This document shows, piece after piece, positions 1 to 64,000 of a stretch of 64,000 nt of DNA. Origin of the DNA: Puniceicoccales bacterium (GTDB lineage Bacteria; Verrucomicrobiota; Verrucomicrobiia; Opitutales; LL51). The position numbers were made by a program, and so were the translations under genes. Numbering within the stretch: the first letter of the stretch is position 1; each line of letters opens with the position of its first letter. The notes beneath the pieces were generated by a model. The model did no database searches. It was not told the origin of the DNA and was given only the letters and a program-made list of their open reading frames with translations. Location of the stretch: contig JAISXO010000034.1 in NCBI GenBank assembly GCA_031270475.1, positions 29,491-93,490 of the forward strand, written 5' to 3'.

Positions 1-1
1 A

Positions 2-700
2 AAAATTTTACATCTTGGCGAGCGGGATTGTTCGATCCAACGGCGCTACCAAAAAATTATCGAAGAGGCTCCCTCGGGATTTCTCGACGCAAGCCTGCGA
101 ACCAAAATGGGAGAAGCTGCCGTACGTCTCGCGAAACAATGCGCCTACGAAAATGCAGGAACAATTGAGTTCTTAGTCGATCGACAGGGCAATTTCTACT
201 TCATGGAAATGAATACGCGTATCCAAGTGGAACACGGCGTTACCGAAGAAGCGACCGGAATCGATTTGATCGATTTACAATTGCGCATCGCTGCCGGCGA
301 AAAAATTCCCTTTGATCAGAAAAATGTAAAATTCGTAAGGCATGCCATCGAATGTCGCATCAATGCCGAAGATCCAGAACATAACTTTACTCCTTCCCCA
401 GGAGAAATTACTCTCTATTGCGCACCGGGAGGTAATGGCATTCGCGTGGATAGTCACGTTTACGGCGGCTATCGAATCCCGCAGTATTACGATAGTATGA
501 TCGGAAAATTAATTACTACCGGGGGATCGCGGGAAATTGCAATCAATCGAATGAGTCGGGCCCTCGGAGAATATATTATTCGGGGCGTTTCAACTACTAT
601 ACCGTTCGCCAAAGCAATTATGTCCGATGTCAACTTTCGCGCCGGTAACGTGACAACAAAATTTATTGAAGAATTTATGAAACGTAGTAACCATGGGTAA
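2..700 (+). CDS. accC: acetyl-CoA carboxylase, biotin carboxylase subunit (C-terminal part; 5' end outside window)
   Basis: The frame of ORF 107..700 stays open back to base 2 and reads [25 protein letters not shown], then ...[16 protein letters not shown]. This is the classic biotin carboxylase ATP-grasp region. Confidence 0.9.
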
Positions 701-725
701 GGATTTCTTTGGGTTGCGTTTTTTT

Positions 726-839
726 GGGGCAAAAGCTGTGCGGTTCACCGCACAAGGCCTGGAGCGAAGCTCCAGGCCTTTCAAGGAGCCGTAGGCTCCT
801 TGAGCTTTTGCCCCAAGCGCGCTCCTTCGGGGCGCGCTT
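726..839 (+). repeat. GC-rich nested-hairpin 'cloverleaf' element, copy C1
   Basis: Outer stem GGGGCAAAAGC (726-736) pairs with GCTTTTGCCCC (804-814). It encloses three hairpins: TGTGCGG-ttca-CCGCACA, AAGGCCTGGAGC-gaa-GCTCCAGGCCTT and CAAGGAGCC-gta-GGCTCCTTG. A trailing hairpin AAGCGCGC...GCGCGCTT spans 815-839. The element lies directly downstream of the accC stop. Confidence 0.85.
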
Positions 840-884
840 CCGATTTAACATTGCAAAGTGCTCTGATCTCCCAATGATTAGTCT

Positions 885-2687
885 ATGAATTCACTGGAGA
901 GGATCCGCAATTTTTGCATCATCGCCCATATTGACCACGGCAAAACGACCTTATCCGATCGTTTACTAGAATATACCAATACGGTTCAGAAGCGGAAGAT
1001 GCAGGATCAGCTATTGGATTCGATGGATTTGGAGCGGGAGCGAGGGATTACGATCAAGTGTCATCCGGTTTCGATGAAATTGAAACGCCCCAATGGGGAA
1101 GAATTTTTACTCAATTTGATTGATACGCCGGGCCACGTTGATTTTTCCTACGAGGTTTCGCGGAGCATAGCCGCCTGCGAAGGCGCTTTATTATTGATCG
1201 ACGCCTCTCAGGGGGTTGAGGCGCAAACGGTAGCCAACGCGAATTTAGCCATCGGTCAAAGAATGGTCATTATTCCGGTACTCAACAAAATCGATTTACA
1301 GAGTGCTCAACCGGACGTGGTACTGACGCAGTTGGAGGACATTTTAGCCATACCGCGGGAGGAGGCGATTCGAGCGAGTGCGAAATCGGGTATAGGCACT
1401 GAAGAAATTTTAGAAGCGGTAGTGGAGCGCATTCCGGAGCCGCGTTGGGCGGATTATTCCCAGACTCGCTGTCTCGTTTTCGATTCCGTTTTCGATGCTT
1501 ACCAGGGGGTAATTTGTTATATCCGCGTATTTTCTGGTACGGTTAAGACTGGCGATGATCTACTCCTCATGGGGACGGGGCAGCGAATGCAGATTAAGGA
1601 TGTGGGTATTTTTTCGCCGCAGATGGTTTCGATGGGGGTACTTGGAGCGGGACAGGTTGGGTTTATCGTTACGAATATCAAAAATGTGGCGGAGATCAAA
1701 ATCGGCGATACGATTACCCACTTTGCCGATCCGGCGAAGGAGATGCTACCGGGGTACAAAGAAGTGCGTCCCATGGTTTTCAGTGGCATTTACCCCATCG
1801 ATACGCCGGATTACGAAAAATTAAAGGCGGCACTGGCACGTTTACAGCTGAATGATTCGGCCCTTGTGTACCAATCGGAGAACTCGACGGCATTAGGCTT
1901 TGGTTTTCGCTGTGGATTTTTGGGGTTACTGCACATGGAAATTGTACAGGAGCGCATTCGCCGGGAGTACGATTTGGATGTCATTTCGACCTATCCGAGT
2001 GTGGTATACAAGGTGATGAAGACCGATGGCGTCGAAATACTCATCGATAACCCGCTCCATTTGCCGGAGCCGTCGTCCATCGATTACATTCAGGAGCCGA
2101 TGATCCGCGCAATGATTCATATTCCCAACGACTCCATTGGCGACATGTTGATGCTCATTTCCGAGAAGCGGGGGACATGTTTGCGGACGGATACGGTAGA
2201 TCAGAGTCGGGTTATGCTTTGCTGCGAATTGCCATTGAATGAAGTTTTAGTGGATTTCAACGATCGCCTGAAGAGTATTACGAAGGGGTACGGCTCGATG
2301 GACTACGAAGTGGACGAATATAGGACAGCGAATTTGGTGCGAATGGATTTGTTGGTAAACGGAGAGGCGATCGATGCCTTTTCATCGATTGTCCACCGGG
2401 ACAAAGCGGTTGCGAAAGGGCGGGAATTATGTCAAAAATTGAAAGAAATTTTACCTCGCCAGCTCTTTGCCATAGCGATTCAAGCGGCGATTGGGAGTAC
2501 GATTATTGCTCGGGAGACGTTGAGTGCGTTGCGGAAGGATGTGACGGCGAAGTGTTACGGCGGGGATATTACGCGAAAGCGCAAACTCCTCGAGAAGCAG
2601 AAGGAGGGGAAGAAAAAGATGAAGCAGATCGGTAAAATTGCCATCCCACAGGACGCCTTTATTAAAATTTTAAAATCATCGACCTAG
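885..2687 (+). CDS. lepA: elongation factor 4 (LepA)
   Basis: 600 aa. N-terminal GTPase motif IIAHIDHGKTTLSDRLL plus DTPGHVDF and NKIDL. Length and C-terminal region are typical of LepA. Confidence 0.95.
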   Translation: MNSLERIRNFCIIAHIDHGKTTLSDRLLEYTNTVQKRKMQDQLLDSMDLERERGITIKCHPVSMKLKRPNGEEFLLNLIDTPGHVDFSYEVSRSIAACEGALLLIDASQGVEAQTVANANLAIGQRMVIIPVLNKIDLQSAQPDVVLTQLEDILAIPREEAIRASAKSGIGTEEILEAVVERIPEPRWADYSQTRCLVFDSVFDAYQGVICYIRVFSGTVKTGDDLLLMGTGQRMQIKDVGIFSPQMVSMGVLGAGQVGFIVTNIKNVAEIKIGDTITHFADPAKEMLPGYKEVRPMVFSGIYPIDTPDYEKLKAALARLQLNDSALVYQSENSTALGFGFRCGFLGLLHMEIVQERIRREYDLDVISTYPSVVYKVMKTDGVEILIDNPLHLPEPSSIDYIQEPMIRAMIHIPNDSIGDMLMLISEKRGTCLRTDTVDQSRVMLCCELPLNEVLVDFNDRLKSITKGYGSMDYEVDEYRTANLVRMDLLVNGEAIDAFSSIVHRDKAVAKGRELCQKLKEILPRQLFAIAIQAAIGSTIIARETLSALRKDVTAKCYGGDITRKRKLLEKQKEGKKKMKQIGKIAIPQDAFIKILKSST

Positions 2688-2695
2688 GCTCAAAA

Positions 2696-2725
2696 GGCCA
2701 GAAATAAGTTTTCTAGCCTTTTTTT
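2696..2725. terminator. hairpin plus T-run between convergent lepA and the hydrolase gene
   Basis: GGCCAGAAA-taagt-TTTCTAGCC (one mismatch), preceded by AAAA and followed by TTTTTTT. It could terminate both strands. Confidence 0.55.
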
Positions 2726-2741
2726 ATCGTTATTTTTGGTG

Positions 2742-4385
2742 TTATTCTCCTAGGATTTCTTTCCCGCAGTCGGTGTCTTTGAATTTTACTTTTCTTTTTT
2801 CGCCATTTTCGAATTGTAAGAAAATTAACTCCGGCGAATATTCTTTTACTTTTTTATCCTGATTAAAAATCTTTAAATTCTGGGTTCCTTCGTTGGGTTT
2901 ACCTTTTCCGATGGACAGCATATCGCTGAGCATACTTTCAAAGGCTTGCGATTGTTCAGGGGGAATATTTTCATTCGTTTTTATATTTTGTATGCGATGG
3001 GGACTATGGGCTGCTCCCGCGTAGGCGAAGGTCCGCCAATTGTCAAATCCGATCTCCTTCAACAGCCAAGCGACGGTTCCATTTTGGGTTGTTGGAGGCG
3101 TGTTATAGTCTTTTAGGCCGACGAATAAAAACACAGGAATTTTGAGTTGATCGAAGATTTTTTTCAATTTCTTTCGGCTCATCCCACTCGTAATGGAAAG
3201 AGGATGGGCGTATTTATAAACGTATTTTGCTTCTTTGCCTTGGAATTCTTTAATGGGCATGGAGCAATCAATATTTTTGGGCACATCGTTCGGCGCAGCG
3301 TGTTGAAAGGCGAAGTGATTAAATGAATCAAAATACATGGGGAGTTGACCGATTGAAGAACTTCCCCAGGATTCGTTGATATAGGGCGATGCTAATCCTA
3401 CGCCGAGTTTGAAATTTTCGTTAAGGAAAGCGTATTCATTGGCGATCATTTGGGTCATGATATGGCCGCCGTTGCTATGGCCGATGAGAGCCATTCTCGT
3501 TCCATCGATATAATCCAATTTTTTAATTTCCTCGATTTGGTCTTTAATTTGTTCCCTAATATTTCCGTTGCCATTTTTCCCGCGTATGGTGATAGTAGCG
3601 AAAGCGATATCGTTTTGCACGAGGTAGCGGGCTAGCGGTTGGAGGCCGTATGTAAAATTATATGGTGTCCCCAAGAAATCATCGAAGGAAATGTCGAGTT
3701 GATTGGGATCGGAGTAACGGCAATTATCTTTAATTCCGACGCTGCCTCCATGTAACCAAAAAATGCAGGGATAGGGAGGTGTTGCGCGATCGGATTTCGG
3801 AGCATACACATAGCACGTAATATTTTCATCATCCGTTGCCACTGTTACTTCTTCGAGTTTTATGGAATCGATATTTTTCAAATTAAATTTACTATAAACT
3901 TCCTGAAAAGCTTTCCATGGGTCTGATGTATTTAAAAAATTGTTTAATTCCTTCGTAAGGGTTTCAATTTGATTTTGGAAGTTCTGGATCCTATCATATG
4001 TAGCGGTTATGCCTTTGGAGAGTATTTTCAATCGTTTTTGTTCTTTTTCTTTATCTTCCGGTGCAATGGATTCCGACTCCAGTTCTTGGATGAGGGTATT
4101 CTGTTGGGCTTGGCGGTCAGCATAATCTTTTTTCGCGCGTTTCAGTGCGATCCATGGACTACAATATCTTCCCAGATTTTCAGTGCGATTTTCAATCAAT
4201 TGGCTAAATTTGGTCGCTTGAGCCAATGTTTGACATGCTTTTACCGCATCAACTTCGCTATCATCGCTGCAAATTTCAGAAAGTGATTGTTTTGGGGGAG
4301 GATCGCCGTATAGCTTTAGTGCACTGAATTGCAAAGCATTCAATAATAATAAACTTGTAACACATGTTTTAAATTTAATATTCAT
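2742..4385 (-). CDS. secreted coiled-coil / alpha-beta hydrolase (esterase-lipase like), paralog A
   Basis: 547 aa. Hydrophobic N-terminal signal-like MNIKFKTCVTSLLLLNALQFSALKLYG. WLHGG oxyanion-type motif and GHSNGG nucleophile elbow (GxSxG). C-terminal AHSPH. Confidence 0.7.
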   Translation of the reverse strand: MNIKFKTCVTSLLLLNALQFSALKLYGDPPPKQSLSEICSDDSEVDAVKACQTLAQATKFSQLIENRTENLGRYCSPWIALKRAKKDYADRQAQQNTLIQELESESIAPEDKEKEQKRLKILSKGITATYDRIQNFQNQIETLTKELNNFLNTSDPWKAFQEVYSKFNLKNIDSIKLEEVTVATDDENITCYVYAPKSDRATPPYPCIFWLHGGSVGIKDNCRYSDPNQLDISFDDFLGTPYNFTYGLQPLARYLVQNDIAFATITIRGKNGNGNIREQIKDQIEEIKKLDYIDGTRMALIGHSNGGHIMTQMIANEYAFLNENFKLGVGLASPYINESWGSSSIGQLPMYFDSFNHFAFQHAAPNDVPKNIDCSMPIKEFQGKEAKYVYKYAHPLSITSGMSRKKLKKIFDQLKIPVFLFVGLKDYNTPPTTQNGTVAWLLKEIGFDNWRTFAYAGAAHSPHRIQNIKTNENIPPEQSQAFESMLSDMLSIGKGKPNEGTQNLKIFNQDKKVKEYSPELIFLQFENGEKRKVKFKDTDCGKEILGE

Positions 4386-4474
4386 AACGAATATTATGCT
4401 ATAAATTATTAATTATATGTCAATAACATAAGAAATATATTTTAATAATTGATACAAATTTCCGCTATGAAATT

Positions 4475-4509
4475 AAAAAAGCCGCAAAGACGATCCTTTC
4501 GGCTTTTTT
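4475..4509. terminator. A-run/hairpin/T-run downstream of hydrolase paralog B
   Basis: AAAAAAGCCGcAAAG-acgatc-CTTTCGGCTTTTTT. Bulged 8-bp stem with symmetric A/T flanks. Confidence 0.5.
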
Positions 4510-4551
4510 CCATGAATCACATTATTTTTCACTGATGAGATGCATCTTTTC

Positions 4552-6405
4552 CTACATGATTGCTAAGATTTCTTGGCCACATTCCGTTTCTCCGAAGGGT
4601 ATAAGTTCTACATCATTGTTTGCATTTAACTTCATAAAAAAAGAACGTTCAGCGAAAAATTTCATGGGCTTTTGTTGTTGAAAAGAATCGTACGCCGTCG
4701 TTGCTCCATTTGATATTTCGCTTAGATCTTGAGTTCCGTTGGTGGGTTGTATACCCTGTGCAATTTGTAAAACATTGGGAAGCATTTGTCGAAACCCTTC
4801 CTCCGATGGGGGATTATTGAGATCAATCTTAAGTCGGTGAGGGCTATGTAATGCATTTTTGTAGGCTAATATTTTCCAATTGGTCAGTTCCATGTTGTGT
4901 AATCTCCAAGCTAATGTTGCGCCCTGTGTTGCGGGAAGGGTATTGCTATCGGCTGTTCCCATGAGAATAAATAACGGAGGGAGTGATGCTAGCTTGGGTT
5001 GTAGTTCGGCATCACTCATTCCGCAGGTTGGTGAAAATGGATAGGTACATTGAAGGATGTATTGCGCATGTTCAGCATTTTTTAATAGGTCATTTATTTT
5101 ATAGTTGCCTATTGATTGATTTTCAATCGAAATGGAACGATCATCGGGGGTTGCAAATTGAAAAGCGCAATCTCCAGATCGATTGTTGCCATATCCATCA
5201 AAATAAATAGCTCCTGACCATGCCTCATTCAATACGGGAGATACAAACGCTATCCCTGATTTGAAATTATCAATTAGGAATTGAGGGTCATTGGCGATCA
5301 ATAAAGACAAAATATATCCTCCAATGCTATGTCCCCAAAAGGTAATTTTATCGGTATCGATGTAAGCCAGTGTTTTAATCTTTTCTACTTGGTCTTTAAC
5401 CTGTTGTCGGAGATTACCTTTGCCGTTTTCAGAATCAAATTCAATGGTTGCACAGACTATACCGTTGGAGGCAAGAAATCGCGCTAATGGTTGGATGCCT
5501 ACGGAAACGTTGTTCGTGCGCCAATCTTGGTGAGAAGGAGGTGCCACTTGCTCAGACGCTTGTGTGTTTGGAAAAATTTGGGGGAGAGGCGGTGTCACTT
5601 GTTCTGGCGATTCGATATGTAAAGTCCCCTTCTCTTTTAACGCGCTTGCGATACTGCCTCCATGTAACCAAATGACACAAGGTAATTTTTCCCCTGAAGT
5701 TTTTTGGGTCGGAGAATAGACAACCATCGGAAGCTGCTTGTCATCCGTTTCCGTTATCAGCGTTTCGAATGTTATCACTGGGTCATGGCACTTGAGCGAA
5801 AGTGGTTCATATAGCAGAGGAGCTGCTATTTCCTGAATTAGTTTTAATTCGTTCCGTATTTTCCCTTCCCAATTATAAAATCTCCCCATTAGCGAAATCG
5901 ATTCTTGCGATTCTTGATGAGCTATAATGCGTTCAAGTTTTTCTTTTTCGGCCTCTGGAAGATTATTATTCCATGTTCCTATAATTGAATCGAGTTCTGT
6001 CTTGATTGAAGTTAAAGATGGGGCAACTAAGTTACAGAATTCATCTACGATCCCTTGAAAATTTTCAATTGCAGAACTCAATTGAACGGCTTGGTTCACA
6101 TTTTGACAATTTTTGCAGTTATTTAGATTATTGGCAGTTTTTTGCGAATATATTTGGGCGGAGCGTTTGATGTCCGTTTGGGAGGTATTTGCCTGTTCTC
6201 CTTGGATTTTCTGTTCTACTTGGCGCACTTTGTTCCGGAATGCTACGGTTTCCGGAGACAGATTTTCCATCATCAAAGCGGGATCTTGTTTAGCTTCAGA
6301 AGATGATTGTTCTGGAGGAGGATCGCCGTACAGCTTTAGTGCACTGAATTGCAAAGCATTCAATAATAATAAACTTGTAACACATGTTTTAAATTTAGTA
6401 TTCAT
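4552..6405 (-). CDS. secreted coiled-coil / alpha-beta hydrolase, paralog B
   Basis: 617 aa. The first ~30 residues are almost identical to paralog A. WLHGG and GHSIGG motifs, and a C-terminal ...ECGQEIL motif shared with paralog A (DCGKEIL). Confidence 0.7.
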   Translation of the reverse strand: MNTKFKTCVTSLLLLNALQFSALKLYGDPPPEQSSSEAKQDPALMMENLSPETVAFRNKVRQVEQKIQGEQANTSQTDIKRSAQIYSQKTANNLNNCKNCQNVNQAVQLSSAIENFQGIVDEFCNLVAPSLTSIKTELDSIIGTWNNNLPEAEKEKLERIIAHQESQESISLMGRFYNWEGKIRNELKLIQEIAAPLLYEPLSLKCHDPVITFETLITETDDKQLPMVVYSPTQKTSGEKLPCVIWLHGGSIASALKEKGTLHIESPEQVTPPLPQIFPNTQASEQVAPPSHQDWRTNNVSVGIQPLARFLASNGIVCATIEFDSENGKGNLRQQVKDQVEKIKTLAYIDTDKITFWGHSIGGYILSLLIANDPQFLIDNFKSGIAFVSPVLNEAWSGAIYFDGYGNNRSGDCAFQFATPDDRSISIENQSIGNYKINDLLKNAEHAQYILQCTYPFSPTCGMSDAELQPKLASLPPLFILMGTADSNTLPATQGATLAWRLHNMELTNWKILAYKNALHSPHRLKIDLNNPPSEEGFRQMLPNVLQIAQGIQPTNGTQDLSEISNGATTAYDSFQQQKPMKFFAERSFFMKLNANNDVELIPFGETECGQEILAIM

Positions 6406-6618
6406 AACGAATATTATGCTATAAATTATTAATTATATGTCAATAAAATAAAAAAATATATTCTCGCCGGTTGACATTAAACTTAAGATTTTTTCCCATT
6501 TCTTCCTATGACTACGATGCAATGGATATTTTTTGTGAATTACAATTATTGTTATGTCGGTAGGTATTTTTAAAATCAGATCTTGAGTTTTTCCCAGTTT
6601 CATGCATAGTGGATTGCA

Positions 6619-7404
6619 ATGAGAGTTCTCTTGACGAACGACGATGGCATCCATTCCGCCGCATTGCAGCGTTTGGTCCGCGCGTTGATAGAAAAAAAAT
6701 GGGAAGTCTATGTTTCCGCACCGGCAATGGAACAGAGCGGTGTTGGACGGGCGTGTGGTCTGACGCGTAGTATTTCCGTCGAGCCCTTCGAAGGGTTAGG
6801 ATGTATAGCCTGGGCGGTCAACGGTACGCCATTGGATTGCGTCAATTTAGCGATTTCGTATTGGTTAGAGGGGAAGCGGCCCGATCTCGTCATTTCCGGT
6901 ATCAATTGGGGCGTCAATACGTCTATTCCGATGATTTTTAGTTCCGGTACGGTGGGTGGAGCGATCGAGGGTGCTGCCTTTGGTATACCGTCCATTGCGG
7001 TTTCCCAGTGTTTGCCGGGGCAGGATAAGCAATATATTCAGAAAAAAATCGATTTTCTCGCCCACGAAGGCCTCATGAAGAGTATCGATGCGGCTGTCGA
7101 AAAAACGGTCCAATACGCGGAAACAATCGCTAAAACATCGGATAACGTGGTCCACAACATCAATTTCCCCTATCCGACAGCTGCGGAAACGGCGGAGGAA
7201 ATAACGGTATTGAGTAACATTATGCACGGGAAAGATGCGAATTATCCGGTATATTGCGCGCTCTACGAAAAACGAGGCGAAGAGTACTATTTTGCCATTG
7301 AGCAGGATTTATCAATTCCGCCGCCTCCTGGTTCCGATATTTACACACTTCTCCAGGGAAAAATTAGCCACAGCATCGTCGATTTGCGTCGCCTTTGTTC
7401 CTAG
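6619..7404 (+). CDS. surE: 5'/3'-nucleotidase SurE
   Basis: 261 aa. The N-terminus MRVLLTNDDGIHS is the SurE signature. GINWGVN motif present. Confidence 0.9.
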   Translation: MRVLLTNDDGIHSAALQRLVRALIEKKWEVYVSAPAMEQSGVGRACGLTRSISVEPFEGLGCIAWAVNGTPLDCVNLAISYWLEGKRPDLVISGINWGVNTSIPMIFSSGTVGGAIEGAAFGIPSIAVSQCLPGQDKQYIQKKIDFLAHEGLMKSIDAAVEKTVQYAETIAKTSDNVVHNINFPYPTAAETAEEITVLSNIMHGKDANYPVYCALYEKRGEEYYFAIEQDLSIPPPPGSDIYTLLQGKISHSIVDLRRLCS

Positions 7405-7432
7405 TTGTTTTTTTGTGGAGTTAAAAAAGCGC

Positions 7433-7492
7433 TTGACAAGTTTTGGAAGGGCGTTGATGCTAGGCAGTAGAGGGTGGGAGCAAGCGGCACGT
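7433..7492 (+). promoter_or_regulatory. promoter-like module with conserved downstream motif, copy M1
   Basis: aaaaaagcgcTTGACA (7433-7438), 17 nt, GATGCT, 5 nt, GTAGAGGGTGGGAGCAAGCGGCACGT (7467-7492). Lies 150 nt upstream of the MFS gene. Confidence 0.55.
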
Positions 7493-7642
7493 CTAAGGTC
7501 GGGGACATGAGAAATAGGGAAAAGAAACTTTACGCATTTATCTTTCTGTGTTTATCGGTTTAGAAAAAAATCAAAAAAAAGTATAATATAGCATTGGCTT
7601 TATAAACTTCTAATTAAAAAAACGTTAACATGTTTAACAGTC

Positions 7643-8835
7643 ATGGGGATGGTGGCTTCTCTTTTCTATGCCTATCAGCATATTCTGCGCGTCATGCCGA
7701 GTATTATGCTTGCTGACATCATGTTACGGTTTCGCATAGATGATAGTAGTACGGTGGGGCAATTTTCAGGTGTTTACCATATTGGCTACTCTTTGTTTCA
7801 TCTTCCCATTGGTATTTTACTCGATCGATGTGGGCCTCAAAAAGTAATTCCTGGGTGCATATTGCTTTCAATTGCGGGCATTTTACGATTATTTGTATGG
7901 AGCATTGGATATGGTCTATTTTAGGGCAATTTGCTACGGGTATTGGATCATCGGCCGCCATTCTCGGTGTATTCAAAATTATCCGGAAGGCTTACAGTGA
8001 GGAGCGTTTTGGAAGAATGCTTAATTTTTCGGTCATGATCGGGTTACTTGGCGCAATTTATGGCGGGATGCCCATTCGCTATTTGTGTAAAGTTTTAGAT
8101 TGCCAAATGGTGATTGCGATCCTCGCTTTATTGGGAATATTACTGGCGTTTGTAACGTATCGGATTGTTCCTCCCATGGGCGATGCGGGTGATAAAGGGA
8201 AGCAATCGTCTCCGTTTGTCGGGATTGGATCCGTTTTAAAGAACGCAAAGGTTATGATTATTTGTTTAACGGCGGGGCTCATGGTTGGGCCACTGGAGGG
8301 ATTTGCCGACATTTGGGGACCTAAATTTTTGAATCAAGTTTTTCACATTGAGGCATCGAAGGCCAGTTTCATCCCATCGATGGTTTTCATTGGCATATGT
8401 TTTGGTGTTCCCGTTCTCAATTTCATTGCGGAAAAATCGAAAAGCTATTTAGGAACCATTATATTTTCGGGCCTACTGATGTTTATTATCTTTACGCTAC
8501 TGAGAATAGGACTCCATCCCGATACTACGGTGCTCGCAATCGAATTATTTTTAGTCGGCATATGTTCAGCGTATCAGATATTAGCCATTTACAAAGCATC
8601 GACCTATGTGCCTGAAAATGTGGCGGGCATTACGACGGCCATGGCCAATATGATCATTGTGATTTTTGGCTACGTGTTACACAGCATGATTGGAAGTGCA
8701 ATCGAACTTTTTGGCGGGATAGAAGTGGAGTCGGCTTTTCGGAGGAGTATTGCGGTTATTTCGGGAGCCTTATTACTAGGAATCGTCGGGTTTGAGGTGG
8801 TAGCCCGTATGGCCCAAAAATATGTTAAAAAGTAG
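7643..8835 (+). pseudogene. MFS transporter interrupted by a frameshift near 7900-7921
   Basis: ORF 7643..7924 carries MFS motif A (GILLDRCGPQKV). It continues sensibly only in the frame of ORF 7828..8835 (...SILGQFATGIGSSAAILG...), a -1 shift. This is either a genuine pseudogene or a 1-nt sequence error. Confidence 0.55.
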
Positions 8836-9057
8836 CATTGCAGTTGCCTTAGAACGTCGCCACTGGGAATATTCTTATTCCATGGATAATCTTTGCGGAA
8901 AAAAATGTATTTACAGGTCGCCGATAATGATGAGTATGGATTCAGATTAGGGATAACAGAAAATATCCTTTACAAAATTAAAAAAGAAAAGCAATATGCC
9001 ACCCGTGTGGGAGGTGTTGGGTGTTGGGTGACGGATGGAGCCATCAAAAAATAAGAG

Positions 9058-10233
9058 ATGAACGAAAATTACAGCAAAAATAAAAGTGAAGATCGCTTGC
9101 CGATAGACCGCGAGCAGCTCATTTCCATTTCGGGCGTTTTAGAAATGGATCCGAATGGGAAATTTGCGCAAATTGCTGCGGTGAACAGCTTCGGTAAGGT
9201 CCAGCGGGAAGACCCTTATGTCACACGGGATATCTTGACGCGTTATCGGTTACGCCGCGGGATGTTTCTTGAAGCGAAAATGCTAAAGCGCAGCGATTAT
9301 CCCAATCCGCGGATTGTCGAAATTGAAAAAATCGATGGCTTCGTTCCACCGATGCGTATGGGGCTACCGAGATTCGAAGACCGGACGTCCTTGGCACCGG
9401 ATCAATTTCTATCCTTAGAAACCAAAGACGGCCGCCTATCGAACCGTATTATCGATCTTTTCGCCCCCATCGGTAAGGGCCAACGTGGACTCATTGTGGC
9501 GCCTCCGAAGGCCGGAAAAACAACTCTTCTCCACGATATCGCCGTCGGTATTAAGGAAAATCACCCCGATTGCCATCTCATGGTTTTACTCGTCGATGAG
9601 CGGCCGGAAGAGGTCACCGATTTTCAGCGCACCGTCGATGCGGAGCTCTTCGCCTCGTCCAACGATGAGGCCCGATTGACACAGATTCAGGTCGCCGAAT
9701 TAGCCATCGAACGCGCTAAACGCCTCGCAGAAACGGGGAAGGATGTGGTCCTTTTGCTCGACTCGATTACCCGTCTGGCAAGGGCCTATAATCGACAATT
9801 TTCCAGTGGGCGGACGATGACGGGCGGCGTCGATGTGAAGGCATTGGAGCGACCCCGAATGTTATTTTCTTCGGCGCGTAACTTGGAGGGCCACGGCAGT
9901 CTAACGATTTTAGCTACGGCACTGGTCGAAACGGGGAGCCGCATGGATGATCTCATTTTTCAGGAATTCAAGGGGACGGGCAATATGGAAATCGTCCTCA
10001 ATAAAAAGGCCGCGGATATGCGCATTTATCCGGCGATCGACGTACAAACTTCGGGAACGCGAAGGGAAGAACTACTTTTATCGTCCGATTTATTGAATAA
10101 AGTTCACTTTTTTAGGCGAGCATTGATGGGGTTAAAACCGGAGGAAGCGGTCGATACACTTGCCGCGCGCATAAAAAAAACAAAAAATAATAAAGAATTC
10201 TTGATTTTGTTGCAAACGACGTTAAGCCATTAG
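9058..10233 (+). CDS. rho: transcription termination factor Rho
   Basis: 391 aa. IDLFAPIGKGQRGLIVAPPKAGKTTLL Walker A, LLVDERPEEV and LLLDSITRLARAYN motifs. Confidence 0.95.
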   Translation: MNENYSKNKSEDRLPIDREQLISISGVLEMDPNGKFAQIAAVNSFGKVQREDPYVTRDILTRYRLRRGMFLEAKMLKRSDYPNPRIVEIEKIDGFVPPMRMGLPRFEDRTSLAPDQFLSLETKDGRLSNRIIDLFAPIGKGQRGLIVAPPKAGKTTLLHDIAVGIKENHPDCHLMVLLVDERPEEVTDFQRTVDAELFASSNDEARLTQIQVAELAIERAKRLAETGKDVVLLLDSITRLARAYNRQFSSGRTMTGGVDVKALERPRMLFSSARNLEGHGSLTILATALVETGSRMDDLIFQEFKGTGNMEIVLNKKAADMRIYPAIDVQTSGTRREELLLSSDLLNKVHFFRRALMGLKPEEAVDTLAARIKKTKNNKEFLILLQTTLSH

Positions 10234-10250
10234 GATACATTACTGAGAGG

Positions 10251-12008
10251 ATGCAGAATTTCGCGGAGCAGTGTGCGGATGTGGCTCGTTCGATCTTGAG
10301 TCACAATTTAAGTTATGTCAATGAAGATGGCGGTATTCGGTCCGTCGACTACGAAACGCTTATGGGTGATGAGGCAGCGCATATTGCGTTTGCGCTCGGC
10401 GAGTACTATCGCCTGACCCATGAGACGAGATTCTTGCAATATAATATCGTTGATCTTGCGGCGAAGATAATTGTTTTTCAGCTGGAAAATATACCGAAAA
10501 ATAACGATTGGAGCGGCTACATTGCCTTGGCTTTGTTATCTTTCGGGGTCGTCAAGGAGCGCAATCCTGTTTGGGAAAAATTTTCAGATGAGGTGCGGGT
10601 TCAATTGGACAATTTATTAATCCGCCGGGACAAGCTCAATGGCAACGGGTTTGCCTGTGCGATTGCGAAGGCCGTTGCGCGCCATGGATTACGCATCACG
10701 AAAAAGGACGAAACGGGTAAACTGGTCGATCGGTTACTAATTTATTGCGAAGAGAATTCAACGAGTGGATTTTTTGATAGTGATAATGGCAACGGTATCG
10801 GGGGGAATTTCGACGTCAAAGGGCTCTTTAATTTTTCATTTATTCGCCAGGCGCTCCACCTTCATACGGATAGTTTTTTCATTGAAAAAAAATTGCCCAG
10901 TCTGCGGACCCATGCGGAAAAATACATCGGTTTGATCCCCGATCTGATACGGGAAGATGGGACCTGTTGGGTGTATGGCGAAGGCGTCGGTGCCTATACG
11001 CAAATGTACTGTATTAGTACAATTTTGCAGGCTTTGCGGGACGGCTGGATTGCGCCGGATAAGCAGTCATTGTACGTCAACATAGTGCTCGACCTGTTCC
11101 AAAAATTTTTCTGTCACTACATCGACCAGGAAAATGGCTACATGATTATTCAGGATGGAGAGCGCTCTTCGGGGGCGGAACAAAGTACGATCCGGGCCAA
11201 TTTCGATGCGGTGCGCTATTTATGTCAGTGGTCACGGTTGGCGCGAAAGAGTTCGATTAACGCGAGTCGCATACGTCGTGCATCGGCGTTTAAACCGGGC
11301 AATCGCCTCGTCATTTTCAATAAGAATCTCAAGCGAGAGAATGGGCTATTTGTTTATCGCGATACTAAAACGGGTATGAATTTGCAATTGCCGCTCATTG
11401 GTGGTAATAGGCAATCGGACAGCGATTGCCTTGCCTTTCCGCATTGTCCTGGGGTATTTGATTGGCCGGCCGGTAAATATCTACCCATTTTGCAGCCGGA
11501 GCTGACCATAGAAGGCAAGCGCTACATTCCATCCTATTACGGCAAAAAATTGTCGACGGGGCTTGGCAATCGGAAGAGCATTGTTTTCGCCTACGAGCAG
11601 CCGGAGCTCATTACGGTGGAAGAGGAAATTGTTCCGGGGATAGCGAGTTGCAAAGTGGCGTGGATATTTTCCGAGGAGAAGATCACGTCGGAGTTCACCT
11701 ACGTTGTCAAAGATCGCGTACGCGTCGAATTCCTGCGGTATATGATTGCTCTGAGCGCGCCCCATTCGATTTACGGAGCCAATAATTTAGCTTTAGACGA
11801 GCGAAGTTTAGGGGCGATAGTGGAGCATGACGACATGCTATTGAGTTGGCAAGAGATTCGGGAGGTAGTCGACGACCCTGACTATCGGACGTGCTGCGGA
11901 AAAATCCATTATTTGCAGGAGTTATCGCGGAACTACCCTCTCATCATGCATCCGGGGCAGTCCTATAAATTGATCGTGAGTTTTACTCCGGGAGTGATTC
12001 GCATTTAA
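10251..12008 (+). CDS. hypothetical protein (585 aa), probably co-transcribed with rho
   Basis: Long uninterrupted ORF with SD-like GAGAGG 1 nt upstream of ATG. No family recognised by eye. Confidence 0.6.
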   Translation: MQNFAEQCADVARSILSHNLSYVNEDGGIRSVDYETLMGDEAAHIAFALGEYYRLTHETRFLQYNIVDLAAKIIVFQLENIPKNNDWSGYIALALLSFGVVKERNPVWEKFSDEVRVQLDNLLIRRDKLNGNGFACAIAKAVARHGLRITKKDETGKLVDRLLIYCEENSTSGFFDSDNGNGIGGNFDVKGLFNFSFIRQALHLHTDSFFIEKKLPSLRTHAEKYIGLIPDLIREDGTCWVYGEGVGAYTQMYCISTILQALRDGWIAPDKQSLYVNIVLDLFQKFFCHYIDQENGYMIIQDGERSSGAEQSTIRANFDAVRYLCQWSRLARKSSINASRIRRASAFKPGNRLVIFNKNLKRENGLFVYRDTKTGMNLQLPLIGGNRQSDSDCLAFPHCPGVFDWPAGKYLPILQPELTIEGKRYIPSYYGKKLSTGLGNRKSIVFAYEQPELITVEEEIVPGIASCKVAWIFSEEKITSEFTYVVKDRVRVEFLRYMIALSAPHSIYGANNLALDERSLGAIVEHDDMLLSWQEIREVVDDPDYRTCCGKIHYLQELSRNYPLIMHPGQSYKLIVSFTPGVIRI

Positions 12009-12169
12009 AGAGGAGTTTTATGACCGAAAATTTTTCTGAAAAATTTGACGAAAAAAATTGACAGAGAGCGTGGAAATTCAACGTTATTCCGTTGTCTTCC
12101 AATGCAAGGGAAGATAAATCAAAAAAGTTTCATTTCATGATGGAAATAAAACCAGAAAGATAAGATTGA

Positions 12170-12197
12170 GGGGAGCTGAAAAGGCTCCCTTTTTTTG
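12170..12197 (+). terminator. rho-independent terminator
   Basis: GGGGAGC-tgaaaag-GCTCCCT followed by TTTTTTT (12190-12196). Confidence 0.65.
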
Positions 12198-12342
12198 TGG
12201 AACAATTGAAATTGGACTAAAAAACGAGTTTTTAAGCGGTTGGAAAATAAAAAAATAAAAAAATGCACTAAGCTGTAAAAAAAACTTGTTTTTTAAAAAA
12301 AATGGAATATCATAGGAAAACAATTCGACAAAGGAAATATTT

Positions 12343-12804
12343 ATGGATATAAGTAAAAAAAATGGGAGGAGTGGTATGACGTTGATCGAGATATTGGTTG
12401 TTGTCGCACTGCTAGGTGTTTTAGCGGGCGTTTTAGTTCGTTCGCTGGGTAGTTCAAGTGAGAATGGAAAGCGAGCTGCGGCGCAATTATTTTTCAAAAC
12501 AACGCTCAAATCACTTTTAATGGGCTATAAAGTGACTTATGGTCATTATCCAAAGGATCAAGATGAGATTGATAAGACCAAAATAACCGATAAGGATTTT
12601 TGGACAAATCCTTGGGGGCAGACCGGGAAAGATGGGTATATGATCAAGGATGGTGCTAGCCCTAGCGACCCAATCGAGATGTGGACTTTATATGATAACC
12701 AAAAAGCTGGTGCTGCTGCGCCAAAAGATCCAAATCTCGGATGTTTCTTTAATCTATCACCTGATGGGAAACTGACAGATGGGTTTACAGGTGCAGTTGT
12801 CTAA
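12343..12804 (+). CDS. prepilin-type N-terminal cleavage/methylation protein (GspG-like pseudopilin)
   Basis: 153 aa. G/MTLIEILVVVALLGVLAGVLV class-III signal, and later TNPWGQ resembling the GspG DPWG region. Confidence 0.8.
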   Translation: MDISKKNGRSGMTLIEILVVVALLGVLAGVLVRSLGSSSENGKRAAAQLFFKTTLKSLLMGYKVTYGHYPKDQDEIDKTKITDKDFWTNPWGQTGKDGYMIKDGASPSDPIEMWTLYDNQKAGAAAPKDPNLGCFFNLSPDGKLTDGFTGAVV

Positions 12805-12835
12805 AACGCTTTCTAGTCGCTATGGTTACTTTCGG

Positions 12836-12857
12836 GCGCACTTCGGTGCGCTTTTTT
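12836..12857. terminator. hairpin terminator between convergent genes
   Basis: GCGCAC-ttcg-GTGCGC followed by TTTTTT. Confidence 0.7.
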
Positions 12858-12869
12858 ATTTTCAAAATT

Positions 12870-13583
12870 TTAAACGGAAATATCTAGCAAAAAACAAATG
12901 TCCTCGATCTGAAAGTGCTCAATGAAATTTTGTAGCAGTAACGCCGTGGCCAATGCATCGTAGGGCGCTCGATGAAAGGTCAGCTCCCGCGAAAGACGCT
13001 GCTTCGCAACCTGCTCTTCTAGCTTCTTTTCCAACCCAAAATGACGGATGAGCTCCGCCACCTCGTAGCGCTGCGCCGTCGGATAATATTTTCGGTAAAT
13101 CTTATAGGTGTCAATCCACGGTCCCCACGTAACAACCGATGCCGTCGCTGTCGCTAATTCCGCGTTTTTTTGAGAAACTTTTTGCGTATTTTTTAAATGA
13201 TCATCGATCGCTCCGGGCGTCAAACAATACCGCCGCAAAAGACGATCTTCTCCGGACGCTCCGTGAGCACAAAAAATGCCTTCTGCCCGCTTTTTTATGA
13301 AAAATGGCAAATGCTCCTCGAAACCTTTATCGCCCCCATTCCCGGTGAAACGTGAATGCTCCGTAAAATGAGCCACTTGCGTACTAAATTTTTCACAACA
13401 ACTCGCCGTCGAAAATTCCACAATTGTGTTGTTTTTTAGCGTTACTAGGCCGTATTCTAAAATTCCGTAAATGCGGTTGCCCTCAAAATCAATGACGTGT
13501 ATCGTATCTAGCATAGACTTCACGAAGACTTTGAATGATTTTTTTCGGAAAAGCAATATTTTTTTGAGAAAATAATTTTTCAC
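12870..13583 (-). CDS. DEDDh 3'-5' exonuclease (DnaQ/epsilon-like)
   Basis: 237 aa. IHVIDFEGN (ExoI-like) and FHRAPYDALATALL (H-x4-D ExoIII). The start may instead be the ATG at 13514. Confidence 0.7.
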   Translation of the reverse strand: MKNYFLKKILLFRKKSFKVFVKSMLDTIHVIDFEGNRIYGILEYGLVTLKNNTIVEFSTASCCEKFSTQVAHFTEHSRFTGNGGDKGFEEHLPFFIKKRAEGIFCAHGASGEDRLLRRYCLTPGAIDDHLKNTQKVSQKNAELATATASVVTWGPWIDTYKIYRKYYPTAQRYEVAELIRHFGLEKKLEEQVAKQRLSRELTFHRAPYDALATALLLQNFIEHFQIEDICFLLDISV

Positions 13584-13597
13584 CGGAAATCATCTTC

Positions 13598-15001
13598 TCA
13601 TCCCATTGCGGGAGAATCGACCTGCTGGGATGTCTCATTTCTCTCCCCAGATATAAGCTTTTTGACGTAGAGAAGTCCCTCTCCAACGGTCGAAAATTTA
13701 TCGTTTAACTGAGCAAAATAAGTTTTTAAAAGAATTTTAGAAAAATCCTTGGAGGGACGTAGGCCGAGTTCGACGAGGTGCCGCCCCTGAATAATTGCTT
13801 TCGGCGGAGCATACAAAATGCCGAGGGCTTTGGCGTGATCGATTGCCCAATCGTGTATTTCCCTATTGTGTTTTACTCGGCCAAAACAGTCGCAATACCC
13901 TAGGAGAAAGAGCAAATCCAGGCGTTTTACGTTGTACGAAAGGCGCCGCAATTCCTTATCGGAGGCCTTACGTTTAAAAAAACGTCGCGGTTCCATGTGG
14001 TATTGCACCAGTGTCAGTACCTGCAAAACGATGTGTTTCGGAACGCGTAGCTGCTCCATGAAATTTCTTGCCGGTAGAATTCCTGCAATTTCGTGCCAAT
14101 AGGAATGAATGCCCTTACTATCTTTTACGGTGGTCGCCGGTTTACCGAAATCGTGGCATAGGAGCGCGAATCCAAGCACCAAATCGTCCATAAATTTTCT
14201 CGTCCTATTTTCAGCAAATGCGTCTAGAGTACAGCAGGTATGCACAAATACGTCGCCTTCGGGATGGCGCAAGGGATTCTGTTCGACGCCGACCAATCGA
14301 TTAATTTCTGGAAAAAATTTCAACCAATCGGTTTGCTGGAGGAATTTTAATCCGAGAGATGGTTGTGTTCCCTGGGTGAGTAACTTAACAAATTCTTGAT
14401 AAATGCGTTCTGGAGAGAGGGTATTTATGGAAAGGGTTTTGCAAAGCTCGGTTGTTTCAGGAGCCGGGAGCAGTTGGAAGCGCGCGCAAAACTGCATACC
14501 TCGTAGGACGCGCAGGGGATCCTCCGAAAAATGTTCGCTCGTATGGCGCAAAATTTTCCGTTGCAGGTCTTCAATGCCGTGGAATGGGTCGATAATCTGC
14601 TGATTTTTTATATCGAAATAAATGGAATTGAGCGTGAAGTCTCGACGTTTGATGGCTTGTTCTATGGGAAGAAAGGGGTCTTCTTGGATTGCGAAATCGG
14701 TATGGCGTTGGCCTATTTTTTGTTCTTGACGGGGAACGCCAATATCAATGTTAGCGTTACGGATCTTTAAAATGCCGTAAGATTTTCCGACCCGATCGAT
14801 TTCATAGGATGAGGTTAAAATTCCGATAATTTTTTCGGAAGTTAGGCCAAAGACTTCGAGATCAAAATTGTAACTCTTGAGGCCCAAAAGGTGATCGCGG
14901 ACGCATCCGCCGACGAGGTAACAATGTCCTCCATTTTTGTGTAGTGAGTCCGTGATTATGCGTAAATCGCGATGACTTTCGATGACCGAAAGCAGCTTCA
15001 T
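13598..15001 (-). CDS. cca: CCA tRNA nucleotidyltransferase / poly(A) polymerase family protein with HD domain
   Basis: 467 aa. GGCVRDHLLG, DFTLNS and RVLRGMQFCARF head-domain motifs. LCHDFGKP HD motif. Confidence 0.8.
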   Translation of the reverse strand: MKLLSVIESHRDLRIITDSLHKNGGHCYLVGGCVRDHLLGLKSYNFDLEVFGLTSEKIIGILTSSYEIDRVGKSYGILKIRNANIDIGVPRQEQKIGQRHTDFAIQEDPFLPIEQAIKRRDFTLNSIYFDIKNQQIIDPFHGIEDLQRKILRHTSEHFSEDPLRVLRGMQFCARFQLLPAPETTELCKTLSINTLSPERIYQEFVKLLTQGTQPSLGLKFLQQTDWLKFFPEINRLVGVEQNPLRHPEGDVFVHTCCTLDAFAENRTRKFMDDLVLGFALLCHDFGKPATTVKDSKGIHSYWHEIAGILPARNFMEQLRVPKHIVLQVLTLVQYHMEPRRFFKRKASDKELRRLSYNVKRLDLLFLLGYCDCFGRVKHNREIHDWAIDHAKALGILYAPPKAIIQGRHLVELGLRPSKDFSKILLKTYFAQLNDKFSTVGEGLLYVKKLISGERNETSQQVDSPAMG

Positions 15002-15133
15002 GGGAGAGAGTGAAATAAAAATAAAAACATTGCAAGACTACATCCCATCTTTCTCTACCCAGTGCCCAAAGCCCGTTGGTGGAGTTGAAATTCTGAGGAT
15101 ATATATTTTTTTGAGAGTTTTTCAAAAAAATGC

Positions 15134-15197
15134 TTGACAATATTGAAAGATGCAGGCAAACTTGGGCGGGATGATAGGAAAGGGTGGGAACAAAGGA
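15134..15197 (+). promoter_or_regulatory. promoter-like module, degenerate copy
   Basis: aaaaaaatgcTTGACA (15134-15139), 17 nt, CAAACT, then ...AAAGGGTGGGAACAAAGGAC. Lies 100 nt upstream of gmk. Confidence 0.45.
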
Positions 15198-15296
15198 CTT
15201 TCGTTTCCACAATTTTCATCCGACAGAAAATTTTTGTGGCAAGACTTCAAAAATAATCTTGAATTAGGAAAAATTCCTCGCAGAAGGATATAGATT

Positions 15297-15926
15297 ATGG
15301 GCTTCGGTAAGATTTTTATTATTTCGGGACCTGCTGGGGTCGGGAAGTCGACGGTTTGTAATCGTTTAGTGGAGAACTATAGCGGTAATCTTAAAAGAAT
15401 TGTTACAGTTACAACGCGCAATCCTCGTCCCAATGAAGTCGATGGTGTCGACTATTGTTTCATCGACGAGGCGACTTTTTTGAAGTACATTGCCGAGGAA
15501 AAATTTTTGGAATACGCCAATGTTCATCGGAAATATTTTTATGGAACGCCCCTTGCGCAAGTGTCTTCCAACATGCGTCACGGCATTGATTCTTTACTCA
15601 TCATCGACGTCCATGGGGTGAGGAACATACGCAAAAATTTTCGTCAAATTGCGAATTATGTGGTGACTATTTTTCTAATGCCGGAACGATTAGAAGTTCT
15701 CACTGAGCGGCTTTCATTGCGAGGTTCAGAAAAAAAAGATGACCTAGTTCAGCGTTTGCAATCGGCGCAGAATGAGATCAAACACGCCAAAAATTACGAT
15801 TATATCGTCATCAGCGGTTCGAAGGACGAAGATTTTATTTCGATGCGGACAATTTACGAGAGTTTTCGGTCGGGATGTTGTATTAAGCCTTGGAATTGGA
15901 TATGCCAGGAAAAACAGTTGGCATAA
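15297..15926 (+). CDS. gmk: guanylate kinase
   Basis: 209 aa. GPAGVGKST P-loop, TTRNPRPNEVDGVDYCF. Confidence 0.9.
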   Translation: MGFGKIFIISGPAGVGKSTVCNRLVENYSGNLKRIVTVTTRNPRPNEVDGVDYCFIDEATFLKYIAEEKFLEYANVHRKYFYGTPLAQVSSNMRHGIDSLLIIDVHGVRNIRKNFRQIANYVVTIFLMPERLEVLTERLSLRGSEKKDDLVQRLQSAQNEIKHAKNYDYIVISGSKDEDFISMRTIYESFRSGCCIKPWNWICQEKQLA

Positions 15927-15948
15927 ATCCGAAGGAATAGTTTTTTCT

Positions 15949-16509
15949 ATGCGAATTACGGGAGGTTTGGCGCGAGGAATTATGCTCAAGAGTGTCGATG
16001 AGGCTGTTTTACGACCGGCGACGGACTATTTGCGCCAGGCAGTATTTTCTTCGCTGGGAGATATAATTATTGGAGCGAATTTTTTAGATATTTTTGCTGG
16101 GATTGGCAGCTATGGCCTAGAGGCTTTAAGTCGCGGTGCCCATTGGGGGGTATTTGTTGAAAATGGCCACAAAATTGCCGATGCGTTGCGAAAAAATTTG
16201 GAAGCCATTTGTAAAAGTAGTGGCATAAAAAATGAGAGCCGCATTTGGATCATCGATGCGTTTAAAATAAATATGAGTGAACAATTCGATTTGATTTTTA
16301 TTGATCCGCCCTACGATTTTGTTCGCATGCATGGCAATGAAATTTTGACGCGAAATGTACAATTTTTACGAAAAAGTGAACGCTCTCGACTCATTTTTGA
16401 AATACCGATCGATGTGCATTTAACTCCTCCAAACGGTTGCCGCGAATTACGTCGCATCGAAAAAAGAGGCAAAAATAGTCCCGCTGCCGTGATTTATTCC
16501 GTAGCGTAG
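15949..16509 (+). CDS. rsmD: 16S rRNA (guanine966-N2)-methyltransferase RsmD family
   Basis: Within ORF 15772..16509, the internal ATG at 15949 gives MRITGGLARG..., the usual RsmD N-terminus. DPPY motif (FIDPPYDF). Confidence 0.8.
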   Translation: MRITGGLARGIMLKSVDEAVLRPATDYLRQAVFSSLGDIIIGANFLDIFAGIGSYGLEALSRGAHWGVFVENGHKIADALRKNLEAICKSSGIKNESRIWIIDAFKINMSEQFDLIFIDPPYDFVRMHGNEILTRNVQFLRKSERSRLIFEIPIDVHLTPPNGCRELRRIEKRGKNSPAAVIYSVA

Positions 16510-16552
16510 TTCTTTACTTTGGGGTTTGTATTAATAAATAAATATAATATTA

Positions 16553-17056
16553 ATAAATTTCTAAAAGAACCTAAAAATATTGTCTGCATTTTTTATTAGT
16601 TCCTCTTTTTTCTCAAAGGTAAAAACATCGAAGAATAAAAGGTTATACATTTGTTCCCTAATGGTTTCTTTTCGATTTTACGGAAAAGGTTTGTTTCTCT
16701 CGATATCCAAATATTCCCGAAACCCACTAGCGAACATAGCAATCATCCTCTAAAACATTTCTAATTTCATTTTTCATTTTAGGGGAGATATTTGGCGACT
16801 CATAAATTTCTAAAAGGACCTAAAAGCATTGTCTGTATTTTTTATTAGTTCCTCTTTTTTCTCAAAGGTAAAAACATCGAAGAATAAAAGGTTATACATT
16901 TGTTCCCTAATGGTTTCTTTTTGATTTTACGGAAAAGGTTTGTTTCCCTCGATATCCAAATATTCCCGAAACCCACTAGCGAACATAGCAATCATCCTCT
17001 AAAACATTTCTAATTTCATTTTTCATTTTAGGGAAAATATTTGGCGACTCATAAAA
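16553..17056. repeat. tandem duplication, 2 x ~249 bp
   Basis: 16553-16801 and 16802-~17056 are near-identical by eye, with a few substitutions or indels. Each unit contains the 3' end of a minus-strand open frame (...PKMKNEIRNVLEDDCYVR*) plus ~170 bp downstream. Confidence 0.9.
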
Positions 17057-17263
17057 TTCTTCTAGTTGGTACATAGCGTTTGCTCTTTCCTTAGGCGGGA
17101 GAACATAGTTTTTTACATTTCCCAGGCATTTGCGACACTTGTTGTCTGCCGCTTGAATTACGAAGTTGTTTAACTTAAATCTTGCTGTTACATGAACTTT
17201 TCTAGATCCAAAGGCTTTCCTTCCTAAAACTTCCCCAGTATCCCCATCCAGAGCAGATGTCCT
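16976..17263 (-). pseudogene. start-less 95-codon open frame (gene remnant?)
   Basis: The frame is open from the TAA at 17264-17266 to the TAG at 16976-16978: RTSALDGDTGEVLGRKAF...NKCRKCLGNVKNYVLPPKERANAMYQLEEFYESPNIFPKMKNEIRNVLEDDCYVR. The first ATG is at codon 64. No family recognised. Confidence 0.3.
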
Positions 17264-17351
17264 TTAATATTAGCAAGTATGTTCGTAGTACCAGTAGGAT
17301 ATAAAAATAAACAAATACATCAAATTTGTTTTATATATTAAATTTTTTTCT

Positions 17352-18476
17352 TTATTCCAAGGCATTAAAAATTTCTTTAGCGATGGCATCGCAGAGAAGG
17401 CGTCCTCGCTGCGTTAGTCGAACCCGTGAATCCTCTCGAATGAGTAATGCTTCGTTGTAAAGGTCATGAAAAAATTCAGCAAGCCGTTCGTGATGAGGAT
17501 TTTTCTCGAGATCTACGCCATCGTTCATCCGGAGACCGAAAATAATTTCATCAATGGCTAACATTTGCTTATTTAATTTCACAACATCCGTCCGCTCTGG
17601 AATGCCATTTTCGATTCCCGTAGCCCAGCGATCGAGGGAGGCAACATTGGTGTAACGCAGCTCGCCATATTGGCTGCTCGCCGATGGCCCGATTCCAATC
17701 CACTCGTGCATAAGCCAGGTGTTGCGATTGTGCACGGACGCATAGCCATTTTTGCAAAAGTTGGAAATTTCGTATTGTTGGTAGCCGTGGGTTTCGAGGA
17801 ATTCGCAAACTATTTCGTAAAAATCATGGTCGCGATTTTCTTCGGCTCCGTCGCCAAGCCGATTTTTTAATACTGTCCCGTCTTCGTAGGAGAGGCAGTA
17901 GGTTGAAATGTGTTCTGGAGAAAGGGCGATCGCTGTGGATAAATCATCAAGCAATTGGTTGTTAGTTTGGCCCGGTGCGGAAAAAATGAGATCAATGCCA
18001 ACGTTGGTAAAACCCGTTGAGCGGACAAGTTCATAGGCGTGAAAAATTTGTTGAAGCGTCTGTTTGCGGCCAAGTGTGCGGAGCATTACCCCGTTAAAAC
18101 TTTGTATGCCCATCGAAATGCGATTGACACCGGCGGCTTTCCAATGCTGTAATTTTTCCATATTGACCGTACTGGGCGCGATTTCCAGAGTCCACTCCAG
18201 AGGCATTTTATGTATTTTAGAATGCAATGTTGTAGCAATTTGATCGATGACTTTGGGCGATAAAATTCCCGGAGTTCCGCCTCCAAAATAAATCGTATCA
18301 AAGGCGCGTTCGTCGTGAATGAATTGTATTTCCAGGAGAAGTGCATGCAAATAACATTCGAGATTTTGTCGGGATGGTGGTTCCTTATAGAAGGCGCAAT
18401 AGTCACATTTTGCCGCGCAAAACGGAACGTGTACGTATAAACCCAGCGGTATATAAACTTTTTCTTGCCTATTCAT
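17352..18476 (-). CDS. hemW: radical SAM HemN-family protein (heme chaperone HemW-like)
   Basis: 374 aa. CxxxCxxC cluster motif in VPFCAAKCDYCAF and GGGTP motif. Length fits HemW rather than HemN. Confidence 0.8.
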   Translation of the reverse strand: MNRQEKVYIPLGLYVHVPFCAAKCDYCAFYKEPPSRQNLECYLHALLLEIQFIHDERAFDTIYFGGGTPGILSPKVIDQIATTLHSKIHKMPLEWTLEIAPSTVNMEKLQHWKAAGVNRISMGIQSFNGVMLRTLGRKQTLQQIFHAYELVRSTGFTNVGIDLIFSAPGQTNNQLLDDLSTAIALSPEHISTYCLSYEDGTVLKNRLGDGAEENRDHDFYEIVCEFLETHGYQQYEISNFCKNGYASVHNRNTWLMHEWIGIGPSASSQYGELRYTNVASLDRWATGIENGIPERTDVVKLNKQMLAIDEIIFGLRMNDGVDLEKNPHHERLAEFFHDLYNEALLIREDSRVRLTQRGRLLCDAIAKEIFNALE

Positions 18477-18502
18477 CGGTCCATAATTATGTTACCCACA
18501 AC

Positions 18503-19474
18503 ATGAATTGGTTATTGCGCATCGGTAAAGTTTTTTTCATAACGGGTTTACTTTTTTTGGTCGGTTGCGACGGTAATAATATTTGTAATATGACGCCGAA
18601 TGTTATCACTCAAAATCAGTCAAATATCTATACCCTTACTGTGGCTGTCCGCGGTCTGAACAATGGCATCGTGCGGAAAAATATCAAGCCCTACGTGGTC
18701 GTCAACGGCGAAAAACATGAGATGAAAAAACATCCCGATGGCAATAATATGTTCGTTTATGACTATCATTTCAATGGCATCGGAACAATTCCATACTATT
18801 TTGAAGTGGTTTATGTCGGTACTCGCAATGGTATTCCTCGGGAGAAAATTGCGAAATCTGATCTGTTTAGTACGGCGGTGACGGATAAATATATTTTTGC
18901 TTTGAATGCTAATCGCGGACCGGTCGGTGCAACGGTGAATATCGTCGGCTATGGTTTGACTCGGGCGGATAAGGTGCGCTTTGGAGGACGTACCCTATCC
19001 GCAAATTGGCTGTCCTCCGGTGCCATTGAATTTGTCGTCCCTTCCGTGGAATGCGATAGTGAGTACGAAGTATATCTGCTTACGAACCGAAAGGAACTTT
19101 TGGCAGGAACATTCTTTGTGGATGAATCGGTCTTGCATTGCAGTACGGACTTTATTCGCCTCGCCAATGGCGAAAGTCAACGCCTTGTGTTTATGATCGA
19201 TCACCCTGCCCAGGAAGATGGCGTCGAAGTCGAAATTACAACCGATATTCCTGATAATATTGTTATGCCGGAAGTACATTTTATGCCCGGTGAACGCACG
19301 GTGAGCGTGAATATTACCGGCGGTGAAGATGCGGCTAAGGGGACACTGTTTGTTCGGGCTAAAGGCTATTCATCGTTGGAAATTCCTTTGGAAATCGGCG
19401 ATGTGGACGCGGAAACTGTCTCTTCCGATTTTCAGTCCGCTCCCGAAGAAAGTGATGATGTCGTCGTCTTGTAA
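18503..19474 (+). CDS. lipoprotein with IPT/TIG-like repeats
   Basis: The internal ATG of ORF 18341..19474 gives MNWLLRIGKVFFITGLLFLVGC (lipobox LVGC). GPVGATVNIVGYGL...VRFGG resembles IPT/TIG. Confidence 0.6.
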   Translation: MNWLLRIGKVFFITGLLFLVGCDGNNICNMTPNVITQNQSNIYTLTVAVRGLNNGIVRKNIKPYVVVNGEKHEMKKHPDGNNMFVYDYHFNGIGTIPYYFEVVYVGTRNGIPREKIAKSDLFSTAVTDKYIFALNANRGPVGATVNIVGYGLTRADKVRFGGRTLSANWLSSGAIEFVVPSVECDSEYEVYLLTNRKELLAGTFFVDESVLHCSTDFIRLANGESQRLVFMIDHPAQEDGVEVEITTDIPDNIVMPEVHFMPGERTVSVNITGGEDAAKGTLFVRAKGYSSLEIPLEIGDVDAETVSSDFQSAPEESDDVVVL

Positions 19475-19517
19475 AATGTGAAATGTTTTTGATTGAGTTC
19501 TTCTTGATGTGTTTTTT

Positions 19518-19588
19518 GTGCACCCGTGGAGGCTTCGCCTCCTAACCTTTTTTCAAAAGGTTTTGCGGCTTTGCCGCAACGGGTGCAC
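19518..19588. repeat. nested-hairpin element with the same architecture and a different sequence
   Basis: Outer stem GTGCACCCGT / ACGGGTGCAC encloses GGAGGC-ttc-GCCTCC, AACCTTTT-ttca-AAAAGGTT and TTGCGGC-ttt-GCCGCAA. Lies between convergent genes. Confidence 0.8.
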
Positions 19589-19596
19589 AAGTAAAT

Positions 19597-19977
19597 TCAG
19601 ACGAGCAATGCGATGGCGGAGGCGATGGATTGGGTATGGGTGAGTGTGATAAGGATTTCGGAGCCCTGGAATTGTTTTAACAGAGATAGGCCATATTGGT
19701 CGAGAAGAATGGTAGGGCGGCCATTATTTTGGTGATGAACTTCGGCACTTTTCCAAAGGAATTGTTGACCGACGCCGCAATGAAATGCTTTAGCGACGGC
19801 TTCTTTAGCTGCGAAGCAAGAAGCGAGGGAATGGAATGGATTTTTTTTAGAGAAGCAGTATTGAATTTCGCCAGGGGTATAAATTTTTCGCAAGAAGCTA
19901 TTGTTATATTTTTGGTAAGCGGATTGAATGCGGGCAATTTCGATGATATCGTGACCGATGGAAAGAATAGAATTCAT
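19597..19977 (-). CDS. acpS: holo-[acyl-carrier-protein] synthase
   Basis: The internal ATG (19977) of ORF 19597..20052 gives MNSILSIGHDIIEIARI, the AcpS N-terminal signature. 126 aa. Confidence 0.85.
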   Translation of the reverse strand: MNSILSIGHDIIEIARIQSAYQKYNNSFLRKIYTPGEIQYCFSKKNPFHSLASCFAAKEAVAKAFHCGVGQQFLWKSAEVHHQNNGRPTILLDQYGLSLLKQFQGSEILITLTHTQSIASAIALLV

Positions 19978-20065
19978 ATAACGGATCAGCGTATAGTTTT
20001 TTCTAAAAGGATACATAAAAAAAGGCGGATTATTCCGCCCTTTTACTTTCAAGTTTTATAAATGA

Positions 20066-23000
20066 TTAGAATGCATAGGAAGCCGTGATAGAACCTGCAA
20101 GATCTCGGAAATGGTCACCGATTTGAGTATGGCCACCGAGTGACAGCCCGAAGTTACCGAATTTCATATTCCAGGAAGCCCTTGCTACGAAGGAATTTTT
20201 AGCAGTATCGACATTGAAAGCGTCGAACTCAAAGGATTCGGCAACTTGGCTTCCATTAGCAACCGTTGCCCCTTTGTAACTACCTGTATTATATATTTCT
20301 TTGAGAGATACTTCACCGTTTCTTCGATTACGGAACTCATGTTTGTAACCCAGAGCCAACTCGAGCATACCCGACGAGAAATCGTAATCCGCAGCTATAC
20401 CAATTGCTGCTTCGACGGGATAATGATCCGCTGCAGCGACTTTGCGTTCGAAATGCGCGTTAGGAACGTCATCGAGGTGTACGCTATCAGCTTTTTGATG
20501 GATTGTCGAGGCCGATAGGGATACCCACGGACCAACATTAAAGCCGAAAAGATTCCAATGTTTATAGGTACAATCGATATTGCCGCTGATCCAGTGCCCT
20601 TTATGGTCGGGATGTACAGTTGGAGTAGCAATTGCAGTCAATGACGGTAGAGCATAGTGTTCCTTATATTTCCCGTGCCCTGCCATGATGGAGAATTTAA
20701 CACAGATATCCTGGATAAATTCATCCCACATACCATAGATACCGCCGAAGTAGGAATCCAAGTTGCCTTTGCTGGCATCGGCATTAACTAGATGTACATC
20801 TCCCTTGTATTTAGCCTTCGCCTTACCGCCTCCACCGAGTGCGCCAATGAGCAGATTATTATTTGCGCGCCAATCGATACCAGCAGTAAATCCATAGATA
20901 TCGCAATCCATCTTATAGGAGCTCGATGTACCATTTTTTGTGGTATCACCGAAGCCGGAGGCCCACACACTATAATGTTTGTCGCCGAAGAACTCTCCGC
21001 CCATTTTGGAATAGGCAGTTTCGCGTGCGCTATTGATTAATGCCAATGTCATGCGATTCTTTTCTTCGGTTGTGGTTTTTGAGAATGCGGGAAGAGCACC
21101 AGCTTCGCCTGCCTGGACATAATTCAAAATACCTGCTTCAATTGAGGTATTAACCCCATTCTCATATGCATTATTGACGATTTTTTGGAATTTACCTGAA
21201 AGGTAGGAAGTGTCCAACTTACCGCCAAGCAATTCTTGAATGGTGGCCGCCACCTTCGCATTCGAGAGATCCAATACAACATTGCCCGATGCAGGGTCCA
21301 TTTCAAATGTTACACCTTTAGGTAATCCTTCCGGAGAAAAAAGTTTTACAATGTCGTCTTTACTGGTATTACCCGTGAGGGCTATGAATTGAAGTTGAGG
21401 ATTTTTGGCTTTATAAGCATCCAAGAGTGCTTGGAATGCTTTGCTTCCCATCTGTGTAGCATCTTTCCCTTCAATACCGAGGACGATATGCACTTTTTCG
21501 TTTGCAGGGATATCAAACGTTCCGCTTGCCCAGTTTAATATTGTTGCAGGTTTCGCAGCATCTGGATCGCCTAACAAGAAAGTGAGTCGCAAATCACGGC
21601 CTGCGCTGATATCACCTTTCAAGCTAACCTCATGAGAATCTAGGAACCGAATTTCGCCATCTTCATCGGCCTTAATTGCAGTATAAAGTCCCGCGTCTAA
21701 GGTGATAGGATCGAAGAGTACGCTGGCACCCTTTTCGAGTTTGACCAAAACGATGCGTTTTGCATTATCACCGTGGAGATCTAATTTTAACGTTCCGGTT
21801 CCGCTGGGATCATCGGAGCCGATGACTTTCGCATGGCTTCCTGCCTTAACGAGAATGAATTGGGAGCTGTCTTTGGTATTGATTTTATCCAATACAGAAT
21901 CGGCAGCAGTATCGTGCAGCCGTACGGTCTTACCATTGAGTCGGATTTCGCGAGGCTGGACCATCGAACCGCCTGTGACCACAATGTAATTGTGATAGGA
22001 AATACCGTCAACATTCTCTATGGAGAAATCGACCTTCGAATCTGGGGCATGAGCACCAGCAACCCCTTCAGGTTCACGGACTAGAGAACCCTCGAAAGAC
22101 AAATTACCAGCGACTGAGAATACACCCACATTACCATCACCGCTACCGTTAAGCGCCGGCTTCAAATCAGGGTCTAGTGGTCGGATCGCTCTTCCAGCAA
22201 TTGTCAATGTTACGCCCGGGAGAATTCTAACATCACCGCCCAAGTAATAATCGCCGTTCTCACTAACATCTGCAGGGTCCACAGAGCCTGTTACGGTATC
22301 GGGATGGTTGTCATCACCATATACTGGCAATTTCTGCATGACATATCTTAGGGAGAAATTCTCTAAAACATCGATACCGTCATGGAGATACAGCGAGCCG
22401 TTCTCCATTTCCAATTGGCCTATAATTGTGCTGTCGGTATTGCCTATAAATGAGACTTCTTCCCGTTTATCTCCTCGTATCAAATTTGCTGTTATGGGAT
22501 TTTCAGGGGACGCACCCAGGATCAATTTTTTGAGATATAGTGTTTTGGTTATAGCGAGATCTCCTTCAGAGATTTTTGCAATTTGGAGTGTTAAATGGTC
22601 ATATCCTTGGGTTGGGTTTTCAACGGATGAGATTCCCCAAACGGATCCCCGCGCCTTTGTTTCATTGAGCAATGCTAGGCTGAGATCTTTGTCTAGTTTA
22701 TCATAGGAGATTTCTCCCAATTTCGTAGGCTTGCGATTTTCTCCGTTCGCATCGAAAACGACAACGGATTTCTCATTTTCCCGCATATTTTCGGTCTTGA
22801 TAAATATGCTTCTCTTGTTCTCCTTTATTCCTATTTTGAGGAGCTTAGCAAGTTGGTTTTGGGTGATCTGCAATATAAATGTGCGCAATGGTGCATTAGA
22901 GTCAGCCGCTTCCGGTGCAATCACAAATGGCGCCTTAATCTCATAGTTATTTACGAGATCAGCCAAAGTGTTGTCGAAGACACCAGCCCATGTCCCCCCC

Positions 23001-24208
23001 GCTTGAAAATTCCGAACCCAGTTAAAAAGCTCATTGCCAAGGAAATCTTCATCTAATATCCAATCCATTTGAGAGATAAAGTTACTCCAACTGCCTTTAT
23101 ACTCTTTAAGGGCATCTCGGATATCCTCAAATCGACAAGCTGCGCCATGAATACTAAGCTGCCCTGTGCAATTCGTAACGGCATTGAGTGTGTTGTCCAG
23201 GAAGTTGTTGAGAGCATCCTTGGCCGTTTTCACAGTAAGATGCGTTCCCGAGGTAGTTTTTTCTCTCTCAATAGCATCCTGAATGGCTTTTATTGCATCA
23301 TTCATTTGTTGGTTGGTAATGCCGCCAGTGACTTTGGTATTAAAAAGCACAGCCAATGCGGGGCCACCTGCGTCGGATGTCCCATCAGTCCAGGGGACCG
23401 TGGTGGCACCATCAGCGAGTGTCAGGCCACCAAAATTGGTTTGGCCAATAGCGCTACCCTTGGCACTAGCTGCCGCTGCGGCAACATTCTCAAGGGCCTT
23501 TTTCATATCATCTACGCTGACGATATCCCCTGAGAGGCCTGCATTAGCAGTATACGTTGATAGTTTCAGGGTGTCCAAAACCGCTAAAATGGCATCATAG
23601 GCCGCGTCATTTGTAGTACTAGGCTTAACATTGGTATCCGCACTAGCCTTTACATCCGTGCAAGCTGCCTTATATACATTGATGAGCTTTTGAGCACTAG
23701 CAACCTGAGCAGCTTGATACAAAGCGTAAAACGCTCCACCAACAGTATTTTTTCCCAGATCGTCATCATAATGACCAACCTTTGTATTATGCACGATTAT
23801 ACCATTTGCAACAGCAGCCGGAACCCCGTCCTTGATATGGACATCGAAATCTGTTCCCGGTTCATTGGCACGGTCAAAAACGACCTGAACCGTATTACCT
23901 GCCTTGCCCGTTCCAAGGATCTTAATCGAATCTTCCTGTTTGTCCCTGAAAACATTCCCTTGCCTTGATCCTTCTGACAAATTGCCATTCTGATCGAAGA
24001 TCCACGCATCATTACCTGTTGCCTTATTAGCGAACAAGCGGGTATCCGGTCTAATCCCTTGGAGATCAAAATCTCCTGGGAAAGCCGTTGGCGCCGTCGA
24101 GTCCGACCCATATGCGTTCGTCCCCATAAGTGAATAACCCAAACCTAAAATTGCCAATAAACCATAACGATTTACCAGCAAACCTACCTTTTTACTTTCT
24201 TCCTTCAT
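20066..24208 (-). CDS. large autotransporter / outer-membrane adhesin-like protein
   Basis: 1380 aa. N-terminal signal-like segment. Long Gly/Asn/Thr-rich passenger. C-terminal ~280 aa with alternating beta-strand pattern ending ...ITASYAF (terminal aromatic). Confidence 0.75.
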   Translation of the reverse strand: MKEESKKVGLLVNRYGLLAILGLGYSLMGTNAYGSDSTAPTAFPGDFDLQGIRPDTRLFANKATGNDAWIFDQNGNLSEGSRQGNVFRDKQEDSIKILGTGKAGNTVQVVFDRANEPGTDFDVHIKDGVPAAVANGIIVHNTKVGHYDDDLGKNTVGGAFYALYQAAQVASAQKLINVYKAACTDVKASADTNVKPSTTNDAAYDAILAVLDTLKLSTYTANAGLSGDIVSVDDMKKALENVAAAAASAKGSAIGQTNFGGLTLADGATTVPWTDGTSDAGGPALAVLFNTKVTGGITNQQMNDAIKAIQDAIEREKTTSGTHLTVKTAKDALNNFLDNTLNAVTNCTGQLSIHGAACRFEDIRDALKEYKGSWSNFISQMDWILDEDFLGNELFNWVRNFQAGGTWAGVFDNTLADLVNNYEIKAPFVIAPEAADSNAPLRTFILQITQNQLAKLLKIGIKENKRSIFIKTENMRENEKSVVVFDANGENRKPTKLGEISYDKLDKDLSLALLNETKARGSVWGISSVENPTQGYDHLTLQIAKISEGDLAITKTLYLKKLILGASPENPITANLIRGDKREEVSFIGNTDSTIIGQLEMENGSLYLHDGIDVLENFSLRYVMQKLPVYGDDNHPDTVTGSVDPADVSENGDYYLGGDVRILPGVTLTIAGRAIRPLDPDLKPALNGSGDGNVGVFSVAGNLSFEGSLVREPEGVAGAHAPDSKVDFSIENVDGISYHNYIVVTGGSMVQPREIRLNGKTVRLHDTAADSVLDKINTKDSSQFILVKAGSHAKVIGSDDPSGTGTLKLDLHGDNAKRIVLVKLEKGASVLFDPITLDAGLYTAIKADEDGEIRFLDSHEVSLKGDISAGRDLRLTFLLGDPDAAKPATILNWASGTFDIPANEKVHIVLGIEGKDATQMGSKAFQALLDAYKAKNPQLQFIALTGNTSKDDIVKLFSPEGLPKGVTFEMDPASGNVVLDLSNAKVAATIQELLGGKLDTSYLSGKFQKIVNNAYENGVNTSIEAGILNYVQAGEAGALPAFSKTTTEEKNRMTLALINSARETAYSKMGGEFFGDKHYSVWASGFGDTTKNGTSSSYKMDCDIYGFTAGIDWRANNNLLIGALGGGGKAKAKYKGDVHLVNADASKGNLDSYFGGIYGMWDEFIQDICVKFSIMAGHGKYKEHYALPSLTAIATPTVHPDHKGHWISGNIDCTYKHWNLFGFNVGPWVSLSASTIHQKADSVHLDDVPNAHFERKVAAADHYPVEAAIGIAADYDFSSGMLELALGYKHEFRNRRNGEVSLKEIYNTGSYKGATVANGSQVAESFEFDAFNVDTAKNSFVARASWNMKFGNFGLSLGGHTQIGDHFRDLAGSITASYAF

Positions 24209-24253
24209 AACCTTCTTTCTGAATCAAAAGTATGGATATACTTTATCACCGAC

Positions 24254-24282
24254 CAATTTGTCTTTTAGGAGAGATTTGTCAA
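24254..24282 (-). promoter_or_regulatory. candidate sigma70-type promoter of the autotransporter gene
   Basis: The minus strand reads A9/A7 tracts, TTGACA (24282-24277), 17 nt, AAATTG (24259-24254). Lies ~45 nt upstream of ATG 24208. Confidence 0.35.
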
Positions 24283-24327
24283 TATCTTTATTGCATTTTT
24301 TTATTTTTTTTTGCCCATGTTTTTTGC

Positions 24328-25821
24328 CTATTCGAAACGGCCATTTTCCACGTGTACGAGCTCCCAGAGGCGGTAGCGTTGACTACCTTTGATAAAAATA
24401 TTTCCCTGAATTTTCCTTTGAAAGATTGCCTTTATTCGTTCTATTTCTTCGCCATAGAAAATTGTTAACGTTCCGGCGATTGCCTTTAATCGATTACAAA
24501 AAATTTTCATTTCTTCTCCGACGGCGAAAATTATTACGTTTTTTTTATTAAAAAAATATTCCGCCAGAACTTCATGATAATTTTGTGAGAATTCTCCCAA
24601 CTCGCGCATTCCGCCCAGGACGTAGGTATTATCGCCGGGGTATTTTTGATCAAAAAATTGCAGTGCGTCCATCATGGCAACTGGATTTGCGTTGTAGCAG
24701 TCGAGGTAAACTTCACGGCCTTGGAAATAGATTGTTTCGCCCCGCAATTTCCCGGGATTCCACAACAAAATACGTTTTTGGATGGTATCGTCGGAGAGTC
24801 CTAAAATTTTTACTGCCGTTGCTGCTTTGGCGAAGTTTTCTTTTTGCCCGGCGCTCATTTCCGGAAATCTGAAGGTGGTGCCATCGAAATAGGTTCCATG
24901 TAGCGTGATTTTATTTTCTTCCGTGGATTTCTTTTCTTTTGGGAATTGGAAGTGGGACCAGTTTTGGTGACTTTCTTTTTGATCGCTACTCATTTCCGGT
25001 GCCGTAAAAGTAGCTCCCGCGGAATAAGTTTCCTGCAAAGTGAATTTCTTTTCTTCCGTAGATTGATTTTTTTTGCCGCATTGGAAGTGAGTAAAGCGAG
25101 GGAAATGCGAAATGTTTTTCCCTTGACCAATGACGATACATTGAGCGGCGAGTCGGCGGAACGGCATATACCCAAGGCAACTTTCCGGAATGATCCCAAT
25201 TTTTTTGCGTGCGATAGTATTTTCTAAAATTTTGCATTTTTCATTGACAAGCTGTTCAAAATTCGTAAAATTCGCGATATGTGTGAGTGTGATCCCAATT
25301 GTAATAGAGATTTCTGGTTCGACTAAATCGATGATGCGATCCATTTCGCCAGGGTGGTCGATTCCGCCCTCGATAACGCCGAAACGCTGGGATTTCATGT
25401 GACTGAGCGTGAGTGTAACGCCGAGTTCATTGTTGAGATTTTCGCGTGTTCCGTAGGCGTCGTCGGCGAGCAGGAGTTTGAGCATATCTTTTGTGGAAGT
25501 TTTGCCGTAGCTGCCGGTGATAGCGATGATGGTATAACTTTTCCGGTGAATTTTTGCGAGTGTTCTAGCGGCTTCGAGAACGTCAGGGACGCGGAGTTGA
25601 GGCAGGGTGAGATTTTTATTGATCCGGTTAACGAGAGCGCAGCTTGCTCCATTTTGTTGGGCGTGAGCGAGAAAATCGTGACCATTCCGTTGGGCGGTGA
25701 GGGCAAGGAAACAATCGCCGGGTTGGAGGGTTCGCGTATCGTTCCAGAAGCCGTTAATTTCGTTCGGAAGCTGGCCATAAAACTCTATTTCTGGCAACCG
25801 TTGAAAGAGGGTTGTCTCCAT
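24328..25821 (-). CDS. murF: UDP-N-acetylmuramoyl-tripeptide--D-alanyl-D-alanine ligase, with an internal 45-aa duplication
   Basis: 497 aa. ITGSYGKTSTKDML Mur-ligase P-loop. Order of N-terminal, central and C-terminal domains is typical of MurF. Confidence 0.85.
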   Translation of the reverse strand: METTLFQRLPEIEFYGQLPNEINGFWNDTRTLQPGDCFLALTAQRNGHDFLAHAQQNGASCALVNRINKNLTLPQLRVPDVLEAARTLAKIHRKSYTIIAITGSYGKTSTKDMLKLLLADDAYGTRENLNNELGVTLTLSHMKSQRFGVIEGGIDHPGEMDRIIDLVEPEISITIGITLTHIANFTNFEQLVNEKCKILENTIARKKIGIIPESCLGYMPFRRLAAQCIVIGQGKNISHFPRFTHFQCGKKNQSTEEKKFTLQETYSAGATFTAPEMSSDQKESHQNWSHFQFPKEKKSTEENKITLHGTYFDGTTFRFPEMSAGQKENFAKAATAVKILGLSDDTIQKRILLWNPGKLRGETIYFQGREVYLDCYNANPVAMMDALQFFDQKYPGDNTYVLGGMRELGEFSQNYHEVLAEYFFNKKNVIIFAVGEEMKIFCNRLKAIAGTLTIFYGEEIERIKAIFQRKIQGNIFIKGSQRYRLWELVHVENGRFE

Positions 25822-25964
25822 AATGGTGGTAGTATAAATTAACGGAAAAAGGGAAGCGATAAAATTTTTTTCGAGTTAATCATTGATTCGGTTAGCGAGA
25901 GCGCAGTTTGCGTCATTTCGTTGTGCATGAGCAAGAAAAATTATAATTCGAGAATAAAAAGCAC

Positions 25965-26023
25965 TTGACAGAGTAAAAAATCGTCCAAGGCTAGGGAGCA
26001 GGGGAGAGAGTAAGCGAAGCGTC
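25965..26023 (+). promoter_or_regulatory. promoter-like module, degenerate orphan copy
   Basis: aataaaaagcaCTTGACA (25965-25970), 17 nt, AGGCTA, 5 nt, CAGGGGAGAGAGTAAGCGAAGCGTC. It points at the 3' end of the convergent rpoN. Confidence 0.4.
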
Positions 26024-26081
26024 TGGAGGTGGTCTTGATTGTAAAGTCATCGTCAATTTTCGTTAATTATTTATTTATTTT

Positions 26082-27458
26082 TTATATATATCGCCGCACG
26101 TTTGCCGACGGAATCGCAAGGAACGTACGATATTTAGTCACGGTTCGTCGAGCAATCCAAATGCCTTCATTTTGAAGTATTTGGGCGATTTTTTCATCGC
26201 TGAGCGGTTTGTTTTTGTTTTCATTTTTGATAATATTTTTAATACTCTCTCGGAGCGTGTTTTGTGCGATGAGGGAGCCATGATTACCGTGGGAAAAAAA
26301 GAAATCCAGCGGAATAATTCGATGTGGAATTTGAACATATTTATTTTTGACAGCCCGGGAAAGTGTTGTGGAGTGGATTTCGAGGCATTCCGCCACTTGT
26401 TTTTGACTCTGCGGACGAAGAAAATCACTGCCATTTTCTAGGAAGTCGCTTTGAAATTTCAAAATATATTCGGCAATTTTTTGTAAAGTTTCCCGGCGCT
26501 TGTGCAGCATCTTAACCAAAAATTGGGCTTGTTGTTTGTTCTCGGTAAAAAAATTACGGTCTTCGCGCTTTGATGAATGGGTAAACATCCTTAGGTAAAG
26601 GTCATTTATACGAATTTCCGGTGCACCGCGAACTTCGCAGCTCCAATGGCCGTCAATTTTTTGGAAAATAATTTCTGGAACAATCGCCGGATTGGCGTTG
26701 GGCATAATCGTTTTGAGCGGTGCAAAATTTAGCAATTTCAAGGGCACCAAAAGTGTACGCAATTCGGATGCCGTCTTACATAATTTTCTCCGCAATTTAG
26801 CGAATCGGCGATGCTCGAGGTCATCGAAATAGTGTGCAACGAGGTCATGGAGCGGCGTATTTTCCGGAATTTGCAACCGAAAGCAATCCTGCAAATCATG
26901 GGCACCAATCCCCTTCGGCGAAAGCGATCGCAATATCGCATAGGCTGTTTCAAAAACATTTTGCCGCGCATCGTCGGTCCGCGCATCGCAATTTTCCTCG
27001 CCATCCGGCCAAGAAATCCCGTACTGCTGAGCCGCATCCTCTGGCAAAAATCCGCGATCATCGAGGCTATTAATTAGCGTCGTCAGTGCCGTTTTTGTCG
27101 CCTCGTCCAAATCGGGAACCTGGGCGAGGAGGTAATCCTCAGGTGAATCTTCGGCACTAATATTTTCTAAAAAATTTGGATTGCTTTCTTCGTTATTTGG
27201 TATATCGCTCGTGCGCGCGCGCGCGCTCATATTAATAGTACTTTCCTTACTTGCACTCGCTGGAAAGCCGTAGGGAGCCGTGTCGGCGATGTCGAGAAGG
27301 GGGTTGCGCTGAATTTCCGCAGCAATGAGCCGGTAAAGTTCCTCGGTCGGCAATTGCAAAATGTCCAGAGAACGGAGCATGGACGGAGATAGTCGTTGGC
27401 TTTGAATTTGTAGGCGATCGTTCCTTAGGTCCACGGCGTAAGCATGGAGAGATACCAA
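26082..27458 (-). CDS. rpoN: RNA polymerase sigma-54 factor
   Basis: 458 aa. Gln/Leu-rich region I, HTH region, and RpoN box ARRTVTKYR near the C-terminus. Confidence 0.95.
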   Translation of the reverse strand: MVSLHAYAVDLRNDRLQIQSQRLSPSMLRSLDILQLPTEELYRLIAAEIQRNPLLDIADTAPYGFPASASKESTINMSARARTSDIPNNEESNPNFLENISAEDSPEDYLLAQVPDLDEATKTALTTLINSLDDRGFLPEDAAQQYGISWPDGEENCDARTDDARQNVFETAYAILRSLSPKGIGAHDLQDCFRLQIPENTPLHDLVAHYFDDLEHRRFAKLRRKLCKTASELRTLLVPLKLLNFAPLKTIMPNANPAIVPEIIFQKIDGHWSCEVRGAPEIRINDLYLRMFTHSSKREDRNFFTENKQQAQFLVKMLHKRRETLQKIAEYILKFQSDFLENGSDFLRPQSQKQVAECLEIHSTTLSRAVKNKYVQIPHRIIPLDFFFSHGNHGSLIAQNTLRESIKNIIKNENKNKPLSDEKIAQILQNEGIWIARRTVTKYRTFLAIPSANVRRYI

Positions 27459-27708
27459 CTTTTTTCAAGAAATGAAGTTAATTTTTGAGGGAATCAATCT
27501 GTGCCAAAAGAATTTCCGCAGCAATGAGCCGGTAAAGTTTCTCGGTCGGCAATTGCAAAATGTCCAGAGAACGGAGCATGGACGGAGATAGTCGTTGGCT
27601 TTGAATTTGTAGGCGATCGTTTCTTAGGTCCACGGCGTAAGCATGGAGAGATACCAACTTTTTTCAAGAAATGAAGTTAATTTTTGAGGGAATCAATCTG
27701 TACCAAAA
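27311..27708. repeat. tandem duplication, 2 x 199 bp, covering the rpoN 5' end and upstream region
   Basis: 27311-27509 and 27510-27708 differ at only a few positions by eye. The distal copy holds an rpoN start codon at 27657 and 49 identical or near-identical codons. Confidence 0.9.
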
Positions 27709-27809
27709 AAAAGCCTGAAGACTATTTCTAGGATAAAAAATATATACGTGACATAATAGACAGTGAGAAAATGCATTTGTCAAGATTTTTCTCAAAAAAT
27801 AAAGAATTT

Positions 27810-29081
27810 TTACGAAGAAAACCCTATTTTTTTCGAACCGACAAATTCTTGTAAAACTTCCGGTAAAAGTACGTTGCCATCCGCTTGGAGATTATTTTCT
27901 AAAATCGCTGCCAGAACGCGCGGTACGGCCAATCCCGAACCGTTGAGCGTGTGAACAAAGGTCGATTTCCCTGTTTTTTCGCGAAATTTAATCCCAGCGC
28001 GCCGTGCTTGAAAGTCCGTAAAATTACTGCAGCTGGAGACCTCGAGCCAGCGTTTCTGCCCTCCGGACCAGACCTCCAAATCGTACTGTTTGCTGTGTGA
28101 AAACCCGATGTCGCCGGTGCAAATGGAGAGCACGCGGTAAGGGAGATTCAATTTTTGGAGCAATTTTTCCGCATCGCGACGCAACTTTTCGAGTTCGGCG
28201 AAACTCTGATCGGGATGGGTCCACTTGACGAGCTCCACTTTATCGAACTGATGCAGGCGATTCAATCCGCGGACATCCTTGCCCCAACTCCCCGCTTCTC
28301 GGCGGAAACAGGGTGTGTAGCCGCAGCGATAAACGGGCAGCTCCGATTCCTCGAAAATTTCATCGCGGAAAAAATTCGTTACGGGGACTTCCGCCGTCGG
28401 AATCATGTAAAAATCGTCCGCTGCGTCGTGGTACATTTGGCCCTCCTTGTCGGGAAGTTGGCCGGTTGCGGTCGCGCTTTCGGCATTGACCATGATCGGC
28501 GCCATAAACTCGGTGTAGCCGTTGGCCTTGGCTTCATTGAGGAAAAATGTCACCAGGGCGCGTACGATGCGGGCGCCATCGCCGATGTAAAACGGGAAGC
28601 CGGCGCCGGTCACTTTGACGCCCCGCGGAAAATCGATCAGCCGGTTGAACCATGGAATATCGTAGTGCGGAACGGCGTTTTTGGAAATTTTTTCGATATC
28701 GCTCCAGGTTGTGACCGTCTGGTTATCATCCGCGTTTTTGCCGATTGGCACAGATTCGTGGGGCACATTGGGGATACTGAGGTAAAGCGCCTTCCATTTT
28801 TCTTCGATGGTTGCGAGTTGGCCATCGAGCGCCTTCGCTTCATCGGCGAACGTTCGCAGTTCAGCGATTTTCGTTTGAAATTCGGGCGATTTTTTATCGA
28901 GATTTTTGACGGTATCGTTGGCATTATTTTGTCGAGATTTCATTGATTCCAAGCGAGTAATGAGGTCGCGTCGTTCGCCATCGACAGCGAGGAAGGCATC
29001 GAGGTCGCAAGTGAATTTCTTTTTAGCGATTCCGGTTCGCACCTCGTCGCTATGTTCGCGGATAAATTTCAGATCTAACAT
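27810..29081 (-). CDS. serS: seryl-tRNA synthetase
   Basis: 423 aa. MLDLKFIREH start, coiled-coil arm, and class II motifs (...FRREAGS..., GSGLAVPR). Confidence 0.95.
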   Translation of the reverse strand: MLDLKFIREHSDEVRTGIAKKKFTCDLDAFLAVDGERRDLITRLESMKSRQNNANDTVKNLDKKSPEFQTKIAELRTFADEAKALDGQLATIEEKWKALYLSIPNVPHESVPIGKNADDNQTVTTWSDIEKISKNAVPHYDIPWFNRLIDFPRGVKVTGAGFPFYIGDGARIVRALVTFFLNEAKANGYTEFMAPIMVNAESATATGQLPDKEGQMYHDAADDFYMIPTAEVPVTNFFRDEIFEESELPVYRCGYTPCFRREAGSWGKDVRGLNRLHQFDKVELVKWTHPDQSFAELEKLRRDAEKLLQKLNLPYRVLSICTGDIGFSHSKQYDLEVWSGGQKRWLEVSSCSNFTDFQARRAGIKFREKTGKSTFVHTLNGSGLAVPRVLAAILENNLQADGNVLLPEVLQEFVGSKKIGFSS

Positions 29082-29087
29082 AATTTT

Positions 29088-29505
29088 AACTTTCCATTAA
29101 ATTTATTTATTTATTTTGTTTTTGGCGCCGAGTTTTTGGAGATCGTCGCATTGGGAGAAAAGGCCGCCGCGGCCGTTAATTTTCGGAATAATTTTATCAT
29201 CAAACTGCTCGTGCACCTTGCCAAAGAGCTTGTACAGTTCGCGCAATTCGTCAAGCAATCCACAAAATTTATCGTACAATTTTCCACTGAGGCCGGGTCA
29301 ACTTTCCATTAAATTTTCTTTTTTAATTGATTTTTTATTTTTGGCGCCGAGTTTTTGGAGATCGTCGCATTGGGAGAGAAGGCCGCCGCGGCCGTTGATT
29401 TTCGGAATAATTTTATCATCAAACTGCTCGTGCACCTTGCCAAAGAGCTTGTACAGTTCGCGCAATTCGTCAAGCAATCCACAAAATTTATCGTACAATT
29501 TTCCG
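29088..29505. repeat. tandem duplication, 2 x ~212-219 bp, covering the rmuC 3' end and the rmuC-serS junction
   Basis: 29088-29299 and 29300-~29505 are near-identical apart from an AT-rich indel patch. Both copies end (minus strand) with ...TTAATGGAAAGTT(A/G)A, encoding LMES-stop. Confidence 0.9.
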
Positions 29506-30608
29506 CCGCGATCGGCAATTTCCTGTGCATTGAGGTTTTGTTTTTCGACCTGCCAAATCGCTTGAATCAGTCTCAGTGTCAAAAATAGCGTGGAAGGATA
29601 AACAATAATTACATTTTTCTGACGAGCGTATTCACAGATATCTTTTTTATGGGCCGAGGGATTGGAGACGACGCTCGCGTAGGCCGATTCGATGGGTAAA
29701 AACATCAGTAAAAATGGGCAAATATCGATGGCATTTTTAATTTGGTGGTATTTGGCTACTTCGTCGATGTGTTTTTGAATGGAGGCAATATGTTGCTGGA
29801 AAAACCGTTCCCGTTCCTGGGGGTCGGGGGTATTGACCATGCGTTCGTAGGCGGAAAGGGAGACCTTTGCATCGATCAAAATCCACTGATTGCGCGGGAG
29901 TTTGATGAGGAAATCCGGTCGAGCGGCTCCGTCATCGATCTTCAATTCGAGCCCCCTCCCTTGCTTGACATAGTCGCCATTTTCTTCAGATAGCCCGGCC
30001 TGCTCGAGGAGATTTTCCAGTTGAACCTCGCCCCAATCTCCCTGAATCTTCGCGTTATTGCGCAGGGCATTGGTCAAATTTTCGGCTTCGTTATGCATTT
30101 TTTCCACGCTGTCGAGGAGCGATTTGAGGTGGATCGACAGTTCCGTGCGCGATTTTGTTTCCGGAGAGAAAATTTCGGTTTTGAAGGTAGAGAATTCTTT
30201 TTGGAGATCGACGATAAGGTGGCCGATTTCCTTTTGTGTCTCCTCGGAAAATTTTTGTTTTTTGGCTTCTAGAATTTCCTGGGAGAGGCTGGAGAGCTCG
30301 AGTTTGAGTTGCTCTCGATGTTTGAGGATTTCGCTACGAGCGGTTTCGATAGCAATTTTTTCACCGGAGAGCCGTTGAAAATTTTCAAAAAGCTGATTGA
30401 ATTCCTGAGTTTTCTGTAAAAACTGCGCTTCAATGGCGGATAATCTCCCTTGTAATTCGGCCTTTTGCGTGGCGATTTCGGTGAAGCGCTCTTGGATATC
30501 CTTGAGTTGTGCAGCCAATGCGTTACATTCACTGCGATATTTATTAGCAAAATAGCAGATAATTCCTAGGAAAAACCCACAAGAAATAAGACACAGCGCA
30601 ATGATCAT
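29298..30608 (-). CDS. rmuC: DNA recombination protein RmuC
   Basis: 436 aa. N-terminal TM helix, long coiled coil, and RmuC nuclease-like C-domain (RPDFLIKLP..., IDAKVSL). Confidence 0.9.
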   Translation of the reverse strand: MIIALCLISCGFFLGIICYFANKYRSECNALAAQLKDIQERFTEIATQKAELQGRLSAIEAQFLQKTQEFNQLFENFQRLSGEKIAIETARSEILKHREQLKLELSSLSQEILEAKKQKFSEETQKEIGHLIVDLQKEFSTFKTEIFSPETKSRTELSIHLKSLLDSVEKMHNEAENLTNALRNNAKIQGDWGEVQLENLLEQAGLSEENGDYVKQGRGLELKIDDGAARPDFLIKLPRNQWILIDAKVSLSAYERMVNTPDPQERERFFQQHIASIQKHIDEVAKYHQIKNAIDICPFLLMFLPIESAYASVVSNPSAHKKDICEYARQKNVIIVYPSTLFLTLRLIQAIWQVEKQNLNAQEIADRGGKLYDKFCGLLDELRELYKLFGKVHEQFDDKIIPKINGRGGLLSQCDDLQKLGAKNKKSIKKENLMES

Positions 30609-30935
30609 GACAAAATATTATCTAAACCGCCAAAGAAATTTATTCAAATCCAAAAAATTTCCCCCAAAAAAGCTTGACATTAATTAAAAGCGCTGAAATA
30701 CTTGCTGCCAAGCGCTCTTGGATATCCTTGAGTTGTGCAGCCAATGCGTTACATTCACTGCGATATTTATTAGCAAAATAGCAGATAATTCCTAGGAAAA
30801 ACCCACAAAAAATAAGACACAGCACAATGATCATGACAAAATATTATCTAAACCGCCAAAGAAAATTATTCAAATCTAAAAAAAAATCCCAAAAAAGCTT
30901 GACATTAATTAAAAGCGCTGAAATACTCGCTACCA
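30484..30935. repeat. tandem duplication, 2 x 226 bp, covering the rmuC 5' end and the divergent promoter region
   Basis: 30484-30709 and 30710-30935 are near-identical. ORF 30640..30834(-) is the decoy rmuC 5' fragment; its first 41 aa match RmuC closely. Confidence 0.9.
30899..30927 (+). promoter_or_regulatory. candidate sigma70-type promoter (a duplicate sits at ~30673-30701)
   Basis: aaaaaagcTTGACA (30899-30904), 17 nt, AATACT (30922-30927). Lies 11 nt upstream of ATG 30938. Confidence 0.5.
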
Positions 30936-30937
30936 TT

Positions 30938-32344
30938 ATGTTAAATAATAGATTAGTAAAATTGAGAGTGTTCGCCCTGAGTTTATTAGCGGGAGCGAGT
31001 TGTAATGGGGCGATGGCTTCTGAAAAAAGCTTGTTGACACAAGTGCAGGAGAACATTGAAATTTGGCAATCGCCAGAGGCTCTTCCCGAGGATAAAGCGC
31101 AGGCTAAAGATTTTTTGGCATCGCATGAAATCGAGGCCGACGATATTTATAGACCAGAAGATGTAAGGCGTGCTTGGGAGCCCAAATTCACATCGCTAAC
31201 GCGGAATGTCGTTCGCACGAATTCACTTAAATTAGAAAATGGATATCACTTGCCCATGATTGGAACGGGAACTTTGGTTGACGTAGGCATTTCAGGATTG
31301 GAGGGAAGAACTGTCATAACCTGTGCCCATTGTTGTGGATTTGATGATACCGTAGATAGCTTAGCTGCAATGACTAGGATCGATAACAATGGAGATGGCG
31401 CCGGTGTAATCCGCACGTACTATCTTGAGGGTGGCCCGTTTTCCCGTATGAGATCCAATAAATATGTTTCCATAACGTCGGAAATTGAGCAGACGTCCGC
31501 GCCGCTTCCCATATGCAATACACTAGATGATTTTAAGGCAGCGTTGACCAATGGATCGGCCTATGCCATCGAAGGTGCGTACTTTTTTGCGACCACGTCG
31601 AGTAAAATGAAAATAATACAAGCAGATGCAGATGGAAATCCATTATATGAACGCGATGCAGATGGGAACATAATATATGAACTAGATGTGCGATTTTTGG
31701 ACATTGCCATAGCCATATTGAGAAAGCCGATAACACGTAATGGTAAGATTGTTTCCGGATTTCCGTTTGCGCAACTGAATGTTGCTAACACTGAGATACT
31801 CAAGGAAATTACGATACTATGTAAACATGAGGACGGTAAGCCGGACACGTTCGAACGACAAGAGGTACAAGGGCATATTTTAGGTATAAACCCAGCTAAT
31901 CCAGCGCTTATCGTAGGATATGGCTTAACGGGATGTGTGAGTTTAATGCTTGATTACGCCATTAATCAAAATTTGGAGCAAGCTGTAGAACAAAATAGAT
32001 TGCCAGAAAGACAACGGTTGCTCAATTTATTGGGATGGAATACAAAAAAAGCAATTTGTTTGAATGGTGTGGATACAACTTACAGGAATTGCCTAGGATG
32101 TTGTTGCCGGCCTAATGATAGGCCTGGTGTGAAAGCATACTTTCCTGCCGAATTGAAATTAGAAGAATGCTATTCTGTTTACAAGGCCAATGGTGGGTTC
32201 AGCGGAAGTTTAATCTTGGATCAAAAAATGAACACTGACGGCAGTTGGAATGTAATCGGGATATTTGGTGGTTCTACATGGACCGATCAATTGCGAAATG
32301 CAGTTTATCAAGCAGCGGAGCATTATGCTAGGATTGCGCAATAA
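30938..32344 (+). CDS. secreted trypsin-like (chymotrypsin-fold) serine protease candidate
   Basis: The internal ATG of ORF 30827..32344 gives MLNNRLVKLRVFALSLLAGASCNGAMA (signal peptide). TCAHC (His region) and NGGFSGS (Ser region) fit an S1-type fold. The upstream part of the ORF lies in the duplicated rmuC/promoter repeat. Confidence 0.5.
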   Translation: MLNNRLVKLRVFALSLLAGASCNGAMASEKSLLTQVQENIEIWQSPEALPEDKAQAKDFLASHEIEADDIYRPEDVRRAWEPKFTSLTRNVVRTNSLKLENGYHLPMIGTGTLVDVGISGLEGRTVITCAHCCGFDDTVDSLAAMTRIDNNGDGAGVIRTYYLEGGPFSRMRSNKYVSITSEIEQTSAPLPICNTLDDFKAALTNGSAYAIEGAYFFATTSSKMKIIQADADGNPLYERDADGNIIYELDVRFLDIAIAILRKPITRNGKIVSGFPFAQLNVANTEILKEITILCKHEDGKPDTFERQEVQGHILGINPANPALIVGYGLTGCVSLMLDYAINQNLEQAVEQNRLPERQRLLNLLGWNTKKAICLNGVDTTYRNCLGCCCRPNDRPGVKAYFPAELKLEECYSVYKANGGFSGSLILDQKMNTDGSWNVIGIFGGSTWTDQLRNAVYQAAEHYARIAQ

Positions 32345-32417
32345 TGTACTGCTAAATGAAATTAATGTTGACCTATGGCAATGGCAGTATTTTGTTAAGT
32401 TATATATACTTTTTTTA

Positions 32418-33455
32418 TTATTCCTTAAAGTCTTTTGGCAATAATTTGCCAAGTTTTTTCAGAATTTCTGGAAGTTTGGCGAGGCTGGCGAGCCGTCGAG
32501 CGGCATCCTTGTAGAGTGCCGCCGGCGATCCCAGTAGAAAGGAATTGGGGTCCGTATTTTTGGTTACGCCTGATTGGGCGCCGATTTTGGTACCGTCGCC
32601 GATGTGTAGATGGCCGACAATGCCTACCTGGCCGCCGATCGTAACATTGTCGCCCACGGTTACACTTCCCGCGATACCAACTTGTGCAACAATAATACAA
32701 TTTTTACCAATTTTAACATTGTGGCCGATCTGAACGAGGTTATCGATCTTCGTTCCCCGGCCGATAATCGTCGAAGCAAAGCGGGCGCGATCGACGGTGG
32801 TATTGGCGCCGATATCGACATAATCCTCGAGAATCACATTGCCGATTTGGGGAATTTTTTCGTAGTGGCCGTCAACCGCTCCAAAACCGAAGCCGTCGGA
32901 CCCAATAATGACGCCGGAATGTAAAACGACATGATGCCCAATTTCCGAAAAGGACATGATCGATACGTTAGGAAAAATTTTTACATCGTGGCCGAGCGAT
33001 GCGTATCTTTCGATGACCGTTCCGGCACCAATCACCGTATTTTTACCGATCGAAACGTGCTCCTCGATAACAACATGGGCGCCAATGGAGACGTTTGGCG
33101 CCAGTTTAGCCGTGGAGTGAATGACAGCCGAAGGATGAATTTCGCGGTGAATTTCCTGGACGTTGCGTTTTTCGATATGTTGACAAATTTTTGCCAAAGA
33201 GATTGATGGATTTTCGCAGAAAAAAATAACCTGATTGGCTACCGGAGTGTAATCAAAATTTTCCGGAAGAAGTAGGAGCGAGGCCTCCGAAGTGGCGACA
33301 TCGCGCGCATATTTAGGGTTGGCAAGAAAGGAAAGCGCACCAATTTTGGCTTCCCGAAGTGAAGCAATTTGTGTAATATCCCCCGTAAAAATTCCGTGAA
33401 TATGTTTGGGGATAACGATGGATTGAAGCTCTTCGATCGAAAATTGAAACTGCAC
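32418..33455 (-). CDS. lpxD: UDP-3-O-acylglucosamine N-acyltransferase
   Basis: Left-handed beta-helix hexapeptide repeats. FLANPKYARD N-domain. ORF 32418..33683 overlaps ispG; the in-frame GTG at 33455 gives a typical 346-aa LpxD. Confidence 0.85.
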   Translation of the reverse strand: MQFQFSIEELQSIVIPKHIHGIFTGDITQIASLREAKIGALSFLANPKYARDVATSEASLLLLPENFDYTPVANQVIFFCENPSISLAKICQHIEKRNVQEIHREIHPSAVIHSTAKLAPNVSIGAHVVIEEHVSIGKNTVIGAGTVIERYASLGHDVKIFPNVSIMSFSEIGHHVVLHSGVIIGSDGFGFGAVDGHYEKIPQIGNVILEDYVDIGANTTVDRARFASTIIGRGTKIDNLVQIGHNVKIGKNCIIVAQVGIAGSVTVGDNVTIGGQVGIVGHLHIGDGTKIGAQSGVTKNTDPNSFLLGSPAALYKDAARRLASLAKLPEILKKLGKLLPKDFKE

Positions 33456-33525
33456 AGTAGAATTATTTTTTTTCCGAAAACGACTGTCAAATAAAAAAGG
33501 ATTAATATTTTCGCGAGGGAAAATT

Positions 33526-34611
33526 TTATTCCTTACAACTTTCGATGAGTTCAAGCAATTCTGCAACAGCAGTTTGCTCGGAAATATTGGTTTTAACGCA
33601 CAGGCCCCGGCGATATAAATTGACCTTCCCAGGGCCGGCTCCCACATAGCCGAAATCGGCGTCGCCCATTTCGCCAATGCCATTTACAATGCAGCCCATG
33701 ACCGCAATTTTTATGCCATTCAAATGCGCTGTTTTTATTTTAATTTCATTGAAAATTCGCTGAATATCGAATTGGGTACGGCTGCAGGAGGGACAGGCGA
33801 CGTACTCAACATGGCTAAACCGTCGACCGCAGGCCTGCAAAATGTCGTAGGCAACCGCGATTTCATGGGCTGGATCCTCCGTCAGCGACACGCGAATCGT
33901 ATCGCCGATGCCGTCAAGTAACAGGCTGCCGATGCCGATGGCGCCCTTTACGCGGCCATAATTTTCATTTCCCGCCTCCGTTACGCCCAGGTGCAGCGGA
34001 AAATTAAAGCCCAATTGGTCAAGTTTTGGTAAAATATCGCGATGGGCCTTGACCATTTTATTGACATCGCTCGATTTAAACGAAAGGACGATATAGGTAA
34101 AATTTTCTTCGGCGGCGATTTGAAGGAAAGGAAGGACGCTCCGATACATACTTTCGGCGGTGTCGCCGTATTGCGTCAAAATATTTTTCCTCAAAGATCC
34201 GCGATTGACACCAATACGCATTGCTTTGCCTTCTTTTTTTACGGATTTGACAAATTGGCGAAAAAGGTCGAAATTTTCGCTAAAATTGCCGGGATTGATG
34301 CGAATTTTGTCAGCGTAAGGGACGCACGCCATCGCAATCAACGGGGAAAAGTGGGTATCGGCGACAAGCGGAATGTCAATTTTATCATTTTTTAGCTGTA
34401 TTTTAATATGGTGGAGCGCATCAACGGCTTCGAAATTGGAGACTGCGACGCGAACAATTTCGCAGTGTGCCTCATGAAGTCGGCGAATTTGATTAACCGT
34501 TGCCGCAATGTTGTCGGTCGGCGTATTGGTCATCGACTGCACGCGAATAGGATAACCGCCGCCAATCGATAGATTGCCGATGGGAACAACACGCGCTGGC
34601 CGTCGAAGCAT
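33526..34611 (-). CDS. ispG: 4-hydroxy-3-methylbut-2-en-1-yl diphosphate synthase
   Basis: 361 aa. IGGGYPIRVQSMTNT signature and C-terminal CPSCSRT / GCIVNGIGE cluster motifs. Confidence 0.95.
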   Translation of the reverse strand: MLRRPARVVPIGNLSIGGGYPIRVQSMTNTPTDNIAATVNQIRRLHEAHCEIVRVAVSNFEAVDALHHIKIQLKNDKIDIPLVADTHFSPLIAMACVPYADKIRINPGNFSENFDLFRQFVKSVKKEGKAMRIGVNRGSLRKNILTQYGDTAESMYRSVLPFLQIAAEENFTYIVLSFKSSDVNKMVKAHRDILPKLDQLGFNFPLHLGVTEAGNENYGRVKGAIGIGSLLLDGIGDTIRVSLTEDPAHEIAVAYDILQACGRRFSHVEYVACPSCSRTQFDIQRIFNEIKIKTAHLNGIKIAVMGCIVNGIGEMGDADFGYVGAGPGKVNLYRRGLCVKTNISEQTAVAELLELIESCKE

Positions 34612-34820
34612 TTTTTCTCAGATCAATAAATTATATCCGCAAAATTTATCAAGAAAGATAGGCCGTCGATTTGCAATTTTCTATGACATTCATATTTATT
34701 TTATATTTTTAGGCGAAATTTACGAACAATTTTTCCAAAATGCTTCCAAGGGTATTGTCATTTAATATTTCGTCTTTAGAAAAGCGTTATTTTCTCTGGT
34801 ATAATCCCTAGCCACCTAAC

Positions 34821-34915
34821 TTCTTTCAATGTATTGTAAAGCGCCAGAGATAGACGAATCGTTCCGCCAATGCCGAGCGCATGCATCAACGAATTACGCA
34901 TAGTGATATCCGGTG
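34821..34915 (-). pseudogene. displaced partial copy of the sufS 3' region
   Basis: 34821-34915 matches sufS 35077-35172 with an offset of 256 bp. The first ~80 bp are highly similar by eye and the rest is weaker. It lies beyond the sufS stop codon. Confidence 0.75.
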
Positions 34916-35010
34916 TTTTCGGTCACTCAAAGTTTTTTAAATGGAATTCACGGAGAATAAAATTGCTAGAAAATTAAATCGAACGTGGGCGATAGGCGGG
35001 CGGTGCATTG

Positions 35011-36234
35011 TTATCGATGGGAATTTTTCTTAAAAATATGGATAATTTTGTCCATGGCAGTGACCAGTTGCTCAATTTCTTCCAATGTGTTGTAAGGCGC
35101 CAGAGATAGACGAACCGTTCCGCCAATGCCGAGCGCATGCATCAACGGTTGCGCACAGTGATGCCCGGCTCGTACCGCAATTCCCTCGCTATCAAATATA
35201 CTGGCCACATCGTGGGGATGCGCGGATCGATGAATGAATGAAATAATTCCCGTTCGCTGATTGTTCGGCTTGAGAACCTCAATGGACGAATTTTGTCCCA
35301 AAATTTCCAAAACATGCCCCTTGAGTCCCTCGCCATATCTTTGTGCCTCAATCCAATCTATCTTCCCGAGAAATCGAATCGCTTCCCGTAGCCCCGTAAC
35401 TCCAACAACATTCGGCGTACCTGCTTCAAAACGAGTAGGAATCTCGCGGAATAAGGCCGGTTGATCGAAGGCTACGCGATCGACAATCCCTCCGCCTAAG
35501 TGGTACGGCTGAAAATGCTCCAGGTGTTCGGCGCGGCCATAGAGAAATCCAATTCCCATCGGCCCAAAAGCCTTGTGCGCGGAAGTTGCAAAGAAATCAC
35601 ACTCCATCTCCCGTACATCAATCGGTCCGTGTCCCAATGATTGCGCGCCATCGACGATGCAAAGCGCTCCAACCCTATGCGCCATCTGGGCAATTTTTTT
35701 TATCGGATTAATCGTCCCTAAAACGTTTCCAATGTGCGCAATGGAAACAATCCGCGTGCGCTCCGAAAGCTTGTGCCCAAAATCATTCCCGTCGAAATCG
35801 CCCGCTTCCGTCATCGATACAATGCGAATCGTCGCCCTAAGCCGCTGCCATGGAAGAATATTAGCGTGGTGTTCCTGGACAAATAAAATAATTTCATCTT
35901 CCGTTGTGAGAGATGCGAATTGGGATGCTAGAAAATTGATGCCTTCCGTCGTCCCCGAATTGAGAATGATTTCCCGTGGCTCGCGAGCGTTGATCCAATG
36001 GGCGATTTCTCGGCGTGTAGACTCGTAAATTTCCTCGGCCTTCGCACTGAGATCATATATCCCGCGGTGGACGTTAGCGTTAGTTGTGCGCAGATGGTAG
36101 GCCATTGCTCCGATGACACGCTCCGGTAATTGAGTTGTGGCCGCGTTATCGAAGTAAATCAGAGGCTTTTCAAAACGATTGTGACCACTTAAGATCGGGA
36201 ATTCCTGGCGAAAGGCGTGAACATCGAAACTCAT
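35011..36234 (-). CDS. sufS: cysteine desulfurase (SufS/CsdA class V aminotransferase)
   Basis: 407 aa. HHANILPWQ, SAHKAFGPMGIG (PLP lysine) and RAGHHCAQP motifs. Confidence 0.9.
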   Translation of the reverse strand: MSFDVHAFRQEFPILSGHNRFEKPLIYFDNAATTQLPERVIGAMAYHLRTTNANVHRGIYDLSAKAEEIYESTRREIAHWINAREPREIILNSGTTEGINFLASQFASLTTEDEIILFVQEHHANILPWQRLRATIRIVSMTEAGDFDGNDFGHKLSERTRIVSIAHIGNVLGTINPIKKIAQMAHRVGALCIVDGAQSLGHGPIDVREMECDFFATSAHKAFGPMGIGFLYGRAEHLEHFQPYHLGGGIVDRVAFDQPALFREIPTRFEAGTPNVVGVTGLREAIRFLGKIDWIEAQRYGEGLKGHVLEILGQNSSIEVLKPNNQRTGIISFIHRSAHPHDVASIFDSEGIAVRAGHHCAQPLMHALGIGGTVRLSLAPYNTLEEIEQLVTAMDKIIHIFKKNSHR

Positions 36235-36366
36235 AGCGAGATTTGTCTAGCCCTTTAGAATTTTTTACCGTTGTCAAGCTTTTTTATTTTTTAGTGTTAT
36301 TCCCGTGGATGAATTCCCATCCCGAAGATATGATAAATAACAGTTCAGTGTGTGGCGGAAAATTTT

Positions 36367-36426
36367 ACGCGCCGCTTGCTCCCACCCTCTACCTTCCAGT
36401 CTTGAAAGAATTTCAGGACCTATCAA
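36367..36426 (-). promoter_or_regulatory. promoter-like module with conserved motif (faces sufS)
   Basis: The minus strand reads CTTGATA (36426-36421), 17 nt, AAGACT, 5 nt, GTAGAGGGTGGGAGCAAGCGGCGCGT. Lies 133 nt upstream of the sufS ATG. Confidence 0.55.
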
Positions 36427-36478
36427 GTCGTTTCTGAAAAGATAATTTTCAAAAATAAAAATATTTTGTATTTTCTTC

Positions 36479-36506
36479 TTGACATAATTCATAAAATCGC
36501 GACAAT
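36479..36506 (+). promoter_or_regulatory. candidate promoter of the pilin-like gene
   Basis: TTGACA (36479-36484), 16 nt, GACAAT (36501-36506). Divergent from the module at 36367-36426. Confidence 0.45.
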
Positions 36507-36628
36507 CGCTTCATGATTGATTTGCAAAGCAACAAAGCGTAAAAAGTAAAAGTAAATCTTTTACGTTAGTTGAGATTGTTTTTACTATTGCCATCATCGG
36601 CATTTTACTAGCCATTCTTCCGCCGGCA

Positions 36629-37330
36629 ATGAGTGCCATCAAACTCGGCGCACAAAAGGCAAAGGATCAATCCAACTTGCAAAAAATTGCCGAAGCTTGG
36701 CGCGGAGCCGTGATCGATCGCGGCTGGATAATCGATGGTGAAAGTGGCGGAAATATAAAATCTACCGATTTTGCAGAGCAATTGGCCGGACGAGATAATG
36801 GGAAAAGTATCTCGGATATGATTTTGAATGATCCCTATGTTTGGATTTCTCCAGGCGATAAATATGCCTCAAGAATTCAAAAAGAATCACTTTGTATTTT
36901 AGTGGATGATTCTGTCCGATTCGCTGACGCTTTTATGGAAGTTAATGGCAATTTTATGGTCTCGGGAAAATACCTACTTAGTTATTGCATCGTATGTAGG
37001 TTGCCCGGGAATGTTCCTCTCGATACGACGCCGCTCGGTTTTACGCGTGGACTTAACAAAAATGGAAAGTGGGATGAAAAAGCTAGCCTATATGGCTCGA
37101 AGGGCGGCTATGTCGTTTTCTGCGATGGTCACGTCGCGTGGTTTGACGGCAGTAAGCCAGCACGATTCTTGAAATGGGGTGGGTCGGGTGTTACACGACT
37201 GATATTTGTGAAGCAGTTCCTGGTGGCACTTGGATTACATGTGCCCACGATTATGATAGAATTCAAGCAGCTTACTGGGGCGAAGATGCTAAAGCCATCC
37301 TCAGTTCCGCCGGTATCGGTTGATGATTGA
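36629..37330 (+). CDS. prepilin-type / H-X9-DG family protein (N-terminus apparently frameshifted)
   Basis: C-terminal DGHVAWFDG fits H-X9-DG. In-frame upstream sequence (36560-36628) encodes SFTLVEIVFTIAIIGILLAILPPA but has no in-frame start. The ATG at 36513 is in another frame and stops at 36540. Confidence 0.6.
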   Translation: MSAIKLGAQKAKDQSNLQKIAEAWRGAVIDRGWIIDGESGGNIKSTDFAEQLAGRDNGKSISDMILNDPYVWISPGDKYASRIQKESLCILVDDSVRFADAFMEVNGNFMVSGKYLLSYCIVCRLPGNVPLDTTPLGFTRGLNKNGKWDEKASLYGSKGGYVVFCDGHVAWFDGSKPARFLKWGGSGVTRLIFVKQFLVALGLHVPTIMIEFKQLTGAKMLKPSSVPPVSVDD

Positions 37331-37335
37331 AAATT

Positions 37336-37613
37336 TTCACGTGCCGCTTGCTCCCACCCTTGAAAGAATTTCAGGGCCTGTCAAGTCGTTTCTGAAAAGA
37401 TAATTTTCAAAAATAAAAATATTTTGTATTTTCTTTTTGACATAATTCATAAAATCGCGACAATCACTTTATGGTCGATTTGCAACGCAACAAAGCGTAA
37501 GGAGCAAAAGTAAATCTTTTACATTGATTGGAATCGTTTTTATTATTGCCATCACCGGCATTTTACATGCCGCTTGCTCCCACCCTTGAAAGAATTTCAG
37601 TGCCTGTCAAGTG
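37336..37613. repeat. second copy of the divergent-promoter / pilin 5' segment, flanked by two short-form modules
   Basis: 37336-37567 matches 36365-36608. Short modules at 37339-37384 and 37565-37610 (minus) read TTGACA, 17 nt, AAGGGTGGGAGCAAGCGGCA(C/T)GT, which is a 13-nt deletion relative to the long form. Confidence 0.85.
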
Positions 37614-37854
37614 ATTTTTTTGGAATTATTAATACTAGCTTCGTCATTTGGATTTCTAGTATCGGTGAAAGTTGAAATAAATCGCCAGGAATACCTTGAA
37701 AAACTGATATCTACTTTCCCTCTTTGAAAAAACCGGACCTCTGCCAAGTGATTTTTTGAAAATAAATCAATAAAAAATAACAAAACATTGATAGATTGCG
37801 TTTCCAGTTTCCAAAAAGTAATTCCCGGAATTTTTATTTATACTTTGACAATAA

Positions 37855-39054
37855 TTGCCGAAAAATACGTTTATTCCCATGGACGCGCTCGTCAAACTCG
37901 TCGACGGTATCGATACAATTGTTGGACAGGAGTCCCTATCGGAACGCCTATCGCAAAAAAAAATCCTGAAAGTGAAACTTGGTGTCGATCCAACTCGCCC
38001 CGATTTGACCTTTGGCCATATGGTCGTTTTCAATAAATTGCGCCAGTTTCAGGATCTCGGCCACGAAGCAATTTTGCTGATCGGCGACCATACTGCTACC
38101 ATTGGCGATCCTTCCGGTCGTTCTTCGACGCGCCCGGTGTTGACTACCCAAGAGGTCGACCAAAATGCCAAAACTTACCTCGAGCAGGCCTTCAAAATTA
38201 TCGATCCCGAGAGGACGACGATTCGGCGCAATAGCGAGTGGTTTCGAAGGATGACGTTCGACGATATGCTCATTATTGCCCGTAAAATGACGGTTGCGCG
38301 GATGCTTGAGCGGGACGATTTTGCGAAACGCTACCGCGAAAATGAGCCCATTTCCATTGTCGAGTTTTTATATCCTTTGATGCAGGGGTATGATTCGGTC
38401 ATGCTCGAAGCCGACGTCGAGCTTGGCGGAACGGATCAATTTTTCAATTTATTGGTTGGCCGCGCGCTCCAAAGGGATTATGGCCAGCGGGAGCAGATTG
38501 TCATCACGATGCCGCTCATCGTCGGTCTTGATGGGAAGCGTAAAATGTCAAAAAGTTACGATAATTACATTTCATTTAACCATTCTTCAAAGGATATGTT
38601 TGGGCGGATCATGTCGATTCCGGACGAAGTGATGTGGACCTATTTCAAGTTATTATTGGAGTATTCTGACGGGGCGATCGAGGCGTTGAAGGGGGGGCAT
38701 CCCATGGATGCGAAAAAATTTTTGGCTCGATCGTTGGTGGCGCGATTTTACGGTCCAGAAGTCGGGGAGCAAGAGTTAGCGGATTTTGAGGCGGTATTTT
38801 CGCATGGAGAAATCCCGGAAGCGATGCCGGAATTTTCGTTACAAGCGATGGCAAAGGATCCGGTTACTTTAGCCGACGCGATGGCATATTCGCAATTTTT
38901 TGAAAGCAATCGAGAGATTCGCCGACTCATTGAGCAAGGAGCTGTCAAAGTTAATGGGAAGAGTGAAAAGAATTTTAAGTTTCCTTTACGATCCGACCGC
39001 TGTCCCCATGTCATTCAGTCTGGCAAGCGCATATTTTTAAAAGTTATTCCGTAG
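37855..39054 (+). CDS. tyrS: tyrosyl-tRNA synthetase
   Basis: 399 aa. Class I motifs (TFGHMV HIGH-like, KMSKS). C-terminal S4-like domain (IRRLIEQGAVKVNG). Alternative start at 37879. Confidence 0.9.
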   Translation: MPKNTFIPMDALVKLVDGIDTIVGQESLSERLSQKKILKVKLGVDPTRPDLTFGHMVVFNKLRQFQDLGHEAILLIGDHTATIGDPSGRSSTRPVLTTQEVDQNAKTYLEQAFKIIDPERTTIRRNSEWFRRMTFDDMLIIARKMTVARMLERDDFAKRYRENEPISIVEFLYPLMQGYDSVMLEADVELGGTDQFFNLLVGRALQRDYGQREQIVITMPLIVGLDGKRKMSKSYDNYISFNHSSKDMFGRIMSIPDEVMWTYFKLLLEYSDGAIEALKGGHPMDAKKFLARSLVARFYGPEVGEQELADFEAVFSHGEIPEAMPEFSLQAMAKDPVTLADAMAYSQFFESNREIRRLIEQGAVKVNGKSEKNFKFPLRSDRCPHVIQSGKRIFLKVIP

Positions 39055-39505
39055 AAAATAATTAGTGCGTTTATGGCTAATTATTTTTTGCATTATCGCA
39101 GTCGAAAAATTATTTTTTTGTAACGGCGATATATCTTTAAATAGATTTTGAGGCGGTATTGCACACAGAGAAATTGAAAAAAAACAAAAAGGATTTTAAG
39201 ATTCCTTTATAATTCGACCGCTGTCCCCATATTATTCAGTCCGGCAAGCGCATATTTTTAAAAGTTATTCCGTAGGAAATAATTAATGTGTTTACGGTTA
39301 ATTATTTTTTGCATTATCGCAATCGAAAAATTATTTTTTTGTAACGGCGATATATCTTTAAATAGATTTTGAGGCGGTATTGCACACAGAGAAATTGAAA
39401 AAAACAAAAAGAATTTTAAGATCCTTTTACGATTCGACCGCTGTCCCCATGTCATTCGGTCTGGCAAGCGCATACTTTTAAAAGTTATTCCGTAGGAAAA
39501 TGATT
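38972..39505. repeat. tandem repeat, ~2.4 x ~221 bp, reiterating the tyrS 3' end
   Basis: ATTTTAAG...CGACCGCTGTCCCCAT...GGCAAGCGCATA..TTTTAAAAGTTATTCCGTAG recurs at 38972, 39193 and 39413. The units also carry AGATTTTGAGGCGGTATT, which matches tyrS at ~38785. Confidence 0.85.
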
Positions 39506-39545
39506 AATTTATTTACAATTGAATCTTTTTTTTTACACTAATGCA

Positions 39546-40316
39546 ATGAGAGTGCATATATTATTATCGGAGATCGTGGTCGGATTTTTTCTGATCATCA
39601 TTTCGTCATGGGGCAGCGGAGCGATTCCGATTTTTCCACTACGTAAAATGGGACAGCGGCTACCATGGGGGCATATTTCAACGCTAAATGAAATGCAGGA
39701 ACAGTCCAAAAGTAAGGGTATTTTTGCGCATACTTTAGATCATATTGAAGAATTTTACGGGATAACGGTGGATGAATTTCGCCAACTACCGCTAGCTTTT
39801 CGGAGGCGAATTGTGAATTTTAAAAAATCATGTAATTTACATACGATGCGGGAAATTAATAAATTTTTGCATGAATTTTTGCGAACGATGCCATTCTATC
39901 GGCATTACGTCGTCGAGCGAACATTTTTCAAGGCGATTTGTTTTATCATCCAAAGTTCCGACATTCAGCATAATAGTAAAATTTGTGAGCTTTTAGAGGC
40001 CATTGAGCGCGAATTTCGAGAGGTCGAAGAGTTTATTTGTCCGCTTCCCCGCTATCCATTATTTTCCGAAGTGATGCCTTGGCACGATGATCCTTTGGGC
40101 GGCGCCATTGAGAAAGGGGATCCGGATGCGTTCAAGGAGGACTTGACGCGTTGTCTTGCAGCCGATTCCATCCACAATGTTTCTTCCGGCGATACGGCGG
40201 GGTTATTCGCAATTTACCAACGAGTGGCCGAAAATGAAGGCGTGTGGGACGACGAAATTGCTGATTTATTTCAAGAACTTGCGAAAAAATATCCCCCAAA
40301 GAATCGGAGTTATTAA
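39546..40316 (+). CDS. hypothetical membrane-anchored protein
   Basis: The ATG inside ORF 39519..40316 gives MRVHILLSEIVVGFFLIIISSWG (TM helix). No family recognised. Confidence 0.5.
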   Translation: MRVHILLSEIVVGFFLIIISSWGSGAIPIFPLRKMGQRLPWGHISTLNEMQEQSKSKGIFAHTLDHIEEFYGITVDEFRQLPLAFRRRIVNFKKSCNLHTMREINKFLHEFLRTMPFYRHYVVERTFFKAICFIIQSSDIQHNSKICELLEAIEREFREVEEFICPLPRYPLFSEVMPWHDDPLGGAIEKGDPDAFKEDLTRCLAADSIHNVSSGDTAGLFAIYQRVAENEGVWDDEIADLFQELAKKYPPKNRSY

Positions 40317-40332
40317 AATTTTGTTATAGATT

Positions 40333-41070
40333 TTACAGATTGATTGATTGTAAAAAAAACAAATCGCGCGGGACAGTAATTTTTAAATTTAAATCTCTGT
40401 TTTCAAGAAATTTAATAGTCCCAGAAAAAACGCCAGAATCATCGGTTAAATGACGCCCCAAACGAATCGCGGCTTTGTAATCTTTGAAAATTGCCGGGAA
40501 ATAAAATGCCTGAGGAGTCTCTAATGCCCAAAGCGTCTCGCGAATCGGATAACTTCGCTGTGCCATTTCGGTCACTTCAACGTTTGATAATGAATTTTTT
40601 GTTATATCGTTACTACTTTTTGATGTGACTATAACCGTCGTGTCGGTCGGACGATGTCCCAATACAACGCCGCAATCCTCGGAAAGAAGCGCGTCAATGC
40701 TCAAAATATGCTCCACCGTCACCAGTGGCCGCGCCCCATCGTGAATGTAAACAAAAGCCTCAACAGAAAATTGTTTGTAAATTACTTCGAGTGCGCCGTA
40801 GACGGAAAGTGCCCGCTCTTGACCCCCAGAAATCCACGCGACCTGCGATAAGACCTCCGCTGAATAACGGTTTTTTAAAAAAATTTCCAACTTTTCTCGC
40901 TGGACAATATCGCGGTAAACAAAAAAATAACGATCGAAAATCCCCGCGCTGCGAAAAGCTTCAAAGGAGTAAGCTACAATCGGCCTGCCATCTATGATCG
41001 CAAGACACTTGTCCTCGCCCCCAAAACGACGGGATTGGCCCGCCATTAGTATGATCGCATAGCGCTCCAT
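40333..41070 (-). CDS. ispD: 2-C-methyl-D-erythritol 4-phosphate cytidylyltransferase
   Basis: 245 aa. AIILMAGQSRRFG N-terminal nucleotide-binding motif, VYIHDGARP, ETPQAF. Confidence 0.85.
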   Translation of the reverse strand: MERYAIILMAGQSRRFGGEDKCLAIIDGRPIVAYSFEAFRSAGIFDRYFFVYRDIVQREKLEIFLKNRYSAEVLSQVAWISGGQERALSVYGALEVIYKQFSVEAFVYIHDGARPLVTVEHILSIDALLSEDCGVVLGHRPTDTTVIVTSKSSNDITKNSLSNVEVTEMAQRSYPIRETLWALETPQAFYFPAIFKDYKAAIRLGRHLTDDSGVFSGTIKFLENRDLNLKITVPRDLFFLQSINL

Positions 41071-41073
41071 GGG

Positions 41074-42684
<1,611 letters not shown>

Positions 42685-42740
42685 TTAGAGATAAACGAAC
42701 TTTTGCCGGATACAAGGTAAATGTTTGAATGGAGGTTGTT

Positions 42741-42842
42741 GGGGGCAAAAGCTGCGCGGTTCCCGCGCAAGGATAGAGGATTCTCCCCTATCCTTCAAGG
42801 GGCGTAGCCCCTTGAGCTTTTGCCCCCGCGCCCGCAGGGCGC
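42741..42842 (+). repeat. cloverleaf element, copy C3
   Basis: Outer stem GGGGGCAAAAGCT / AGCTTTTGCCCCC. Inner hairpins GCGCGG-ttc-CCGCGC, AAGGATAGAGGA-ttc-TCCCCTATCCTT (one mismatch) and CAAGGGGC-gta-GCCCCTTG. Trailing hairpin GCGCCC-gca-GGGCGC. Confidence 0.85.
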
Positions 42843-42947
42843 CCTCTAGGATACGAATTTTCCATTTCTCCGTGAGAGCATCCAATCGAAATAAGCAAAA
42901 AAGGCTAAATATCTATTTAAAACAATCAAGTTTTAATAAAAAATTGA

Positions 42948-43598
42948 TTAGTCCATTTTCCAGCTAACGACGTCAATGGAGGTATTGTTATTACCGACGG
43001 TAAAAATCGCGACCTTTTCGCGCAATCCGGTGGAGGGAACTTTTTCCTTGATAGTTGTGTAAGCCGTATCGTTAAAGGCAGATTGGGGGATTACCGCATT
43101 GTCATCGGAATCATCTTCGACGATGAGGTGGATGTCACGGTTATTGAAGCGATCGGCCAATATGCTATAATCGATGGTACCGTCGGATTTTTTTAAAAAG
43201 TCGTCATCGGAGAATTCGACGAATTGTGTTCCATTAGGGTTGAGGTATTCATGGGCCGAAGAGAGGGCATCGCCATCGATATCCTTACCGGAGAGCGCGC
43301 GAATGAGATTTTCCGAGGATGTTGTGGAGAGTGTAATGATTTGGTCGGCATTGAGGGCTGTTCCTTGCGTTACAATCTGAGGAAAATAGCCGTACTCGCG
43401 GTAGTAGGCATTGAGGCCGAAAACGTAGCGACTGAAGTGGATTTTCGATTGGTTAGCATACATCGAGCGCTTAACTTTACCAAATGTTGGCAGAATAAGA
43501 GAGGCTAAAACTGCGATTGTTGCGATAACAACGATGAGTTCCAGCGTTGTAAAGGCACGATTTTTTTTACTATATTTCGAAGAAAAACGGGGATACAT
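42948..43598 (-). CDS. prepilin-type N-terminal cleavage/methylation protein
   Basis: The internal ATG of ORF 42948..43661 gives MYPRFSSKYSKKNRAFTTLELIVVIATIAVLASLILP. Confidence 0.75.
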   Translation of the reverse strand: MYPRFSSKYSKKNRAFTTLELIVVIATIAVLASLILPTFGKVKRSMYANQSKIHFSRYVFGLNAYYREYGYFPQIVTQGTALNADQIITLSTTSSENLIRALSGKDIDGDALSSAHEYLNPNGTQFVEFSDDDFLKKSDGTIDYSILADRFNNRDIHLIVEDDSDDNAVIPQSAFNDTAYTTIKEKVPSTGLREKVAIFTVGNNNTSIDVVSWKMD

Positions 43599-43644
43599 TG
43601 ACAAAGAAAATATAATTAAAAAAGAAAATATAAGCAATGAAAAA

Positions 43645-44223
43645 TTACAAAAAGCCCCCATTGGTCAAAATGATATCACCGTTGAATTGACCGCTGACCT
43701 TACCTTCACCGCTGATGGCTACGCCTTTGGAAATCGTCGATTGGCGCTGTGGATCTTGCTGACCTTTGGGGCCTTTGGAAAGCAAAATATAGGAAGGGTT
43801 TTGCCACGTGCCATCGTCGGAGCGCAGTTTATGGTAGTAGATATAATCGCTGAGAAAGGGGTCGACAAATTTGCCGTCAATTTCTTCGAGCGAGGTCACA
43901 ACGAGGTCAATTTTTTTTATTGCGGCGGGTACATTGCCATCGGGATCAATATTGCCGTGGAGTGCGGAACAGAGGATATCGCCTTGGTCATCGTTATGGC
44001 TTATAATTTTCGGGTAATCGCCATGGAGCTCGTAGTATTCTTCGAGCCAGTTGGCGATTTGCATCATTTCGGTACGGGTACGGATTTGTTTTTCCCTTCC
44101 TTGGAGGGTTTGCCGGATTTTTAAAATGCCGGCGATGACAATGAGAAAGATCGAAATCGTACAAATGGTTTCAATGACGGTAAAGGCCATGCGGCTGGAT
44201 ATCCTAGTTTTTCCAGTATTCAT
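43645..44223 (-). CDS. prepilin-type N-terminal cleavage/methylation protein (pseudopilin-like)
   Basis: 192 aa. MAFTVIETICTISIFLIVIAGIL hydrophobic pilin-like N-terminus after a basic leader. Confidence 0.65.
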   Translation of the reverse strand: MNTGKTRISSRMAFTVIETICTISIFLIVIAGILKIRQTLQGREKQIRTRTEMMQIANWLEEYYELHGDYPKIISHNDDQGDILCSALHGNIDPDGNVPAAIKKIDLVVTSLEEIDGKFVDPFLSDYIYYHKLRSDDGTWQNPSYILLSKGPKGQQDPQRQSTISKGVAISGEGKVSGQFNGDIILTNGGFL

Positions 44224-44231
44224 TATTTATG

Positions 44232-45200
44232 CTAGAAAATTTTATTCAAAGTGAGGCCGATGCTTGAACTCTTGTCATTTTTACCATAGCGACCGGAGAA
44301 ATGGAGGTTAAGAAAACAAGATTGTGTGCAGTGGAAATGGATGCCCGCCGTGACGAGTAATTGTTTCTTGGCGAGGGCAGATCGGGTAAAGTTTTCCGCG
44401 GTATTATTTATTTCAATTTCTCCGCCTGACCAGCGTTTACGTAGATCACAGTTCGCGCCGATGAAGCAATGGGCGTAGAATGGTTGGCTATCTTTTTCGC
44501 ATTTGATGCCGACAATGCCGTCGAATGATTTTAAACGTAGGGCGTTTTGCGACCACTCTTTAGCTCCGTTTTGTTTGAGATGATCGCTGCGTAGGGCCAC
44601 GTTGGGACCGATCTTAAATCCGTGCCATTTCCATGGATAGTAGACGTCGATTTTGCTATGAAAGATGCGATGATGGTGGGTCAAGCGATCGAAGGCGAGT
44701 CCCTGGAGGGTGAGATTTTTGCAATCCGTGTGCGATGTGCCGAATCCCAGAATCGATGTCGTCGAAACATCGAAGCCCCAGATATGAAAATTGCAGTAGT
44801 AGCCGGCGAATCCCGTATCCAAATGGCTTTTTGAAAGATGGTCATAGCTGTAATCGATATGTGTTCGGGTCGTACCGCCAAAAAATCCCACGGCGCAGGT
44901 CCGTTTAAGGATGAAGTTGTCATAGGAAAAATCGAACCCTACGAGCGCAGCACCACCATCGGAGTCATAATATTTTCCATCGCCGTTGGTATAAGCGATG
45001 GTTCCACAGATTTCGAATGGGCGTGTATTTTCCTGGGGAAAGATTTTTTTGGCTTCCAACGAGTGTTGGGTGATGATACTATCAAGGGTGGACACGCCAT
45101 GTTTCAACAATGAAGCGAGTTCCGTGTAAGGACTTTCGAATCCACAGGCCACACCTTTTAGCAATAAACAGCTCCCGAATATGATTTTTTTATGCAACAT
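44232..45200 (-). CDS. outer-membrane beta-barrel protein (autotransporter beta-domain-like)
   Basis: 322 aa. Signal peptide, alternating beta-strand pattern, C-terminal ...GLTLNKIF. Similar in character to the C-terminus of the 1380-aa protein. Confidence 0.6.
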   Translation of the reverse strand: MLHKKIIFGSCLLLKGVACGFESPYTELASLLKHGVSTLDSIITQHSLEAKKIFPQENTRPFEICGTIAYTNGDGKYYDSDGGAALVGFDFSYDNFILKRTCAVGFFGGTTRTHIDYSYDHLSKSHLDTGFAGYYCNFHIWGFDVSTTSILGFGTSHTDCKNLTLQGLAFDRLTHHHRIFHSKIDVYYPWKWHGFKIGPNVALRSDHLKQNGAKEWSQNALRLKSFDGIVGIKCEKDSQPFYAHCFIGANCDLRKRWSGGEIEINNTAENFTRSALAKKQLLVTAGIHFHCTQSCFLNLHFSGRYGKNDKSSSIGLTLNKIF

Positions 45201-45311
45201 CCCTCAAGGAGAAATATTTAATCCGCGAGAATAATCAATGAAGAAAAATCTTTTTCATTGATTAATTGTTTAGAATTGTATATTCCACCATTGGTTTGTG
45301 TGGTAGTATTT

Positions 45312-46055
45312 GTGAGTGTGGCATTAACAATTAATCACCTATCCATGGCCTACGGTGAACGTATCGTCATGCGCGATCTCAACTTCGAGGTTCAGAGTGG
45401 AGAAATTTTTTTAATTATTGGTGGTAGTGGTTGCGGCAAGAGTACGCTTTTAAAACACCTCGTGGGAATCATACCCGTTGCCGATGGTACGATTTTCTAT
45501 GGCGATACGGATGCCAATCGCGTCTTGGAGTCGAAAAATATTGCCCAAAAATTTGGCATTCTCTACCAGAGTGGAGCCCTTTGGAGTGACCTCACCATTG
45601 GAGAAAACGTCGCCTTACCGTTGGAGTACTACACCCATTTGTCGTCAAAAGAAATCAAGGATCTCGTTTCATTCAAGCTTTCCTTAGTTGGATTGCAGGG
45701 GTGCGAGGACCACTATCCCTTCGAGCTTTCCGGTGGGATGAAGAAGCGGGCCGGATTAGCGCGGGCGATGGTTTTAGATCCGGAGTTTTTATTTTTCGAC
45801 GAGCCTTCTGCGGGGCTAGATCCCCTAACATCGAAGCGTTTGGACGATTTAATTTTGGAGATTCGCAATTGCTTTGGTACGACGATTGTGATTGTCACGC
45901 ACGAATTGGCAAGTATATTTGCGATTGGCGATCGTGCGATCTACCTCGATGGAGAGACCAAAACGGCGTTGGATATTGGGACGCCGGAGTGGTTGTTGCA
46001 CCACGGCGATCGACAGGTTCGCCAATTTTTATCGCGCGGAGAGAGTGATGACTAA
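45312..46055 (+). CDS. ABC transporter ATP-binding protein (MlaF-like)
   Basis: GGSGCGKSTLL Walker A, LSGGMKKRAGLARA signature, FFDEPSAGLD Walker B. The ORF-track start 45258 is a TTG inside a hairpin; the GTG at 45312 gives a normal N-terminus. The start is uncertain. Confidence 0.8.
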   Translation: MSVALTINHLSMAYGERIVMRDLNFEVQSGEIFLIIGGSGCGKSTLLKHLVGIIPVADGTIFYGDTDANRVLESKNIAQKFGILYQSGALWSDLTIGENVALPLEYYTHLSSKEIKDLVSFKLSLVGLQGCEDHYPFELSGGMKKRAGLARAMVLDPEFLFFDEPSAGLDPLTSKRLDDLILEIRNCFGTTIVIVTHELASIFAIGDRAIYLDGETKTALDIGTPEWLLHHGDRQVRQFLSRGESDD

Positions 46056-47043
46056 GAAAGTGAATTTATTTGCGATCGGCGTATTTGTTATGGGGGCGTT
46101 GAGTCTTTTTGCTATTGCGATTGCCATTCTTTTTCGCGGGAGTTTTTTTAGTCACACGACCTCCATTGTTTTGTATTTCAATGGTTCGCTCAATGGTCTC
46201 GATATTGGTTCGGCGGTAAAATTCAAGGGAGTACGCATTGGCAATGTGAAGGCGATCGATATCGTTTATGATGCTGATATCGGGGTTGCGACGCCTGTTA
46301 TTGCGGAGATTGATACCTCTGTTTTTTCTCCTTCGGCCCAATTACTTTCCAAACTCGAGCGCGATCAATTCTATCAAAATCAGGCCATGAATGGTCTTGC
46401 GGCGAAGTTAAGCATGGAGAGTTTTGTGACGGGAAAACTTTTCGTTGAACTCGATTACTATCGGCCGAACAAGTTGCGTTTTTATGGGAAAAATAAGACA
46501 AATTTCCCTCAAATCCCTACGATTGCATCGGAGATTGAGAAATTTATTTCCAATGCGGATCACATGCTCAAGCAGTTTGGCCAGATTGATTTCAAGAATA
46601 TTTCGACGCGCTTGGTTTCGATTTTAACGAACTTTGATAATCAGCTTCAGGGCATTGATTTTCGCGAATTGGTTCACAATATTTCCAATGGAGCGATCGC
46701 AATAGAGACGTTTTTTAATTCGGATAGTATGCAAATGCTCATCGAACGTCTTTCGGCGACACTCAGCGATGTGCAAAAATTTTTAACCGACGCATCTGGG
46801 GTTGTGGATCAATTTGGCGTAGACTTTGGCATGGCAGCGGAGGGGCTATGTCAAGCTTCCGGTCAATTTCGGGACACGTGCGGGCATATTTCGGAATTGA
46901 TTGGTCCCCAATCGGATTTTCGTGGGAGTGCCAAAGATTTCCTTTTGCAGGCGAATAAGACCTTACAATCGCTGCGCTATCTCCTGAATTTGTTGAATAA
47001 GACGCCGAATGCACTTTTGGCTGGAATTGATTATGAAGACTAG
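46048..47043 (+). CDS. MCE / MlaD-PqiB family protein
   Basis: ATG 46048 overlaps the upstream stop. MTKKVNLFAIGVFVMGALSLFAIA anchor. GLDIGSAVKFKGVRIGNVKAI MCE domain. Confidence 0.8.
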   Translation: MTKKVNLFAIGVFVMGALSLFAIAIAILFRGSFFSHTTSIVLYFNGSLNGLDIGSAVKFKGVRIGNVKAIDIVYDADIGVATPVIAEIDTSVFSPSAQLLSKLERDQFYQNQAMNGLAAKLSMESFVTGKLFVELDYYRPNKLRFYGKNKTNFPQIPTIASEIEKFISNADHMLKQFGQIDFKNISTRLVSILTNFDNQLQGIDFRELVHNISNGAIAIETFFNSDSMQMLIERLSATLSDVQKFLTDASGVVDQFGVDFGMAAEGLCQASGQFRDTCGHISELIGPQSDFRGSAKDFLLQANKTLQSLRYLLNLLNKTPNALLAGIDYED

Positions 47044-47668
47044 ATTTTTTTTGTATTACGAATTGTTGATGTTTTTTTTATTCTGTTCGGGGTGTACACT
47101 TTTCAAGACGACTCCCGATCGGACGCGTCTATTTGACATTGGATTTCGGGGGACGCAATCGGCGATGTCTTCGGTAGACAGTGCAAAAATTTGTCTTATT
47201 TTGGGGAGTTTTCCGGATTATCTCGATGGATCACCGATCATCACGAAGATTGGTGAGCATGAATTGAAAAATAATCCGCGCTATCGTTGGGCCAAACCGC
47301 TTTCGGAAACGATTCTTTACATTGTAAAACGCAGTATTTTGCAAAGTTTTTCGAAAGTTTACGTCTATGAATTCCCCAAAGATACCATGGATAAGATTGA
47401 TTTTACGCTATGTTTAGACGTCGATGGGCTGGAGATTTGCGAAGTGACGCAGCGGATTATCTTTAAAGGGACGTGGACTTTTTTAGATGCGAAGCAACGG
47501 AATATAACCCATGCTCCATTTGAATTTTGCGAGTCATTTGATGATTTTTCGGATCGTTACGGAGAAATAGTGGCCAAGGTGGAGCAGGTTATCCATCATT
47601 TAGGCGACGCGATTGTAAAGGAAATGGATCTTATTTTTCTAAAAAGAATAACGGGAAATAATCCCTAG
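47033..47668 (+). CDS. ABC-transport auxiliary lipoprotein (PqiC/YmbA-like)
   Basis: MKTRFFLYYELLMFFLFCSGC lipobox. Its position directly after an MCE gene is typical. Confidence 0.6.
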   Translation: MKTRFFLYYELLMFFLFCSGCTLFKTTPDRTRLFDIGFRGTQSAMSSVDSAKICLILGSFPDYLDGSPIITKIGEHELKNNPRYRWAKPLSETILYIVKRSILQSFSKVYVYEFPKDTMDKIDFTLCLDVDGLEICEVTQRIIFKGTWTFLDAKQRNITHAPFEFCESFDDFSDRYGEIVAKVEQVIHHLGDAIVKEMDLIFLKRITGNNP

Positions 47669-47958
47669 CAAGCCGTTTGGGATGCGTTTAAAAGAAGAAG
47701 AGAATATTAGTGGAGAGAGGCGTCGCATTTCTTTTTTTGATATGAATGATAGAAATAAGAAGAAATAGTGGCCAAGGAGGAGCAGGTTATCCATCATTTA
47801 GGCGACGCGATTGTAAAGGAAATGGATCTTATTTTTCTAAAAAAAATAACGGGAAATAATCCCTAGCAAGCCGTTTTGGATGCGTTTAAAAGAAGAAAAG
47901 AATATTAGGGGAGAGGCGTCGCATTTCTTTTTTTGATATGAATGATGGAAATAAGAAG
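47563..47958. repeat. tandem duplication, 2 x 198 bp, spanning both 3' ends of a convergent gene pair
   Basis: 47563-47760 and 47761-47958 are near-identical. The junction reads gatAGAAATAagaAGAAATAgtgg, with AGAAATA microhomology. Confidence 0.9.
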
Positions 47959-49224
47959 ACTGATTGCGGAACCTAAAAGAAGAATACGCGTCAAAATAAA
48001 ATATGAACCAAAACTCTTTTGAGAATAACTGAACGCCGATGGCGCAATGGCGGCAAAAAGAGAGACGATCAGTGCCACGCTAGACATGATGTGCCCAAGG
48101 TGTTTCCGGCCAAAAAGTTTGGGCCAAGGCGCCGCAGAGGCGATTCCGTAAAGCGACCAGTTAAATCCACACAAGCAAATAAAAGGCCATAATCCCCACG
48201 ATTGGCAAACGTTTTCTAAAAAAAACATCAGAGCCGCATTGGTCGAAAAAATTGCGAGTAAACAGCAGCGAATTGAAGATCGATCCTGAAGAATACTGAA
48301 TAGAACTCCCGCAATCGCGCTGACTACGGCGGCAAATGGAAAAATGTTCAGTGGATTGGCAGTGCAGGCGTGGGCCTCGCGAAAAATATCGACGATGTGA
48401 ATCTCTAAACCCGTTGAAGTAAAAGTCGACGTCGAAACCGCTAGAACAAAAATCCAAAAATCAAAGGTACCAAGTGCCTGACGCAACGTGTAGTCGCGCG
48501 CAACAATTGGATGATCACTGTTGTTTTTTAATCCATCTCGATTGCTGCCAACCGACTGAGGATTGTCGCGACATAGGGCCCAAATAAAAGGAAGCATTAC
48601 CAAAAGAATAATGAGGCCTTGCGCCATCCAAGCCGTGAGGTAGCCCAATTCTTCGATTAAACGGTGAATAATCTTCGGCGCACAACCAAAGGTAATGGAA
48701 ACAAAAATACCGGAAATGCCAATCATGGTGCAACTTCTTTTATCGTACCACTGGAGAAGCATCATGCGACTGGCGAGCGGGATGAGGTTTTGTCCGCATA
48801 GTTTTAGTAAAAAAAGTCCCGGGAAAAGTATGCAAGTAACGGCGACAAAGTGCGAGGTACAGCCTTCCACCGAGGCGATGGCAGAAGCGATGTGGCCCAT
48901 GAAAAGCAGTGTTAATCCCAGCATTAATGTGGCATAGGTAACGGCTCGACGAATTCCGATGCGGTCAAAAAGTGTGCCTAAAAGTGGCAGTAACAGGGCA
49001 CTGAGCAGGGTCGCGAAGAAAAAAATATTACTGAAATGATTGCGAGAAATGTGTAAATTTTGAATGAGTTCTTCCGTAAAGGGGCAAAGGCCGACGCTAT
49101 GGCCAGGAATACTAATCATTCGCGCGCAAAGAGAGGTAAAAAAGATGACCAAACCGTAAAAAAATGGTACACGCTTTGGAGCAAAGGGAAAATTTGGGGC
49201 AAAAATTTTCGATTTTTTCGACAT
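47905..49224 (-). CDS. MFS transporter
   Basis: 439 aa, ~12 predicted hydrophobic helices, and an MFS motif-A-like LGTLFDRIGIRR. Confidence 0.75.
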   Translation of the reverse strand: MSKKSKIFAPNFPFAPKRVPFFYGLVIFFTSLCARMISIPGHSVGLCPFTEELIQNLHISRNHFSNIFFFATLLSALLLPLLGTLFDRIGIRRAVTYATLMLGLTLLFMGHIASAIASVEGCTSHFVAVTCILFPGLFLLKLCGQNLIPLASRMMLLQWYDKRSCTMIGISGIFVSITFGCAPKIIHRLIEELGYLTAWMAQGLIILLVMLPFIWALCRDNPQSVGSNRDGLKNNSDHPIVARDYTLRQALGTFDFWIFVLAVSTSTFTSTGLEIHIVDIFREAHACTANPLNIFPFAAVVSAIAGVLFSILQDRSSIRCCLLAIFSTNAALMFFLENVCQSWGLWPFICLCGFNWSLYGIASAAPWPKLFGRKHLGHIMSSVALIVSLFAAIAPSAFSYSQKSFGSYFILTRILLLGSAISLLISIIHIKKRNATPLP

Positions 49225-49269
49225 ATGATTTTTCTGGTCCGTATCAATTCTAATGGTTTTGCAAGGATT

Positions 49270-50160
49270 TTATTCAAATTGGTGTTTAAATGTAGCCATT
49301 GCCAGGAGTTGAGGGGCAGGTAGATACTCGAGAATGATAGAGCGAACGGATTCGAGAAAATTTTTGTCGCGGTGGATGATAAAACAGCCGCTTCCGGAAC
49401 CCGTCAGGCAGGGGGTATGGCCGCGATTTTGCAATTCCGAAAACAGCGCCTTCATTTTTGGATAATGTTTCAAAACTAGGTCCTGGAAGGAATTATAGAC
49501 GAATTTTTTATATTCCGACGCGGCAAGTAGGCGTTGAATGGCCGTTTTCGCATCGGGGTAGAAGGTAGGATTTTGTCGGAATTGGTCGTAGGCCCATTGG
49601 GTCGAAATGGAAAAATCGGGACAGAAAAGGAGCACGGAATAGTTTGTTATATTTTGGCCAAAATCTATGGGGAGTGGCGATAAAATTTCTCCGCGACCGC
49701 TCGCCAATTGTGGTGAATTTTTAATAAAAAACGAACAGTCGGCACCAATTTTTTTAGCAAGAGAAGTCAAATATTCCTCCGAAAGAGGGAAATTATAAAA
49801 TTGGTTTAGGGCTTTCAGCGTACAGATTGCGTTGCTACTTCCGCCGCCAAATCCGCTCCCGATGGGAATTTTTTTCCCCACATCCACTCGGAGCGAAAAA
49901 TTACGAATTCCCGTTTGTTCGCAAAACAGTTCAACGGCCCGAATAATGGTATTATTTTTTTGAGGGAATTTTAGTGGAGAGTGTTGGAAAATTTCGAGAC
50001 CTTTGGGCGACGTATTTTTTTGCAGAGAAAATGTCATGGAATCGCCGAAATCGACGGGCAATAGGATGCTCGAAACAGCACAAAAGCCGTCCGAATGAAT
50101 CCCATTGATGGCGAAAAATAGATTAATTTTAGCATTCGACAGTACCGAAATCGATTCCAT
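49270..50160 (-). CDS. ispE: 4-diphosphocytidyl-2-C-methyl-D-erythritol kinase
   Basis: The internal ATG (50160) of ORF 49270..50265 gives MESISVLSNAKINLFFAING. GHMP motif PIGSGFGGGSSNA. Confidence 0.85.
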   Translation of the reverse strand: MESISVLSNAKINLFFAINGIHSDGFCAVSSILLPVDFGDSMTFSLQKNTSPKGLEIFQHSPLKFPQKNNTIIRAVELFCEQTGIRNFSLRVDVGKKIPIGSGFGGGSSNAICTLKALNQFYNFPLSEEYLTSLAKKIGADCSFFIKNSPQLASGRGEILSPLPIDFGQNITNYSVLLFCPDFSISTQWAYDQFRQNPTFYPDAKTAIQRLLAASEYKKFVYNSFQDLVLKHYPKMKALFSELQNRGHTPCLTGSGSGCFIIHRDKNFLESVRSIILEYLPAPQLLAMATFKHQFE

Positions 50161-50182
50161 ATTACGTGCGATATTGGTATTA

Positions 50183-51478
50183 ATGGTAGGATTTTGTACA
50201 TTTAAAAAAGGACTTATCGAGCAAATTTTATTGAAAAAGAATAAACCCATAGCCATTTTTGGCAACGGTACGAGTGGACATGGCCTTCAGAAATTGTTAA
50301 AAAAAATCGCATTCAAATATATTGTTTACGATGAAGATCCCGAAAAAGGGGAGGCATTTACGGAAAAAAATGTAAAAAATCACGAAATAATCATTTGTAG
50401 TCCCAGTTTTTTACCGGATCATCCATGGGTTACCTTGGCCCGCCAGAGTCAGCTGTGGTGCCTATCGGAGCTGGATTTCGCGAGTTTATGGTGCGATGCG
50501 TCGATTGTAGCCATTACGGGAACGAACGGGAAGACAACAATTACAACTTTTTTATCGGAAGTATTCAATTGCGCTGGATTTCGAGTGTTCTGTGCGGGGA
50601 ACATTGGCCGATCATTGGCGGATTTGGTCGCCGCGGAAGCGCTCGCCGCGGACGATCTCATTTTTTGTGAAACGAGTTCTTTTCAGGCAGCGAGCTCACA
50701 ATTCATCCGTTTTTCCCATCTAATTTGGTCCAATTTTGCTCCGAATCATCTGAATATGCATAAAACAACTTGTAAATATTTTTCAGCGAAATACAATTTA
50801 TTGACTCGTTTAGATGAATTTTCACAGATCTTTTTGGGGCAGAGCGTGATTCAATGGGCACGTAAATTTCGAGTTAAAATTCCCGGTAAAGCATCGATCG
50901 TTGCAGCCGAATGCGACGCCACGGGAACGGCCTTTGAAGACTATCCGCAGCGGGAAAATTTCGCGCTCATTGGAAAGTTTTGTTCCTCCTATAATATTCC
51001 TTCGGAGACGGTTTTAGCGGTGGGCAAAAGTTTTCAAAAACCCAAATACCGCCTCGAAAATATGGGTATAATCAAAGGAAATACCTACTGGAATGATTCA
51101 AAATGTACCAACTTCGCGGCCCTCGATGGTGCTCTGAAAAATTTTCCGTGGGAAAAGGTAATTTGGATCGGCGGTGGCCAGTCGAAGGGCGAAAAATTGA
51201 CAGATATTATATCTATTTTGAAAGGGAAAATCGAAATCGCGCTGCTGATCGGTGAAACGGGCATTCCGCTTCTCAATTTGTTGCAAAAACATAAAATAAA
51301 TGCTATTTATGTGGAAAATATCGAAAACGCAATAAAATGGATAAAAAATGCTTGCTTTTTTGAAAAAAATATCGTATTCAGTCCGGCGTTTTCAAGCTTT
51401 GACCAATTTTTAAATTACGTTGAGCGTGGAAAATTTTTTGAAAAATGTATTTTCGATTTGAAATTTCTACATCGTTGA
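50183..51478 (+). CDS. murD: UDP-N-acetylmuramoylalanine--D-glutamate ligase
   Basis: IAIFGNGTSGHG Rossmann-like N-terminus and ITGTNGKTT Mur-ligase P-loop, upstream of ftsW. Start is uncertain: ORF-track 50105, ATG 50183 or TTG 50231. Confidence 0.75.
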   Translation: MVGFCTFKKGLIEQILLKKNKPIAIFGNGTSGHGLQKLLKKIAFKYIVYDEDPEKGEAFTEKNVKNHEIIICSPSFLPDHPWVTLARQSQLWCLSELDFASLWCDASIVAITGTNGKTTITTFLSEVFNCAGFRVFCAGNIGRSLADLVAAEALAADDLIFCETSSFQAASSQFIRFSHLIWSNFAPNHLNMHKTTCKYFSAKYNLLTRLDEFSQIFLGQSVIQWARKFRVKIPGKASIVAAECDATGTAFEDYPQRENFALIGKFCSSYNIPSETVLAVGKSFQKPKYRLENMGIIKGNTYWNDSKCTNFAALDGALKNFPWEKVIWIGGGQSKGEKLTDIISILKGKIEIALLIGETGIPLLNLLQKHKINAIYVENIENAIKWIKNACFFEKNIVFSPAFSSFDQFLNYVERGKFFEKCIFDLKFLHR

Positions 51479-51545
51479 ACATGCTCTCACTGTAGGTGAT
51501 AGAGTTTATATCGATGCATAGGGGGAATAGGGCGTGAGGAATGTT

Positions 51546-52499
51546 ATGAAAAGAGTTTTAGCAAGTATGGCGAAAAAGGGATTGTTGCTGGCTGTTTTGG
51601 GCCTGGCTGGCTGTGTGACTCCATTCGGGAGTAGGACCGTTCGAGAACCGTCTCCCGAAGATACGATTATTATTCACAAGGAACTGCCGCAGCCGGTTGC
51701 AGCGTCCGTTCAGCGCGTCGTTGCAGCGCCGCGACGGCCAGAGCCAGAACCGGAAGAAGTCCTCATCGTGGCTCAGGAAATGGTTGCGCTTCCCACATCA
51801 AAGCCTGTCGGCGCAGAATACACGGTGCGCAAAGGAGATTGTTTGATCTGGATTACTAAAAAATTTCAAATTTCATTGAAAGATCTTTTGGATGCCAATG
51901 GGTTGGACCGGAGTGCGAAGTTATCTATTGGTCAAAAACTTGTATTGCCGGGCGTTACGCAGGATCGGGTTGATGCCATGAATTCGGCGCCTTCTGAATA
52001 TATTGTGAAAAAAGGAGACTGTTTATCTCTCATCGCCCATAAATATGGGGTGAGTGTCCGCGAGCTTCGTTTGGCCAATAATTTGCAAAGTGACCGCATT
52101 ATTGCTGGAAAGAAGCTCATTATTCCCGAGTGCGGACGCTATGCGGGTCGCGGAATAAAAGAAAATGATAAATCAAAGGTAGCAAAGGAAAAGAAAATTT
52201 TTGAGGTCGATGGAGATGGCTATTATACGATTCGCAAGGGCGATTCTCTCTCGACCATTGCTTCCCGGGCAAAGGTAAGTATCCGCGATTTGCAAAATTG
52301 GAATAATATTTCTGACCCCGCTAGAATAAGAGTCGGCGAAAGAATTCTTGTGAAGAATAAGACCGTTATACCAGAAAATATGATTAAAAAGGAGCCGACC
52401 ATTTTACCATCGGCCTATTCGACGCCTCAACCGATCATGCGCGAAACTGATTTTTTTGGAGTGATCGATGAAATTCCTGTGGTGCAAGTTCAGGATTAA
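51546..52499 (+). CDS. LysM-repeat lipoprotein
   Basis: ATG 51546 is preceded by GAGGA. LLAVLGLAGC lipobox. Four LysM-like repeats (YTVRKGDCLIWITKKF..., YIVKKGDCLSLIAHKY..., YTIRKGDSLSTIASRA...). Confidence 0.8.
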   Translation: MKRVLASMAKKGLLLAVLGLAGCVTPFGSRTVREPSPEDTIIIHKELPQPVAASVQRVVAAPRRPEPEPEEVLIVAQEMVALPTSKPVGAEYTVRKGDCLIWITKKFQISLKDLLDANGLDRSAKLSIGQKLVLPGVTQDRVDAMNSAPSEYIVKKGDCLSLIAHKYGVSVRELRLANNLQSDRIIAGKKLIIPECGRYAGRGIKENDKSKVAKEKKIFEVDGDGYYTIRKGDSLSTIASRAKVSIRDLQNWNNISDPARIRVGERILVKNKTVIPENMIKKEPTILPSAYSTPQPIMRETDFFGVIDEIPVVQVQD

Positions 52500-53617
52500 T
52501 GGAAGCTAAAGGACGGGTTTTTTATTTATTGTTACCGATTTTTTTCCTCAACGGCGTGGGATTGTTAGCCCTGTCGAGTGCGAGTTTAATGTTTGTCAAT
52601 GGGGTTTATTTGAAAAAACAAATTTTTTCGGTGGTATTAGCGTTAATAACTTGTGCTTTTTTTGTCAAAGTACCGCTGCTATGGCTCTTTAAACATCGAA
52701 ATACCTTGCTAATGTTGGCCTTTGTTGGCGTATTTCTCGTGCTTATTCCCGGAATTGGCCATGTAACCAATGGTGCCCGCCGTTGGATCCATATTTCCGG
52801 TTTCAGCATCCAGTTGTCAGAATTTGCTAAAATCGCACTTATTATTTGGTTGGCGGGCTATGTTTGTGAAAATGATAGCTATTGTATTAATTTTTTTAAG
52901 GGATTTTTGAAGCCAGTTGCAATTTGTGGCGGTTTAGCTTTTTTGGTTTTATGCGAACCGGATTATGGAACAGCGTTTTTGATGATGAGTATCGTTCTCA
53001 CCATCCTTTTTTTATTCGGAACTTCCCTGCGCCATCTGCTATTTTTTCTGGTGACGGGAGGAATTTCGTTCGGAATATTGATTCTACTCAGTCCTGTGCG
53101 TTTGCGGCGCATTACCTCTTTTTTTGACGTGGAAGAACATCGCTTTGATGCGACTTACCAGCTCTGGCAAGGAATTTTGTGCTTTGCTTCGGGCGGACTC
53201 TGGGGAAATGGTATCGGACTCGGTCGGCAAAAATTAGCCTACCTGCCAGAAGCCCATACCGATTTTATCTTCCCTATCATCGGCGAAGAACTCGGAGGTG
53301 TATTCGCTATCGCTGTTATTATGTTTTTTTTACTTTTTGTTTCCGTCGCATCGATCGCGCTTTGGCAAAAAAAAGATGCCTTTGTTCGAGCGCTTGGATT
53401 GGGCGCAGTACTGATTATTGCGTTTCAAGTCATTATTAATATCGCTGTTGTGACGGGATGCTTCCCGACAAAGGGAATTGCTCTGCCGTTTATTAGCTAT
53501 GGAGGATCGAATTTGGTGGCTATGTACGCGCTGGTCGGTCTCATTATCAATTGTTTGCGGTCGAACGGTCTTTGCAATGGGACGAAATCTATGCGTCCAG
53601 TGGGATGGTTAAAGTAA
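52499..53617 (+). CDS. ftsW: SEDS-family peptidoglycan glycosyltransferase (FtsW/RodA)
   Basis: 372 aa, 10 TM-like segments, and PEAHTDFIF, GLGRQK, LPFISYGGS motifs. The murD context favours FtsW. Confidence 0.8.
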   Translation: MEAKGRVFYLLLPIFFLNGVGLLALSSASLMFVNGVYLKKQIFSVVLALITCAFFVKVPLLWLFKHRNTLLMLAFVGVFLVLIPGIGHVTNGARRWIHISGFSIQLSEFAKIALIIWLAGYVCENDSYCINFFKGFLKPVAICGGLAFLVLCEPDYGTAFLMMSIVLTILFLFGTSLRHLLFFLVTGGISFGILILLSPVRLRRITSFFDVEEHRFDATYQLWQGILCFASGGLWGNGIGLGRQKLAYLPEAHTDFIFPIIGEELGGVFAIAVIMFFLLFVSVASIALWQKKDAFVRALGLGAVLIIAFQVIINIAVVTGCFPTKGIALPFISYGGSNLVAMYALVGLIINCLRSNGLCNGTKSMRPVGWLK

Positions 53618-53618
53618 T

Positions 53619-53739
53619 CCCCCCGGCCCCCCTTTCGGGGGGCCGGGGACTGGGGCAAAAGCCCAAGGCGTCGAAGACGCCTTAGGAAGATGGGGCGAAG
53701 CCCCATCTTCTGCGCGCTTCGCGCGCGGGCTTTTGCCCT
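53619..53739 (-). repeat. cloverleaf element, copy C4 (inverted inner order) with an extra leading hairpin
   Basis: Leading hairpin CCCCGGCCCCCC-tttc-GGGGGGCCGGGG. Outer stem GGGGCAAAAGCCC / GGGCTTTTGCCC encloses AAGGCGTC-gaa-GACGCCTT, GAAGATGGGGC-gaa-GCCCCATCTTC and GCGCGC-ttc-GCGCGC. Lies between convergent ftsW and recD2. Confidence 0.85.
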
Positions 53740-53744
53740 AAAAA

Positions 53745-55928
53745 TCACAAAGCGTCAACTATCGATGAAAAAATTTTCCCAAAATAGTGAGCAAGTCCGG
53801 TGGTACGCGTGATACTTTTTTTATTACTGACGGCGAGGTTATAGGCTTTAGGGTCGCCCACGATGAAGACTTTATTACGTCCGCGGGTGATGGCGGTATA
53901 GAGCAAATTTCGTTGAAGCATGACGTAATGTTGTGTAAGGAGGGGGATTACGACGATGGGAAATTCGCTACCTTGTGATTTATGGATACTGATGGCATAG
54001 GCGAGGGCGATATCGCCGAGGTCTGATCGGCTTAGTTCCACCGATTCGCTATTAAATTTGACGGAGATTGTTCCTGAATTAGGATCGAAGTGGTAAATTA
54101 TTCCGAGGTCGCCATTGAAGATATTTTTTTCGTAATCGTTGCGCAATTGGATGACCTTATCGCCGAGGCGGAGATGAGACCATGGGATTTGTTTAACGGG
54201 GCTAGTCAAGGCTTGTTGGAGTTTTTCGTTAAGGGCGTCGATGCCGGCGTTACCCCGATGGAGGGGGGCGAGGACTTGGATATCGTTAATTGGGTCAATT
54301 TTATAGAGTTTTGGCAAAAGAACGGTACAGAGTTGTTGAATAGTTTGGGTACATTCTTCGGGGGAATTGGTAACGATGAAATGGAAGTCATGTTTAGGCG
54401 AGATATGGTCGAGGTCGGTCATTTCGGGGGGGGGCTTTGCATTGCCGGCGATAATGGTATGGGCGAGCTGGACGATTTCGCTATGCTGACCTTGGCGAAA
54501 AATTTGTTTCAGATAAGTTACGGAGAAGCGTTGGGAGGCGATGAAATCTGCCAAAACATTACCGGCGCCGACGGAGGGCAACTGGTCGATATCGCCGACG
54601 AGGAGAAGGTGAGCGCGATTGGGGATAGCATTAAGGAGGGAGACGGCGAGGCGAGTATCGATCATACTGGCCTCATCGACGATAATAAAATCGGTTGGGA
54701 GCTGATTTTCTTGATTAAAGTAAAACTGGCCTGTTTTTGGATTAAATTGTAGAAATCGGTGGATTGTTTTAGCTTCCACGCCCACCATTTCCGTTAATTT
54801 TTGTGCAGCCCGACCCGTTGGAGCAGCGAGACCAATTTTTATATTTTTAGCGGATAATATGGCGACGAGGGAGCGTAGAATGGTTGTTTTTCCGGTACCT
54901 GGGCCACCGGTGATGATGGATAATTTTTCCGTTAATGCGTAGCGAAGGGCGGCGATTTGTTCATCGGCGAATGTAAAGCCTTCGCGTTTTTGGGCCCAAA
55001 TGATAGCATTGTCGCAGTGGATGGGTGGCAGTTCGGACTGTGCCGTATAGAGGCGATGGACCTGTTTGACCAGGGTTGCTTCGAGGCTACTCATCGGACT
55101 TGTTTGGAGCAAATCGTCGGCGATGACGTTAATCTTTTGAAATTTGATCAGTGTTTCGAGGCGATCGGCAATTTTTTCTTGGCCGATTTCGAGTAATTGT
55201 TGAGTGGAAGAAAGGAATTCTTCCCGGGCGCAAGCCGTATGACCGGAAAGTTCGCGGTTGGAAAATGTAAATAAAATCCCCGCATCGATTCTTGCGATAT
55301 GATTGCTTGGAATGCCCATATTTTTGGCAATTTTATCGGCCGTTTTAAATCCGATTCCATCGATTTCCCGAGCAACGCGGTAGGGATCGGATTGGAGAAT
55401 TTGTTTTGCCTCTTGGCCGTAGACCTTATGTAAACGTAGGCATAGGGCGTTTGAAATGTTGTAGCTTTGTAAAAAAATAAGCATATCGCGCAGGGCATAC
55501 TGCTCATCCCAGGCGGCCTTAATACTTCGAGCGCGTCCGATACCAATTCCTGGAACTTCCCGCAAACGGGCAGATTCGGTGGAGATGACATCGAAGGTAT
55601 CGGCGCCAAAATAGTCGACAATTTTATCGGCATACACCTTTCCGATGCCGTGAATAAGTCCGCTACCGAGGTACCGACGAATGCCATTGACGTCCGTCGG
55701 CAGGGTCGACGAAAAGGATTCGACAATAAATTGACGGCCAAATTTTGGGTGTTGCGTCCAGTTGCCCGTGAGGAGGAGCGTTTCGCCGCAGTTGACGCCG
55801 GGGACCTTACCGCACGCTGTAAAGGTTTGCCGTGTGTTGTTTTCTTCGTGCATTTCCATGATGGAAAAAAACGTTTCCTCATTGCGAAAAATGATGCGTT
55901 CCAAAATACCTTTTACACTTTCAGCCAA
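53745..55928 (-). CDS. recD2: RecD2-type ATP-dependent DNA helicase (RecD/TraA family)
   Basis: GGPGTGKTT Walker A, IIVDEASMI Walker B and a C-terminal SH3-like/2B region. The TTG at 55928 is preceded by AAGGAGG and gives MAESVKGILERIIFRNEE. ORF-track start 56051 would translate the conserved promoter module. Confidence 0.85.
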   Translation of the reverse strand: MAESVKGILERIIFRNEETFFSIMEMHEENNTRQTFTACGKVPGVNCGETLLLTGNWTQHPKFGRQFIVESFSSTLPTDVNGIRRYLGSGLIHGIGKVYADKIVDYFGADTFDVISTESARLREVPGIGIGRARSIKAAWDEQYALRDMLIFLQSYNISNALCLRLHKVYGQEAKQILQSDPYRVAREIDGIGFKTADKIAKNMGIPSNHIARIDAGILFTFSNRELSGHTACAREEFLSSTQQLLEIGQEKIADRLETLIKFQKINVIADDLLQTSPMSSLEATLVKQVHRLYTAQSELPPIHCDNAIIWAQKREGFTFADEQIAALRYALTEKLSIITGGPGTGKTTILRSLVAILSAKNIKIGLAAPTGRAAQKLTEMVGVEAKTIHRFLQFNPKTGQFYFNQENQLPTDFIIVDEASMIDTRLAVSLLNAIPNRAHLLLVGDIDQLPSVGAGNVLADFIASQRFSVTYLKQIFRQGQHSEIVQLAHTIIAGNAKPPPEMTDLDHISPKHDFHFIVTNSPEECTQTIQQLCTVLLPKLYKIDPINDIQVLAPLHRGNAGIDALNEKLQQALTSPVKQIPWSHLRLGDKVIQLRNDYEKNIFNGDLGIIYHFDPNSGTISVKFNSESVELSRSDLGDIALAYAISIHKSQGSEFPIVVIPLLTQHYVMLQRNLLYTAITRGRNKVFIVGDPKAYNLAVSNKKSITRTTGLAHYFGKIFSSIVDAL

Positions 55929-56007
55929 AGATTCCTCCTTTACCCATATTGGGAAGTTTTGAAGAAATTCAAGTTTTTGAAAAAACTTATTGGCGAAGGG
56001 ATTTTTT

Positions 56008-56067
56008 ACATGCCGCTTGCTCCCACCCTCTACTCTCCAGCCTTGCCGCACTTTTTATTGTTGTCAA
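56008..56067 (-). promoter_or_regulatory. promoter-like module with conserved motif (faces recD2)
   Basis: The minus strand reads aaaaaaaCTTGACA (56067-56062), 17 nt, AAGGCT, 5 nt, GTAGAGGGTGGGAGCAAGCGGCATGTAAAAAA. Confidence 0.55.
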
Positions 56068-56096
56068 GTTTTTTTAATATTTTTTTAAGTGATGAC

Positions 56097-56179
56097 GGTG
56101 CTCGAGGAGGGACTCGAACCCTCATGCCTTGCGGCACCAGATCCTAAGTCTGGCGTGTCTACCATTCCACCACCCGAGC
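56097..56179 (-). tRNA. tRNA-Leu (anticodon UAG)
   Basis: The reverse complement folds as a cloverleaf: acceptor GCTCGGG/CTCGAGC, anticodon stem CCAGA/TCTGG with loop CTTAGGA, long variable arm TGCC-gcaa-GGCA, and T arm GAGGG-TTCGAGT-CCCTC. CC of CCA is encoded. Confidence 0.9.
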
Positions 56180-56411
56180 TTATTTTCGCAGTGTAGGAGC
56201 GCTTTCATCGATGTCGACCAAATTTTTTGAAAAATCGGCCAATGGCATCACATTTTATAATTCGAAATTAAAGGTCAACTTTTTTGGGAAAATTTCTTTC
56301 ATTTATAAATAATATTTCACTTTTCCATAAGAAAAACTTCTACTTATGATTTTTTCATTTTATTTCTTGAATTGGGTATTGTTTTTTTTATATAATAGGG
56401 GAGCAAAAATT

Positions 56412-57311
56412 ATGGAGATGTTAATCATTTTAGTAGTAGGGCTTGGTATTTTACTATTTTCGAGTATATTTACCGTTGAGCAACAAACCTGTGCCATCAT
56501 TGAGCGTTTTGGAAAATTTCATCGCATTGCCGGGCCGGGACTGAGTATTCTCATTCCGATTATCGATCAAATTCGGCTCCGTTTATCGCTAAAAATTTGC
56601 CAGCTCGATGTAAGTATTGAGACTAAGACCCAGGACAATGTATTTATCAATCTGATGGTCTCGGTACAATATCGCATTTTACCGACAAAAATTTACGAAG
56701 CGTTTTACATGTTACAGAATCCGACGAAGCAGATTGAGGCATTTGTTTTCGATGTTGTTCGGGCGCAAGTTCCGAAGATTTTGCTTGACGATGTTTTTGA
56801 GAAGAAGGACGACATTGCGAATGCGGTCAAGTCGGAATTGTCCGATGTGATGGCGGAGTTTGGCTATGAAATCGTCAAAGCTCTTGTGACGGACATTTCG
56901 CCGGCAAACAATGTCAAAGCGGCGATGAATGAGATTAATGCGGCGCAGCGGGTACGAGTTGCGGCTACGGAGAAGGGTGAGGCGGAAAAGATACTCAAGG
57001 TGAAGCAGGCGGAGGCGGAGGCGGAGGCGAGTATTTTGCATGGAAAGGGTCTTGCGGGGCAGCGGCACGCGATTGTTTCGGGCTTGAAGGATTCTGTCGA
57101 AGAGTTTGTGCGCCAAGTTCCTGGACTTTCGCAGAAGGATGTCATGGAGATGGTCCTTTTGATTCAGTACATTGACACGCTGAAGGAGATTGCCGGTTCG
57201 TCGAAGTCGAATGTCATTTTTGTTCCCAATTCTCCCGGAAATGTTGCTGATTTAGCCAATCAGTTCCGCGAATCGATTATCATTGGCCAGCAGATGAGTA
57301 AAATGGAATGA
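56412..57311 (+). CDS. SPFH/band-7 (stomatin/prohibitin-like) membrane protein
   Basis: ATG 56412 gives MEMLIILVVGLGILLF as TM anchor. Then TVEQQTCAIIERFGKF...GPGL and a coiled EAEAEA region typical of the SPFH domain. Confidence 0.85.
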   Translation: MEMLIILVVGLGILLFSSIFTVEQQTCAIIERFGKFHRIAGPGLSILIPIIDQIRLRLSLKICQLDVSIETKTQDNVFINLMVSVQYRILPTKIYEAFYMLQNPTKQIEAFVFDVVRAQVPKILLDDVFEKKDDIANAVKSELSDVMAEFGYEIVKALVTDISPANNVKAAMNEINAAQRVRVAATEKGEAEKILKVKQAEAEAEASILHGKGLAGQRHAIVSGLKDSVEEFVRQVPGLSQKDVMEMVLLIQYIDTLKEIAGSSKSNVIFVPNSPGNVADLANQFRESIIIGQQMSKME

Positions 57312-57504
57312 GAAAAATTTATAAATTTCCCGAAAAAACCATCCATCCAAAGGGAGGGTCCGAGAGGCTCTCCCAATTTTTGTTTGTACTAAATTATTTT
57401 GAAATTTTATTATTTTTTTAAGATATTCTCGCTGATTTATTTCAATTTCCTCCGGTACTGGAAACTTAAATGACAAGGCTACCATTAATATTTAAAAAAA
57501 CAAC

Positions 57505-57564
57505 TTGACAGGTATTGAAATTCTTCCAAGTTTGAAGGGTAGAGGGTAGGAGCAAGCGGCATGT
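57505..57564 (+). promoter_or_regulatory. promoter-like module with conserved motif, orphan copy
   Basis: aaaaaaacaaCTTGACA (57505-57510), 17 nt, AAGTTT, 5 nt, GTAGAGGGTAGGAGCAAGCGGCATGTGAAAAA. The next gene (mnmE) is convergent. Confidence 0.5.
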
Positions 57565-57607
57565 GAAAAATAGAGCGTAAATTTTTTAGAATTAATTAAT
57601 AGTTTAC

Positions 57608-58954
57608 TTATTTCCCGACGCAAAATTGATTAAAAATTTTCCCGAGCATTTCTTCGGTACTGTATTGACCCGTGATCTGGCCCAACATTTCCAAAGCCAA
57701 TCGCAAATCACTGGCGCATAGTTCGTAGGATTGTTGATTATCGAGAACATTTTTTGCGGAAGCGATCAAGTCATGAGCCGTTTGAAAAATTTCCCGGTGG
57801 CGCTCGTTAATGGCAATTGTTGTCGCCGTGGGGACGAATTTATTTTCCCGAATTTTTCCTGCAATGGTCGCTTTTAAAACATCAATTCCCATACCGTGTT
57901 TAGCAGAAATGGATATTTGCGAAAAATCTTTCAGTGTCTCCAAAAAGTTTGGTGGTAAATTTTTAGTGAGGTCCATTTTGTTAAAAACAAGAATGCATAC
58001 TTTTTTTTGAAGTTCATTTACGATTATTTCTCCAATAGGAAGGGGCACATTCTGATCCACAATGATGAGGCAAAGATCCGCGGAACGAATGTGCTCGATT
58101 GTTTTTTGAATACCGAGTTGTTCGATAGCGTCATCCGTGGCCCGCAACCCGGCCGTGTCGACAATTTTTATCAAAAAACCTTCAATTGTAATCGTTTCGC
58201 AAATAAAATCGCGGGTCGTTCCCGGAATGTCACTCACCAATGCCCGTTCTTCGTTAAGTAGCGCATTGAGTAAACTACTTTTTCCCGCATTTGGATGCCC
58301 AACAATCACTACCGAAATACCGTGGAGAAGCGTTTTTCGGAATTTGTGACTGTCGATAATTTTTTTAATCTCATTTAATATTTTGTCAAATTTATCTAAA
58401 ATTCCACTGTCAAATTCGAGGTTTTCGTCGACAAAATCAATGCGTGCTTCGATCTCCGCAAGCAACGAAAGTAATCCATCGCTAAAATTAAAAATCTTTT
58501 CACTGAGTGTGCCTTGCAACTGTTTTTGAGAAACTTCAAGCGCACTCTCATGGGTCGCGTGAATGATGTCCAATACCGCTTCCGCTTGGCAAAGATCGAT
58601 TTTGTGGTTTAAATAGGCGCGCTTCGTAAATTCTCCCGGTTCGGCCATGCGGCATCCCGAAAGCTGTAAATCCTCAATAATTAAACGAATAATCAATGGA
58701 TTGCCGTGACAGTCGATTTCCATGGAATCCTCGCCCGTGTAAGAGCGTTCGCCAGAAAAAAATAATAAAATAACTTGATCGAAAACTTTTCCGGAAGTGG
58801 ATCGGTAATTCGCTAAAAATACGGAATGAGTAGCCAGATTCTCTTTCCCAAAATGCCTTCCCATCAGTGTCCGCGTTAAAGGACCACTCACGCGAATCTT
58901 AGCAATGGCCGATACCCCAAACGGCGTGCCTAGGGCGACAATGGTGTCAACCAT
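57608..58954 (-). CDS. mnmE: tRNA modification GTPase MnmE
   Basis: 448 aa. N-terminal DTIVALGTP, G-domain GHPNAGKSSLLN / DTAG, and C-terminal ...CVGK. Confidence 0.95.
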   Translation of the reverse strand: MVDTIVALGTPFGVSAIAKIRVSGPLTRTLMGRHFGKENLATHSVFLANYRSTSGKVFDQVILLFFSGERSYTGEDSMEIDCHGNPLIIRLIIEDLQLSGCRMAEPGEFTKRAYLNHKIDLCQAEAVLDIIHATHESALEVSQKQLQGTLSEKIFNFSDGLLSLLAEIEARIDFVDENLEFDSGILDKFDKILNEIKKIIDSHKFRKTLLHGISVVIVGHPNAGKSSLLNALLNEERALVSDIPGTTRDFICETITIEGFLIKIVDTAGLRATDDAIEQLGIQKTIEHIRSADLCLIIVDQNVPLPIGEIIVNELQKKVCILVFNKMDLTKNLPPNFLETLKDFSQISISAKHGMGIDVLKATIAGKIRENKFVPTATTIAINERHREIFQTAHDLIASAKNVLDNQQSYELCASDLRLALEMLGQITGQYSTEEMLGKIFNQFCVGK

Positions 58955-58960
58955 AGATAA

Positions 58961-59236
58961 TTAACGGGCGGAACGACGCGGTCCAAAACTGTGTATTGGC
59001 GTGTTCTTGTGAACAACCGCGTTCTTTAGCCGAAAGGTAATGCGCGCCCTCTCAAGATCGTGGGGACTCATTTCCATCCGTACGCGATCCCCTACCGCTA
59101 GACGAATGAAATTTTTGCGCAGCTTTCCTGAGATGTGGGCCAATACATGGTGCCCATTTTCAAGCTCCACACGAAACATCGTTCCGGGAAGCACGGCAAA
59201 TACTTTTCCTGTTACTTCATTGCAATCATCGGCCAT
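58961..59236 (-). CDS. infA: translation initiation factor IF-1 with a ~18-aa basic C-terminal extension
   Basis: The internal ATG (59236) gives [46 protein letters not shown]..., the S1-like IF-1 core. Confidence 0.9.
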
Positions 59237-59343
59237 AAATAAAAAAACAATACTTGAATAATATTCCATAGTCTCTAAAAATTTCGTCCCCTTGTCAACA
59301 TTATTCGTAAATTTTTCCGAAAATTGCCAAAGAACTGTTGTTT

Positions 59344-59521
59344 AAAGGCTGCGCGTCCTTAGGATCCGTGAGAGGGAAGCTATTCCCGGAGCTGCCCCGC
59401 GGCGAAGCCGCGGGGGCAGCCAGCCTTCGGCCGAGCCCGGCCCTTCGGGCCGGGCTCGGCCGTCCAATGAGGTCAAGAAGTTGAGACTCCTTGCGGAGGT
59501 CTGGTCTGGGCGGAGCCCTTT
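59344..59521. repeat. GC-rich multi-hairpin element, variant copy C5
   Basis: Hairpins GGGAA-gcta-TTCCC, GCTGCCCCGCGGC-gaa-GCCGCGGGGCAGC (59391-59420), GGCCGAGCCCGGCCC-ttc-GGGCCGGGCTCGGCC (59429-59461) and GACTCC-ttgc-GGAGGTC. Flanked by AAAGGCT...AGCCCTTT. Confidence 0.75.
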
Positions 59522-59600
59522 GGCAACATAAATTCTATCGACTGCCGCAATATTTTCTCGTATTTGGTGGAGGGATTCTAAAAATGCGTCCCTCACAAGG

Positions 59601-60698
59601 GTGAAATTTCTCCATCGGTACATATTGCGGCAATATTTGTTTTATTTAGCGGGATCGGTGTTATTTTTTGACATTGTACTCGTAGTGGGAAACGTCATGA
59701 AAAGCATGATTGATTTTCTAGTGGGCGGAAAATTATCGGTTAGCAATTGTTTTTTTTTAGTAGTGACGCTGATACCTTCGATGATTTCCTATGCACTGCC
59801 CTTTGGTTTTGTAGTAGCGACGCTATTGACATTGGGAGAAATATCTGCGAACAATGAATTAGTTGCGCTCCGGGGTTCAGGAATAGGTCCGTTGAGGATA
59901 TTTTCGTCGATTTTATTTTTGGCGAGTTGTGGTGTTTGGGTATCGCTTGTGATGAATTTTCACTATGCTCCGCTGGCCATTTCCCGTGTTAAAAGTAAGC
60001 TTCAAAACATCATTCGCGAGGAGCCTTTACGTTTTATAACGCCGCAGAAATTCATTCGAGATTTCCCTGGATATATTATTTTTGTGAAAAATTTAAATCA
60101 AAAGTGCCTCAATCATTTTCACATTTGGGAACTCGATGAGCAGGAACATGTTGCGACATATATGCAGGCGAAAACGGGAACATTGGGATACGATGCGCAG
60201 AAAAATGCTCTCGTTTTGACCCTATTGGACGGGACCGTTGAAAAGCAATTGGAGGGGGAAAAGGTCTCACCATTGGTTTATTTTGAAAAGTTTGCGCTCG
60301 ATTTACCATTGGATAATATTTTTAAAGAAGCGCGAATGCAAAAAAAAATTCGCCACATGACATTGCAAGAGATGCTGACATTGCGTCGACAAAGTTTGAA
60401 AGAATCTGAAAAATATATGGATATTCAGGTGGAAATGCAGATGAAAAGTGCCATGGCCTTTGCGATTTTGACGCTCGTATTGGTAACAATTCCACTGGCG
60501 GTGCAACTGGGACGCCGGGAATTGTCGATGAATGTTGCCATTGCCCTATTGCTTTGTTTGGGATATTATTTGGCAATGATGGTGCTATCATTCTTGAAAA
60601 CGCGACCACATCTTCATCCGGATCTCTTGCTTTGGATTCCTAATATTTTACTGCAAATTTTAGGGCTAAAAATGTGTTGGAAGTTGTGTCGCCGTTGA
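59601..60698 (+). CDS. LptF/LptG family LPS export permease
   Basis: 365 aa. N-terminal (M)KFLHRYILRQYL typical of YjgP/YjgQ; the start codon at 59601 is GTG. Three TM segments, a periplasmic domain, then three TM segments. Confidence 0.8.
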   Translation: MKFLHRYILRQYLFYLAGSVLFFDIVLVVGNVMKSMIDFLVGGKLSVSNCFFLVVTLIPSMISYALPFGFVVATLLTLGEISANNELVALRGSGIGPLRIFSSILFLASCGVWVSLVMNFHYAPLAISRVKSKLQNIIREEPLRFITPQKFIRDFPGYIIFVKNLNQKCLNHFHIWELDEQEHVATYMQAKTGTLGYDAQKNALVLTLLDGTVEKQLEGEKVSPLVYFEKFALDLPLDNIFKEARMQKKIRHMTLQEMLTLRRQSLKESEKYMDIQVEMQMKSAMAFAILTLVLVTIPLAVQLGRRELSMNVAIALLLCLGYYLAMMVLSFLKTRPHLHPDLLLWIPNILLQILGLKMCWKLCRR

Positions 60699-60802
60699 AT
60701 GTAATCGAAATTGTAATCCTGTTTTGAAAAGGAAATTATTCTTCGAAAATGTTTTGCAATGGAAATTATTTTTTTATAAATAGCTGTCCATAGTGTGCTA
60801 TT

Positions 60803-61102
60803 ATGGATGATTTGAAGATTTTTTTGGTGACCATTTTTCACAATTCGGAAGAAAATAATGGGAAAGTACATCATGCGCTGAAAATGTTGGGATATAAACG
60901 TTCCTTCGTCCGCGATGGAGAATCCTACGATTTGCCAGATAATATGTTTATTCGTAAAGTTAAGGGCGATAATCCCAGGGAAGTTCAAAACGAAGAAATG
61001 CAGTCGGTTACACTGTTGCTTAAAGAAAAATCCATCGAACATGGCGAGTTGGGGTTCTTCGTCGGCGATGATTGGACCGAAATCGTAAGCGTCGAAGGTT
61101 AA
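60803..61102 (+). CDS. small hypothetical protein (99 aa)
   Basis: Preceded by TTGCAA, 17 nt, TAAATA. Composition looks protein-like, unlike the overlapping antisense ORF. No family recognised. Confidence 0.4.
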   Translation: MDDLKIFLVTIFHNSEENNGKVHHALKMLGYKRSFVRDGESYDLPDNMFIRKVKGDNPREVQNEEMQSVTLLLKEKSIEHGELGFFVGDDWTEIVSVEG

Positions 61103-61126
61103 ATTTATATCGCTGTTCGGCGGGCT

Positions 61127-61214
61127 GGGGCAAAAGCCGCGCGCAAAGCGCGCAAGGCCTGGGGCGAAGCCCCAGGCCTTTCAAGGAGCCTTCGGCTCCT
61201 TGGGCTTTTGCCCC
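61127..61214 (+). repeat. cloverleaf element, copy C6
   Basis: Outer stem GGGGCAAAAGCC / GGCTTTTGCCCC encloses GCGCGC-aaa-GCGCGC, AAGGCCTGGGGC-gaa-GCCCCAGGCCTT and CAAGGAGCC-ttc-GGCTCCTTG. Confidence 0.9.
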
Positions 61215-61272
61215 AAGGTCCATCGCCCGATAAATTCTTGCGAAAATCCGAGGACTTCTTTTACCCTTAGTC

Positions 61273-62364
61273 ATGTTACGGGCAGGAATTGTAGGATTAC
61301 CGAATGTGGGAAAGAGCACATTATTCAACGCATTGACGCGCACTCGCAAGGCTCAGGCGGAGAATTATCCCTTTTGCACCATCGATCCGAACATTGGCGT
61401 TGTCGAAGTCCCCGATGAGCGCCTAGCCATTTTAAAGCCCATTGCCAAGACGGAAAAACTCGTACCGGCGGCGATAGAAATAGTGGACATAGCGGGTCTC
61501 GTAGCGGGGGCGAATCGGGGCGAGGGATTGGGTAATAAATTTCTTGGAAACATTCGAGAGGTCGATGCAATTATACATGTAGTACGCTGTTTTGAGGACG
61601 GCGATATTATTCACAGTTCTGGGGGAATTGATCCGATACGCGACATTGAAATTGTCAATACGGAGCTCATTTTAGCGGACCTACAATCCATAGAAAATCA
61701 GCTCAATAAAAACATCAAAAAATCTCGGGCAAATGATGCGGAAGCGATTCGAGCCGTCGAGTTATTGCAGCATTTGGAGGAGCATCTCAACGGAGGAAAT
61801 CCGGCCAATACCTTGGAAATGGGCGATGAGGAAAAACTTTTATTAAAGTCGTTCAATTTGCTTTCTTCCAAGCCGGTGATTTACGCCTGTAACGTGGCGG
61901 AGGGGGAAATTAGTAATATATTTACGGAGCGGGTCGCAGTCCATGTGCGGTCCATGCATCATGCGGAATGTTGCATCATTTGTGCCCAATTGGAATCGGA
62001 TTTGGTTGATTTTTCCGCGGAGGAAGCGCGGACGTATCTCCTCGATTTGGGGGTTAAAGACAGCGGTGTATCGGATTTAATAGGGGCGACTTACCGTTTA
62101 CTAGGGCTTGCTTCCTATTTTACGGCCGGGGAGATGGAAGTTCACGCGTGGACGTTCAAAGTGGGCATGAAGGCACCCCAATGTGCTGGTATTATCCACG
62201 GCGATTTTGAGCGTGGATTTATTAAGGCGGAGGTGGTGAGCTATGAAGATTTGGTTGCGGCGGGATCGTTTGTTGCGGCAAAGGAAGCGGGTAAATATCG
62301 CCTCGAGGGAAAAGAATATGAAGTTAGGGATGGCGATGTGATTATTTTTCGTTTTAATGGGTAG
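61273..62364 (+). CDS. ychF: redox-regulated ATPase YchF
   Basis: 363 aa. [18 protein letters not shown] and a C-terminal TGS-like domain ending ...[11 protein letters not shown]. Confidence 0.95.
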
Positions 62365-62370
62365 TTGATT

Positions 62371-62457
62371 GGGGCGAAAGCCCAAGGAGCCGAAGGCTCC
62401 TTGAAGGCCTGGGGCTTTGCCCCAGGCCTTGCGCGCTTCGCGCGCGGCTTTTGCCCC
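62371..62457 (-). repeat. cloverleaf element, copy C7 (inverted copy of C6)
   Basis: It is the reverse complement of C6 apart from about 3 differences. Outer stem GGGGCGAAAGCC / GGCTTTTGCCCC (one G-T pair). Starts 7 nt after the ychF stop. Confidence 0.9.
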
Positions 62458-62560
62458 ATTCCGCCCGCACCGCGGCATAATTCAGGGTTCGGATTTGTTT
62501 GTGCCTGGGGTTATTGTGAAAGCAATCAGAGATTTAGTTAGGGCGGGATTATTTGTTAGA

Positions 62561-62663
62561 GCGAGGGAGGCGAACAAATATTGCCTCAAAGGAATATTGC
62601 CTCAGAGGAAAAGAATATGAAGTTAAGGATGGCGATGTAATTATTTTTCCTTTTAATAGATAA
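62561..62663 (+). pseudogene. decayed duplicate of the ychF 3' end abutting the lpxB start
   Basis: 62561-62663 aligns with ychF 62277-62364: ...AAATAT(T/C)GCCTC...GAAAAGAATATGAAGTTA(A/G)GGATGGCGATGT(A/G)ATTATTTTTC(C/G)TTTTAAT... It carries an internal 16-bp duplication and ends 2 nt before the lpxB ATG. Confidence 0.8.
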
Positions 62664-62665
62664 TC

Positions 62666-63817
62666 ATGCAGAAAATCGCATTCAATGAAATCAAGGCAGA
62701 ATACCCCGATTTATTGGTAATTGCCGGTGAATATTCCGGTGATGAACATGGCGCGACGTTTGTGAGAAAATTAAAAGTGCAATGTCCCCGGTATAATATT
62801 TGTGCGATCGGTGGCGATAATTTAGAGGGGACAGGTATCGATTTTTTATTCAATTTGGTAGAATTTTCCGTCGTCGGTATGGCCGAAGTTTTACGCAGCA
62901 TCCAATTTTTTTCGAAATTTTTAAAAAAAACTTGCGACTGGATCGAAAAATATCGCCCAAAAGTCGTTTGCTTTATCGATTTTCCCGGACTCAATTTGCG
63001 CATTGCAAAGGAATTATTTCGTCGAGGTATCAGTTGTAAAGCCGGTGGAAATGTAAAACTTTATCACTATATCAGTCCGCAAATTTGGGCCTGGAAAGCC
63101 AAACGCCGCTTTTTTATTGCAAAATATATCGATGCGCTCGGCACAATTTTCCCTTTCGAAAAAGCATGCTACCACGATACCGACCTCGATGTGCAGTTCC
63201 TAGGCCATCCACTCCTGGATTCTCCGTTGCCCGTTCGCCATTCTTCCCATGGCCCCATTCTCCTTCTGCCCGGTAGTCGAAAAATCGCCGTAAAAAAAAT
63301 CTTCCCCATTATGCTCAACACCGTCAATCAACTTAAAAAAATTGGCGAAATTTGTGAATTGGTCGTTCTTTATCCCGATGAGGATATTTTGGAAGTCTTG
63401 CAAAATATTTACAAGAAATATAAGAATATTTCCCTCTCCTTTGTGCGCAGCGGTTCCTGTACGATTTCGGCGCGTGCGGCGCTGATGAGCTCGGGGACTA
63501 TGGCTCTCAATTGTGCTCTCGCCGGCATTCCCAGCGTCGTCGTTTATAAGGCCAGTACCTTGACCTACGGATTGGCGAAATTGTTGGTTAAGGTGAAATT
63601 TTTACATATCGCCAATATTCTCCTCAATCGGGAGTCGGCGCGGGAATTTTTACAATTTTCGGCAAAACCGAAGTTAATCTGTCATGCGCTGCGCGATTGC
63701 TTGAATGATCCGGAAGTTTTGTCTCAGGCGCAGAAGGATGGGGAAGAATTGAGGCGGTTACTATCGGTTGAATCCCAAAATGATGTGGTATCTTGGATTC
63801 GCGACGCTTTGGTCTAA
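62666..63817 (+). CDS. lpxB: lipid-A-disaccharide synthase
   Basis: 383 aa. LLVIAGEYSGDEHGA N-terminus, ISPQIWAWK, LLPGSR motifs. Confidence 0.9.
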   Translation: MQKIAFNEIKAEYPDLLVIAGEYSGDEHGATFVRKLKVQCPRYNICAIGGDNLEGTGIDFLFNLVEFSVVGMAEVLRSIQFFSKFLKKTCDWIEKYRPKVVCFIDFPGLNLRIAKELFRRGISCKAGGNVKLYHYISPQIWAWKAKRRFFIAKYIDALGTIFPFEKACYHDTDLDVQFLGHPLLDSPLPVRHSSHGPILLLPGSRKIAVKKIFPIMLNTVNQLKKIGEICELVVLYPDEDILEVLQNIYKKYKNISLSFVRSGSCTISARAALMSSGTMALNCALAGIPSVVVYKASTLTYGLAKLLVKVKFLHIANILLNRESAREFLQFSAKPKLICHALRDCLNDPEVLSQAQKDGEELRRLLSVESQNDVVSWIRDALV

Positions 63818-63818
63818 G

Positions 63819-64000
63819 GGGCGGCCTAAGGGCTGTGCGCCATTAGGAATCCGCGCCAGGAGATCCATCTCCTGGACCTGGATAGAGCCCGGCGCGAAGC
63901 GCCGGGCTAAAATAGAAAGAGTCCCCGCGGCTACGCCGCGGGGACTCTTAAAAAGGGGACTCTTGAAAGGAGGTCAAGGAGTCTGGAGTCCTTGTGGGGG
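63819..64000. repeat. GC-rich multi-hairpin element, variant copy C8 (runs to the window edge)
   Basis: Hairpins CCAGGAGAT-cc-ATCTCCTGG (63856-63875), AGCCCGGCGC-gaa-GCGCCGGGCT (63886-63908) and GAGTCCCCGCGG-cta-CGCCGCGGGGACTC (63919-63947). Confidence 0.7.

Follow-up and report, generated by a model that had tools for sequence, protein, structure and literature searches.

The spacer between a Band7/HflK-like gene (56346..57311, plus strand) and mnmE (57608..58954, minus strand; NCBIfam equivalog model NF003661, 392.9 bits against a cut-off of 380) in the 64,000-nucleotide stretch of DNA analyzed here (the window) carries a copy of a repeated intergenic module at 57485..57574 on the plus strand (nhmmer E=1.1e-19). 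This copy comprises an A-tract (57494-57500), the heptamer CTTGACA (57504-57510, the -35 element TTGACA occupying 57505-57510), a 17-nt spacer (57511-57527), the -10-like hexamer AAGTTT (57528-57533), the leader GTAGAGGGTAGGAGCAAGCGGCATGT (57539-57564), which begins about six bases after AAGTTT, and an A-run (57566-57570). With 1 mismatch in its 17-nt core it is close to the family consensus, and it ends 34 nt before the mnmE stop; as the original prediction had stated, the copy is well preserved and the only feature downstream of it is the 3′ end of mnmE on the opposite strand. Just upstream lies the terminator-like hairpin of the Band7 gene (57352-57374), which is conserved in relatives. The 3′ flank of the Band7 gene also displays a conserved hairpin motif, CCATCCATCCAAAGGGAGGG...CTCCC, in the window (57335-57385) and in the corresponding spacers of the related contigs L002, L016, L018, L019, and L020, and this motif is by far the best preserved 3′ element of the Band7-mnmE spacer.

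A second, diverged orphan is located at 25955..26029 on the plus strand (nhmmer E=4.3e-6), where an A-tract precedes CTTGACA (from 25964; -35 TTGACA at 25965-25970), followed by a 16-nt spacer, the hexamer AAGGCT (25987-25992), and a diverged G-rich leader (25993-26022); a conserved TTGTAAA..CAT motif trails the copy to about 26060. The module aims, as had been proposed, at the 3′ end of rpoN, the sigma-54 gene (26082..27458, minus strand; TIGR02395, 311 bits), with a gap of 53 nt to the rpoN stop, and on its upstream side murF (24328..25821, minus strand) is transcribed away from it. Since rpoN and murF both occupy the minus strand, this module is antisense to both flanks and sits between tandem genes; the earlier description of the two orphans as facing convergent genes therefore applies at 57505, between Band7 (+) and mnmE (-), and not at 25965.

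The profile-positive copies in the window number seven (7421+, 25955+, 36356-, 37330-, 37553-, 55996-, and 57485+). Three of them precede genes on their own strand: the copy at 7421..7500 (plus) lies upstream of an MFS transporter ORF (7828..8835), that at 36356..36456 (minus) lies upstream of sufS (35011..36234), which also has its own leaderless CTTGACA promoter-like motif at ~36272-36278, and that at 55996..56077 (minus) starts ~20 nt after tRNA-Leu (56097-56179, minus) and lies upstream of recD2. Two others are short-form orphans on the minus strand, one at 37330..37414, which runs into the 3′ end of a prepilin-like ORF (36629..37330, plus) and is part of a duplicate of the 36386-36613 region, and one at 37553..37633, 226 nt upstream of the first; each lacks 14 nt, and the deletion restores an A2/T6 hexamer, AAGGGT, at a spacing of precisely 17 nt. 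Both derive from a duplication that covered the sufS-side module, a promoter-like motif divergent from it, and the 5′ end of the prepilin-like gene. By eye, a promoter-like motif with a degenerate, expanded leader (gataggaaagggtgggaacaaaggac) was also noted at 15133..15200 (plus), below the profile threshold.

The prepilin-like gene itself (36478-37330, plus) has an N-terminal FTLVEIVFTIAIIG segment in frame with the ORF at 36629..37330, and a partial duplicate lies at ~37436-37560. Its promoter-like motif, the CTTGACA at 36478, stands back to back with the sufS-side module, and both were duplicated together. Downstream of the preceding in-frame TGA there is no start codon, and the ATG nearby is out of frame; the gene is probably a frameshifted pseudogene. 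Small coding sequences within the modules were considered and rejected: three window copies (57548-57567, 56004-56023, and 37561-37580) contain an SD-like (A/G)GGAG, 8 nt, and an ATG with an immediate stop (ATG-TGA/ATG-TAA), the ATG being replaced by GCG or ACG in most copies of other species, and GTG-initiated ORFs in arrays are not credible, as they run through the next promoter.

Across its copies the module consists of four parts, namely an A-tract, CTTGACA, a 16-17-nt spacer with an nAnnnT hexamer (AAGGCT type), and the conserved leader GTAGAGGGTGGGAGCAAGCGGCRYGT, and by its sequence the repeat family has the appearance of a strong bacterial promoter joined to a conserved leader rich in G. 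Per-position information was taken from a profile of 115 nt, built from 39 module copies and run with nhmmer: CTTGACA is near-invariant, the spacer is variable, and CCAAGGCT is conserved, with the most conserved block, GGTAGAGGGTGGGAGCAAGCGGCRYGT, followed by a weakly conserved A-run. Conservation thus peaks in the leader block, at the predicted RNA 5′ end, and the 16-17-bp spacing and the A2/T6 of the second hexamer are kept in every copy. A leader 20-mer pattern has 6 matches in the window against 0 expected, which, together with the profile E-values of the two orphans, argues that neither is a chance match.

Searching with this profile yielded 75 copies across ~0.3 Mb of related DNA, grouped into 34 sites. 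When one genome per species was scanned with an exact 21-mer, 13 of 15 loci proved to be the module, all in termite-gut Puniceicoccales MAGs, and the remaining 2 were unrelated sequences; judged by this one-genome-per-species scan, the family is confined to termite-gut Puniceicoccales MAGs. The MnmE and RpoN encoded in the window each have a 100% identical counterpart on a Puniceicoccales MAG contig. Seven loci were returned by a metagenome scan with the 21-mer, none of them the module: two are unrelated sequences of ~41% GC, and five, like L008, are a high-GC palindromic repeat and were set aside. That palindromic intergenic repeat (L008, L027, L028, L029, and L031) contains the exact 21-mer GGGTGGGAGCAAGCGGCGCGT without the promoter-like part, has a GC content of ~66-68% in four metagenome loci, and comes in L008 from a Hyphomicrobiales MAG; it is apparently an unrelated REP-like element sharing the 21-mer string. 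Rfam 15 returned only tRNA over the whole window at the gathering threshold, and only tRNA and spurious miRNA-hairpin matches in the arrays at E<=1; a full-text literature search for the leader sequence gave nothing relevant, only unrelated primer matches. A tRNA-derived origin was discarded, with 0 tRNA-model matches at E<=1 across the L002 array. On two related contigs, IpgD-family (inositol phosphatase effector-like) and ankyrin-repeat proteins are encoded (L016 6272-7318; L019 5932-7941), a hint of a host-cell-associated lifestyle for the lineage.

The upstream half of the module is plausibly a promoter, judged by its letters. As expected of a sigma-70-type -35 element, CTTGACA is nearly invariant in the 39 copies, and TTGACA is present in both orphans. 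The -10-like hexamers (AAGGCT, AAGTTT, and AAGGGT) are weak by the E. coli consensus, matching TATAAT at only 2-3 of 6 positions, and consequently a consensus promoter scan made no calls at 57505 or 25965. The module nonetheless has its A-tract, -35, and spacing in common with gene-proximal promoter-like sites: the region upstream of the window's tRNA-Leu has an A-tract, TCGACA, a 16-nt spacer, and TACACT, and leaderless intergenic sites read AAAAAAG-CTTGACA-N17-AATACT, CAAACT, or AGGGCT. The promoter model does not explain why the ~30 nt after the start form the most conserved part, nor why the leader block stays intact despite the 14-nt shift in the short forms. Given that the leader corresponds to no known RNA, is not generally in a hairpin, and survives this shift, its conservation suggests recognition by some factor or ongoing homogenization. 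A sigma-54 promoter reading of the leader was rejected by eye on either strand, the GG/GC spacing being unfit.

Comparison with relatives distinguishes the histories of the two orphans. Six related contigs keep the gene order infA-mnmE, with a Band7 gene next in the opposite orientation, and occupancy of the spacer varies among them: L016, the closest relative by MnmE (78% identity), has two tandem copies, 150 nt apart and aimed at mnmE; L017 and L002 have degenerate traces only; and the mnmE-Band7 spacers of L018, L019, and L020 contain no module. In the window, the mnmE-facing copy is carried by a dispersed duplicate of about 165 nt (57405..57570, plus) that is homologous to ~37575-37735 (minus), in an array near tyrS, with most aligned columns identical and the homology reaching roughly 100 nt upstream of the -35. 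Its closest paralog is the window copy at 37553-37633, not the L016 copies, which suggests that the mnmE site is re-seeded or homogenized within genomes. In the explanation preferred below, this copy would be a dispersed duplicate of recent origin, in a spacer where occupancy shows turnover from one species to another.

The rpoN-murF spacer, conversely, is occupied in the same orientation in 3/3 relatives examined (L021, L022, and L023), with one copy in L023, two in L022 (191-nt unit), and four in L021 (about 250-nt unit; four units by eye, three of them above the profile threshold). The derived leader GAGTAAGCGAAGCGT and spacer AATAAAAAATCGTCC are common to the window, L021, and L023, and the L022 copies retain the canonical leader; a TTGTAAAATT..CAT motif ~35 nt past the leader is kept in the window, L021, and L023 and also in L022, such that the unit is conserved to about +70 across four species. 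The copy at 25965, originally characterized as degenerate, has not decayed at random: its variant leader, GAGTAAGCGAAGCGT, is shared with positional orthologs in two other species. The same site and orientation in relatives, together with the shared derived leader and spacer, indicate an old, vertically inherited, stable variant, which, on account of this age and inheritance, is possibly useful, for example in damping or insulating rpoN/murF transcription.

These histories bear on the proposal that the modules are ordinary gene promoters and that the two orphans are dead relics, left behind as genes were lost, rearranged, or locally duplicated, and are neither autonomous nor active. The genome has numerous tandem duplications of 200-250 nt and, beside modules, at least one probable pseudogene; the orphans at 37330 and 37553 clearly derive from a duplicated sufS-side promoter region; and L017, L018, L019, L020, and L002 have an empty or decayed mnmE site, all of which would be expected of relics. 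The proposal is nevertheless quite improbable: the rpoN-facing copy has been kept in all three relatives examined, where it has also been amplified, and its promoter half is intact; the mnmE-facing copy is nearly consensus; and, family-wide, orphans match gene-facing copies in frequency, whereas no leaderless motif is an orphan.

The last point emerges from the orientation of the family as a whole. After orthologous sites were collapsed, 10 of 24-27 sites point at a gene on their own strand, and 14-17 point at a 3′ end on the opposite strand. The same-strand targets are mutually unrelated (aspS, dprA, a greA-like gene, rpsA, tkt, two ABC ATPases, sufS, recD2, and an MFS transporter), and the opposite-strand 3′ ends, of genes or tRNAs, include those of mnmE, rpoN, pgm, gap, a parA-like gene, gspF, and a metallophosphoesterase gene. 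Gene calls in the related loci come from a simple ORF heuristic; as a control for it, leaderless intergenic motifs (A-tract plus CTTGAC[AC]) were scored in the same sequences, and 8/8 of these promoter-like motifs point at a same-strand gene (module versus leaderless orientation, Fisher one-sided p=0.002; ~0.004 without three weak or promoter-half-only matches). Between tandem genes, modules lie opposite to both neighbors at 14 sites (orthologs included) versus 2 sites at which all share one strand, a mostly antisense placement that is odd for a useful promoter.

Head-to-tail arrays are a further feature of the family. L002 has 12 units after tRNA-Leu (3409-5806), ending against gspF; L011 has 6 units upstream of rpsA (1027-1726); L003 has arrays of 4 and 6 units (122-726 and 7077-7975); L005 has 3 units plus one inverted copy; L018 has 2 units after tRNA-Leu, ending against gap; and an array in L021 spans about 1850-2720. 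Two unit types alternate in the L002 and L011 arrays. In L005 (1999-2394) the single copy is head-on to the array of three, ~30 nt apart, which would create convergent promoters if all were active. Several short contigs end inside arrays, which suggests that arrays break assemblies, and because the related loci are all termite-gut metagenome assemblies, mostly with similar k119-style contig names, a contribution of assembly to the arrays is possible.

Downstream of tRNA-Leu, a module is present in the window (next gene recD2), in L002 (gspF), and in L018 (gap). More broadly, same-strand modules were observed just 3′ of tRNA-Leu(tag) in three species and of tRNA-Ser(gct) in two, irrespective of the next gene (window 55996-56179; L002 3300-3500; L018 12627-13132; L009 891-1519; L015 5661-6289). 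Recurrence of orphans at the same positions, common arrays, roughly random orientation, and the retention of the tRNA-Leu-downstream module in three species with different next genes together argue that the unit is not tied to a downstream gene, in support of the initial suggestion that the module is an autonomous unit rather than merely a shared gene promoter.

Autonomy of this kind could also belong to a repeat that is no promoter at all, i.e., REP/REPIN- or MITE-like selfish DNA or a protein-binding site, accumulating in harmless intergenic spots, with its promoter look incidental or secondary. Near-random orientation and many copies at 3′ ends and in convergent spacers are typical of REP/MITE families, the -10 is poor, and the leader starts with GTAG and has GTGGGAG/GGGAGC as in Pseudomonas REP 16-mers (PMC3116915); moreover, a Gsp477/Ct408 subfamily has an inverted, diverged leader copy ~50 nt downstream, and L005 has its inverted module. 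An inverted partner is not general, however (median z=0.4, with z>=3 in 5/65 copies); the fold from the leader scores z=+1.84, and the leader GGGTGGGAGCAAGCGGC is not self-complementary by eye. Conserved terminal inverted repeats were not found, A-run/T-run pairs flanking 3 of 4 copies and none the fourth, and no transposase or RAYT was seen within the 64-kb window and the partial loci. The A-tract, perfect CTTGACA, 16-17-nt spacing, and A2/T6, moreover, constitute an architecture also seen at this genome's promoter-like sites close to genes, and it survives in the variants with the 14-nt deletion. A non-promoter repeat is accordingly considered rather unlikely.

If the promoter halves are active, the predicted starts lie ~7 nt past the hexamers, close to 57540 and 25999; plus-strand transcripts would then reach mnmE at ~68 nt and rpoN at ~83 nt, antisense to each. 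A terminator search downstream of the mnmE-facing copy made no call; a candidate antisense terminator inside rpoN (a weak hairpin at 26196-26208) was dismissed, its conservation being uninformative because the hairpin falls within conserved rpoN codons. The region from the leader onward (57538-57640) folds at z=+1.84 versus shuffles, which leaves the predicted mnmE orphan transcript unstructured; the predicted orphan RNAs in general fold no better than shuffles and contain no credible ORF. As neither orphan is followed by a convincing terminator, and the predicted RNAs have no fold better than shuffles and no credible ORF, antisense transcription is, of the two products first envisaged, likelier than a discrete leader-only RNA if the sites fire.

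These properties weigh on the idea that the modules are multicopy small or antisense RNA genes, in which the 5′ leader serves as a seed or protein-binding handle and the gene-proximal copies are 5′ UTR versions. The most conserved block does lie at the predicted RNA 5′ end, every array unit has the promoter-like part, the rpoN-facing unit is kept to about +70 with TTGTAAAATT..CAT in four species, and certain unit types are more stably folded than shuffled sequences (type B, z=-2.9). Such genes are unlikely all the same, as most unit folds are at shuffle level, including that of the mnmE orphan, a per-unit intrinsic terminator (hairpin plus U-run) was not seen in the units, the post-leader sequence differs among subfamilies and species, transcripts of the short forms would begin within the leader and lack half of it, and there is no Rfam match.

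The opposite strand offers another role, that of a 3′ element for the convergent gene (Rho-loading-like) that terminates or stabilizes mnmE and rpoN transcripts. As modules between tandem genes are usually antisense, the gene-strand RNA carries their reverse complement just past the stop; the reverse complement of the leader, GCCGCTTGCTCCCACCCTCTAC, is rich in C and poor in G, the UP A-tract reads as a T-run, and no other intrinsic terminator was called after mnmE. This role is very improbable, given that no minus-strand intrinsic terminator (hairpin plus T-run) was called at either module, spacer hairpins vary between subfamilies, and about 40% of sites have no upstream opposite-strand gene to serve.

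The best explanation, held with about even confidence, is that the module is a self-contained promoter and leader cassette, a lineage repeat that spreads independently of downstream genes. The cassette would consist of a sigma-70-type promoter (an A/T-rich UP-like tract, a consensus CTTGACA -35, a 16-17-bp spacer, and a weak AAGGCT-type nAnnnT -10) and a conserved, G-rich leader of ~25-30 nt as the first transcribed sequence. It would be amplified by tandem duplication of roughly 105-250-nt units, with occasional dispersal or gene conversion of roughly 165-230-nt segments, neither of which would depend on the presence of a downstream gene. Both orphans would then be ordinary family members; their promoter halves are intact, which suggests that they may fire, in which case transcription would run antisense through the final codons of mnmE and rpoN. 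A recombinational mechanism (tandem and ectopic duplication and gene conversion) appears the most economical, and the window is full of 198-249-nt tandem duplications, the size range of array units.

The many duplications in tandem or nearly so, whose units measure 198-256 nt (299 nt in one case), include four TRF-scored arrays (16553-17060, 27311-27708, 38966-39516, and 47563-47959), with 91-98% matches, and, from a repeat search, the duplicate pairs 29114/29333, 30484/30710, 34818/35074, and 62294/62593; all may possibly be assembly artifacts. Of those placed against the ORF list, several fall at gene boundaries, one covering the rpoN 5′ end and one the tyrS 3′ end, and a leaderless promoter-like motif is duplicated at 30673/30898.

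A more ambitious extension would make the leader modules one coordinated sense/antisense regulon, in which a single trans-acting factor reads the leader, whether in the DNA (+1..+30) or at the 5′ end of the RNA, and thereby switches on strong promoters that drive some genes and silence others, and copy number is tuned by tandem duplication; the driven housekeeping genes would be rpsA, aspS, sufS, recD2, and others, and those silenced by firing against their 3′ ends rpoN, mnmE, pgm, gap, and parA. Such a regulon is distinctly unlikely.

If the orphans are active, the cassette represents a proliferating promoter in uncultured gut-associated Verrucomicrobia that introduces antisense transcription at core genes, the one for sigma-54 among them; it would be a natural case of regulatory DNA spreading apart from genes and rewiring expression in both sense and antisense. 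The 6 units upstream of rpsA and 12 after tRNA-Leu amount to an unusually clear tandem amplification of a promoter, and the module family offers a tractable case for the evolution of promoter copy number in compact bacterial genomes. Even if the orphans are inactive, the family is a lineage-specific repeat that breaks assemblies and can mislead annotation.

Among known systems, the closest concept is the putative mobile promoter (PMP); promoter-bearing miniature repeats, REP/REPIN sequences, and tandem small-RNA arrays are partial analogs. Cyanobacterial NsiR1 is encoded by a tandem small-RNA gene array in which each gene has its own promoter. The module similarly forms head-to-tail units of roughly 100-250 nt, each with a promoter-like sequence and a conserved 5′ part, but it lacks per-unit terminators and a conserved RNA fold, and the cassette also occurs directly upstream of housekeeping genes. 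Like REP/REPIN sequences, which RAYT transposases mobilize (PMC3116915), the module is extragenic, G-rich, and high-copy, has a GTAG/GTGGGAG-like start, is often at gene 3′ ends, and occurs as singlets, clusters, and occasional inverted pairs; the similarity of the leader to Pseudomonas REP 16-mers is, however, limited to GTGGGAG/GGGAGC (PMC3116915), and the module differs in that its leader has no palindromic core, inverted doublets are not predominant, arrays are direct, and a full promoter-like architecture is present. The Correia elements of Neisseria, an example of promoter-bearing miniature repeats (cited in PMC3575422), are short, high-copy intergenic repeats with promoter elements that can give transcripts into neighbors in either orientation. 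The module is likewise short, high-copy, and intergenic and carries promoter-like elements; it differs from the Correia and MITE elements so described in that terminal inverted repeats, target-site duplication, and transposon-like ends were not found in the four copies checked, and in its spread, apparently by tandem or segmental duplication. PMPs are highly similar non-coding segments of at least 50 nt with a -35 region, located upstream of unrelated genes within one genome, shared between related species, and without an Rfam match, for which the means of spread is given as unknown; their definition considered the -150..-50 regions upstream of genes alone (Matus-Garcia, Nijveen & van Passel 2012, as summarized in PMC3575422). 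Measured against that definition, module copies with ≥80% identity across ≥50 nt precede unrelated genes, both in the window (sufS, recD2, and MFS) and in relatives (aspS, dprA, tkt, an ABC ATPase, rpsA, and a greA-like gene). It departs from PMPs so defined in that the two orphans, and 14-17 of the 24-27 collapsed sites, lie elsewhere than upstream of a gene, in that it forms head-to-tail arrays, and in that its best conserved part is the leader downstream of the -10.

Follow-up and report, generated by a model that had tools for sequence, protein, structure and literature searches.

The REP, BIME and REPIN elements of Proteobacteria are mobilised by RAYT transposases. Pneumococcal BOX elements, the Correia elements of Neisseria and the Rickettsia palindromic elements are non-autonomous folded repeats of about 100 nt that have spread within their lineages. 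A REP is an imperfect palindrome of 20–40 nt marked by a conserved tag, GTAG or CGTC (PMC3733652).

Here, we describe a structured repeat, which we call the cloverleaf, in a 64-kb stretch of DNA with a GC content of 44 % (the window). Two inverted copies, C6 and C7, lie on either side of ychF, and a decayed second copy of the ychF 3′ end, referred to as the echo, lies between C7 and lpxB.

The ychF–lpxB locus

The YchF protein encoded in the window is 100 % identical to MDR1590984.1, a protein from a Puniceicoccales metagenome-assembled genome (MAG). The names of related MAGs begin with codes, for example Gsp477 and Ncb351, that were confirmed in the literature to denote lower-termite gut samples. 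The local gene order, trmE, infA, lptF/G, a 99-aa ORF, ychF and lpxB, is common to the relatives. The 99-aa ORF occupies 60803–61102 and its stop codon adjoins the sequence flanking C6. Both ychF (61273–62364, + strand; 363 aa, with Pfam MMR_HSR1 and YchF-GTPase_C) and lpxB (62666–63817, + strand; 383 aa, Pfam LpxB, 1.4e-77) are intact, and the N-terminus of LpxB is collinear with that of relatives.

A conserved leader beginning CGATAAATTCTTGCGA (61228–61272, + strand) immediately precedes ychF and is kept in the relative contigs L001–L004. It is possibly a promoter, and was not flagged by the consensus promoter scan. The DNA immediately 5′ of the leader varies among the relatives. An IpgD-like effector gene is found upstream of it in L002 (3756–5765) and L134 (1899–3848), and an unrelated gene on the minus strand in L004 (2–718), L005 (3–98) and L133 (3–620). 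The boundary has the appearance of a hotspot for rearrangement.

An empty site in relatives

The comparison set consisted of eight contigs encoding close relatives of YchF (82–90 % amino-acid identity). A metagenome scan using YchF recovered only relatives of no more than 68 % identity, which are uninformative for the empty-site comparison. In seven of the eight contigs, lpxB starts within 5 nt of the ychF stop codon or overlaps it, the usual form being stop-TC-ATG, and the sequence of the eighth (L134) breaks off 52 nt past the ychF stop codon. No cloverleaf was found near ychF in any of the eight. Covariance model R1 of the cloverleaf, described below, detected no copy in 52 kb of ychF-relative loci, and C6 and C7 are specific to the window lineage. 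As seven relatives have abutting or overlapping genes and no cloverleaf, the empty site that had been predicted exists.

In the window, the echo ends TAA-TC-ATG, the ATG being that of lpxB, and the joint, AATAGATAA TC ATGCAGAAAATCGC, is an almost base-for-base match to the closest relative. The proposal in the earlier note that ychF once ended directly before lpxB is thus borne out by seven relatives and by the collinear joint between the echo and lpxB, which together indicate an ancestral state with the ychF stop codon 2 nt ahead of the lpxB ATG. The working end and the echo are offset by 283–299 nt, and this DNA was interposed in the window lineage only. This DNA appears to be fully explained by a duplicated ychF end, C7 and approximately 20 nt of sequence resembling the C6 flank.

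The echo of the ychF 3′ end

The echo (62530–62663, + strand) is made up of two collinear blocks. The distal block (62593–62657) is 89 % identical to ychF 62294–62358 (E = 1.5e-19) and the middle block (62530–62587) is 74 % identical to ychF 62247–62304 (E = 7e-5), with a 16-nt internal tandem duplication between them at 62577–62610. The echo had been placed at 62561–62663 and described as a copy of the last ~88 bp of ychF. It is real, significant in a proper alignment and has the 16-nt duplication, but it is longer, with a secure length of at least 134 nt. The source segment at the working end is 62247–62364 (+ strand), though its start may be 62188. A possible extension of the echo to 62474 is of marginal significance (p about 0.04), and the spacer at 62481–62529, in which similarity to ychF 62188–62247 is likewise marginal, is probably heavily decayed echo. 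A search for another source of 62458–62535 found none. At 62474–62488, GGC ATA ATT CAG GGT is aligned with GGT ATT ATC CAC GGC in ychF and all 5 of the 5 differences are at third codon positions, which is odd for neutral decay; the stretch overlaps the homology to the C6 flank and its origin is therefore ambiguous.

An 8-bp inverted repeat in this region had been counted as part of the new DNA. However, both of its arms lie within the decayed echo, where ychF has TCGTTTGTT and GGTAAATA, and the repeat is a by-product of echo decay.

Among the 29 differences between the echo and the working end that could be polarised, 27 fall on the echo branch, many of the echo-branch changes being G>A, and 2 on the working copy. 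On this evidence, the echo has the look of a decaying spare copy. In a neighbour-joining tree, it could not be placed as the sister of the working ychF end (bootstrap ≤22 %) because of its long branch. Identity to ychF climbs towards lpxB, from 64–69 % to 86 %. The ~70 nt nearest to lpxB have decayed more slowly than the rest (Fisher p = 0.006), which suggests that this part may now serve lpxB expression. Conservation at third codon positions is not raised in the ychF end of the relatives, where a hidden lpxB signal was looked for.

The echo contains a frameshift, caused by the 16-nt duplication, and stop codons, and is therefore not the working ychF end of another strain. This bears on whether the junction could be an assembly artefact, namely a mis-join through cloverleaf repeats or a chimera of strains. 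In favour of an artefact, the assembly is a MAG built from short reads, cloverleaves are dispersed repeats, and exact look-ups of the window YchF and LpxB found no second assembly or strain variant. However, both sides of the junction match the relatives in gene order and orientation and, by reasoning only, a tandem joint requires real junction k-mers. We consider an artefact scarcely credible.

Origin of the working ychF end

Nucleotide identity between the window ychF and its relatives is flat along the gene. The closest relatives, L132 and L004, are the same for the body of ychF, the end of ychF and lpxB, with the same ranking. On these comparisons the working 3′ end is native. A foreign origin of the end was ruled out by the flat identity and by the ranking of relatives shared with lpxB.

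These findings weigh against the suggestion that a small integrating element targeted the 3′ end of ychF and brought a replacement end with it. Such an element would leave direct repeats of the target end on either side of the insert, as seen here (62247–62364 and 62530–62663), and the displaced end would stay on the downstream gene, as the echo has. However, a plain duplication also yields such repeats. The DNA between the two copies of the ychF end is about 165 nt and contains no credible ORF, the insert itself is only ~90–110 nt and has no cargo, and no integrase or transposase was found by Pfam among 49 ORFs in the window, as had already been noted for the integrase. The working end, moreover, has the identity profile and ranking of the ychF body and lpxB.

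It had further been asked whether other cloverleaves are accompanied by gene-end echoes. Around 24 other copies, and around other hairpin clusters, similarity is no higher than background, while the C7 flank has an echo score of 96 against a background 95th percentile of 28. An echo is not a general by-product of cloverleaf insertion. With an insert composed of a duplicate and a cloverleaf, a native end, no integrase and 24 echo-free copies, we regard an integrating element as a very improbable source of this arrangement.

C6 and C7

C6 (61127–61214, + strand) consists of a 12-bp closing stem, GGGGCAAAAGCC/GGCTTTTGCCCC, and three hairpins, and is the best match to model R1 (108 bits). Its inverted sister, C7 (62371–62457, − strand; 98 bits), begins 6 nt past the ychF stop codon. 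The two had been described as reverse complements with about three differences, and over 88 nt they differ by 3 substitutions and 1 single-base indel (E = 3e-38 in a BLAST comparison within the window). They are 94 % identical to one another and no more than 86 % identical to other copies in the window, making each the closest copy of the other. Both are predicted to fold stably on either strand, with energies of −75 to −79 kcal/mol and z-scores between −7.8 and −9.2, and neither was called as an intrinsic terminator by the consensus terminator scan.

The homology overruns the cloverleaf by approximately 20 nt on one side, where the sequence between the stop codon of the 99-aa ORF and C6 (61105–61126, + strand) recurs inverted beside C7 (62458–62480). 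When anchored at the cloverleaf edge, 15 of 20 positions match, though a free local alignment is not significant. An alignment seeking a longer inverted copy of the C6 upstream flank beside C7 was also not significant. At unconstrained loop and junction positions, by our own count on the alignment, the divergence of C6 and C7 is similar in extent to the decay of the echo, and C7 therefore need not be younger than the duplication.

As the earlier note had it, C6 and C7 enclose the 58-nt leader and the whole of ychF, the ORF being complete (61273–62364). Inverted repeats of 88–110 nt that are 94 % identical and surround a gene and its conserved leader might form an invertible cassette, with recombination flipping the leader and ychF as a switch, and cloverleaf modules do seem to be recombination-active elsewhere (see the ankyrin insert in L102, below). 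However, ychF is in the same, ancestral orientation in the window and in all eight relatives, there is no invertase gene nearby, and inversion leaves the echo unexplained. A switch of this kind seems most unlikely.

The cloverleaf repeat family

When species-representative genomes were scanned for its pattern, the cloverleaf was detected in at least seven further MAGs of Puniceicoccales from the guts of lower termites. The unit is 80–90 nt long, begins GGGGCAAAAGC and has three hairpins with loops mostly of 3 nt (3–6 nt across copies). In an alignment of 25 copies the closing stem is invariant and the three hairpins covary, with 94.9 % of cells paired and 19 pairs in which both sides have changed. 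None of 500 shuffles was as good, and the signal collapses when the partners are slid. Model R1 finds exactly five copies in the window, starting at 726, 42742, 53652, 61127 and 62371. Those at 726 and 42742 have counterparts at the same position in other MAGs, with ~84–87 % nucleotide identity.

All 25 copies are intergenic and they are mostly near the 3′ end of a gene, at a distance of 5–120 nt in most cases and up to ~250 nt. By our tally, the copies are split roughly evenly between the two orientations with respect to the neighbouring gene. Most copies are preceded by T-runs and followed by A-runs; these flanks (a T-run upstream, CAAA downstream) pair together and are not direct repeats. 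Formally, the closing stem is a 12-bp terminal inverted repeat, and no consistent direct repeat was found in the flanks of the 25 copies.

ARAGORN did not call the cloverleaves as tRNAs, the only tRNA in the window being tRNA-Leu at 56097–56179, and an Rfam search of 58000–64000 gave only sub-threshold chance matches. A scan of viral contigs returned two matches, both of which failed model R1, and a viral source was rejected. No description of this repeat was found in the searchable literature and it is apparently an undescribed family of structured intergenic repeats.

Other structured sequences were seen. At 19516–19590 an unrelated sequence has the same architecture of closing stem and three hairpins (−49 kcal/mol, z = −8.6). 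Intergenic clusters of other perfect GC-rich hairpins are found at 59344–59499 and 63820–63950, and at 5575–6091 in L099, and some of these hairpin modules are common to another MAG in which the cluster as a whole has undergone tandem duplication. A distinct family of repeats, TTTTACRYGCCGCTTGCTCCCACCC...CCTGTCAAGT, has TTGACA on the opposite strand and is not a tRNA fragment. Its copies are at 7425–7505 (−), 36363–36443, 37335–37391, 37561–37709, 56004–56075 and 57408–57571 (−), and one of them adjoins tRNA-Leu.

In contig L102 (MAG Cc175_bin33), two hairpin-plus-cloverleaf modules in direct orientation (1735–1845 and 4009–4120) surround a 2.2-kb insert containing an ankyrin-repeat gene. At this site, between accC and lepA, there is a single module in the window (726–840) and in three other MAGs, and two in L102, which suggests that the ankyrin cassette may have been gained by recombination at the module. 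The cloverleaf could be a new structured-DNA recombination or mobility site, resembling a four-way junction and recognised by some enzyme. In line with this, it brackets an inserted cassette as direct repeats in L102, an inverted copy of it can arise close by, and the insertion between ychF and lpxB may carry a target duplication of ~120–180 nt. We hold this role to be doubtful.

Tandem duplications at gene ends

The window contains seven further tandem duplications of 198–256 nt (91–98 % identity) at gene ends or in intergenic DNA, namely at 16553–17060, 27311–27708, 29088–29515, 30484–30935, 34818–35147, 38957–39516 and 47558–47959, all known from one short-read MAG assembly. Their sites include the 5′ end of rpoN, both ends of rmuC, the 3′ ends of tyrS and an iscS-like gene, and a convergent ABC-aux/MFS pair. 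Between rmuC and serS, an echo of the rmuC 3′ end (~210 nt, 96 % identical) ends TAA-AATT-ATG, the ATG being that of serS, and no cloverleaf is present. This is a clean, cloverleaf-free analogue of the ychF–lpxB duplication, which alone has GC-rich DNA inserted at the joint. Per 100 kb, there are about 6 such duplications in the window, 3 at other cloverleaf-bearing MAG loci and 0–0.4 elsewhere. Two adjacent S9-peptidase-like paralogues in the window also have 5′ ends and upstream sequence that are 95 % identical (4275–4435 and 6295–6455).

Proposed history of the junction

The reading we prefer for this Puniceicoccales genome from a lower-termite gut, to which we give about an even chance, is a local rearrangement specific to this lineage in which a slippage-type duplication was combined with an inverted copy of C6 at the joint. 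In a first step, the last ~120–180 nt of ychF would have been tandemly duplicated across the junction with lpxB, probably by slippage. The first copy would have kept completing ychF, while the second, non-coding, would have remained on lpxB and decayed. In a second step, a copy of C6, 1.2 kb upstream, would have been put at the joint in inverted orientation, right behind the ychF stop codon, apparently carrying along ~20 nt of the C6 flank. The other cloverleaf sites examined are all in pre-existing intergenic DNA; as there was none between ychF and lpxB, a copy would be viable there only together with a duplication that left the ychF end as well as the DNA preceding lpxB intact. Two once-abutting and probably coupled genes would now be expected to be parted by a structure of about −78 kcal/mol.

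This two-step history is consistent with the empty site in relatives, with a collinear, significant echo that decays on its own branch and with a native working end. It accounts for the interposed DNA as duplicate, cloverleaf and ~20-nt extension. Clean duplications are common in this genome, including the one at rmuC–serS, and the other 24 cloverleaves have no flanking echoes. The cloverleaf family is real by covariation, and its copies, all intergenic, are usually near gene 3′ ends. Against it, if the events were independent, the position of C7 exactly at the joint, 6 nt past the stop codon, is something of a coincidence, which is softened but not removed by the usual location of cloverleaves near gene 3′ ends. 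Further points on this side are that C7 need not postdate the duplication, given the similar divergence of C6/C7 and the echo; that the echo could not be placed as sister of the working end; that the slower decay near lpxB is explained by inference; and that the tandem duplications come from a single short-read assembly.

The coincidence would vanish if a single complex replication event was responsible, in which the nascent strand at the ychF end switched template to the nearby, hairpin-rich C6, made an inverted copy of it and of ~20 nt of flanking sequence, and returned to a point ~120–180 nt upstream in ychF. The status of C6 and C7 as closest mutual copies (94 % versus ≤86 %), their confinement to the window lineage and a homology that seems to take in C6 flank outside the element also fit a single event. 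However, no microhomology can be traced at the switch points, the evidence from the flank extension is weak, and tandem duplications free of any insert are the rule in this genome. We view a single event as possible but rather unlikely.

Implications

In the history that we favour, a junction of 2 nt, probably translationally coupled, was opened without harm to either gene, and the empty sites in relatives back this example. Duplication of the upstream gene end would have provided the means, its spare copy becoming the new spacer. More novel are the cloverleaf family, its possible role in recombination and the load of gene-end tandem duplications. The comparison reveals a family of structured repeats, apparently undescribed, in Verrucomicrobiota of termite guts, and an unusual density of ~200-nt gene-end tandem duplications in the genomes that bear it. 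Both are likely drivers of rearrangement in these host-associated bacteria. Should the cloverleaf prove to be a mobility site, the ~200-nt duplications would be footprints of the same machinery. We also note that the cloverleaves and the tandem duplications are traps for gene callers and for island predictors, by which gene-end echoes are read as att sites.

Comparison with known systems

The ychF locus resembles a genomic island inserted at a gene 3′ end in that a displaced 3′ end decays downstream of the insert while, upstream, the gene has been made whole again. It differs in having no integrase and no cargo, and in that the replacement end is native.

The locus also resembles duplications produced by slippage, microhomology or template switching, as a direct repeat of 120–250 nt is involved, such repeats recur in this genome, and only those that span a gene boundary survive. 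It differs in that a structured repeat from close by has been copied, inverted, at the joint, and a density of about 8 duplications in 64 kb is unusual.

The cloverleaf itself can be compared with the REP, BIME and REPIN elements. Like them, it is short, GC-rich, structured, dispersed and intergenic, lies near gene 3′ ends in both orientations, can keep its position between species and can act as a rearrangement substrate. In contrast to a REP, it is an ~88-nt four-way junction with an invariant 12-bp stem and three covarying hairpins, rather than a palindrome or doublet, and it lacks the GTAG or CGTC tag. No RAYT gene was found in the 64-kb window. In comparison with MITEs and modular repeats, it has no evident short target-site duplication or parent IS. 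With the BOX, Correia and Rickettsia palindromic elements, it shares a non-autonomous character, spread within a lineage, a size of approximately 100 nt, a highly folded structure and the capacity to reshape gene junctions.
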